Source of the DNA: Planctomycetota bacterium
GTDB lineage: Bacteria > Planctomycetota > Planctomycetia > Planctomycetales > Planctomycetaceae
Assembly (NCBI GenBank): GCA_027622115.1
Contig: JAQBZS010000001.1
Coordinates: 1-38,487, forward strand
Length of the DNA: 38,487 nucleotides
Direction: 5' to 3'
Positions 1 through 38,487 of this stretch are shown here, piece by piece (position 1 is the first letter of the stretch; each line of letters opens with the position of its first letter). The notes beneath the pieces were generated by a model, which saw only the letters and a list, made by a program, of their open reading frames with translations, was not told the origin of the DNA and did no database searches. Both the position numbers and the translations under genes were made by a program.

Positions 1-58
1 CGCGGAGCTTGTTCCGGCCTACTTTTTTCGGAATTGATTCTTGCACGCGGGCCTACTC

Positions 59-700
59 TTAGGCCTCGATCAAGCCGACGCGAATTGCGAGTCGACACAG
101 GTGGACGCGGTTTACGCGGTTCTTCATGCCGAGCCGCTGGCGAATGCTGCGCAAGTGGTTTTCCACGGATTTCGGCGCGACCCCCAACAAGCGGGCGACG
201 TCCTTGATGTCATGTCCCGACGCAACACAGGCCAGGACTTCGCGTTGGCGAGGAGTTAGCGAAGCCAATAGCTTCCGTTCATGGCAGTCGCGATCCAATG
301 TCGGAGCACTCATCGCAGAATCGGCGGGGGCGTCCACGCAGCGGTAGTGCGAGTTCATGCGGCGGAACAACGATCGCACCACCGGTGGCGGTACACGCGG
401 AAGCAAGACTAGGTCCGAACGGTGTTCGGGTAGGAGGTCCAGGAAGCTCGTGGCCGAAAACATTCGACATCGCATGTCGTCAAGGCCGAAGCGGTGACTG
501 ACAGCCATGGGAACTCGGTCGAGGGCGGGCTCCGATGAAATCAAACCGATGTTCAATCCCATTTCATTCATCCTTGAAATGCACTGGTCTTGGAATGCCC
601 GCTTTGCCGATCTTCCGTCCCAATTAAGCAATCCACGCCGCGCGGCAAGTGTGTTCGCCGCCGACACGATGTTTTCCATCGGTATCGACTTATCGGTCAT
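59..700 (-). CDS. LuxR/GerE-family helix-turn-helix transcriptional regulator; the N-terminal ~140 aa are of unrecognised type
   Basis: 213-aa ORF. The C-terminal 'LTPRQREVLACVASGHDIKDVARLLGVAPKSVENHLRSIRQRLG' is a typical LuxR/GerE HTH. I saw no receiver-domain motifs in the N-terminal part. Confidence 0.8.
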   Translation of the reverse strand: MTDKSIPMENIVSAANTLAARRGLLNWDGRSAKRAFQDQCISRMNEMGLNIGLISSEPALDRVPMAVSHRFGLDDMRCRMFSATSFLDLLPEHRSDLVLLPRVPPPVVRSLFRRMNSHYRCVDAPADSAMSAPTLDRDCHERKLLASLTPRQREVLACVASGHDIKDVARLLGVAPKSVENHLRSIRQRLGMKNRVNRVHLCRLAIRVGLIEA

Positions 701-891
701 TCACGATCTTTCAGCCCACATTACTCGCCTAATCCGCAGACTTTGATTGACAGGAATAATTCGCATACGGGTAAGTGCATCTGCCGAAAAGGCATGCTCG
801 GCGGGGGACGGCTCGAAAACCATCGGCAAATTCAGCCGATCGTCCTTCAGAATCATCAAATCATCCGACGCAATTCGAACAGCGCACGACA

Positions 892-922
892 AAGCCCGAA
901 AGGCCAACGGCCCTCCGGGCTT
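892..922 (-). terminator. possible stem-loop terminator downstream of the DUF1501 gene
   Basis: AAGCCCG (892-898) pairs with CGGGCTT (916-922), with inner GGCC/GGCC pairing. It lies ~80 nt after the stop at 1002. Only a weak U-tract follows on the minus strand. Confidence 0.3.
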
Positions 923-1001
923 GTTTGATTCTTGGCGAATTGTCGCTGCGAGAATTATTCTCCACGCGCCATCACGCCAAGTATGAAAGCGAACTTGGAA
1001 C

Positions 1002-2306
1002 CTAGGCGAGTTCCGGAATCGGGTGACCGTCTTCGATCATGTAGACCGGTCGACCGCCCTGATTGATAAATTGCGTCTTCTGGTCGATTCCCAAGACATC
1101 AAAGACCGTGGCCATCAAGTCTTGCGGCTTGATCGTTTTGCTGGCCGGTCGATAGGCCTTGGCATCGGACTCACCAACCGTTTGGCCCATTTTCAGGCCG
1201 CCACCGGCCAGAGCCAATGTGCAGAGCGGACCCCAGTGGTCACGGCCGGCATTGCGATTGATCTTCGGCGTGCGACCGAATTCACCGGTTACCACCAGCA
1301 AGATGTTCTGGTCCAGGCCACGTTGATAAATGTCTTCGACAAATGCCGAGACAGCTTGGTCAACCACCGGCCCGCGACTGTTCATCGCCTTTTCGATCTG
1401 ACCGTGCATGTCCCACCCGCCATAGTTGAGCGTGACAAAGCCACAACCGGCTTCGCACAACCGACGCGCGGTCAACATCTGACTTCCCAGTCCGCTGCCG
1501 TATCGTGCAACAACTCGGGGATCTTCCTGCGATAAGTCGAATGCCTTAGGTGCCTGACCCAGCACCAGATTGAAGGCCTGCTTTTCGAATGCATCCAGGC
1601 CGTCCATCAAGCCGGAGGCATCGGAAGCCCGCTTGAAGCGATCGAAATCATTCAGCAAGGAACGACGATCACCAATGCGTTCGACTTCGGTTCGCAGCGT
1701 CATGTTCTGCTTGGCTTCGGCGTTCGAGCCAAACGGTGCAAAGGCTTTGCCGAGAAACGCCGGGCCATCACTGCTGATGCTGCCCAATCGCACATACGTC
1801 GGCATCCCGGTGACTTGATTGTTGGCACCGCGAATTCTTGAGGCAATCGAACCAATGGACGGGCGAGTCGGTAGGCCGCCGTTGTCGAGGTTGCGATTAC
1901 TGTAGCCCGTCATGACGTAGTGCGTGCCGCTGCCATGACCACTGTCGTTATGGGCAAACGATCGGACAAACGCCATCTTGTCGGCGACTTTCGCCATGCC
2001 TTGGAAATTGCCACCGAGCGACACGCCTGGGAGCACGGTCTTGGCTTCACCAGTGACGCTGCGGTATTCGACCGGAGCCGACATCTTGGGATCAAATGTC
2101 TCGACGTGTGTCGGTCCACCACTCAGCCACAGCCACACAACCGACGTATTCTTCGTGGGCAATCCACTTTTCGCAGCTTGTTCACGAGCCGCCAGCAAAC
2201 CGGGGAGCCCGAGCGATCCGACACCCAATCCGCCGATCTTCAGAAAGTCGCGGCGTGTTTTTCCATCGCAATCCCGAGCACGTCGTTGAGCTTTGAGCGT
2301 CAGCAT
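1002..2306 (-). CDS. DUF1501 domain-containing protein (sulfatase-like fold, Tat signal)
   Basis: ORF 1002..2444. I moved the start to the ATG at 2306 (GGAGA 6 nt upstream), so the protein begins just before the twin-arginine signal 'RRDFLKIGGLGVGSLGLPGLLAA'. DUF1501 hallmarks are present: 'VVWLWLSGGPTHVETFDPK', 'GGWDMHG', 'EFGRTPKINRNAGRDHW'. Confidence 0.85.
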   Translation of the reverse strand: MLTLKAQRRARDCDGKTRRDFLKIGGLGVGSLGLPGLLAAREQAAKSGLPTKNTSVVWLWLSGGPTHVETFDPKMSAPVEYRSVTGEAKTVLPGVSLGGNFQGMAKVADKMAFVRSFAHNDSGHGSGTHYVMTGYSNRNLDNGGLPTRPSIGSIASRIRGANNQVTGMPTYVRLGSISSDGPAFLGKAFAPFGSNAEAKQNMTLRTEVERIGDRRSLLNDFDRFKRASDASGLMDGLDAFEKQAFNLVLGQAPKAFDLSQEDPRVVARYGSGLGSQMLTARRLCEAGCGFVTLNYGGWDMHGQIEKAMNSRGPVVDQAVSAFVEDIYQRGLDQNILLVVTGEFGRTPKINRNAGRDHWGPLCTLALAGGGLKMGQTVGESDAKAYRPASKTIKPQDLMATVFDVLGIDQKTQFINQGGRPVYMIEDGHPIPELA

Positions 2307-2484
2307 GGTTGTTCTCCAGGAATGTCGGGCGGCGTAATTCGTTTGTTCCACCCGGCGAAACGAGATGCCACAAACCGTCAACGCGAAGAGGTCACGTCCT
2401 GTGTCCAGGGCGTTGAACCATCGAGTTACGGCACCTAAGTCCAATGACCGTCAGATTATGCGTCGATCCATCAGTCGTCAATGC

Positions 2485-2511
2485 AAAATATAAAAAACCG
2501 CTTATGCGATC
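2485..2511 (-). terminator. putative intrinsic terminator of the cyclase gene
   Basis: Minus-strand RNA forms AUCGC-AUAA-GCGGU (2497-2510), followed directly by UUUUUAUAUUUU (2485-2496). It begins 28 nt after the cyclase stop codon. The stem is short (5 bp including one G-U). Confidence 0.45.
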
Positions 2512-2538
2512 TGGTTTCTCGCAGTGGAGGGACCACTT

Positions 2539-4137
2539 TTAACGGCTACCCAGAACAAGATACGGCTGGAGCGGCAGTTCTTTCCCTTTCACTCGAACGG
2601 GATCCAGAGCCATGCACTCAATCGAATCCTGCACCATCTCGTACGTTTTGGGGCCAATCACGACTTGATGCGGCAAAGCGACCGACGATTCCAGTCGGCT
2701 GGCGACGTTGACCGTGTCGCCGATGACCGTGTAATCGCGGCGTTGAAGCGAACCAATGTCGCCTGCCACCGCCGGGCCGGAATTGACTCCGACTCGCATG
2801 CGAATCTTGTACGTTCCGAACAACTCAAAGTTGTACTTGTCCAGTGCCTCTTGCATCTGAAGTGCGGCGCGGACGGCGCGAATCGCATGGTCGGCCTGAG
2901 TCAGCGGCGCTCCGAAGATTGCCATGATTGCGTCGCCGATGAATTTGTCGACGGTGCCGCCCTCGTCGAAAATCGCCTGCGTCAGTCGTTCGAAGATGCC
3001 GTTCAAGAACGTGGCGACTTCCGTGGCGGTCATCTTTTCGGACATGGCGGTGAAGCCGGACAGGTCGGCGAACAGGATGCTGATCTCGCGCTCTTCCGGT
3101 TCAATCTTGCCCGATCCGGCAAAACTCAGGATGCGTTCCACCACCGCCGGCGAGCTATACCGCGACAAGCGTTCTCGGTCCCGTTCCTCCTTTTGAAGTC
3201 GCTCACGGAGCAAGATCTGCTCCAACCCCACGGCGGTGAACAATGCCATCGCCGCCAGGATTTCGAGTTCGCTTTCCGTAAAGCAAGAGTCCTCTTCCAG
3301 CGTGTCGAGATACAGCAATCCGGTGACGTTCCCGTTGCGATAGAGCGGCGCGCACATCGCTGAACGGACCTGCTGTTCCTGCAAACTGGCGGCGTGGGCG
3401 TAATTGTCTCGCCGAGCGTCTTTAACCAATACACAATTCTTGCCGTCGACGGCTTCTCCAGTCACCGTTTGACTCAGCCTGATTTCATCGCCGGGATAGA
3501 CCGATCGGGTGGATTTCAGGTCGATGCGTTTCGATGCTGCGTCGTAGAGACCAACGGCACCGCGTTCGCAGCGGAACGTGGAGAACAACAGTTCCAGAAT
3601 GCTGTCGAGCATTTCGTCCAGCCCTTGAGCGGTGAGCAGCATTTCGCCGGCTCGATTGAATGCCCGAATGAGCGACGATTGCCGGTCCACGGCGGATACC
3701 TGCGGCGTGTGGTCCGCCATGTCGTCAAGCTCGACGATTTCGTCGCTGACGATCATCGACTGAGCGTAGTCGTGAATGTTGATCGAATTCACGATGCTGA
3801 CATCGCCCGGCTGAGTCGACTCGATCGCCGTCACGTTTCCCGATTCGACCAGATGGACTCGCACGTCGAACGTGCCGAGTTTGACAACGTCGTTGTGAGT
3901 CAAACGCGCAGTCGTCACTCGCTGATCGTTGACCAGGGTGCCGTATCGGCTGTTCAAGTCCGTGATCGTCCAGCCGTCGGCGTCCGAGTGCAATTGGGAG
4001 TGACGTCCCGAAATGCCCATTCCGCCGGGGGAAACGACATCGCATTCCGGGGCGCGACCGATCACCACGATTCCCGATTCGAATTCGCGGGAACACGATC
4101 GACCATCGACGAAGTATGTCAACCGAATGACGGGCAT
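2539..4137 (-). CDS. FHA domain / GAF domain / class III adenylate-guanylate cyclase
   Basis: 532-aa ORF. The N-terminus has an FHA pattern ('VVIGRAPECDV...GISGRHSQL...WTITDLNSRYGTLVNDQRV'). The middle is a GAF-like region. The C-terminal class III cyclase core has both metal Asp motifs ('ILFADLSGFT', 'KFIGDAIMAIFGAP') and 'RVGVNSGPAVAGDIG...YTVIGDTVNVASRLES'. Confidence 0.9.
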   Translation of the reverse strand: MPVIRLTYFVDGRSCSREFESGIVVIGRAPECDVVSPGGMGISGRHSQLHSDADGWTITDLNSRYGTLVNDQRVTTARLTHNDVVKLGTFDVRVHLVESGNVTAIESTQPGDVSIVNSINIHDYAQSMIVSDEIVELDDMADHTPQVSAVDRQSSLIRAFNRAGEMLLTAQGLDEMLDSILELLFSTFRCERGAVGLYDAASKRIDLKSTRSVYPGDEIRLSQTVTGEAVDGKNCVLVKDARRDNYAHAASLQEQQVRSAMCAPLYRNGNVTGLLYLDTLEEDSCFTESELEILAAMALFTAVGLEQILLRERLQKEERDRERLSRYSSPAVVERILSFAGSGKIEPEEREISILFADLSGFTAMSEKMTATEVATFLNGIFERLTQAIFDEGGTVDKFIGDAIMAIFGAPLTQADHAIRAVRAALQMQEALDKYNFELFGTYKIRMRVGVNSGPAVAGDIGSLQRRDYTVIGDTVNVASRLESSVALPHQVVIGPKTYEMVQDSIECMALDPVRVKGKELPLQPYLVLGSR

Positions 4138-4201
4138 GGTTGGCGGCCCTTTGATTAGTGGTGAGATTGCGATGGATGGAATGAGGCCCTCTGCTGGAAG
4201 T

Positions 4202-4222
4202 CCGAGTTTTCAACACCCTACC
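4202..4222. repeat. copy A of the short dispersed repeat CCGAG(A)TTTTCAACACCCTACC
   Basis: The 16-mer TTTTCAACACCCTACC (4207-4222) is identical to 26954-26969. The preceding CCGAG is also shared. Confidence 0.7.
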
Positions 4223-4524
4223 CCGGACGAGCCGGAACCCAAAAGGGCGAACACGCCCCAACTCGGGCAATTGATCGGACTGATCTGCCCAATTTCTGAG
4301 GCACCTTGAAGCGACAAGTGCGCGGTTCCGGGACGCTGTTTATACAGTCCAATGGGCCAAAAGGTGATCAACGCCCCGGTCTGCCGGTCGTGGTGCCCAA
4401 CTCACCCGCCCCCGAAAACAGAACCGACTTATTTGAAATTCCCCCAAATCTGTTGACTCATTCTGGTCCAATCGGATACGTCCCAACCATCGGCGTTCGG
4501 AATCCTTTCTCCGTGAGTGAAACA

Positions 4525-5007
4525 ATGTTGAGAACCGCAACATCCCTGATAACCATCGCATGCGTGTTCGCGCATGCGTTGTTGGGATGTTGCATTCACC
4601 ACGCACATGCATGCGGATCGGATGAGCTTTGTTCGAACCAGTGCCGCGTGAGATTGGCTCAAAAGGTCGATTCTCACGAAGCGCGCGAGTCCGCTGAAGC
4701 GAATCATGGTTGCTGCGATGGGTCGCATGGCGCAGCACCGTTGTCGGCGTCGCCTGGAGGCCCTCAAGAAAGTGCCCCCGAGCCATCGCATGGCTGCTGC
4801 GACGAAGAGTCCTGCCAATGGACCAACATGCAGACTCAGGTCGAAGTGCCGTCCAGTTGCAGTTCGGTCGCCACGTTCAACCGCTGCGATCCGAGTTCCT
4901 TGCTCGTAACACGACAGCGTGATTGTCTTCGTCGATGGAGCATGGCTCTCGACAGGCTCTCCTCATCTCTGCGCGTGCATGCGCTCGATCAGGTCTGGCA
5001 GCTTTAG
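4525..5007 (+). CDS. Cys/His-rich small membrane protein (putative metal-binding accessory protein of the RND cluster)
   Basis: ORF 4306..5007, with the start moved to the ATG at 4525 so the protein opens with a hydrophobic helix 'SLITIACVFAHALLGCCIHHAHAC'. The motif 'HGCCD' occurs twice (nt 4705-4719 and 4789-4803). By hand count there are about 14 Cys and 9 His in 160 aa. I recognise no family. Confidence 0.55.
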   Translation: MLRTATSLITIACVFAHALLGCCIHHAHACGSDELCSNQCRVRLAQKVDSHEARESAEANHGCCDGSHGAAPLSASPGGPQESAPEPSHGCCDEESCQWTNMQTQVEVPSSCSSVATFNRCDPSSLLVTRQRDCLRRWSMALDRLSSSLRVHALDQVWQL

Positions 5008-5093
5008 GCGCCTCGGATCGGCAACGCGACGGCGGCTTAGCCTGGCGGCACCGGCATTGATCGCAGTTTCGCCCATTCTGCCCAATGACGTAC

Positions 5094-5148
5094 GTCCCAT
5101 TTGCCCCATAAGCCGCATCACTCATGGGACTTATGCGACGGATGGGAC
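5094..5148. promoter_or_regulatory. dyad-symmetric element upstream of the membrane-fusion-protein gene (candidate operator)
   Basis: GTCCCAT-N5-CCATAAG (5094-5112) is mirrored by CTTATGC-N5-ATGGGAC (5130-5148). An extra ATGGGAC sits at 5124-5130. The element lies 140-190 nt upstream of the ATG at 5286. Confidence 0.25.
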
Positions 5149-5285
5149 TGATGTTGATCCCCTCTGGAGCTTGGACGTCAGGTTTGTCGGTCAACCCGAG
5201 GGCTGACGCCGCTGACGCCGGGGCTAAATGCTGTCGCCGCTTCGCGGCTGAATCAGCGCACGAACACACTTCCACAGGTGACATC

Positions 5286-6764
5286 ATGAATCCACCCAAA
5301 CTACCTCCGAAGTTGATCGGTTGGATCATCGCCGTGGTGATTGCTGCCGGAGTCTTCTGGCAGTCCCGGTTATGGCTGCCGTCCGCCAAACAATGGCTCG
5401 CCAATCAGTTGGCGGAAGAACTTCTGGCATCGCAAAAAGACAAACCGTCCGACGCCGCCGCCGATCCGCACGCAGGTCACGACCATGCCGGACACGACGA
5501 CGGATCGTCGCTCGAGTTGTCGAAACAGGCGAGGCACAACATTGGCCTGACCAACGACATGATCCGTGAAATCGAATTGCAGGACTTCGTCCGAACGATC
5601 AGCGTGCCGGCGATCGTGGTTGAGCGGACCGGGCGAACGCGTCTCAAGGTCGTCGCGCCGATGACGGGCGTCGTAACCGCCGTGAATCTCATCAAAGGTG
5701 AATCGATCGAGCCTGGCCGGTTGTTGTTTCGGATCCGACTGACTCACGAGGAACTCGTTCAGGCTCAAACCGTGTTCCTGAAGACGCTGGGTGAATTGGA
5801 TGTCGAAGTCCGCGAGATCAAGCGTCTCAAGGGAATCACGAATCAAGGTGTGATCGCCGGCAAGGTGCTGCTGGAACGAGAATACAGCATGCAGAAGCTC
5901 GAAGCCGAGTTGAGCGCGTATCGCGAGGCGTTGCTGCTCCATGGACTTTCGGAGTCCCAAGTCAACACGATCGCCGAGCGTCGAAAATTACTCGGTGAGT
6001 TGGACGTTATGGCTCCCGGCATGCACACGGAAACCGGCGAGGTGCGTTTGCGCAAGAACGAGGTTGAACCCAACGCGTTGCGGCAGGCGGCGGCGGTTGC
6101 CGAGATACCGCTCGAACGCCGCGAGTTTGTGGTGCAGGATCTCAACGTGACGAAAGGCGAATACGTCCAGGCAGGCCAGACGCTGACGGTGTTGGCCGAC
6201 TTCGCCGAACTCTACATCGAAGGCCGCGCGTTCGAGCACGACACGGACCAACTCGCGACGGCAACGCGAGAAGGCTGGAGCGTGCAAGCGGTTTCGGAAA
6301 CCGGCACGCATCACAAGTCCATGGACGGGTTGAAGATTCTGTTCCTCAACAACGAAATCGAAGCGGAGTCACGCGCGCTGCACTTCTACGTCGGATTGAA
6401 GAACGAGATCGTCAACGAATCGGCGACCGCAGCTAAGCATCGCTTTGTGACCTGGCGCTATCGTCCCGGCCAGCGAATGCAGCTGCGCATTCCCGTGGAA
6501 CGGTGGCAGAACCGCATCGTGTTGCCGATCGATGCGGTGGCTCAGGAAGGTGCCGAGTTCTTCGTCTTTCAACAGAACGGCGACCACTTCGATCGTAAAC
6601 CGGTGCATGTCGAACACCGGGACCAGAAGTGGGCCGTGATTGCCAATGACGGCTCGCTGTTTCCGCGAGACGCCGTGGCGATGACCGGCGCGCATCTCAT
6701 GCAGGTCGCGCTGAAGAACAAAGCCGGCGGGGCACCCGATCCGCACGCGGGACACAACCACTGA
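5286..6764 (+). CDS. efflux RND transporter periplasmic adaptor (membrane fusion protein, CusB/CzcB-like) with His-rich termini
   Basis: ORF 5124..6764, with the start moved to the ATG at 5286 ('MNPPKLPPKLIGWIIAVVIAAGVFW', an N-terminal anchor). The protein has an HlyD/MFP-like barrel-sandwich and coiled-coil pattern. 'DPHAGHDHAGHDD' lies near the N-terminus and 'DPHAGHNH' at the extreme C-terminus. The gene sits directly upstream of the RND pump. Confidence 0.8.
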   Translation: MNPPKLPPKLIGWIIAVVIAAGVFWQSRLWLPSAKQWLANQLAEELLASQKDKPSDAAADPHAGHDHAGHDDGSSLELSKQARHNIGLTNDMIREIELQDFVRTISVPAIVVERTGRTRLKVVAPMTGVVTAVNLIKGESIEPGRLLFRIRLTHEELVQAQTVFLKTLGELDVEVREIKRLKGITNQGVIAGKVLLEREYSMQKLEAELSAYREALLLHGLSESQVNTIAERRKLLGELDVMAPGMHTETGEVRLRKNEVEPNALRQAAAVAEIPLERREFVVQDLNVTKGEYVQAGQTLTVLADFAELYIEGRAFEHDTDQLATATREGWSVQAVSETGTHHKSMDGLKILFLNNEIEAESRALHFYVGLKNEIVNESATAAKHRFVTWRYRPGQRMQLRIPVERWQNRIVLPIDAVAQEGAEFFVFQQNGDHFDRKPVHVEHRDQKWAVIANDGSLFPRDAVAMTGAHLMQVALKNKAGGAPDPHAGHNH

Positions 6765-6784
6765 CCGACCCCAGCGTCCAGAAG

Positions 6785-6813
6785 ATCGAAAATCAAAAAT
6801 CAAAAATCAAAAA
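6785..6813. repeat. A-rich heptamer tandem repeat (ATCRAAA x4) in the MFP-RND spacer
   Basis: ATC recurs with period 7 at 6785, 6792, 6799 and 6806 ('atcgaaaatcaaaaatcaaaaatcaaaaac'). The repeat ends 9 nt before the RND ATG at 6822. Confidence 0.6.
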
Positions 6814-6821
6814 CGTCTCCC

Positions 6822-9800
6822 ATGCTGAACGCCATTATTCGATTCGCACTCCGCCAACGCATGCTGATCCTGGTGTTTTCCCTGTTTCTGATGGGAGCCG
6901 GCGGGTGGCAGGCGATCCAGATGGATATCGACGTCTTCCCGAACCTGAACCGTCCTCGAGTGGTGGTCATGGTCGAAGCGCCGGGCATGGCACCGGAAGA
7001 AGTCGAGGCGCTCATTACGATTCCGATCGAAACGGCCATCAACGGCGCGAACGGCGTGGAAGCGGTCCGCAGTTCGGCCGGCGTCGGCATCTCGGTGACC
7101 TACGTGGAATTTGATTGGGGCACCGACATCTACAACGACCGGCAAATTGTGATGGAGCGCTTGCAACTCGTGCAGGACCGCATGCCGCCCGGCATCAAGC
7201 CGCAGCTCGCGCCGATTTCGTCGATCATGGGCCAGATCATCATGGTCGGCATGTGGAGCGAAGGCGGCAAAACGTCGCCGCTGGAAGTGCGGACGCTGGC
7301 GGATTGGGTCGTTCGACAACGGCTGCTCACGATTCCCGGTGTCTCGCAGGTGTTCACGATGGGTGGCGGGCGGATGCAGTTTCAAGTGCTCGTCGATCCC
7401 GATCGGCTGCTGGACTACGGCGTCACATTGCACGACGTCAAACTCGCGTGCCAAGAGAGCAACGAGAACGCCACCGGGGGATATCTCGACGATCAAGGAC
7501 CGAACGAATTCCTCGTGCGGGCTCTCGGTCGTATCCAGACCATCGACGACCTGAAGAAAGTCGTGGTCAAGATGCGTGAAGGACGTCCGGTACTGCTGAC
7601 GCAAGTCGCCGACGTTGTTCACGGGGCGCAGGTCAAGCGAGGTGACAGTTCGGCGTATGTCCGCAACGACGCGGGTGCATTCTCCGGCGGATCGTCGGTG
7701 ATCCTGACCATCAACAAACAGCCGAACGCGGATACTCGCGAAGTCACCGACGAGATCACCAAGGCGCTGGAAGAGTTGAAGCCGACCTTGCCGGACGACA
7801 TTCGGATCAAGCCGGGACTGTATTCGCAAAAAGCGTTCATCGATCGCGCCATCGAAAACGTTGTGGAAGCTCTACGCGACGGCGGCATCCTCGTGGTCGT
7901 CATCCTGTTTCTGTTCCTGATGAATTTCCGCACGACATTCATCACGCTCACGGCGATTCCGTTGTCGATCGCGATTACGGCGCTCGTGTTTGCCGCCTTT
8001 GGCTTATCGATCAACACCATGACGCTCGGCGGATTGGCGGTGGCCATCGGCGAACTGGTCGACGACGCCATTGTCGACGTGGAAAACATCTTCCGGCGTC
8101 TGCGCGAGAATCGCCACGCAGAGCATCCGAAGCACGCGCTGCTCGTCGTGTTTCAGGCGAGTTGTGAAATCCGCAACTCGATCGTCTTCGGGACCATGAT
8201 CGTCGTCTTGGTGTTCTTGCCGCTGTTCGCCCTGTCCGGCATGGAAGGCCGTCTGTTCGCGCCGCTGGGAGTGGCCTACATCGTGTCCATTCTCTCGTCG
8301 CTCGTTGTTTCGCTGACGCTGACGCCCGTGCTGTCTTACTGGCTGCTTTCCGGTCCGACGCTGATGAAGACCGAGAAAGACGGGCCTCTGTTGCGTTTCC
8401 TGAAATGGGCTTCCGGCGCGGTCATGTCGCTGAGCCTGCGAAATGCCAAGACCATGCTGATCCTCGGCTCGTGTGGTGTGGCGATTGCCTTCGCGGCGCT
8501 CGCCAGTCTGGAGCGAGACTTCCTGCCGCCGTTCAACGAGGGTGTGGCGCAGCTCAATGTCGTGTTGCCGCCGGGGACGTCGCTGAAGAAGTCGAACGAC
8601 ATTGGCGAAACCGTGATCAAGCGGCTCATGGCTGTTGAAGGGGTCGAGGCGGTCTCCAGACGTACCGGTCGAGCCGAACTCGACGAACACGCTGAAGGCG
8701 TCAACATCACCGAGTTGATCATCAACTTCGACCCGAGTTCCGGCCGCACCCGTGACGAGGTCCTCGACGAAATCCGACACGCGATGGAAGACATTCCCGG
8801 GATCGTCACGACGGTCGAACAGCCGATCTCGCATTTGATCTCGCACATGATCTCCGGCGTGAAAGCTCAAGTCGGCATCAAGATCTACGGCGACGACCTC
8901 AACCTTCTGCGACGCAAAGCACAGGAGATGGCGGCGAAAATGCGAGCCATCGACGGCGTCACCGACTTACTGGTCGAACCGCAGGTCGAGATCCCGCAAC
9001 TCCGCATCCAGCTCGATCGAGACAAGCTCGTTTTGTACGGACTCACTCCGGCCTACGTGAATGAGTACATCTCGACCGCGATGAACGGCGTGGTGGTCAG
9101 CGAAGTTCTCCTCGGACAACGCACGTTCGATCTGCTGATTCGGATGCGTGAAGAATACCGCGAAGACATGCAGGCGTTGGAACGACTGTCGATCGATCTA
9201 CCCCACGGCGGCACGACGCCTTTGTCGTCCGTCGCGAAGATCTACAAGTCGAGCGGGCCGAACACGATCAACCGCGAACTGGTTCGGCGTCGCATCGTGA
9301 TCCAGTGCAACGTCACCGGTCGCGGATTGGTGGACGTCGTCACCGAAATGCAGGCGGCGCAAGAGTCGGTCGTCGAATCATTGCCGCCGGGTTACTTCGT
9401 GAAATACGAAGGCCAGTTTCAAAGCGAGAAGTCCGCGAGCCGTATCCTTGGCATCTTGTTCGGTGTGTCGTTGCTCGGCGTGCTGATGGTGCTGTACACG
9501 ATGTTTCGGTCCATCAATTTCTCGATACAGGTGATGGCCGCGTTGCCGATGGCCTTCATCGGCTCCGTGACCGCGTTGGTGATCACCAATCAGACACTCA
9601 CCGTCGCGGCGATGGTCGGATTCATTTCGCTGGGCGGCATCGCCTCCCGCAACGGCATCCTGCTGCTGAACCATTACCTGCACCTCGTCCGCTACGAAGG
9701 CGAAACATGGTCGCGGGACATGATTATCCGCGCCGGCAAAGAGCGACTGGCACCCGTGCTGATGACCGCGTTGACCTCCGGAATTGGACTCGTCCCGTTG

Positions 9801-10025
9801 GCGATGTCCGCCGGTGAACCGGGCAAGGAAATCCTATACCCGATCGCCACAGTCATTCTTGGTGGGTTGTGCAGCAGCACGCTGTTGGAGTTTTTTGTTC
9901 GCCCGGCCTTGTTCTGGAAGTTTGGTCGCAAAGCGGGCGAACGATTGATCGCAACGTCGTTTGCCGAAGTCGACCTCGTGGAAGAGAAGGACAGCGTCCC
10001 CAAATCAAATTATTCCGCCCACTAA
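6822..10025 (+). CDS. CusA/CzcA-family heavy-metal efflux RND transporter
   Basis: 1067-aa ORF. The N-terminus '[29 protein letters not shown]...[26 protein letters not shown]' is typical of CusA/CzcA. The TM4 motif is '[16 protein letters not shown]'. There are 12 TM-like hydrophobic blocks and two large periplasmic loops. Confidence 0.92.
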   Translation: [1067 protein letters not shown]

Positions 10026-10076
10026 CGTCCCTGGTACTACAACTCTGCGTTTTGTTGTTTTCCTGCACATTTTCCA

Positions 10077-10097
10077 CCACTGACCCTGTGTCAGTGG
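10077..10097. repeat. small palindromic hairpin CCACTGAC-N5-GTCAGTGG
   Basis: 8-bp perfect stem with a 5-nt loop, 52 nt after the RND stop. No U-tract follows. Confidence 0.6.
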
Positions 10098-10245
10098 AGA
10101 AATGACTGACTGCTACTACTACCGAACGTCCCACGCTCGACCACGCCAAGATGAAGTGGAACATGACCCAGAGAATGTGTTGGATTGATTGTGTCGGCCC
10201 TTCGGGCCTAACCGCCTTGGTTGCCGGCTGACCGGTCGAATGCGT

Positions 10246-10266
10246 CCACCGACGCAGGGTCGGTGG
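10246..10266. repeat. small palindromic hairpin CCACCGAC-N5-GTCGGTGG (second copy)
   Basis: It has the same architecture as 10077-10097. The one difference is a compensatory pair change (T-A to C-G). Confidence 0.6.
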
Positions 10267-10424
10267 TGCGAAAACTGGTCATCGTGTCCATGCCAGTTCT
10301 CACAGTAAATACGGTTTAGATTTAGAAAGGAGCAGCGATCCAATGAGCCAACCATAAGCACCAGCAATTCGCGTTCGATTCGAAGACCCTCACTCCTTCA
10401 AACCACGACACGAAAGTCAAAACC

Positions 10425-10943
10425 ATGAAAACGACAATTGCACTCATGACCGCTGTGGGCCTGACCGGCTTGATGCTTGGCTGCGGCGATGCCAAGTCGG
10501 GTTCCAAGTCGGATTCCAAGTCCGCTTCCGCAGCACCGGCCGCTCATCCCACCGAAGGCCCGCATCATGGGCATCTCATCGAACTTGGAAAGGAAGAGTA
10601 CCATGCTGAAGTCACGCATCCGGAAGACGAGAAAGCCATCACCATTTACGTCCTCGATGCTTCCGCCACGAAAGCCGTCCCGATCGATGCGGCGGATGTC
10701 GTGATCAACGTCTCGCACGATGGAACTCCGGAACAATTCAAGCTGACGGCATCTCCCGACACGGGTGATCCGGCAGGCAAGTCCTCGCGATTCGTCTCCA
10801 CGGACGCAGAGTTGGTGGAACACTTCGGCGAGGCATTCATTCACGGGACATTGGTACTGACGATCAACGGCAAATCGTTCCGCGGCGAAATCGACATCCA
10901 TCACGACGGCAAGCCGCATGACCACAAGACGAACAAGGACTAA
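10425..10943 (+). CDS. His-rich lipoprotein (putative periplasmic metal-binding protein)
   Basis: 172-aa ORF. It has a lipoprotein signal 'MKTTIALMTAVGLTGLMLGC' followed by a Ser/Lys-rich linker. His clusters are 'HPTEGPHHGHLIELGKEEYHAEVTHPEDE' and 'DIHHDGKPHDHK'. Confidence 0.7.
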   Translation: MKTTIALMTAVGLTGLMLGCGDAKSGSKSDSKSASAAPAAHPTEGPHHGHLIELGKEEYHAEVTHPEDEKAITIYVLDASATKAVPIDAADVVINVSHDGTPEQFKLTASPDTGDPAGKSSRFVSTDAELVEHFGEAFIHGTLVLTINGKSFRGEIDIHHDGKPHDHKTNKD

Positions 10944-11169
10944 CTAAACCACACTAACCTGAACCCCTAGGCGTCGCCGTCGGCCCACAGCACTTGATTG
11001 CCGAGCGGGCCGTCGCTGTGATTGAGCAGCGTCATCATTTCCCGAGTCGCTGCGATGCCGTCTCGTGAATCCCAGGGCTTGAGTGTGTTGTCAGATGAGG
11101 CGGAGAGTCGACATCACAGATCATCACAGATCGCCACGATGCCGCCCAACATCTTGACGCTCGCGATGC

Positions 11170-12552
11170 TCAAGCCATGAACTGCTCGATCGCGCCCGTT
11201 TGTTGCATCTTCTTGCGCGACATCTCCAGATCGAGATCGCCGTAATGCTCGATCGGATTGCCATAGGCGTTTAGGAGTGTTGTGAACCAGTTACTCAGCG
11301 TCTTATGCCCTGCGGTCGCATGGAACGGCAAGCGAATATACCGGCCAGCAATATCCAGCTTCGATTTCTTGCCCGTCATGACCACCATCGGCGCTTCGGT
11401 ATCAGGCCCGTGGTGTCCGCCTCCTGTTTCCGGGAAATAGATGATCGTCGTGTTGTCGAACATGCTGCCGTTGCCTTCGGGAATGGATTTCAGCTTCGTA
11501 ACGATCTTCGCGACCTGAGCCATATGGCTGGCCTTGACAATGCCTCTAAGTTCAATATCCGTGCTGTGTCCCAAGCGGTGAAGATCCACTCGACCGGAAT
11601 TACCGGGTAGCGTCGTAATCGGCGTCCCCAGATCATCAATGGTGTAGGTGACAACGTTTGTTAAACCCGAGATCAGCGCCGCAAGCATGACATCGGTGAA
11701 CGCATCCTGTTTTTCGATGAGGCTGGCATTGGGACCACCGTTGGTGTGGATCGGATCGAGCGTCGGCAGGTTCATGGAGATGACGCGTGAAAGCGAAGCC
11801 ACTTTTTCATTTCGCTCGCGGATCGATCGGATCGAATCGACATGGTTGCTCACTTTTCTCCGCTCTTCACCATCGAGCCCCTTGAGTCGCCGGCCTTCCT
11901 GTTCGCGCAGGTAATCCAGAAGCGTGTTGTCAGAATCGACGGCACTGGAATTCGTGACCGACTTGAACAGTTCGTCGTAAGCGGTTTGAGGGTCGGCGTA
12001 GCAGAAGTTCCGTTGATGCTCGGCTGGTGCCGAGAAGCCGGAGACGATGCCGGTCCTGAACGCCACCGTTCCCGAACCCGAGGCCAAAGACAACTCAACA
12101 TGGCCAAAGGGAGAGGGGAACAGCCTGGCCAGTTCAAAGTCGACGGTCGTTCGCTTGATTCCGCTGATCACGTTTCGACCCGCTTTGTACGCTCCCATAC
12201 ACCCTGAGAATGAATAGTGACCGCCACCGCTCACGGCCATCGAGATGCCGTGTAGAATGGTCATATTCTCCTTGTGGCCGTCCAGCACTCGCAGCCAGCC
12301 CGGAAGCTCGTGCTTGTCGAGGTCTGCCTCAAAGGCTTCCTTATTCTGATCCTTCTTTTTCTGTTCATCAGAGAATGTGGAGAGCGAAAACGTCTTCGGT
12401 AAGTTCCCGTTTGATTTTCTGATAAAGATGAAGCGATGGGGATCTTCGTTTTGACGTTTTGCCGCGAGCAGGTGGTCAAAAGAAGGCGTGATCGCCAGAG
12501 TCCCGGCACCCAGTGCGGAGGATTGCAGAAACTGCCGTCGGTTGGTTGCCAT
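11170..12552 (-). CDS. DUF1552 domain-containing protein (Tat signal)
   Basis: 460-aa ORF. 'MATNRRQFLQSSALGAGTLA' is a Tat-like signal. The 'FPETGGGHHGPDTEAPMVVMTGKKSKL' region is typical of DUF1552. The gene is paired with a DUF1592/DUF1588-type gene immediately upstream, the usual planctomycete arrangement. Confidence 0.8.
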   Translation of the reverse strand: MATNRRQFLQSSALGAGTLAITPSFDHLLAAKRQNEDPHRFIFIRKSNGNLPKTFSLSTFSDEQKKKDQNKEAFEADLDKHELPGWLRVLDGHKENMTILHGISMAVSGGGHYSFSGCMGAYKAGRNVISGIKRTTVDFELARLFPSPFGHVELSLASGSGTVAFRTGIVSGFSAPAEHQRNFCYADPQTAYDELFKSVTNSSAVDSDNTLLDYLREQEGRRLKGLDGEERRKVSNHVDSIRSIRERNEKVASLSRVISMNLPTLDPIHTNGGPNASLIEKQDAFTDVMLAALISGLTNVVTYTIDDLGTPITTLPGNSGRVDLHRLGHSTDIELRGIVKASHMAQVAKIVTKLKSIPEGNGSMFDNTTIIYFPETGGGHHGPDTEAPMVVMTGKKSKLDIAGRYIRLPFHATAGHKTLSNWFTTLLNAYGNPIEHYGDLDLEMSRKKMQQTGAIEQFMA

Positions 12553-12641
12553 GGTTTAGTTCCTTCGTAGTAGTTTAGTTTTCGTAGCCACGCTCGCCAG
12601 AGCGTGGTTTGGCTACGCGATCCACCGTCCGGCGACGGTAG
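12553..12641 (-). other. structured intercistronic spacer (two hairpins plus a 15-17-nt tandem duplication covering the RBS)
   Basis: GTTTAGTTCCTTCGTAG (12554-12570) is repeated as GTTTAGTTTTCGTAG (12573-12587). One hairpin pairs CGTAGCC+ACGCT (12583-12594) with AGCGT...GGCTACG (12601-12617). A second hairpin is ACCGTC-CGGC-GACGGT (12624-12639). Confidence 0.55.
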
Positions 12642-15600
12642 CTACATGTTCTTGCGGTAGATGAATGAATCGGATGTTAAGAGTGATACGATGACCGCGT
12701 CGAAGCTGCCGCCGCTGTCGAGGTAGGCCCGTTCCGCATCGATCAAAGTCTTTGAATCCGACAGCACTTCGTTACGCCCCAGAAAATAGCGAAAGGCGTG
12801 GCGGATGATGGACTGCCGGACCCTTGCGGACTTCGCCAGTCGCTCAGCCAGCTCAATCGCATCATTAACTTTGCCATCGAGCGACGGATCGTCCGTGCCA
12901 TCGAGGACGCCCTCGGGATCGACCGGCAGCGTCTTGTAGGTCGGTCGACCGTCGACATGTAGGCCCCTTTCTCGGGAAGCCGGTTTGATCAGATTCTCTG
13001 GATGTTCGATGCGTTCCTGCGTGCGGAAGCGGCCGAAGTCGTCGTACATCTCGAACGGCAAGCCCAGTGGATTCATTTTCTTGTGGCAATTCCAGCAGTA
13101 GTCATTGCCGGTTGCCTTGTCGAGCCGCTGACGTAGCGTCTTGTGATGGTCCTCCGGGACAACTGCGTCGACTGTGATCGGTATGTCGGGAATCGTGCCG
13201 GCGAGCAGTTTTTCGCGGATCCACTTACCGCGGCGGACCGGGTCGGTCTCCAGGTTCAGCGAGTGGGCGATCAGCCAGGCCGGGTGCGTGAGCATGCCTC
13301 TTCGATTCGGCATCTTTGCCGGCTGAGTCGTGGGATAATCCCAATTCGCGTAATCGATATCGAACAAGCGACCGACATCTTCGCCCCGCATTCGCGTGCC
13401 CGTCCGCGACGCCGCTTCGCCCTTGTTCCAGTAGGCCAATGGAATCCCGTCATAAGGCGCGGCCGCTGTCTGGCCCTTCCCAAAGCGAAACTCGTAGCTT
13501 GTCATCAGGGTTTTGAATGATCGAACCCAGCCCTTGCGGCGTTTGGTTTCGAAGTCTGAGAACAGCGTTCCCATCATCTTCATCTCTTTGATGAAATCCC
13601 AGTGCTCGTAGAGCTGTTCTTCGGTGAAGTTCTTCCAGTCATAGTTTTTGAAGTAGTCGTAGATCGTCCGCAGGCGATCCGATGCGGCTTTCATCGCCTC
13701 ATTGTTGCCCGAGTGGTAGACATAAAACTCTTCGGTGGTTAAGAGTTTTTCAAAGACGTTCTTATCCTTCTGCAGGATATGGTCGACCAGCATGTCGGCC
13801 TCATCGATCAGCCGCCCTTTGACATTGTCATATTGTACTCCGTTACTTAAGCGGGCATCGTCCTTAAAGATGGTCATGGCTTTTGTGTAACCGAAGAACT
13901 CCCTGAAGAACCGTAGCTTTCGGATCGGGGTGTTGGTGATGCTCGCGTTGAATCCGGCCTTTTGGACCGCTTCGTCGATGATGTAATACTGATCCCGCCG
14001 CTTGAGCATGCGGATCACTTCACGCTGATAGTCTTCACGTGTGTTGAGCTGGCCTGCCTTCACCGCAGCGAGCAGTTCGGCGTCAGGGCTGCTGTCTGTC
14101 AGTGCGTAGGCGAGCGCATAACTGGCATCACGCGGCGACATCATGCGTCGACCATGCTCATCGGCGAAGCCCTGCCCGAACTCATGGCGATAGACGACTT
14201 CCGAACTCAGGATCAGTGTCTCAACCAGTTTGGCGATCGCTTGTTGATTACCCAGCGTCTGCATGTACGTCCTGGTCAGCGCGACCTTTTCCTGCGTCTC
14301 TTGCTCTGTTGGCTCGCGCTCATGGATCTTGGCAAAGAGTTCGTCCACCAAGTCGCCGATCTGTTGCTCGTTCGCCTGCCCCGCCGCGATACGCTCGGCC
14401 TTGAACGACGCTTCCCAGTCATTCAGGCACTTTTCGATGATCTGCTTATAACGATCGCCCTGCTTGCGGTGCTTCAGGATCGATGTCGCGATGATTTCCA
14501 TTTCCGCATCAGATAGAGGCTTATATGTCGGCGGCTGAATGTTCTTCTTGCGGATATCTTCGTAAACGAGCGACATATCCCATTGTTTGGCGAGCACATT
14601 CATGATCCGGACGCGCATGCGGACGCGTTTCTCGTGAATGCCGAAGGTAAACCAATCCTGTTCGCACTTCTCGATGACCTGCGCGAGTGTGACGCCTTCT
14701 CGCTTATACATTCCCACGCCGAGATAGATCGCGTGCATATCCTGCGCTTCGTACCGGTCTAGCAAGCCGACATTGTCGCGCTTGATCGAATTGCCCTTCG
14801 AATCGGTGTAGTCCGGTATCTCTTCCACCTGCATCCCGACAAACTTGGGCAGCAGGGATTCGTGTTTTCCTTCGTAGATATCCTTCGTGATTCTCTCGAT
14901 GTGGTTGTTCAGGAATTGCTCCCTCGATCGCAGAGTTTCCCGATGCGCAAGCTCCATCTTCATGATGCGATACATCGCTGGGTAGTGCGTTTGCATCGCC
15001 TGCTCAGAGGACATGTAGGCGGAGATCTTCCGGGCGTTGGAGATCATTGTCAGCAGGTGGCCGCCGGTCAGCGCGGTCGTGTCGTAGTAACGCACGCCGA
15101 TATTCGCCGGCAGGAGGAAGGGGTTGGTGATGCTCTGCCGCAGGCTGTGGCCCCCGAACCTTGTACCGATATTGACTCCGTTGTCGCCGATGACGTTCAT
15201 CTTGACGCCATCAATGGTTCTTACGCCGGGATGGTCAATGAGCCGATTGACCTTCGCATCGAAAATGAACTCGCTGATCAACCATCGGCGGTCGCGCGTG
15301 AAGCCTTTGAGCTGCGCGTACTCTCCGGAGAACAGTTTCTCATGATCGACGTAGTTGCCGTATTCCGGTTTACGAAGTTTCTCGTGCAGCTTGGAAGCGT
15401 TGTGTTTCTTAAGTTCAGCAGATGTCCACGCCAGCATTCGTGACCGCTCTGCCTCCGTCGGTTGCCCGACTTCCGTGGGCGGCATTAGTCCGAAGAACAG
15501 TTGCTCCTGGACTTGATTCAAGAGATCAAGACGCTCGTCCTGTTTCATCCCGGACAGCAAATCCAGCCGCACGGTGCCTTTGGTCGTGTCGGCCCCGTGG

Positions 15601-15734
15601 CAATCGACGCAACGACTCGTCAGGAACGACCGAATGTCATTCGGTACGACGAACGAATCCGATGTATTCTGGCCAAAAGAGGTCGAAATCCACGTCCAGA
15701 CAACGACGAAAACGAAAACTTTGAACGGCTGCAT
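12642..15734 (-). CDS. planctomycete cytochrome-c-like multidomain protein (DUF1587/DUF1592/DUF1595/DUF1588/DUF1585, PSD/PSCyt type)
   Basis: ORF 12642..15773, with the start moved to the ATG at 15734 (signal-like 'MQPFKVFVFVVVWTWISTSFG'). The N-terminus has 'CVDCHG'. The C-terminus has 'CWNCHKKMNPLGLPFEMYDDFGRFR' and 'IRHAFRYFLGRNE'. The partner DUF1552 gene lies downstream. Confidence 0.8.
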   Translation of the reverse strand: MQPFKVFVFVVVWTWISTSFGQNTSDSFVVPNDIRSFLTSRCVDCHGADTTKGTVRLDLLSGMKQDERLDLLNQVQEQLFFGLMPPTEVGQPTEAERSRMLAWTSAELKKHNASKLHEKLRKPEYGNYVDHEKLFSGEYAQLKGFTRDRRWLISEFIFDAKVNRLIDHPGVRTIDGVKMNVIGDNGVNIGTRFGGHSLRQSITNPFLLPANIGVRYYDTTALTGGHLLTMISNARKISAYMSSEQAMQTHYPAMYRIMKMELAHRETLRSREQFLNNHIERITKDIYEGKHESLLPKFVGMQVEEIPDYTDSKGNSIKRDNVGLLDRYEAQDMHAIYLGVGMYKREGVTLAQVIEKCEQDWFTFGIHEKRVRMRVRIMNVLAKQWDMSLVYEDIRKKNIQPPTYKPLSDAEMEIIATSILKHRKQGDRYKQIIEKCLNDWEASFKAERIAAGQANEQQIGDLVDELFAKIHEREPTEQETQEKVALTRTYMQTLGNQQAIAKLVETLILSSEVVYRHEFGQGFADEHGRRMMSPRDASYALAYALTDSSPDAELLAAVKAGQLNTREDYQREVIRMLKRRDQYYIIDEAVQKAGFNASITNTPIRKLRFFREFFGYTKAMTIFKDDARLSNGVQYDNVKGRLIDEADMLVDHILQKDKNVFEKLLTTEEFYVYHSGNNEAMKAASDRLRTIYDYFKNYDWKNFTEEQLYEHWDFIKEMKMMGTLFSDFETKRRKGWVRSFKTLMTSYEFRFGKGQTAAAPYDGIPLAYWNKGEAASRTGTRMRGEDVGRLFDIDYANWDYPTTQPAKMPNRRGMLTHPAWLIAHSLNLETDPVRRGKWIREKLLAGTIPDIPITVDAVVPEDHHKTLRQRLDKATGNDYCWNCHKKMNPLGLPFEMYDDFGRFRTQERIEHPENLIKPASRERGLHVDGRPTYKTLPVDPEGVLDGTDDPSLDGKVNDAIELAERLAKSARVRQSIIRHAFRYFLGRNEVLSDSKTLIDAERAYLDSGGSFDAVIVSLLTSDSFIYRKNM

Positions 15735-15781
15735 TTCGATATCTTTGTATTGATTGGCGGCACGTTGCGGCAAAACGTCAC

Positions 15782-16450
15782 TTACTCCTCGGCGATGAGT
15801 TTCTCGATCAGCTTACGCAGGTTCTGAACCTGAAACCGCAGGCTGTTGGGATCTTAACCGGTCTGGAAGGGGTCCACATGGGTCCCCAAGTAGTTTCCGC
15901 CGAAATAACCAGGACGCAACCCGATGCTCATGGCATACGGGATGGCGACGAGAGGCGGCATTCCTTCACGCCGTGCTCCAGCGAGCTGCGTGGCGATGCC
16001 GCCGAAGAACGGATACTTGCCGGCATTCATCGCTCCGCTGACACCGCCTCGGCCGGTCAGCATCCAGTGCCCGCCGGTGAAGTGATCGCCCGAATTGTGA
16101 TGCACGGAACGCAGCAGCGAGAACTTGTCCGCCACTTAGGATTGCAGCGGAAACATCTCCGTGACCTGCATCCCGGGCACGTTTGTCTCGATGGGCCGCC
16201 AAATCCCAGCGTACTCAGTCGGAGCTTCGGGTTTGGGATCGTAAGTGTCGTGCTGGCTGGGGCCGCCATCTAACCAGATCAAGATCACGGAAGTGGATTT
16301 TGAACTACCGGCCTTGCGAGCGGCTTCGCGTGCCTAGAGGATCGACGGCAGCGAAAGCGTGCCCAAACCAGCCATTCCAATTTGCAGGAAACTCCGCCGC
16401 GAGTACCCATCACAATACCGGCGTCGATCCGAACCGTTGATTCTCAACAT
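15782..16450 (-). pseudogene. DUF1501 pseudogene: three in-frame nonsense codons and 3' truncation
   Basis: A single frame from the ATG at 16450 reads 'MLRINGSDRRRYCDGYSRRSFLQIGMAGLGTLSLPSIL*AREAARKAGSSKSTSVILIWLDGGPSQHDTYDPKPE...FPLQS*VADKFSLLRSVHHNSGDHF...DPFQTG*DPNSLRFQVQNL...'. The stops are TAG at 16334-16336, TAA at 16136-16138 and TAA at 15854-15856. The reading ends at 15782 after ~222 codons, against ~430-480 for intact copies. Confidence 0.8.
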
Positions 16451-16522
16451 CACCAACCACAGGGAACGATTTGGCAAACACAAGCACCTGATTCTAATTC
16501 GAAAGAACGTTTGGACGCTACT

Positions 16523-16571
16523 CGTGGCTGGGGCTTCCAGCCGCAGCACCGTGGCTGGAACTTCCAGCCGC
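16523..16571. repeat. tandem pair of 22-nt hairpin units (period 27 nt)
   Basis: CGTGGCTGGGGCTTCCAGCCGC (16523-16544) and CGTGGCTGGAACTTCCAGCCGC (16550-16571). Each folds as GGCTGG-N5-CCAGCC, and the two differences fall in the loop. Confidence 0.6.
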
Positions 16572-16644
16572 CCCCCCACTCGGCCAAAAGTCGAACCGGG
16601 CTCCACCACCGCCCCATTCGACCGAGCCGAAGTGCGCGCGGAGA

Positions 16645-17132
16645 ATGGGCACGTACAATGAATTCGATCTCGGCGCGTGGTCACTGCAAGTCGTGGCTGA
16701 CCGGATTGATACAGAGTATGTTGGTGGAGTCGTCACGGTGGAACTGAGCGGTGACATAATCGAGACGACCGCCGGCCATCCCTTCTGGGTCGTTTCCGGC
16801 GTGGGATTGGAACATCGCGGCATACCCGCAGAACTTCAGCAGGGAGAAGACGAAGGACGGGCACTGAAGACAAATGGGTGAGTGCGAGTGAGCTTTTGGA
16901 AGGGGTTTGGCTGTTCTGTTTTGACGGCCGCCGTCGGCGAGGCTTCAACTCGGAGACACCCTCCGTTCGCGAAGTCGGCCTCGAAAGGCAAAACAATGAG
17001 CTGCGTCGGACGAAGCCCTTTCATTCACCATCGATTCCGGCACGTTCCAAGACGCCGGCAAGCCAAGTCACCTTACCCGGTCACGGCGTCGGAAAGGCGA
17101 CGGCGGGCGACATGGACGGGCATGGCAACTGA
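16645..17132 (+). pseudogene. Hint (intein-like/polymorphic-toxin type) domain remnant, frameshifted
   Basis: Frame 1 reads '...VVTVELSGDIIETTAGHPFWVVSG...' and stops at 16879-16881. The expected continuation 'WVSASELLEGVWL' is in another frame from about 16875. There is no N-terminal part of a Hint domain or any parent protein. Confidence 0.4.
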
Positions 17133-17185
17133 TCCTACGTTGATCCAATCACACATCGCTTCTGCATGCCGAGCTTGGAGTCAGC

Positions 17186-20100
17186 ATGACTGACGGGAAG
17201 TCAAGCCTCGACCACCTGGACGGACCGGGTCCGTCGGTCGAATCAGCAACAACGCAGTTCAACAGAGATTGGCAATCCGGGCTGTCGCCACAAATCGAAT
17301 CCGTGTTGGCCGTGCACACCGATCTCGATCAGACTATTCTCCTGCAAAGCCTGCTGCCGGCCGAAATCAGGCAGCGTCAACTGTTGGAAGAGGATGTGGA
17401 TGCCGAGGAGTATGCAGCGCGGTTTCCAGAACACCAGGGCCTGGTCGACGAAGTCTTCGGTAGCGAACCGGCGCTTCCTGAGTTGCCTCCCCCGCCAATC
17501 AGAATTGCAGCGCTCCCGGCAATTAAGGAGTCGCACGGGCAGTTCATTCGGGCGGGTGACAAGTTTGCGTCCTACGTGATTGAGGACGTCGTGGGTTCGG
17601 GAGGCATGGGCGTTGTCTATCGGGCGTTTCACGCTGAACTGGGGCGGACCGTCGCGCTCAAGACCATTCGATTGGATGGAGCCCAGTCCAGGAATGCCGT
17701 CCGTCGATTCCGTGTCGAAGCTCAGGCCGCGGCCAAGCTGGATCATCCTGGCATCGTGCCAGTCTTCGATGTCGGAGAGCAGGACGGCATCCCTTTCTAC
17801 TCAATGGCATTCGTCGACGGCGAGAGCCTCACTGAGAGCGTGAGAAAACAACCCTTGTCGACCAGACGTGCCGCGGAAATCTGTCTGGCGGTTTCCCATG
17901 CGGTCGAGCACGCACACTCGCACGGGATCATCCATCGCGATCTCAAACCACACAACATCCTGATCGGGGCTGACGGACAACCGCGTGTGGCTGACTTCGG
18001 GTTGGCACGAAGCCTGATGGACGACGAGTCGAATCTGACTGTCGACGGTCAGGTGCTGGGGACTCCGGCCTACACGCCGCCCGAACAGGCGGACGGCCGC
18101 GGACGCGAATCGGGACCGGTGGCTGACGTCTACTCCATCGGAGCCATCCTGTACCAGACGTTGGTGGGACGGCCGCCGTTCTATGCGCCCTCGCCCGTTG
18201 AAACTCTCAGGCAGGTGATTGATTCCGAACCGGTGCCCCTGCGGCAGCTCAATCCGCGGATCGATCGCGATCTGGAGACGATCTGTTTGATGTGCTTGGA
18301 GAAGAAGCCCGCGCGACGCTATTCATCGGCCGCGCAATTGGGCGACGACTTGCAAGCCTACTTGGATCATCGACCGATTCTTGCACGGCCGATCGGATGG
18401 CTACGGCGAATTGCAAAGTCCTGTCGTCGCCGGCCGGCCGCCGCGGCACTCATGGGAGCGCTTCTGATTTCGGTTGTCGTCGGTACGTCGATCGCAATCT
18501 GGCTTGCCGCGGAAGCCAACACGCGAGCCAACGAGGCGGTCGCCAATCTCTACGTCGCTCAGATCAATCGCGCCTATCGCGAGTTGGAAAACGGCGACGT
18601 CATCGCTGCCCGTGACCTACTGACGTCGCAACTGCCGGAAGCCACCGGCGGGGTCGACCACCGCGGTTTCGAATGGCACTTTCTGTGGAATCAGTGCCAC
18701 GAATCGCTGCAAGAATTCACCGTGTCGAACTCGGCGATCGGGGCCTTTGCTATCAGTCCGGATGGCACGCGCATCGTCGCAGCGGATTCGCGGTCTGACG
18801 AACTGAGAGTGTGGGACGTTGCCACAGGAAAACTGCAAAACGGTGTCCCGGTGGGGGCGTCTGACACAGTGGATCTCGAATTCAGCCCGGATGGCGCGCG
18901 GCTTGTCACTTGTGGTGCGGGCGGTGAAGTAAACGTGTGGGATTGGACCTCGCGCAAGAAACTGCTGACGCTGACCGAACCGACAGCCGGCGTCCGCTGC
19001 GTCACGTTTAGCGCGGATGGTTCGCTGCTGGCTGCGGGCGGCGGTGTGACCAGAAAACGCGGCGAGCTGTTCGTGTGGCAGATGGAGACTGGCCGGTTGA
19101 AGCGCCAGTTGAGCGGGTTCACGAGTCGCGTCGAAGATGTCACGTTCAGCCCGGACGGGCGATTGCTGGTATCCGCGGCGGGTCCCACCGAAGCCAACGA
19201 TTCAGGCGGTGAAGTCAAAATCTTGAATGTTGAATCCGGGGCGGTCGTTCGATCGCTTGGAAGCGCGGACATTGAGAGCTGTGCCTTTAGCCCGGATGGA
19301 ACACGGCTGGCCGGCGCGAGCGCACATCCGGCCCAGCGTTTGATCTTGGTTTGGGATGTGCAGACTGGCGCTGTGCTTCAACGACTGACCGGCCACAGCA
19401 AACGCATCACCAGCGTCACCTACAGCCCGAGCGGAGACCGGTTGGCATCGGGCAGTGAAGACGGAATGGTCATCATTCGCCATTCGAACAGCGGCCGCGA
19501 ACTGATGAGGATTCGCAGCCCCGAATATCACGTGCAGATGCCGATCCGCTTCACGCCGGACGGCCGCCGGATCGCCACTCATAATCCGGCCAAGATCAGC
19601 CTGTGGAATGCTTGGGCGGATGCCGAGCCATTCGAACATCCCGTCAGCAATGCGATCGTCGGTGGCTGGAACGAATACCTGCAATTCAAGGCGCACTGGA
19701 CGAAAATCGAATGCGTGGCGTTCGCGCCGGATGGCAATCAATTCGCAACCGGCGAAGGACTCGGCCATGTTAAAGTCTGGGACCTTGCAAGCCGTCGACT
19801 GCTTCACGAGTTTGCAGCTGGAAATAGCAACGTGATGGGACTCGCATTCAGTCCAGACGGACAATCGGTGGCGACCGCAATCGGTAACCTCAACGCGAAC
19901 TCAACGCCGTTTGGCGAAGCCGCGATATGGGACGTCGCATCGGGCCGGCGGCGGAAATTGCTTTCGAAACATTCCGTGCCGGCGACGAGTGTCGTGTACA
20001 GCCCGGATGGATCACGGGTTGCTTCCGCCAGCAACGACCGCACATGGCGCGTGTGCGACGCGGATTCCGGGGAGTGTCTGCATGTTGCGACGATGCCACG

Positions 20101-20461
20101 TTGGGTGACGGACATCGCCTATTCATCAATGCGTAATCGGCTCGCGGTGTCGACGGGATCTGGACCAGTCACAGCGGACGAAACTCCGAGTGGCTCGCTG
20201 GAGATTCGGGATGCGAACTCGCTTTCATTGCTCAGCTCGGTTGAATTGTCCGCCCACATCGAGACCATCGCATTTAGCCCCGATAGCGAATCGATCGCTG
20301 CAGGTGCCGGTCCGGATGTGCTGATATTCGAGGCGAAGTCCGGCAAGCAAACGGCAAACTCCGCGGACATTCGGAACAAATCAACGGGTTGGTCTTCAGT
20401 CCGGACGGGACGCGGGTGTTTTCCGGGGCCACCGATCGCAGTGTTCGCGTCTGGCACGTAG
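17186..20461 (+). CDS. Ser/Thr protein kinase with TM helix and WD40 repeats (N-terminal 1091 aa; frameshifted, continues in 20389..20790)
   Basis: ATG at 17186 with GGAG 5 nt upstream. Kinase motifs: 'VGSGGMGVVY', 'VALKTI', 'HRDLKPHNIL', 'DFGLAR', 'GTPAYTPPEQ'. TM helix 'AAALMGALLISVVVGTSIAIWLAA'. 12 WD40 blades follow ('FSPDG...' pattern). The last ~35 aa of this ORF are out-of-frame junk. Confidence 0.9.
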   Translation: MTDGKSSLDHLDGPGPSVESATTQFNRDWQSGLSPQIESVLAVHTDLDQTILLQSLLPAEIRQRQLLEEDVDAEEYAARFPEHQGLVDEVFGSEPALPELPPPPIRIAALPAIKESHGQFIRAGDKFASYVIEDVVGSGGMGVVYRAFHAELGRTVALKTIRLDGAQSRNAVRRFRVEAQAAAKLDHPGIVPVFDVGEQDGIPFYSMAFVDGESLTESVRKQPLSTRRAAEICLAVSHAVEHAHSHGIIHRDLKPHNILIGADGQPRVADFGLARSLMDDESNLTVDGQVLGTPAYTPPEQADGRGRESGPVADVYSIGAILYQTLVGRPPFYAPSPVETLRQVIDSEPVPLRQLNPRIDRDLETICLMCLEKKPARRYSSAAQLGDDLQAYLDHRPILARPIGWLRRIAKSCRRRPAAAALMGALLISVVVGTSIAIWLAAEANTRANEAVANLYVAQINRAYRELENGDVIAARDLLTSQLPEATGGVDHRGFEWHFLWNQCHESLQEFTVSNSAIGAFAISPDGTRIVAADSRSDELRVWDVATGKLQNGVPVGASDTVDLEFSPDGARLVTCGAGGEVNVWDWTSRKKLLTLTEPTAGVRCVTFSADGSLLAAGGGVTRKRGELFVWQMETGRLKRQLSGFTSRVEDVTFSPDGRLLVSAAGPTEANDSGGEVKILNVESGAVVRSLGSADIESCAFSPDGTRLAGASAHPAQRLILVWDVQTGAVLQRLTGHSKRITSVTYSPSGDRLASGSEDGMVIIRHSNSGRELMRIRSPEYHVQMPIRFTPDGRRIATHNPAKISLWNAWADAEPFEHPVSNAIVGGWNEYLQFKAHWTKIECVAFAPDGNQFATGEGLGHVKVWDLASRRLLHEFAAGNSNVMGLAFSPDGQSVATAIGNLNANSTPFGEAAIWDVASGRRRKLLSKHSVPATSVVYSPDGSRVASASNDRTWRVCDADSGECLHVATMPRWVTDIAYSSMRNRLAVSTGSGPVTADETPSGSLEIRDANSLSLLSSVELSAHIETIAFSPDSESIAAGAGPDVLIFEAKSGKQTANSADIRNKSTGWSSVRTGRGCFPGPPIAVFASGT

Positions 20462-20790
20462 AACGCGGCTTGGAATTGCTCAATCTCACTGCGTGGACCG
20501 ACTACTACAAAGTCTCCGACGTCGCGATCAGTAGCGATGGGCGGACATTGATCGCCACTGGCAACGAACTCGTGAAGATCTGGGACAGTCGAAGGCCATC
20601 GGACGAGATGAGCGTCGAGCGCGACGCTGTGAGCCTGCTTCACTTCATGCAACGGCATCGCAAGACGCGCGCGGACGTCATCAAGTCCATTCAGACCGAT
20701 CGCACGATCCGCGAGTCAGTCCGCAAACGAGCACTACAACTCGCGCCGGCCCTCAAGCAACGGCTGAACGAATTCCCCGATGACGGGTGA
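20389..20790 (+). CDS. C-terminal fragment of the same WD40 kinase (blades 13-14 plus tail), in the -1 frame
   Basis: Upstream of the nominal TTG start, the frame already reads 'GKLRGHSEQINGLVFSPDGTRVFSGATDRSVRVWHVERG', a proper WD40 blade. Adding one G to the GG run at 20353-20354 fuses both parts. Confidence 0.8.
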   Translation: MVFSPDGTRVFSGATDRSVRVWHVERGLELLNLTAWTDYYKVSDVAISSDGRTLIATGNELVKIWDSRRPSDEMSVERDAVSLLHFMQRHRKTRADVIKSIQTDRTIRESVRKRALQLAPALKQRLNEFPDDG

Positions 20791-20820
20791 GAATCGGCAA
20801 TACACTGTTTGCGGCGTCCA

Positions 20821-20887
20821 TGACAGAAAGATTGATGACGAAAGATCGATCGCCCGTTTCATTTTTCTGTCATCAATCTTTCTGTCA
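20821..20887. repeat. 19-bp perfect inverted repeat (stem-loop) between the convergent kinase and sigma-factor genes; possible bidirectional terminator
   Basis: TGACAGAAAGATTGATGAC (20821-20839) and GTCATCAATCTTTCTGTCA (20869-20887) flank a 29-nt loop. The element starts 30 nt after the kinase stop and ends 1 nt before the sigma stop codon (20889-20891). No U-tract follows on either strand. Confidence 0.6.
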
Positions 20888-20888
20888 G

Positions 20889-21617
20889 TCACTCAAGCAC
20901 CATCTCGCAATAAGACAGCAGACCGAGCGACTTCAGTTCGCGGCGCACATCCGCATCCTCGTCCGCTCCCAGCGTTTCGCGAACGACTTGCACCAGAATT
21001 CGCGCGTATTTCATGCGGGCTCGGGCGAGTGTCTTGCGAAAGGTCGCAGACGTCATTTCGCAGCCCAAGGCGTGTTCTACTTGGGAGACCAGTTCGGCCG
21101 CCGGAGTCTCTGGCGACTCGACTCGCGCCAAGAGAACGGCATAGTAACGCGCGTTGCCTTCTTCCAGGCGGTCCCAAGTCACCGTAAGCAAATGGTCGTG
21201 GATACACTCCTCAAACGATTTTGGAGCGCTGGGAGTCTCCGTTCCCGGATCAACCAGTTCTCCGTGCTCGGCGAACTGCTCAGGTGACCGTTGCTTCATG
21301 CGAAAGTGGTCGTTGACCAAATTGATGAGCACTCGCTTGAGATAATCACGAAATCGACCGTGGTCCGGGCTTGCCTTCCGGAAGTCGCCGCGCAACAGCC
21401 GCAGCGCGAACTCGTGCGACAAGTCTTCGGCCGTTTCTTCGTGTCTCACAGCACCGAGCAAATAGCGGAAGACTGGACCGATGTAATGACCAAGCACCGC
21501 GTTCCGAATCACGCCCGCTTCGATCGTGTTGTCGCCGTGCGCCTTCGCGATCATCGACCAGTGGGTTTCGATGCGCCCCAACCACGAACTTTTACTTTGC
21601 GTTGCGGTTTCGGTCAT
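20889..21617 (-). CDS. ECF-type sigma-70 family RNA polymerase sigma factor (planctomycete STK-associated type)
   Basis: ORF 20889..21767, with the start moved to the ATG at 21617. The region-2-like segment is 'AEDLSHEFALRLLRGDFRKASPDHGRFRDYLKRVLINLVNDHFR'. The region-4-like segment is 'EMTSATFRKTLARARMKYARIL'. No adjacent anti-sigma ORF is present. Confidence 0.75.
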   Translation of the reverse strand: MTETATQSKSSWLGRIETHWSMIAKAHGDNTIEAGVIRNAVLGHYIGPVFRYLLGAVRHEETAEDLSHEFALRLLRGDFRKASPDHGRFRDYLKRVLINLVNDHFRMKQRSPEQFAEHGELVDPGTETPSAPKSFEECIHDHLLTVTWDRLEEGNARYYAVLLARVESPETPAAELVSQVEHALGCEMTSATFRKTLARARMKYARILVQVVRETLGADEDADVRRELKSLGLLSYCEMVLE

Positions 21618-21970
21618 GCAAGTGCTTGTCTGGAAAGAAACTGTTCGCTCGCTCGCGCTGGTCCACCAGAACAAATCATTCGCCCCCATTGCAAGTGTAG
21701 ACGCTGTCGCACGCGGCTTGTTACACCGGCTGCTTTTTTTGTTCCTGGATTTGTTTCTTTCGAACACGCACGCATCTCATGTGTAAAGCCGGCTTAACGC
21801 TCGAAGAGGTGTTGAAGTCGCACAAACCGTGGGATTGGGACAATCGATTCGACCGGCGGCAACTTGCGAGCGCACGACTCTGCAAGAAGTGATTCAGGGT
21901 GTCACGGGTTCCGTACAAGAAGCGTGGGCGACTAACTCATGCTTCAAGTCGGTGACCTGTGGGGCCTGTC

Positions 21971-24340
21971 ATGCTGCTGAGATCTTGGATCGATTCCCTC
22001 TCATCGCGCTCGACTAAGAGACGAAAACTCAGAAGTTCCTTTGCCGCGGCGCTGCAGTCATTGGAATCGCGAATCCTGTTGAGCGCCGCCAATCCGCTCG
22101 ACCTGTCGACGCTCGACGGGGTTAACGGCTCTCGAATCCAGAACAGCGAATTTGGGCTCGGCAGCCCGATTAGCACCGCCGGCGACGTGAACGGTGATGG
22201 ATTCGGCGATGTCATTGTTGAGTCGTTTAATGGCGTGCATGTCGTCTTCGGTGATGCCAACGGTTTGGGCGCGTCGATCGACACGTCGAATCTCGCCGTG
22301 GCCGACGGCTTCACGATTCTGAACGCGAATGCCGACGACCTCGCGACAGCGGACATCAACGGCGACGGGTTAAGTGACATCGTGATCGGCCAACCGTTTG
22401 GGTCTAACGAAGGCCGAGCGGTGGTGGTCTTCGGCAAGTCCACGCCCTTCGCGGCCACGCTCGATGTCAACGCGATCACCGCGGCAGACGGGTTCTTCAT
22501 CAACGGCGAAACCGCAAACAGCCGCTTCGCACGCAGCGTGGCATCGGCAGGAGACGTCAACGCCGACGGCTTCGAAGATTTGATGCTCGGCTCGCAAGAC
22601 GCGACCGCCACGGTGACGATCGTGTTCGGTTCAGACGCCGGATTCGGGACGGCATTCGACATCGCCAACATCGACGGCACGAACGGATTCCACGTGCGGT
22701 CCGAACTGAACTCTCCTTTCTCGGCGATCAGTTCCGCCGGTGATTTCAACGGTGATGGCACGGACGACATAGTGTTCAGCCGCATCGGTGCCGGCTCGTT
22801 CGTCTTCGGCCGGACGACCGCATTTCCCGACGTCATTAATGTGGGTTCGTTTGGTTCATTGACCGGAGATCTTGACGGGACAACCGGCTTCCGTACGTCG
22901 CTGCCGACCAACATCGGCTTCAGTGTCGCCAGCGCGGGCGACGTCAACGGCGACGGCTTCGATGATGTGCTCTTCGGGACTAGCAACGCCAGCGCCGGCG
23001 TTAGTCTGTTGTTTGGGAGCAGTGCCGAGCGAAGCAACTTCGAGTTCTTTCCCGCCAACAACGCCGCAGCGGCGATTCAGCTAACCACACCGGCGAGTGA
23101 GCAACTTGGCTTCGCCGTCGCGGGAATCGGTGATGTGAATGGCGATAGTCTCAGCGACTTCGCGCTGGGTGCTCCCACCGGCGGCCGCGTTTACACGGTC
23201 TTCGGGTCGACGACTGCATTCCCAGTTGCGTTCGACCTGAGCACTCTGGATGGCGACAACAGCTTTCGAGCGGACAGTGCCGACGGCAGCGTTGGACGCG
23301 AGCTTGCCCCGGCCGTCGATGTGAACGGCGACGGCTTCGACGACTTTCTGCTGGGCACGTCGGGCAACGCCTACGTCGTGCATGGCGGCAATTTCACCGA
23401 TTCCGTCACGCACTTGGGCGATGGCGACTCAAACGTACTCACGGGGAATGCCAACGCGAATATCCTGAACGGGGCTCAGGCAGACGATTTGCTCATCGGC
23501 AACGGGGGGGCCGACGTGTTTAAGGGCGGTGCCGGTGACGACACGTTTAGCGTCCCCGATCTCAACTTTGCGCGAATCGAAGGCGACAACGGCACGGACA
23601 GGCTCAGTTTCACCGGCACGAGCCTCACGCTGGACCTCACCAACGGAGTCTTCGGCAGGTTGGACAGCGTTGAAGCCATCGCGCTGACGGGCGGTGGCGA
23701 TAACACGCTGATCATCACCGACCAGCAGGTGCTCGGCCTGTCACCCGAATCCAACAGTGTCACGGTTCTCGGCAACGCCGGCGACGTCGTGCATCGCGGA
23801 ACCGGTTGGACGCCGGGTGAAGTGGTTGACATTGGCGGCCAGCAATTCCGCGTCTATTCGCAGGGGTCCGCTGAGTTGCTGATCCAAGTGGGTGTGGCAA
23901 CGGATGAACTCGAGCCGCCGTCGGACATCGTGCTCAGCGCGAACTACATCAACGAGTCGCGTGCCGAGGGTTCGCAAATCGCAACGCTGTCCGCAGTTGA
24001 CGGAAACAATGGTGAGACGCACACCTTCGAGTCGCTCGATGATGCCGGCGGCGTGTTCTCCGTGAGCGGCGATCGGCTCGTGCTGGCGGACGCGAGCGGG
24101 TTGGACAAGGAGACGGGTCCGGCGAGTTACACGATCCGGCTGCGAGCTACGGACAACAACGGACTCCCGCGCGACAAGACCGTGACGATCGAAGTTGTGG
24201 ATTCGTTTCTCGACGACAGCTTTGACTTCGGCAACTTGCACGCGACGAACGGCTTCAGCTTTAAGGGTGAGGATGGAAGCGGCACCGGCACGACGATGTC
24301 CGAAGGCGACGTCAAAACGACGGCCAGCCCGATCTGGTGA
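21971..24340 (+). CDS. FG-GAP / RTX / cadherin-repeat surface protein, N-terminal part (frameshifted, continues in 24337..25689)
   Basis: ATG at 21971 (the track starts at the GTG at 21959). Repeated 'GDVNGDGFxD...G' FG-GAP units. The RTX nonapeptide block is 'LTGNANANILNGAQADDLLIGNGGADVFKGGAGDDTF'. A cadherin-like module reads 'ASYTIRLRATDNNGLPRDKTVTIEVVD'. The N-terminus has '...LESRILLSAANPLD'. Confidence 0.85.
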   Translation: MLLRSWIDSLSSRSTKRRKLRSSFAAALQSLESRILLSAANPLDLSTLDGVNGSRIQNSEFGLGSPISTAGDVNGDGFGDVIVESFNGVHVVFGDANGLGASIDTSNLAVADGFTILNANADDLATADINGDGLSDIVIGQPFGSNEGRAVVVFGKSTPFAATLDVNAITAADGFFINGETANSRFARSVASAGDVNADGFEDLMLGSQDATATVTIVFGSDAGFGTAFDIANIDGTNGFHVRSELNSPFSAISSAGDFNGDGTDDIVFSRIGAGSFVFGRTTAFPDVINVGSFGSLTGDLDGTTGFRTSLPTNIGFSVASAGDVNGDGFDDVLFGTSNASAGVSLLFGSSAERSNFEFFPANNAAAAIQLTTPASEQLGFAVAGIGDVNGDSLSDFALGAPTGGRVYTVFGSTTAFPVAFDLSTLDGDNSFRADSADGSVGRELAPAVDVNGDGFDDFLLGTSGNAYVVHGGNFTDSVTHLGDGDSNVLTGNANANILNGAQADDLLIGNGGADVFKGGAGDDTFSVPDLNFARIEGDNGTDRLSFTGTSLTLDLTNGVFGRLDSVEAIALTGGGDNTLIITDQQVLGLSPESNSVTVLGNAGDVVHRGTGWTPGEVVDIGGQQFRVYSQGSAELLIQVGVATDELEPPSDIVLSANYINESRAEGSQIATLSAVDGNNGETHTFESLDDAGGVFSVSGDRLVLADASGLDKETGPASYTIRLRATDNNGLPRDKTVTIEVVDSFLDDSFDFGNLHATNGFSFKGEDGSGTGTTMSEGDVKTTASPIW

Positions 24341-25689
24341 TCGGTGCCCCGTTTGCCGGCGCGAATGGCGAAGGCCAGGTGTATGTCGTGTTCGGGTCGA
24401 CTTCGGTGACATCGTCGAACCTCACGCCCGCCGATTTGAACGGCACGAACGGACTGCTCATTAACGCTGCGAACGCGGGTGACAACCTTGGCTATGTCGA
24501 TGTCGTGGGTGACATGAACGGCGACGGCATCCCGGAGCTGTTGCTCGGAGCGGGCAAAGCCACGACGACCGTGCCGCGCGGTGGTTCGACGTATCTGGTG
24601 TGGGGCGGTGCCAACCTCACGAACCTCGACGCAGCAGACGGCACCACGGACGGTGTGCTGTCACTCGCCAACTTCAACGCGACGTTCGGCTACCGCATCG
24701 ACGGCGTGGCGTCCGGATTCGAATTCTCGACCGAACCGGCGCTCAGCGTGCGCGGCTTGGGCGACATCAACGGCGACACGATCGCCGACATCGCCATCGG
24801 TTCGCCCAACCACGATCGCATCGGTCTCAACGACGTCGGTCAAGTGAATCTGATCTTCGGCGGCGCTGTGAATCTCGGTTTGATCGACGCAGCGGATGGA
24901 GCGGAAGACGGCGTCATCTCCGTCGACAGCATCGACGAGACGACCGGCCTGCGTCTCGAAGGCATCGCGGCCGGCGACTCGACCGGAGTCAGCGTGGCGA
25001 ACGGCGGCGACATCAACGGAGACGGCTCGGCGGACATCGTGATCTCCGCTCCGTTCGCGTCACCGGGCGGAATCAACGCTGCCGGCGAAGTATTCATCGT
25101 GTTCGGCGGCGCGGCGAACTTGAACGCACTCAACGACGCGGACGGGACGCGCGATGCACTCGCACCGCTTACGGCGCTCAACGGCACGACCGGCTACCGA
25201 ATCCAGGGCGACGGTGCAAACGGGCTGTTGGGATTCAATCTCAGCGGTACAGCGGACATCGATGAGGACGGAAACACCGATGTCGCCGTCTATTCGGCCG
25301 CCGGTAACGGCAAAGGGGCGGTTTATCTCGGCGGTGGCTTGGCCGGCCAGGATGAAGCGAATGGATCGATCGACGGCGTGATTTCCCTGGCAGCAATTCC
25401 ACAGCCGAGCCCGAGAGTGCATTCGCCCAGCGGACACAATCCGAACGAAGTCTTCGTCTTGGACGGCGAATCGGACAACAAAGTTCCTGACCCTACCGTT
25501 TTCTATGTGCTGAGAAATCCGGGTCGGCCTCTGGGGCAAAACTGCTCATCATTCCGTTTTCGTACCAAGGAAAATGGAGGACGAGCATGGAAGCTCAGCG
25601 GCAAACCCGGACGTGTGATCGTAATCGACCAGAACCCAATGAAGAAAACCCCACACCCAAGGGCGCACGCCAGATCGTCGTCCCCATGA
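24337..25689 (+). CDS. FG-GAP repeat protein, C-terminal part of the same gene; its last ~70 codons read into the IS
   Basis: The frame already reads 'DGQPDLVIGAPFAGANGEGQVYVVFG' from 24319. More FG-GAP units follow ('GDMNGDGIPELLLGA', 'GDINGDTIADIAIGSP', 'GDINGDGSADIVISAP'). From 25479 onward the ORF is inside the IS left inverted repeat. Confidence 0.8.
   Translation: MIGAPFAGANGEGQVYVVFGSTSVTSSNLTPADLNGTNGLLINAANAGDNLGYVDVVGDMNGDGIPELLLGAGKATTTVPRGGSTYLVWGGANLTNLDAADGTTDGVLSLANFNATFGYRIDGVASGFEFSTEPALSVRGLGDINGDTIADIAIGSPNHDRIGLNDVGQVNLIFGGAVNLGLIDAADGAEDGVISVDSIDETTGLRLEGIAAGDSTGVSVANGGDINGDGSADIVISAPFASPGGINAAGEVFIVFGGAANLNALNDADGTRDALAPLTALNGTTGYRIQGDGANGLLGFNLSGTADIDEDGNTDVAVYSAAGNGKGAVYLGGGLAGQDEANGSIDGVISLAAIPQPSPRVHSPSGHNPNEVFVLDGESDNKVPDPTVFYVLRNPGRPLGQNCSSFRFRTKENGGRAWKLSGKPGRVIVIDQNPMKKTPHPRAHARSSSP
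25479..25509. repeat. IS left terminal inverted repeat
   Basis: See the mobile_element entry; 30/31 match to the right end. Confidence 0.85.
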
Positions 25690-26861
25690 CACAAGACATC
25701 TACAACCGACTTTGGCGAGACCCCCAAAAACTCAGAGAACACCTCGACCCGATCATCAAGCAACTCCCCGAAATCTTCCCCAAAGGAACAAGCCAAGGAT
25801 ACCAGCTCCACGGACTGCTCCCCGAGTCAAAGAAGATGCCCGGCATCCAACTGCGGCAATTTCGAGTCGATGGCGTGGCCTACTCGCTGCGGCCAAGCTT
25901 TGTCTTTGCCTACATGACCGGCACTGTCGATGAACTCGAAGACGGATTGTTCTTGCTCTCGATGCGGAATCCCGCCTGGGTTGTCGCAAGGGTCTGCGGG
26001 AAAGATCCCATGTTTTGGCACCGCCACTTGGAACGCATGGGCCGCAATAGCCTGCTCGGCACGACCGTCCGGAGTGCCGACGCACTGCCACAGCATGGCG
26101 CTGCCGATGAACATCATCTCAAGTGGTGCGGCGAAAAGGGCTATTTGGCCATGATCGCCGCAGGCGGCTGCACCCTGGGAGCGGCGTTGACCGACTCGGT
26201 CGACGAAGAACACCTGACCGAGGCGTACGGCGTGTGCCGCGCTGAAGCCGCCGACGTCGACCCGAACTGGAAACTGCAAACCATGAACCTGGACGGCTTC
26301 GGAGCGACCCGCAACGCGATCAAGAAGCTCTTTTCGGGCGTGACCATGCTGCTGTGCTTTCTGCATGGCTTCTTGAAAATCCGAGATCGCAGCGGCAAGG
26401 ATCGCGAACTGCACCATCGTGTGTGGCGGGTCTACTGGTCCAAAACGAAACAGCAGTTTTCGCGTCGGCTGGGAGCGTTGAAACGCTGGGTGAAGACGCG
26501 AGACATGAAGCCGTCTGTATTGGAATACCTGAAGAAGCTGTACTCGAAGAAGGCGGAGTACCTGAAAAGCTATGACCATCCCGGCGCGTACCGGACGAGC
26601 AACCAGATTGACCGTCCCATGAACCGCGTACATCGCTTGCTGTACTCCAGCCGAGGTCTCCACGGTCACCAGGTTTCTTCCGAGCGTCGTCTTCGCGGAT
26701 TATGTTTGTTGGAAAACTACCGCCCGTTCGCTCGGCGGAGCGGCGAGACTCGACCGTACCAATGCCCCGCCGACCGACTCAACCAAGGAGCGTATGATGA
26801 CCACTGGCTCCACAACCTGCAGATTGCAGCTTCATTACAAGGGTTTCACCACAACACATAG
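25587..26861 (+). CDS. transposase (DDE-type; family not assigned, possibly ISKra4-like)
   Basis: 424-aa ORF with GGAGGA 5 nt upstream of the ATG at 25587. Candidate catalytic acidic residues lie in 'AADEHHLKW', 'MNLDGFGATRNAI' and 'TSNQIDRPMNRV'. 'RPSFVFAYMTG' resembles motifs I recall from ISKra4-type transposases, but that recall is low confidence. The stop codon lies inside the right IR. Confidence 0.75.
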   Translation: MEAQRQTRTCDRNRPEPNEENPTPKGARQIVVPMTQDIYNRLWRDPQKLREHLDPIIKQLPEIFPKGTSQGYQLHGLLPESKKMPGIQLRQFRVDGVAYSLRPSFVFAYMTGTVDELEDGLFLLSMRNPAWVVARVCGKDPMFWHRHLERMGRNSLLGTTVRSADALPQHGAADEHHLKWCGEKGYLAMIAAGGCTLGAALTDSVDEEHLTEAYGVCRAEAADVDPNWKLQTMNLDGFGATRNAIKKLFSGVTMLLCFLHGFLKIRDRSGKDRELHHRVWRVYWSKTKQQFSRRLGALKRWVKTRDMKPSVLEYLKKLYSKKAEYLKSYDHPGAYRTSNQIDRPMNRVHRLLYSSRGLHGHQVSSERRLRGLCLLENYRPFARRSGETRPYQCPADRLNQGAYDDHWLHNLQIAASLQGFHHNT

Positions 26862-26885
26862 AAAACGGTAGGGTCAGAAACTTTG
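26855..26885. repeat. IS right terminal inverted repeat
   Basis: See the mobile_element entry. Confidence 0.85.
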
Positions 26886-26947
26886 AACCACCCGACCCCT
26901 TCCCCCTCCCCGAGTTCAAACCTGCTTGAACCGTTTCCCGTGTCAAC

Positions 26948-26969
26948 CCGAGATTTTCAACACCCTACC
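26948..26969. repeat. copy B of the short dispersed repeat CCGAG(A)TTTTCAACACCCTACC
   Basis: The 16-mer at 26954-26969 is identical to 4207-4222. Its core ACCCTACCGT also resembles the IS inverted-repeat core. It lies 63 nt right of the IS end and 87 nt upstream of the kinase ATG at 27056. Confidence 0.7.
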
Positions 26970-27055
26970 GTGACCGCTCGGGACCAAGCTATGGTCGAGT
27001 CGGTCAGATGATCACATTGACCCAATCCAGTTTTATCCAATCGCGGACGCGGAAA

Positions 27056-29029
27056 ATGAGAATCGATGATCAAGTCGATGACCTTCGGAAGCAATTCGAC
27101 GGGGCCTGGAGGTCCGGTTTTCAGCCGAATCTTGCCGATTATCTGGCTCGGAGCCCGAAACACCTTCGAGAGGGTCTGTTTCAGCAGCTCTTGGAGGTGG
27201 AGTTGGAGTACCGGGCCAAGGCTGGTCGTGCAGTCGATTCGGGGGAATATCAACGGCAGTATCCGGAGTACGCCGACGCCGTCTCGCGGGGCTTCGACAA
27301 TTATAGGCGGCATATGGCGCATCAGGCTTCCGTCGCCGTTGGTGGTGGCGAGACGCAGGTCTGGAATTCAAACGGGGTGTATGGTGCCGCTCCCAGCCCA
27401 GCGGTTCCATCGAGTGCTGGTGCTTCTCCAGGGCAACACCCGCCCGAGTCCACGTTTATCGAATTCCCCGAGTTCGAGCGCCGCACGGAGCCACAGCGCG
27501 GCGAGCTTTCTGGCCGGCATCCAGAGTTGATCAACCGCTTTCAGGTGATCAAGAAATTGGGGGCCGGCAACTTTGGAAGCGTCTATTTGGCACACGATTC
27601 CAAGCTGAATCGGCAAGTGGCGATCAAAGTTGCGGAACTGCCCGAAGACGCTTCGCCGCTGGAATGCGAACGGCGTCTGCAAATGTTGAAGGGCGAGGCC
27701 AAGAAAGTGGCCAGCTTGGATGACGGCGGGATCGTGCCCGTTTACGAAATTGACGAGTGGAACGGCCGGCCCTATGTGGTTTCGAAGTACATCGACGGTT
27801 GCAATTTGTCGGAGTATTTGGCGTTAAACTCACTGACACATCACCAGATTGTGGAAATCGTTGAACGGGTGGCTCGGGCGGTCAATCACGCGCATGCCAA
27901 GGCTGTCGTCCACCAGGATCTCAAGCCGGCCAACATTTTGATTGATCGGCAGGGCCAGCCACACATCACGGATTTCGGGCTGGCGATTCATCAAACGGAA
28001 CGCCGTGCCATGAAGGGCAGGCGAGCCGGCAGCCCGCAATATATGTCGCCTGAACAGGTCCGCGCTGAAACGCACAAGATCGACGGTCGGACCGATGTCT
28101 GGAGCCTGGGAGTCATGCTGTATGGAATGCTGGCGGGCCGGCTGCCGTTTGATGAAAAGTCGACATCCGAAGTCTTCGCGGCAATCATGGACCACCAAAT
28201 CGTTCCGCCTCGCCAATTCAACGACGCGATTGACGAAAACTTGCAAGACATCGTCATGAAATGTTTGCAAGAAGACATCAACGACCGGTATTCCACGGCA
28301 AATGACTTGGCGGACGCCCTGCAAAAGTGGCGCACCGCAGGAACCGGGTCCAACGCGTGGAAATGGGTCATTCCATCCGTGGCCGTTGTGATGCTGACCG
28401 TGTTGGGCTGGTGGCTGAACAGTGATCCTCCACCCCAACCACCACCGGCACCACCCACGTCAGACCCCAACGTGACGCTGGATGTGACACGCGCGTTTTT
28501 TTCACCAACAAACGGTGAACGCGTATCGCAAACGTTCTCGGAAGCGACGGACGAGTTTTCGATCGAACTTGGCAACGACGTGCAGATCAAAGCCAAACTC
28601 GATCGACCGGCTTATGTTTATGTTCTCTGGATCGAAGCCGATGGCAGTGTCACGCCGATGTATCCCTGGCAAAACTTCAAATGGGATCAGCGTCCCGCGG
28701 ACAAGCTGGTGACCGAAATCACGTTGCCGGATGATCGAAGCGGATGGGAAGTTGGCGGCCCGCCGGGCATCGAAACGATCGTCCTGTTCGCTCGGGATGA
28801 GCCACTGCCGCGCGATTTCCATGCGGAACAGGAGCTTGGCAAGTTTCCGTCCATTCCGCTTCCGGAGACACTCAAGCGTCGCGGTCCGCGAAATCCGGAT
28901 CAACCCCGGCCTTTGCGCGTGATCGATGATGCAACTCGGCAGCGCGTGTTCGAAGACTCGTTGCGATCTGAGTTCCCCTACATCAAGTCGATCAGCTTTC
29001 CAAATCTGGGCACAACGCAACTCGAGTGA
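27056..29029 (+). CDS. transmembrane Ser/Thr protein kinase (non-RD, 'HQD') with a C-terminal extracytoplasmic DUF4384-like domain
   Basis: ORF 27008..29029, with the start moved to the ATG at 27056 ('MRIDDQVDDLRKQFDGAW...'). Kinase motifs: 'LGAGNFGSVY', 'VAIKV', 'HQDLKPANIL', 'DFGLAI', 'GSPQYMSPEQ'. TM helix 'WKWVIPSVAVVMLTVLGWWL', then a Pro-rich linker. The DUF4384-like segment is 'DRPAYVYVLWIEADGSVTPMYPWQ...GIETIVLFARDEPLP'. Confidence 0.88.
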   Translation: MRIDDQVDDLRKQFDGAWRSGFQPNLADYLARSPKHLREGLFQQLLEVELEYRAKAGRAVDSGEYQRQYPEYADAVSRGFDNYRRHMAHQASVAVGGGETQVWNSNGVYGAAPSPAVPSSAGASPGQHPPESTFIEFPEFERRTEPQRGELSGRHPELINRFQVIKKLGAGNFGSVYLAHDSKLNRQVAIKVAELPEDASPLECERRLQMLKGEAKKVASLDDGGIVPVYEIDEWNGRPYVVSKYIDGCNLSEYLALNSLTHHQIVEIVERVARAVNHAHAKAVVHQDLKPANILIDRQGQPHITDFGLAIHQTERRAMKGRRAGSPQYMSPEQVRAETHKIDGRTDVWSLGVMLYGMLAGRLPFDEKSTSEVFAAIMDHQIVPPRQFNDAIDENLQDIVMKCLQEDINDRYSTANDLADALQKWRTAGTGSNAWKWVIPSVAVVMLTVLGWWLNSDPPPQPPPAPPTSDPNVTLDVTRAFFSPTNGERVSQTFSEATDEFSIELGNDVQIKAKLDRPAYVYVLWIEADGSVTPMYPWQNFKWDQRPADKLVTEITLPDDRSGWEVGGPPGIETIVLFARDEPLPRDFHAEQELGKFPSIPLPETLKRRGPRNPDQPRPLRVIDDATRQRVFEDSLRSEFPYIKSISFPNLGTTQLE

Positions 29030-29065
29030 TCGGCGGTTCGCGTTGCCTGAACAACAGGAGAAACC

Positions 29066-32000
29066 ATGAACACGATACGAGTTCGCTTGTGTTGCGCGAT
29101 GGTGTGGCTTGTCCTCGGATGCGGTGATTCGACAAGCGAGAAGTCCGAGTCGATTCAGGCCAAAAACGAACATGGGAAGTCTGAACCCACAATTCCCGTC
29201 GCTTCCCGAAATCAAAGTCCAAGTGGCCCGGAATCAAGCCGACCTGCAGAACCGGCAATTCAGCAGCACCCCGCTCGACACGGTCAGTCACAGCCCAGCC
29301 CAGCGGTTGCCGATAATCCGCCGTTCGCTGCAAGGTCTGGGTCGGGCAGCGATGAAACGCGTCGCCGCGGGTCGAGAAACGATCAGGACGACGTTGCCGG
29401 AGCCGTTGAACGCGTGGAAGACATTGGCGTCGAGCGTCGAGCGATTTCCGATTCCTGGGTGCTCGACCATTTCTCAACGTTCAAACGGCAGGATTTGCCC
29501 GAGTTCATGCTCCCGGTGAAAGTCGCGTTGGCAGTCGTGGGTGAACTGCATCAACCCGGACAGATTGAAGTTCCCGTGGATACCGACCGAGACGGTCAAA
29601 CTGATGTGTGGGTGTACTACATCGGTGACCAGCCGGCCCTTGCCGAAACCGATCGATTCGACACCGGATGTCGGGATTTCCGCTACGACATCCGGACCGG
29701 CCAAGGCACGAGGAGTCTGTACTGGTTCACCGAATCGGCGATCGAACTGCCGATTGATGTTCCACCCGTATTGATCCCCGATGTCTACGACCTGTGTTGG
29801 AAATCGCCAGCCGGCAAGCTCGCCCGCACGCGGATCGCGGAACTGGCAAACCAAGTCTTGACGGATTTGCCAAGCAAGCTGGCACTGCTCGCGAAAGAGT
29901 CTCGACCCGAGGATATTGATGCGCGCGTCACGCAAAGTGCGGAGCACGCCACCGCGTTGATTCCGAAGCTCATGCGATTTCATCAGGAACAAGGGTTCGA
30001 GAAATCGCTTCGGCATCCGTGGGGCTTCGAGGTGAAGTACGTCGGATTCGATCTCGATCAAGATGCCGCAGGCAAGCAAGAAGTACTCGCCGGATTCTCG
30101 CCGTTGGGTGTTCACGAAATTCAATTCTACAAGACCGACTGGCACGTGGCCGACGATCTATTGGCGGATGTCACCCTGGATCGAGGCGAAATCCAGATGG
30201 TGGCCATCGAGGACCGGCATTACTTTCCGATCGACGAGTATTGGGTTCGAGCCGCGGCGGGAACCCGCGAGTCACTCGCGAAGCGATTCCTGGCACCGGC
30301 CGTGGAGGCCTGGCAATCCCACGACTGGTACCGTGCGGTGGCACTCATGAGACGCGCCACGCAATGTGCGGCCTTGTTGGGTGATCTGCAACTTGACTCG
30401 AAATCATTTCCGAAGGAATTCACCAGCCCGCCGCGCGGAGGCATCAAACACCAGCGGGCCAAACAGAACTGGATATTCGATGTCGCCGGCTTTCCCGCCG
30501 AGCAAGTCCTCGACGCAGCAACGCACCTGGCATGGGAACCCGACAAAAGTGCGACGAGTTCGATTCGCGAAATAGCAGGTTACAAGGCGACTCGGCGCGA
30601 GTACTCCGAGGCACTGGCCTGGTATCGCCTCTGCCTAAAATCGGCCAAGAAGACCAGCCAAGCCGTCATTCAAGTCAACGTCTTGGAGTCGATGAGCGAA
30701 ATCCATCGTCATCTCGGCAGCTACGACCAGGCACTGCAATGCTTGTTGGACGCCGGCGACCTGGAAGCATCTTTGTCGTACCAACGCGATCTCGTGAAAA
30801 ACCTGGGCGTGATGGGTGGCGATAGCGGCGACCCCGAAGCCATTGAACGCAACATGCACATGCGAACGCATTCGATGACGGTCAACCGAAGTGCGCGGCT
30901 CGCGATGATCGCGTCCATTCGAAACAGCCTGGGAGAACGCAACCGCGCGGAAGCTTTGCTGGCGGATGCCGAACGACTTGCTCATTCGGTCAAACACGGA
31001 TACCTCGAAGCGGACTTGTTGAACTTACGAGCGAAGTGGGATATCGCCGATCGCCAGTGGGACATTGCCGAGCAGCGGCTTAACCGCGCCATGCGACTCG
31101 TGGCCGATCAAATTGATAAGCAAGCGGCACACGATCGCGGCAAGCAACTGCTCGATTCCGGGCGAGCCATGCATCATTTTCAAGTGGTCGATCACCGCAT
31201 TGTGCTGGATGTGGGCATGTCGTCGAGGACCAGCCCGAATTCCTACCGTGCTTTGAGCGCTTCATTGATGGCACAACTTGCTCTAGCACGCAGCCAGGTT
31301 ACAGAAATCGAACCGGCCGAGGCCCGTCAATGGTTGACCACCGCCGTTAAATGGCAACGACAATCGCTGGATTGGAGCGAAGCAGCCCACGACCAATCGG
31401 GTGCGCTCGCCGGCCGACTGCATCTTGCGAACATCCTGGCCCGTCAAGGACAACTCGCGGCCGCCCGCGCCTTGAACGTCAAAGTGGTGCTACAGGCCGA
31501 ATCCGAAAGAGCCTTCGAACTCGTGTGGCAGTCACACGCCCTCAGTGGCCAAATCAGCGCCCAAGAAAACGACGTCCCCGCAGCGATCGCCGCCTACGAA
31601 CGCGCGGCGAAAGTTGTGGAACACGTTCGAGCGGGCATTCACAGCGAGTCGGTCCGTCGTGGAATCTTTGGTGCCAAATTGCAGGTCTATCAACAACTGG
31701 CATTGCTCTATTGGCGAGCACGCGAGACCGAGCCCGCTGACGCGCGGGGAGCGTTGGATCTGAAGATCTGGCAGTGCATGGAACGCTCCAAAGCGCGGAC
31801 GCTGCTCGACATGGTTGGCGGCCGACCGATGCGAGTCAAAGGAGACACGGTCGTGGCCGTGGCCAACAGCGATCCACGATTGCTCGATCCGTTGATCGGC
31901 CGGAAACGCAGTTTGCCACAACAGACTCCCGTTCTGGATGCACGTGCGAAACTCGACAGGCGCGAGTTGGCGTCGCTGACCAGTGTCGAGCCGGTCGATC

Positions 32001-33166
32001 TGAAAACCGTGCAACAGGAACTCGGCCCGAATGTCGTGCTGATCGAATACTTCATCGCGGAAGACGACCTCTTGGTGGCCGTCATTTCGATGGACACGCT
32101 CAAAGTGGTTTCCATCGCGGGCTGGGGCGGGCCACAACTCCACAGCGAAGTCGAAAAATTCCGCCGAAAGCTGGAAGACTTGGACGAGCTATACGCGGCC
32201 GATGCAAGCGCGTTATTCAGTCGCCTGCTGGAACCGTGCCTGTCAGGCCAGACTGGTGATTCAATCAAGCAGTTGTGCATCGTTCCCGCTGGTGCGCTGC
32301 ATTACGTCCCCTTTGATGCATTCCTGATGCCCGCGGGCGAATTCGTCACTGAACGATTTATTGTGTCATACGCTGCGAGTGCCAGCGCGTTGGTCTACGC
32401 CATGCACCGGCGCGGTCAAGCACCACCATCGCAACTCGAGTCCCAGGACCGAACGCTCGTCGTTGCCGAACCCATGCCACGGATCGACTATGGATCACTC
32501 CCGGGTGCCGTGCTTGAGGGCGAGCGAATTCGTGATGTCGCCAGTGAACCCAAAGACTTTCTTCAAGGCCGCGCGGCCACCGAACGCAATGTCGTCGCGT
32601 CCCTGACCCAGGCCAAATACTTTCACTTCGCGGGTCATACGGATTTGCCGCCGAGCGGCCCGATGCAAGCCGCGCTGTTGTGTACGGAAGACGTGGACTT
32701 CGATGGCCGGCTGGAAGTCCAGGAGATCTTCGAACTGGATTTGCGAGCCTGCGAATTGGCGGTCTTAAGCGCCTGCGAAACGCGGCTGGGGCGCTCAAGT
32801 CGCGGTGATGAAATCGTGGGGCTGGAACGAGCCTTTCTCCGAGCGGGAATCCCGACTGTCGTCGCCAGCTTGTGGAAGGTCGAGGACGCATCGACGTCAT
32901 TACTGATGGAGACGTTCTACGCCAACTTGTGGCAGAAAAAGCTGCCGCGAGCCGAAGCCCTTCGTCAGGCTCGTTTGTCGCTAATACGCGACCCCAAACA
33001 GATTGCGGACAGAGCGCGATCACTCACCGTCGAATTGGCCCGTCGTGGTCGCGGTCCCAAGTCCCCCACCCCACGTCCGTTTGTTGCCGGGATCACAACC
33101 AAGCCGAATGCCAAGGCGCACCCCGGACTTTGGGCCGGCTTCGTCATTTCTGGAGACTGGCGATAG
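29066..33166 (+). CDS. lipoprotein with TPR-like repeats and a C-terminal CHAT (caspase-like, clan CD) peptidase domain
   Basis: 1366-aa ORF with AGGAGA 4 nt upstream of the ATG. The lipobox is 'MVWLVLGC'. The CHAT core has an intact dyad ('KYFHFAGHTD' His, 'LAVLSACETRLG' Cys) and 'IVGLERAFLRAGIPTVVASLWKVED'. The long helical middle has TPR-like character. Confidence 0.88.
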   Translation: MNTIRVRLCCAMVWLVLGCGDSTSEKSESIQAKNEHGKSEPTIPVASRNQSPSGPESSRPAEPAIQQHPARHGQSQPSPAVADNPPFAARSGSGSDETRRRGSRNDQDDVAGAVERVEDIGVERRAISDSWVLDHFSTFKRQDLPEFMLPVKVALAVVGELHQPGQIEVPVDTDRDGQTDVWVYYIGDQPALAETDRFDTGCRDFRYDIRTGQGTRSLYWFTESAIELPIDVPPVLIPDVYDLCWKSPAGKLARTRIAELANQVLTDLPSKLALLAKESRPEDIDARVTQSAEHATALIPKLMRFHQEQGFEKSLRHPWGFEVKYVGFDLDQDAAGKQEVLAGFSPLGVHEIQFYKTDWHVADDLLADVTLDRGEIQMVAIEDRHYFPIDEYWVRAAAGTRESLAKRFLAPAVEAWQSHDWYRAVALMRRATQCAALLGDLQLDSKSFPKEFTSPPRGGIKHQRAKQNWIFDVAGFPAEQVLDAATHLAWEPDKSATSSIREIAGYKATRREYSEALAWYRLCLKSAKKTSQAVIQVNVLESMSEIHRHLGSYDQALQCLLDAGDLEASLSYQRDLVKNLGVMGGDSGDPEAIERNMHMRTHSMTVNRSARLAMIASIRNSLGERNRAEALLADAERLAHSVKHGYLEADLLNLRAKWDIADRQWDIAEQRLNRAMRLVADQIDKQAAHDRGKQLLDSGRAMHHFQVVDHRIVLDVGMSSRTSPNSYRALSASLMAQLALARSQVTEIEPAEARQWLTTAVKWQRQSLDWSEAAHDQSGALAGRLHLANILARQGQLAAARALNVKVVLQAESERAFELVWQSHALSGQISAQENDVPAAIAAYERAAKVVEHVRAGIHSESVRRGIFGAKLQVYQQLALLYWRARETEPADARGALDLKIWQCMERSKARTLLDMVGGRPMRVKGDTVVAVANSDPRLLDPLIGRKRSLPQQTPVLDARAKLDRRELASLTSVEPVDLKTVQQELGPNVVLIEYFIAEDDLLVAVISMDTLKVVSIAGWGGPQLHSEVEKFRRKLEDLDELYAADASALFSRLLEPCLSGQTGDSIKQLCIVPAGALHYVPFDAFLMPAGEFVTERFIVSYAASASALVYAMHRRGQAPPSQLESQDRTLVVAEPMPRIDYGSLPGAVLEGERIRDVASEPKDFLQGRAATERNVVASLTQAKYFHFAGHTDLPPSGPMQAALLCTEDVDFDGRLEVQEIFELDLRACELAVLSACETRLGRSSRGDEIVGLERAFLRAGIPTVVASLWKVEDASTSLLMETFYANLWQKKLPRAEALRQARLSLIRDPKQIADRARSLTVELARRGRGPKSPTPRPFVAGITTKPNAKAHPGLWAGFVISGDWR

Positions 33167-33211
33167 TTGGAACGATCAGGGTCAGCCGTCATCAGTGGTG
33201 TGAGCCGAAGC

Positions 33212-33727
33212 TTATTCCGCATTCTGAAAGTGATGCCGCACGGCGCGACCGCTGATGGTCTCTTTGCGGAGAAGTTCCTGAGCGACGGCTTCGATCGCTT
33301 TGGCATGTTGCTCACCGCCCAGCACGTGTTCGGTCTTGTTCAACATGCGGCGCGCGAGTTTTTGAATGTGTCGTTCATTGGTCGCTCGCATGGACAACAA
33401 CTGTTCGACGCTGCGCAAATCGTGGGCGGCACCTTCCGTGCAATACCGACCGGTAAACCGACTCTCAGCGACCATGCCCGCCAGCAGGATCAGCACTTCG
33501 TCTTCGAGTTGATCCTGCGATGCCTTCGAGCGTCCCTTTTGAATCTTGCAGGCTCCCAGGCGGCTGTCCCCGGATTGCAGTTGCGAGGGTGAGATCGTGA
33601 CTTTCTCGATCGGCCGCCCCAACGACACGGCCATCCCCGCGTGCCCAGCCTCATGCCAAGCCGTTGCGGTCAGGTGGAACGTGGCAGCTGGCGACGGTTC
33701 TTTGGATGGCGGGGGGTCATGCTTCAT
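33212..33727 (-). CDS. stand-alone FtsH-type (M41) zinc metallopeptidase domain protein, with no AAA+ module and no TM segment
   Basis: ORF 33212..34111, with the start moved to the ATG at 33727 because the upstream 128 codons look non-protein-like. 'TATAWHEAGHAGMAVSLGRPIEKVTISP' matches the FtsH 'TAYHEAGHA...V.KVTIIPRG' pattern. 'LLAGMVAESRFTG' and 'GAAHDLRSVEQLL' match the FtsH 'GGRAAEE..FG' and 'GA.NDL..AT' blocks. Confidence 0.7.
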   Translation of the reverse strand: MKHDPPPSKEPSPAATFHLTATAWHEAGHAGMAVSLGRPIEKVTISPSQLQSGDSRLGACKIQKGRSKASQDQLEDEVLILLAGMVAESRFTGRYCTEGAAHDLRSVEQLLSMRATNERHIQKLARRMLNKTEHVLGGEQHAKAIEAVAQELLRKETISGRAVRHHFQNAE

Positions 33728-34136
33728 GGGGATTAGTCTAAATACTTTTCCGCGCGAATCTACGACATCGCAAATCAAACAGGCATTCACGCTATCCTCG
33801 ATTCGGCTGATCGGAATGTTGCTTCGCGAAGAAGTGATGCAGAAAGTTGGCCGGAACAAGCTCTGCGCAGTTCCGGCAGCCGTACGGCACAAAGCCGCAG
33901 AGCGGCGACAGCAAACGTCAACACACGATTCCGATCCTGCTGTCGCTGCTCCGCAGCTTTCCGAATGGTCCGACACCCCTTCAACGCAATCTTTCGGGTC
34001 TAAAAGAGAATGCGGTTTCTCACACATTGTGAATGATCCGCTTGTACGATTGATCGATGCTTGTCGATCGATGATTGTTGATGTTCGAAGTGCGTTCGCG
34101 CATTTCATCAAGCAGCAATTCTGTGAGGAGATCGCG

Positions 34137-35429
34137 ATGCAACATTCCTACGCGTGCGGAACTAACGATCACGACGTGTCGCGCAGGCGAATGTTGGGCG
34201 CGCTTGCCGGAACGGCGGCGAGCTCGATGGGGTTCGGCTCGTTGTTACAGCCCGCTGTCGCCGCACAAATCCAGCGAAAACAGAAACAGGTGATCGTGAT
34301 TTGGCTCGACGGCGGCATGAGCCAACTTGAGAGCTGGGATCCGAAGCCGGAAACGGAATTCGGCGGCCCATTCCGCGCGATTCCCACAGCGGTGCCCGGC
34401 GTGCATCTCAGCGAACTCATGAGTCATACCGCCAAGGTAATGGACAGGATTTGCGTGGTCCGCAACATGTCGACCGTCGATGAGAATCATTCCACGGGGG
34501 TGCCTCGGGTTCTGCGCGGCGATCCGAAGAATCGCGGTGTCACGTATCCGTATCTCGGAGCGGCGGTCGCCAAGTTGCTGGAATCGGAACGAAACGCATT
34601 GCCGCCCTACATCTGGGTCAAGCCGGGGCGAGGCGGCTACATCTGGCAGCATGCCGGATTCCTCGGGCCGAAGTATGGGGCACTGGCGCTCGGCGACGGC
34701 AAGCCGCCGATTCACATTCACCGCCCGGATTCCATTACGGACAAGATCGACGCCGATCGCAACGCCCTGCGGCTGAAAGCCAACGAGCGATTTCGCCAAC
34801 GCCGTTTGGAAACGGAAATCGGAGCCTACGAATATTCCTTCCAAACCGCGTTGCAATTGATGAAGCGGAAGGACTTGTTCGACGACACCAAGGTGCCGGC
34901 GAAAGACGTGGAACGCTACGGTCGACATCCCTTGGGACGGCACCTGTTGCAAACGCGACGGTTGATCGAGGCGGGAGTGCAGTTCGTGCAATGTCATTCG
35001 TACCACTGGGACACGCACGGCGACAATTTCAACATGCATCGCGAACTGGTCCCGCAAATCGACCAGCCTTACGCCGCGCTCATCGAGGATCTCAGCGAAC
35101 GCGGAATGCTCGACAACGTGCTGGTGGTCTTGATGTCGGAATTCGGTCGCACGCCGAAGATCAACCAGCGGTTGGGGCGAGACCATTGGCCGGAAGCCTG
35201 GTCACTGGCATTGGCGGGCAGCGGCATCAAGCGCGGTCATGTCGAAGGCAAGACGACGCCAAACGGTGCGTGGGTGGATTCGCCCGAGCAGTATGATGCC
35301 GGTCATTTGTTCCACACGATCTTTCGCTGCATCGGCGTTGATCCGAGCAGGACGGAATACCTCAACAACGGTCAGCCGCTGCCGATCGCGCATGACGACA
35401 TGTCGGTGATCAAGGCCGTGATGGCGTGA
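34137..35429 (+). CDS. DUF1501 domain-containing protein (Tat signal)
   Basis: ORF 33546..35429, with the start moved to the ATG at 34137 (GAGGAG 6 nt upstream). Features: 'VSRRRMLGALAGTAASSMGFG', 'VIVIWLDGGMSQLESWDPKPE', 'HWDTHGDNF', 'EFGRTPKINQRLGRDHW'. Confidence 0.88.
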   Translation: MQHSYACGTNDHDVSRRRMLGALAGTAASSMGFGSLLQPAVAAQIQRKQKQVIVIWLDGGMSQLESWDPKPETEFGGPFRAIPTAVPGVHLSELMSHTAKVMDRICVVRNMSTVDENHSTGVPRVLRGDPKNRGVTYPYLGAAVAKLLESERNALPPYIWVKPGRGGYIWQHAGFLGPKYGALALGDGKPPIHIHRPDSITDKIDADRNALRLKANERFRQRRLETEIGAYEYSFQTALQLMKRKDLFDDTKVPAKDVERYGRHPLGRHLLQTRRLIEAGVQFVQCHSYHWDTHGDNFNMHRELVPQIDQPYAALIEDLSERGMLDNVLVVLMSEFGRTPKINQRLGRDHWPEAWSLALAGSGIKRGHVEGKTTPNGAWVDSPEQYDAGHLFHTIFRCIGVDPSRTEYLNNGQPLPIAHDDMSVIKAVMA

Positions 35430-35520
35430 TTTCACCGAGTTGACATTGTTTGTCAAAGACCTGACGATTCCAGGCTGAATATGAATCTTGAGCACCTTGA
35501 ATTGAACATATGAGGCCCAC

Positions 35521-36417
35521 GTGACACGTCGCCGGGGAAGGCTATTTAGCCCGATTGAATCGATCTTTCGACCAAGCAAGGCCCGCCAACAACGAGCGGG
35601 TGCTTCGAAGTCGAACCCCGTCAAGATCCCGATTTACGACGAAGAGGAACGCGACCTGTTGCGAACGGCGAGTCGGTTCAACTCGCAACTCATGGATTTC
35701 CTGAGGCCGCACATCCGTGCGGGCATCACGACGATTGCGATCGATCAGTTGGCCACGGATTACACACGCGATCATGGTCATACGCCGGCGTGTCTCGGGT
35801 ATCTCGGATATCCCAAAGCCATTTGCACCAGCATCAATGAAGTTGTCTGTCACGGCATTCCGGACGCCACGGTGCTCCGGCCGGGCGACATCGTCAACGT
35901 CGATTTGACCACCATCGTCAACGGCTGGCACGGGGATCAATCCGAGACGTTCATGATCGGAGAAGTGTCCGAGGATGCTCGCCAACTTGTGCAGGCGGCG
36001 TTCGAAGCGTTGTTCGTCGGCATTCGAGCCGCGAAGCCGCATGGTCCGGTTTCACTGATCGGCCAAGCGATCTACGACTTTGCCAAGGTCCGCGAGTTGG
36101 GCGTTGTGCGCGAATATCAGGGACATGGGATCGGCCGCGAGTTTCACCAAGATCCGGGCATCCCGCACTTCCCGGAAGCTCGTTCTCGAAAACACATTTT
36201 GCAGCCGGGCATGTGTTTCACGGTCGAACCGATGCTGAATCGAGGCTCCTGGCGGACGCAATTGAATAAGCAGGATGGCTGGACCGTTCGCACGCTCGAT
36301 CACAAGCTTTCCGCCCAATTCGAACACACGATCCTGATGACCGAATCCGGCCCGGAAATCATGACCTTGACCAAGACCGGCCCACAAGAAGGCGACGTGG
36401 TCAAGTCGTCATTTTGA
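35521..36417 (+). CDS. map: type I methionine aminopeptidase (with an N-terminal extension)
   Basis: 298-aa ORF with a GTG start. '[21 protein letters not shown]', '[23 protein letters not shown]', 'GHGIGREFH', 'MCFTVEPML' and '[10 protein letters not shown]' carry the Asp/Asp/His/Glu/Glu metal ligands of M24A. Confidence 0.93.
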
Positions 36418-36489
36418 TCCTGCGAGTTGGTAAAGTCTCTGCTGCCGAACGCTTGAACTCCGGTGATCGTCTTGAGTTCGGGTTTGTCA

Positions 36490-36590
36490 CGTTTGACCGC
36501 ACGCCGTAGACGCGCGTTTGCAGACAGGCTGAGTTGCCGGGTCGACCAACGTGTCCTCAAACGCGCGTGCCTACGGCGTGCGGTTAAACG
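36490..36590. repeat. long imperfect inverted repeat (~30-bp stem, 37-nt loop) in the map/NPCBM intergenic region
   Basis: 36490-36520 (c gtttg ACCGCACGCCGTAGACGCGCGTTTG) pairs with 36558-36590 (CAAACGCGCGTGCCTACGGCGTGCGGT taaac g). There is one 2-nt bulge (GC) and one G-T pair. Confidence 0.7.
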
Positions 36591-36665
36591 AGCCGCCGTC
36601 CCACTAGACACGACAACACTGCGTCGTGCAGCAATACAACGCCAAACAACCAACAACTTAAAGAA

Positions 36666-37961
36666 ATGCCGAACTACATAGCAAAATCACTGGCTAGTAT
36701 CGTCGCGTTGACGCACGTTTGCGTTGCCGACGAACCGGCGGTCCCGGATGCGAGGCTCCTCGATACATCCGGCTTCGTTCATGTTGGACGGCTGACGACG
36801 CTGTCGGGTCAGTCCGTCACGCTTCAGACGGCTGCCATGTCGCTGACCTTGCCCTTTGCAAAGATCCTCCGGATTGACCAATTCCCGGCGAGGCCCGTGC
36901 TGAATTCGCGATGGTTGGTTGTCTTGGCAAACGGCGACAATCTCTACATCGACGCTCGGCCGCAAGGAATTGCCATCGACGACACCGCGCTCTCCGGTCG
37001 GTTCCCAGTCGGCGAAGACTCGGCATCCGTCGCCGTTCCACTCGAAACCGTACGCGGCATTCTGATGCACGTTCCCGAGTCGGCGGCCCAGCGGTCTCAG
37101 TTCTTGAAGCAAATGGAATCCAGCCAAGAAGATGGCGATGTTTTCGTGTTGCGAGCCGGAGATCGAGTCATCGGCGAGGATCCGGAACTCGGGCCGGACG
37201 GATTCAAATTGAGCGTCGGTGCCGGCGTCACCAAGCTGAAACGGGAAGACGTGCAGTGGATTCGATTCAATCCGAAGCTCGTCAGCTTTCCGGACACCCA
37301 AGGTCCAATCACGCTCGTCGGACTCACCGACGGCTCGCGACTCACCGTGAGCGGGATCGAATGGCAACTGGCCGATGAAAACCAAGCCCCCGACGCCGGA
37401 TCGATCGCACGCGTCAAATTGAAGACGGCGTTCGGCCCGTCGATCACCGTGTCCGCAAAGCACATCGCCTCGATTCAGCCGCTCGGACACGGTCCCGTGT
37501 ATCTTTCGGACCTCAAACCCATCGAATACACATTCACGCCGTTCCTGTCTCGGAAGTGGACCTACCAACTCGACCGGTGCGTGACCGGCGGCCCGTTGCG
37601 AGTTCACGGGACCCGGTTCGACAAGGGCATCGGACTGCACAGCCAATGCCGGTTGACGTATGACCTGGGACAACGCTTCGCCGGATTCCGCAGCGTGGTG
37701 GATCTGGATGATTCGGCCAGCGAATTCGGCAGCGCGGTGTGTCGAGTCGAACTTGACGGTCGGTTGGCATGGAGCAGCGGCCCATTGACCGCTTTGGGTC
37801 CGTCCGTCACGGTGGGGCAGTCCGCGACGAGTGGACTACTGGATGTGTCCCACTGTCAGCGGCTCACAATCGTGGTGGAGTTTGGTGCTCGAGGCGACAT
37901 TCAAGATCACGTCGATTTGCTGGACGCGGTGTTGATCCCCAAGGCGACTGGTGGAAATTGA
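36666..37961 (+). CDS. secreted protein with a C-terminal NPCBM (NEW2) carbohydrate-binding-like domain
   Basis: 431-aa ORF with a signal-like N-terminus 'SLASIVALTHVCVA'. The C-terminus 'VYLSDLKPIEY...GTRFDKGIGLHSQCRLTYDL...FRSVVDLDDSASEFGSAVCRVELDGRLAW...DIQDHVDLLDAVLIP' fits the NPCBM pattern (YLSDL..., KGLG.H, GSV.F.V..DG, DH.DW..A.L). Confidence 0.7.
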   Translation: MPNYIAKSLASIVALTHVCVADEPAVPDARLLDTSGFVHVGRLTTLSGQSVTLQTAAMSLTLPFAKILRIDQFPARPVLNSRWLVVLANGDNLYIDARPQGIAIDDTALSGRFPVGEDSASVAVPLETVRGILMHVPESAAQRSQFLKQMESSQEDGDVFVLRAGDRVIGEDPELGPDGFKLSVGAGVTKLKREDVQWIRFNPKLVSFPDTQGPITLVGLTDGSRLTVSGIEWQLADENQAPDAGSIARVKLKTAFGPSITVSAKHIASIQPLGHGPVYLSDLKPIEYTFTPFLSRKWTYQLDRCVTGGPLRVHGTRFDKGIGLHSQCRLTYDLGQRFAGFRSVVDLDDSASEFGSAVCRVELDGRLAWSSGPLTALGPSVTVGQSATSGLLDVSHCQRLTIVVEFGARGDIQDHVDLLDAVLIPKATGGN

Positions 37962-38487
37962 TGACGACGGCGGAACTCAAGAATGTCCTGGTCGGCACGG
38001 CGGGCCATATCGATCACGGCAAGACGCGGCTCGTCGGGCGATTGACGGGCACCGACACGGACCGGCTGCCCGAAGAGAAAGCCCGTGGAATTTCGATCGA
38101 CCTCGGCTTCGCACATTGGCAAGCCGACGGCTTCATCTTCGGCATGGTGGACGTACCCGGGCACGAACGCTTCGTCAAGAATATGGTGGCCGGAGCAACC
38201 GGTGTGAACATCGCGCTGCTGGTGATTGCCGCCGACGACAGTGTCATGCCGCAAACTCGCGAACACCTGGAGATCATGGATCTGCTGGGCGTGAAGTCCG
38301 GCGTGATCGCCATCACGAAGACGGACATCGTTGAACCTGATTTTGTTGAATTGGTCGAGGCGGAGATCGAGGAACTCGTGGAGGGAACGTTTCTTGAGGG
38401 CTGCCCGATCGTGCCAGTGTCATCGGAAACGGGGGAGGGGATCGATCAACTCAAAGCCGCGCTGACCGAACTCGCGAAGACCGGCCA
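37961..38487 (+). CDS. selB: selenocysteine-specific translation elongation factor SelB (5' part; runs off the window)
   Basis: Not in the ORF track because there is no stop in the window. ATG at 37961 overlaps the upstream TGA (TGATG). My hand translation gives 'MTTAELKNVLVGTAGHIDHGKTRLVGRLTGTDTDRLPEEKARGISIDLGFAHW...VDVPGHERFVKNMVAGATGVNIALLVIAADDSVMPQTREHLEIMDLLGV..GVIAITKTD'. This matches the SelB G-domain signature ('DTDRL.EEK.RGISIDLGFA', 'PGHERF'). Confidence 0.88.
   Translation, partial: MTTAELKNVLVGTAGHIDHGKTRLVGRLTGTDTDRLPEEKARGISIDLGFAHWQADGFIFGMVDVPGHERFVKNMVAGATGVNIALLVIAADDSVMPQTREHLEIMDLLGVKSGVIAITKTDIVEPDFVELVEAEIEELVEGTFLEGCPIVPVSSETGEGIDQLKAALTELAKTG

Follow-up and report, generated by a model that had tools for sequence, protein, structure and literature searches.

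A planctomycete transmembrane kinase gene and the adjacent gene for a predicted exported caspase-like (CHAT) protease form a pair that recurs in related bacteria

The stretch of Planctomycetota bacterium DNA analyzed here, referred to as the window, comprises 38,487 nt (assembly GCA_027622115.1, contig JAQBZS010000001.1). Open reading frames were located at 27008/27056-29029 (+), 29066-33166 (+) and 33212-33727 (-). The first encodes a transmembrane Hanks-type kinase with a DUF4384 domain, the second a 1366-aa protein ending in a CHAT domain, and the third, convergent with them, an M41-like peptidase, while an insertion sequence (IS) is located immediately upstream of the kinase gene. The features of the two co-oriented genes are as follows.

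27056-29029 (+): gene for a 657-aa transmembrane Hanks-type Ser/Thr kinase; a longer ORF of 673 aa starts at 27008
27056-27340 (+): N-terminal cytoplasmic helical domain shared with planctomycete kinases, including those encoded next to ECF sigma factors
27539-28303 (+): protein kinase catalytic domain, non-RD type (HQD instead of HRD)
28358-28417 (+): single transmembrane (TM) helix, WKWVIPSVAVVMLTVLGWWL
28427-28456 (+): Pro-rich juxtamembrane linker (PPPQPPPAPP), predicted on the outer face
28568-28792 (+): DUF4384 ectodomain, predicted beta-sandwich
28874-28888 (+): KRRGP motif in a predicted flexible loop; Arg609-Gly610 (28880-28885) is a candidate protease recognition or cleavage site
28922-29005 (+): conserved C-terminal helix and strand, modelled as packing back on the beta-sandwich
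29030-29065 (+): 36-nt spacer with AGGAGA at 29056-29061
29066-33166 (+): gene for a 1366-aa N-domain/TPR-like/CHAT protein, predicted to be exported
29066-29122 (+): predicted signal peptide ending in a putative lipobox, V-L-G-C (Cys19)
29123-29443 (+): S/A/P/R/E-rich tether, predicted to be disordered
29444-30505 (+): family-specific N-domain of ~350 aa with a DxDxDG loop (VDTDRDGQTD) at 29576-29605
30506-32200 (+): helical TPR-like region
32201-33157 (+): CHAT (clan CD, caspase-like) peptidase domain; His1191 (32636-32638) and Cys1237 (32774-32776)

The kinase domain was identified with Pfam profiles at residues 178-432 of the 673-aa ORF (PF00069, E 3.5e-50, 171.3 bits against a cutoff of 31.7), and the VAIK, HQDLKPAN and DFG motifs were all located. 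The VAIK Lys, helix-C Glu, catalytic Asp, Asn and DFG are invariant in an alignment of the kinase with its homologues. The Arg preceding the catalytic Asp is absent, the motif being HQD, whereas the orthologue described below has HRD and two relatives have HCD. The N-terminal helical domain matches no Pfam family, yet it forms a conserved block in the same alignment, and a profile built from it gave hits to kinases at loci L001, L002, L004-L007, L010, L012, L014, L026 and L055 (locus designations are our own). A hydrophobic segment sits at the position of the TM helix in all homologues, and the Pro-rich region that follows is variable and of low complexity in them. DUF4384 was matched at residues 521-595 of the 673-aa ORF (PF14326, 37.4 bits against a cutoff of 27). 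An AlphaFold2 model of the ectodomain (mean pLDDT 79) is all-beta in this part, with only weak matches to Ig-like folds. The KRRGP loop is modelled at pLDDT 50-55. Within this otherwise variable stretch the Arg is present in 15 and the Gly in 13 of 16 ectodomain homologues, although a role in cleavage is inference only and the conserved Arg could be structural. The C-terminal elements (model residues H159-172 and E178-186, pLDDT 74-86) carry a conserved L..L...F...R...FP pattern.

The kinase stop codon and the ATG of the CHAT gene are 36 nt apart, AGGAGA lies 4 nt before the ATG, and no terminator-like hairpin was found between the genes. The CHAT protein begins MNTIRVRLCCAMVWLVLGC|GDS. Its n-region contains R5 and R7 and is followed by a hydrophobic core and V-L-G-C19, in which Leu at -2 is atypical; the orthologue has LLFAAGC|GD at the analogous site, and other family members have plain signal peptides or anchors. 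Residues 20-125 are rich in S, A, P, R and E and are not conserved in the family alignment, and the last ~15 residues of this tether together with the first ~16 residues of the N-domain (model residues 1-31) were modelled at pLDDT 33-36. The CHAT domain was matched at residues 1046-1364 (PF12770, E 1.2e-62, 212.4 bits against a cutoff of 24). His1191 (FHFAGH) and Cys1237 (LSACET) are invariant in 16 family members and are retained in partner CHAT proteins of other clades, so that the catalytic dyad is intact by sequence.

The first-pass annotation, made from the sequence alone, had described a kinase with one TM helix and a DUF4384-like domain followed by a lipoprotein with a TPR-like region and CHAT domain, and this observation is confirmed, with some corrections. 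The TPR assignment rests only on sub-threshold Pfam hits for TPR_8, TPR_12 and TPR_2 (E 2.6e-4 to 1e-2), the best of which are 21.4 bits (TPR_8, cutoff 25.7) and 20.3 bits (TPR_12, cutoff 30.1), and on TPR_12 hits in the orthologue (E 9.4e-15, 55 bits), which pass the cutoff. The ~350 residues that had been left without a family are a real family-specific domain rather than filler. Only 20 cluster representatives were found among 1.84 billion proteins, nearly all ~1300 aa long with the same layout. The domain was modelled with pLDDT 84.9 and pTM 0.81, and a fold search gave no match in the PDB (best E 0.12, TM below 0.2). In its DxDxDG loop D172, D174 and G177 are near-invariant and D176 is invariant, yet calcium binding is inferred from the motif alone.

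The upstream element is a real IS of 1407 bp bounded by 34-nt terminal inverted repeats at 25479-25512 and 26852-26885, which are 94% complementary. Its transposase matches IS256 only weakly (23 bits against a cutoff of 150), and no clear target duplication was seen. The downstream M41 ORF keeps HEAGH and the GAAHD third ligand, but only positions 10-98 of the 191-position M41 profile are matched and there is no AAA+ domain; it is an ATPase-less M41-like protein, not an FtsH. Neither the M41 peptidase nor the IS was found at any related locus, and both are therefore regarded as bystanders.

Conservation of the pair, which had been set beforehand as a test, was examined through related loci. 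The only full-length homologue of the CHAT protein among 5.8 billion proteins (P0001 at locus L001; 46% identity, 99% coverage) follows, after a 12-nt gap, a kinase that is 40% identical over 654 residues to that of the window (database gene call P0017, 657 aa), including the ectodomain, while the flanks of L001 are unrelated to the window. Other kinase-DUF4384 genes have a TPR-CHAT gene within two genes at loci L003, L004, L006 and L171, with no gap (0 nt) at L006, whereas two kinase-DUF4384 loci, L005 and L173, have no CHAT gene nearby. In total, 6 of 8 informative kinase-DUF4384 loci carry a signal-peptide TPR-CHAT gene within two genes, against 1 of 80 generic kinase loci (p about 1e-7), and the conservative count is 4 of 6 against 0 of 22 Planctomycetota controls (p 7e-4), from a sample of loci that is small, was chosen by how long their contigs were, and is phylogenetically clustered. 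Ectodomain and partner CHAT-domain similarities fall into the same three clades (Spearman rho 0.79).

Two variants tie the proteins together further. At L168/L169 the closest N-domain CHAT relative is preceded by a 270-aa TM plus DUF4384 protein with no kinase (12-nt gap at L168), which matches the whole ectodomain profile at E 7e-49 and has only about 20 cytoplasmic residues. At L087 a single 1674-aa protein (P0151) consists of kinase and TM followed by N-domain, TPR and a CHAT-like domain that has lost His and Cys. However, one N-domain CHAT protein (L170) is preceded by a multi-TM protein whose DUF4384 likeness is not supported.

The first-pass annotation had placed both the DUF4384 domain and the CHAT protease on the periplasmic side, proposed that the kinase reads out or is controlled by the protease, and suggested an accessory or conflict-type locus; this interpretation is partly supported. 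The topology inference holds. The kinase has no signal peptide and one TM helix, so the DUF4384 domain lies outside, and the CHAT protein, its orthologue, every partner CHAT examined and all family members with a complete N-terminus start with a signal peptide, lipobox or N-terminal anchor. Export was judged by eye and by hydropathy only, and exported CHAT proteins are common in any case, an N-terminal hydrophobic segment being present in 41 of 67 generic CHAT ORFs. Conservation of the pair is likewise supported, and the association of DUF4384 with clan-CD peptidases that had been put forward is borne out by the literature. Whether the kinase reads out or is controlled by the protease remains inference, the M41 peptidase is not part of the module, and the conflict-locus reading is weak.

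The closest analogue is the type III-E CRISPR-Cas Craspase, comprising Cas7-11, the TPR-CHAT protease Csx29, its substrate Csx30, Csx31 and the ECF sigma factor RpoE (Kato et al., bioRxiv 10.1101/2022.08.17.504292). There Csx29 cleaves Csx30, which binds and controls RpoE, within a flexible linker next to a C-terminal domain that is DUF4384 in one Csx30 group. However, that system is cytoplasmic and RNA-guided. The window contains no CRISPR array, and none of the window ORFs scanned matches a Cas family, Cas7-11 included; the trigger cannot be target RNA. The CHAT protein scores 17.8 bits against a cutoff of 300 for the Csx29 model (NF041237), over the catalytic core only, the protease is predicted to be exported, and the partner carries a kinase rather than a sigma-binding domain. 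In ECF sigma factor/Ser-Thr kinase pairs (ECF43 EcfP-PknT, EcfK-PknS; planctomycetal groups ECF59-62 and ECF217), sigma factors are activated by adjacent transmembrane Hanks kinases, which are presumed to phosphorylate them. The window kinase shares its N-terminal domain and ectodomain with kinases whose genes overlap PF07638 sigma genes at the kinase start (L002, L006 and L171), yet a sigma-factor profile gave no hit in the window or next to the L001 kinase. We found no description of DUF4384 ectodomains or of a co-encoded exported CHAT protease in these papers or in the planctomycete kinase survey.

HetF of Anabaena is a CHAT protease acting as a specific regulatory protease that cuts PatU3 once, after Arg117 (PMC9457339), although partner, biology (cell division and heterocysts) and architecture all differ, with no kinase, DUF4384 or N-domain. 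DUF4384 is fused to 23 cyanobacterial orthocaspases (PMC8283722, PMC7475262), in cis rather than in trans as here; those are single polypeptides of unknown function and topology with a Peptidase_C14 rather than a CHAT domain, and no kinase is involved. In the regulated proteolysis of membrane anti-sigma factors (RseA/DegS/RseP), a periplasmic protease acting on the outer part of a single-pass membrane regulator passes envelope information to an ECF sigma factor. Those proteases are serine and metallo enzymes rather than Cys/His clan CD and the regulator is an anti-sigma factor, not a kinase, while cleavage in the present system is hypothetical.

The best explanation, held with moderate confidence, is that the two genes encode a conserved two-protein sensing unit on the outer face of the cytoplasmic membrane, an extracytoplasmic receptor-protease pair with kinase output. 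The kinase would be a type-I membrane protein, and the CHAT protein would be exported and probably lipid-anchored, with a likely calcium-binding loop in its N-domain and a TPR-like solenoid. In this view the DUF4384 ectodomain is the interface with the protease, acting as a docking site, a substrate, or both, and the state of the complex is set by whatever the N-domain and TPR region bind. That state would change kinase activity, relayed by phosphorylation; in many relatives the target is probably the ECF sigma factor encoded immediately upstream, and one specific version is cleavage after Arg609. The analysis itself establishes the domain content, conservation of the gene pair, the fusion and kinase-less variants, predicted export and conserved catalytic residues, whereas physical interaction, the direction of signaling, proteolytic activity and cleavage, the ligand and the kinase substrate are all inferred. 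DUF4384 also shares its fusion partners (kinase or caspase heads) with FGE-sulfatase, GUN4 and WD40, and may therefore be a general sensor domain rather than a protease-specific partner.

Within this framework a protease-gated receptor kinase, in which cleavage after Arg609 or in the Pro-rich linker sheds the tail or the ectodomain and switches the kinase on or off, resembling site-1 cleavage of anti-sigma factors or Craspase cleavage of Csx30, is a specific sub-model held with low confidence. The invariant dyad, the near-invariant Arg-Gly, the preference of HetF and the separase family for Arg at P1, and the Csx30 linker cleavage are consistent with it. However, Craspase is not known to cut after Arg, the fusion keeps the module on a kinase despite having lost His and Cys, and the kinase-less pair has no obvious cytoplasmic output; both variants fit docking or sensing better than cleavage. 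A non-proteolytic co-receptor, in which the TPR-CHAT protein is mainly a ligand-binding subunit docked on DUF4384, its protease activity is directed at other envelope substrates or used only for self-processing, and the kinase merely reports occupancy, is possible but doubtful. The dead CHAT domain of the fusion, the large conserved N-domain and TPR surface, and a kinase-less protein that could serve as a plain membrane tether favor it, yet His and Cys are strictly kept in every stand-alone partner across three clades, which argues that proteolysis matters to the paired system.

An anti-phage or conflict module of kinase, protease and M41 peptidase brought in by mobile DNA seems very unlikely. 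The adjacent IS, matches of the kinase domain to defense kinases in PADLOC, the occurrence of CHAT proteases in type III-E CRISPR systems and the location of L170 among ParA, ParB and DnaB genes could be read in its favor. However, the protease is predicted to be exported, away from cytoplasmic phage targets, the IS is a single local insertion that, like the M41 ORF, is absent from all related loci, and the window has no CRISPR array or match to a Cas family among the ORFs scanned. Relatives are often headed by ECF sigma genes and sit in varied chromosomal contexts, and GC content (0.57-0.60) is like that of the rest of the window. The PADLOC hits cover only the generic kinase domain, with none to the CHAT domain, the M41 ORF or the transposase ORF, and the one weak hit on the CHAT protein (18 bits, residues 593-687) lies outside the CHAT domain. 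Chance adjacency is equally hard to sustain. Although planctomycete genomes hold many kinases and TPR or CHAT proteins, and L005 and L173 lack a CHAT gene, the enrichment over control loci, the different flanks of the orthologous pair, the fusion and kinase-less variants and the shared clades all disfavor it.

A more far-reaching reading, which is unlikely but not excluded, is that bacteria have a protease-activated receptor kinase, in which an exported, calcium-dependent CHAT protease recognizes the DUF4384 ectodomain of a Hanks kinase and cuts it at the conserved Arg-Gly loop, so that a periplasmic proteolytic event becomes cytoplasmic phosphorylation and, in relatives, ECF sigma activation. 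More generally, DUF4384 would then be a dedicated recognition domain for clan-CD proteases, linking this module, the orthocaspase-DUF4384 fusions and the DUF4384-type Csx30 substrates of Craspase.

Almost nothing is known about what the many planctomycete Hanks kinases sense, or what bacterial CHAT and caspase-like proteases do outside type III-E CRISPR and heterocyst control. The conserved pairing of a predicted exported caspase-like protease with a kinase ectodomain gives both a concrete partner, and suggests an uncharacterized way of passing signals across the cell membrane, as well as a function for DUF4384 and for a new ~350-aa domain without a PDB fold match. It extends the logic of TPR-CHAT protease, DUF4384 partner and ECF sigma factor seen in Craspase to envelope signaling, and, if cleavage is confirmed, it would be a bacterial counterpart of protease-activated receptors.

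The region contains what the first-pass annotation had described from sequence, namely a transmembrane kinase with a DUF4384 domain followed by a CHAT protein with a putative lipobox and a TPR-like region, a convergent M41 peptidase and an upstream IS element, and that observation is confirmed. The features within and around the pair are as follows.

25479-26885: insertion sequence of 1407 bp, bounded by 34-nt terminal inverted repeats (25479-25512 and 26852-26885, 94% complementary)
25587-26861: transposase ORF of that element, 424 aa
27056-29029 (+): kinase gene, 657 aa in the database gene call (the longer ORF, 673 aa, starts at 27008)
27911-27934: HQDLKPAN motif of the kinase
28880-28885: Arg609-Gly610 of the kinase, within KRRGP
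29056-29061: AGGAGA, 4 nt before the ATG of the second gene
29066-33166 (+): gene for the CHAT protein
29576-29605: VDTDRDGQTD (DxDxDG) loop of the N-domain
33212-33727 (-): M41-like ORF, 171 aa

The kinase ORF ends 36 nt before the CHAT ORF, and a scan found no terminator-like hairpin between the two genes. Neither a terminator nor a convincing promoter was found around the pair, and searches returned no Rfam family and no tandem array. Pfam places Pkinase at residues 178-432 (E 3.5e-50) and DUF4384 at residues 521-595 (37.4 bits, cutoff 27) of the 673-aa ORF, and CHAT at residues 1046-1364 of the second protein (E 1.2e-62). The kinase has one hydrophobic helix, residues 435-454 of the 657-aa form, which is followed by PPPQPPPAPP. 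It keeps the catalytic Lys, Glu, Asp, Asn and DFG, but reads HQD instead of HRD and is thus a non-RD kinase. The orthologue described below has HRD, while two relatives (P0029 and P0035) have HCD. The second protein starts MNTIRVRLCCAMVWLVLGC|GDS, after which follow about 105 residues rich in S, A, P, R and E. TPR profiles hit its middle region only below threshold, although the orthologue passes.

The convergent M41-like ORF matches only the first half of the M41 profile. It keeps HEAGH and the GAAHD third zinc ligand and has no AAA+ domain, and its stop codon lies 45 nt from that of the CHAT gene. The upstream element is a real insertion sequence whose transposase matches IS256 transposases only weakly. 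Its left end overlaps the 3' end of the FG-GAP ORF 24337-25689 and its right end lies 170 nt upstream of the kinase start, such that it may have truncated the FG-GAP gene or replaced the native promoter of the kinase. A target-site duplication was looked for and no clear one was seen.

A search of 5.8 billion proteins found a single full-length relative of the CHAT protein (P0001; 46% identity, 99% coverage), while all other hits covered only the CHAT domain. On its contig (L001) P0001 follows a 646-aa kinase after a 12-nt gap, and that kinase is 40% identical to the window kinase from the N-terminal domain to the last residues of the ectodomain. The flanks of L001 differ from those of the window, with DsbD and a secreted 415-aa protein upstream and SASA downstream. 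The 424-aa ORF upstream of the window kinase is not conserved in L001; it is the IS transposase and not a third gene of the module.

The kinase search showed that Pkinase plus DUF4384 is a recurrent planctomycete architecture, and the contigs of eight such proteins were examined. In locus L006 an ECF sigma gene is followed by the kinase and then by a 1183-aa TPR-CHAT gene directly after the kinase stop codon. Locus L003 has a convergent, adjacent 1190-aa TPR-CHAT gene, and locus L004 has a 1354-aa TPR-CHAT gene one gene away. In locus L171 an ECF sigma gene precedes the kinase and a 1314-aa TPR-CHAT gene lies one gene away. Locus L172 has an adjacent signal-peptide TPR protein that is cut by the contig end. 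Loci L005 and L173 have no CHAT nearby, while locus L002 ends at the kinase stop and is uninformative. L173 came from a profile search with the ectodomain, which returned few proteins, mostly short stand-alone or fragmentary DUF4384 proteins. At positions 9175-10627 of this 6.6-Mb contig, in which many genes look fragmented, a kinase (264 aa) and a DUF4384 protein (208 aa) are called as separate adjacent genes, probably representing a frameshifted or split kinase-DUF4384 gene, and no CHAT lies within 10 kb.

The ectodomain alignment was too divergent to seed a genome scan, and a scan with the full kinase alignment returned only generic kinases and no close relative of the window. Likewise, a metagenome scan with the CHAT family alignment returned only generic CHAT proteins matching the C-terminal part. 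Both sets, 80 generic kinase loci and 80 generic CHAT loci, were therefore used as controls and searched with HMMs built from the sequences described here. One of the 80 kinase loci had a CHAT ORF, and two of the 80 CHAT loci had a kinase. The comparison of 6 of 8 informative kinase-DUF4384 loci against 1 of 80 kinase controls gives a Fisher p of about 1e-7. With the window and L001 excluded and only Planctomycetota controls retained, the comparison is 4 of 6 against 0 of 22 (p 7e-4). The sample is small and was not drawn at random, so these figures are indicative rather than definitive. One further locus was not counted. On a soil metagenome contig (L145, 335-5525) a 567-aa kinase with a TM helix and a ~165-aa ectodomain is followed by a signal-peptide TPR-CHAT protein. 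This ectodomain looks DUF4384-like by eye and aligns in register with the DUF4384 ectodomain profile, but only weakly (pairwise E 0.008, probability 5%) and with no Pfam hit; it may be a divergent instance of the pair outside the sampled clades.

The ~350 residues that the first-pass annotation could not assign to a family (about 127-480) define a rare family, termed here the N-domain. An exhaustive HMMER search of 1.84 billion cluster representatives found 20 proteins, nearly all of about 1300 aa with the domain in the same place. The best-scoring hit in that search, P0137, is preceded on two contigs, after 12 nt, by a 270-aa protein (L168, 6830-7642; L169, 6733-7545) made of about 20 cytoplasmic residues, a TM helix and the DUF4384 ectodomain with its tail. 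The ectodomain of this protein matches the whole kinase-ectodomain profile at E 7e-49, and there is no kinase. A second variant, P0151 (L087, 1609-6633), is a single 1674-aa protein comprising a kinase, a TM helix, a coiled coil, the N-domain, a helical region and a CHAT-like domain in which the catalytic His and Cys are replaced, that is, a pseudo-protease used as a kinase ectodomain. Its gene sits next to a DUF1501 gene. The DUF4384 membrane protein and the protease thus stay together without the kinase, and the kinase can also carry the protease module directly, on the far side of its TM helix, in place of DUF4384. Both facts argue for a physical link, and the fusion independently supports an extracytoplasmic location for the module. 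A further member of the N-domain family, on L170 (1-14188), has a lipobox (MCCGC) and sits among DnaB, ParB and two ParA/MipZ-like genes, suggesting a plasmid or another mobile replicon. Its upstream partner is a 422-aa multi-TM protein of unknown family, for which DUF4384 likeness is not supported (hhalign probability 0.1; no Pfam hit). Ectodomain similarity and partner CHAT-domain similarity sort the seven pairs into the same three clades (rho 0.79), which fits co-inheritance or co-evolution but is confounded by species phylogeny.

The kinase has no signal peptide and one TM helix with basic residues before it, so DUF4384 lies outside. Judged by eye and by hydropathy only, every partner CHAT begins with a signal peptide, a lipobox or an N-terminal anchor, which holds for the window, L001, L003, L004, L006 and L171, and for every N-domain family member with a complete N-terminus. 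The window and L001 proteins both read ...GC|GD. However, by the same crude measure 41 of 67 generic CHAT ORFs have an N-terminal hydrophobic segment, and an exported CHAT protein is therefore not unusual in itself.

With an 11-sequence alignment the ectodomain model reaches a mean pLDDT of 79. It is predicted to be a beta-sandwich with only weak Ig-like fold matches, followed by a loop at pLDDT 50-55 and by a helix and a strand that pack back on the sandwich. In that loop, within an otherwise variable stretch, Arg is present in 15 of 16 homologues and is followed by Gly in 13 (Arg609-Gly610 of KRRGP). The N-domain model has pLDDT 84.9 and pTM 0.81 and has no PDB fold match. The N-domain carries the DxDxDG loop VDTDRDGQTD, which is conserved across the family (one Asp invariant, the other two and the Gly near-invariant) and which, by motif alone, resembles the calcium-binding loops of extracellular proteins. 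PDB sequence searches with the N-domain, the ectodomain and the TPR-CHAT part gave nothing significant, and neither did the fold searches. The putative catalytic residues His1191 and Cys1237 are invariant in 16 family members, and the equivalent residues are kept in the partner CHATs of the other clades.

The best-supported reading, which we consider somewhat more likely than not, is an extracytoplasmic receptor-protease pair with a kinase output. In this view the DUF4384 ectodomain would be the interface with the tethered protease, the N-domain and TPR region presumably bind the cue, and the kinase would relay the state of the complex. What supports the topology and the pairing is comparative evidence, whereas the mechanism, including any binding, cleavage or phosphorylation, is inferred and not shown. 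In L002, L006 and L171 a PF07638 ECF sigma gene overlaps the kinase start, and those kinases share the N-terminal domain of the window kinase. Direct phosphorylation of ECF sigma factors by adjacent kinases is established for ECF43 and proposed for the planctomycete groups ECF59-62 and ECF217. The sigma factors of L006 (7415-8008) and L171 (3928-4518) read RRQMDS(I/V)DICQS where E. coli RpoE has its acidic region 2.2 stretch; a Ser between acidic residues is reminiscent of phosphorylation-dependent ECF43 sigma factors, but this is only a lead. Neither the window nor its orthologue has such a sigma gene next to the kinase.

Within this reading, the protease may cut the ectodomain at the Arg-Gly loop or in the Pro-rich linker, or it may dock without cleavage. 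The strictly conserved dyad favours cleavage, as do two precedents, in that HetF cuts PatU3 after Arg117 and Csx29 cuts the linker of Csx30. The dead-protease fusion and the kinase-less partner, which has no obvious cytoplasmic output, favour docking. Cleavage specifically at Arg-Gly remains possible but doubtful. The accessory domains fused to these kinases (FGE-sulfatase, WD40, DUF4384) also mirror those fused to orthocaspases, and DUF4384 may therefore be a general sensor domain rather than a protease-specific one.

The first-pass annotation had further judged that the pair, flanked by the IS and the M41 peptidase, fits an accessory or conflict-type locus. The M41 ORF and the IS transposase have no counterpart in any of the ~170 loci retrieved. 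PADLOC hits on the kinase cover only its generic kinase domain, and nothing hits the CHAT domain, the M41 ORF or the transposase. GC content is flat across the region, and the rest of the window is ordinary planctomycete chromosome, with DUF1501, PSCyt and PSD proteins, FG-GAP proteins, an RND pump, a WD40 kinase and an FHA-GAF cyclase. The conflict-locus reading is therefore weak, although the L170 family member does sit among ParA, ParB and DnaB genes. Elsewhere in the window a second Hanks kinase (17186-20461, +), of 1091 aa with WD40 propellers, converges on a 292-aa protein with a Sigma70_r2 domain (20889-21767, -), which may be another kinase / sigma-like pair. FHA domains bind phosphothreonine, such that the FHA-GAF-adenylate/guanylate cyclase protein (2539-4137, -) is a possible downstream reader of Ser/Thr kinase signalling, a suggestion that rests on its domains alone.

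The closest described system is type III-E Craspase, in which the TPR-CHAT protease Csx29 cleaves Csx30, which holds the ECF sigma RpoE. One group of Csx30 C-terminal domains is DUF4384, a domain the authors of that work note is often fused to proteases. The window is not a member of that system. The Csx29 model scores 17.8 bits against a cutoff of 300, no Cas7-11 or CRISPR array was found, and the protease is predicted to be exported. DUF4384 is also fused to 23 cyanobacterial orthocaspases, and it is listed in a kinase atlas as a C-terminal domain of one bacterial kinase family, with no partner mentioned. Few papers in the literature searched mention DUF4384. None of those read describes an exported CHAT protease paired with a DUF4384 kinase, and neither does a survey of planctomycete kinases.

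The interpretation offered in the first-pass annotation is thus partly supported, in that its topology and pairing parts stand on comparative evidence while its three-gene and conflict parts do not. With its mechanism inferred rather than shown, the pair is a conserved and uncharacterised variant of protease-linked and ECF/kinase-linked envelope signalling.
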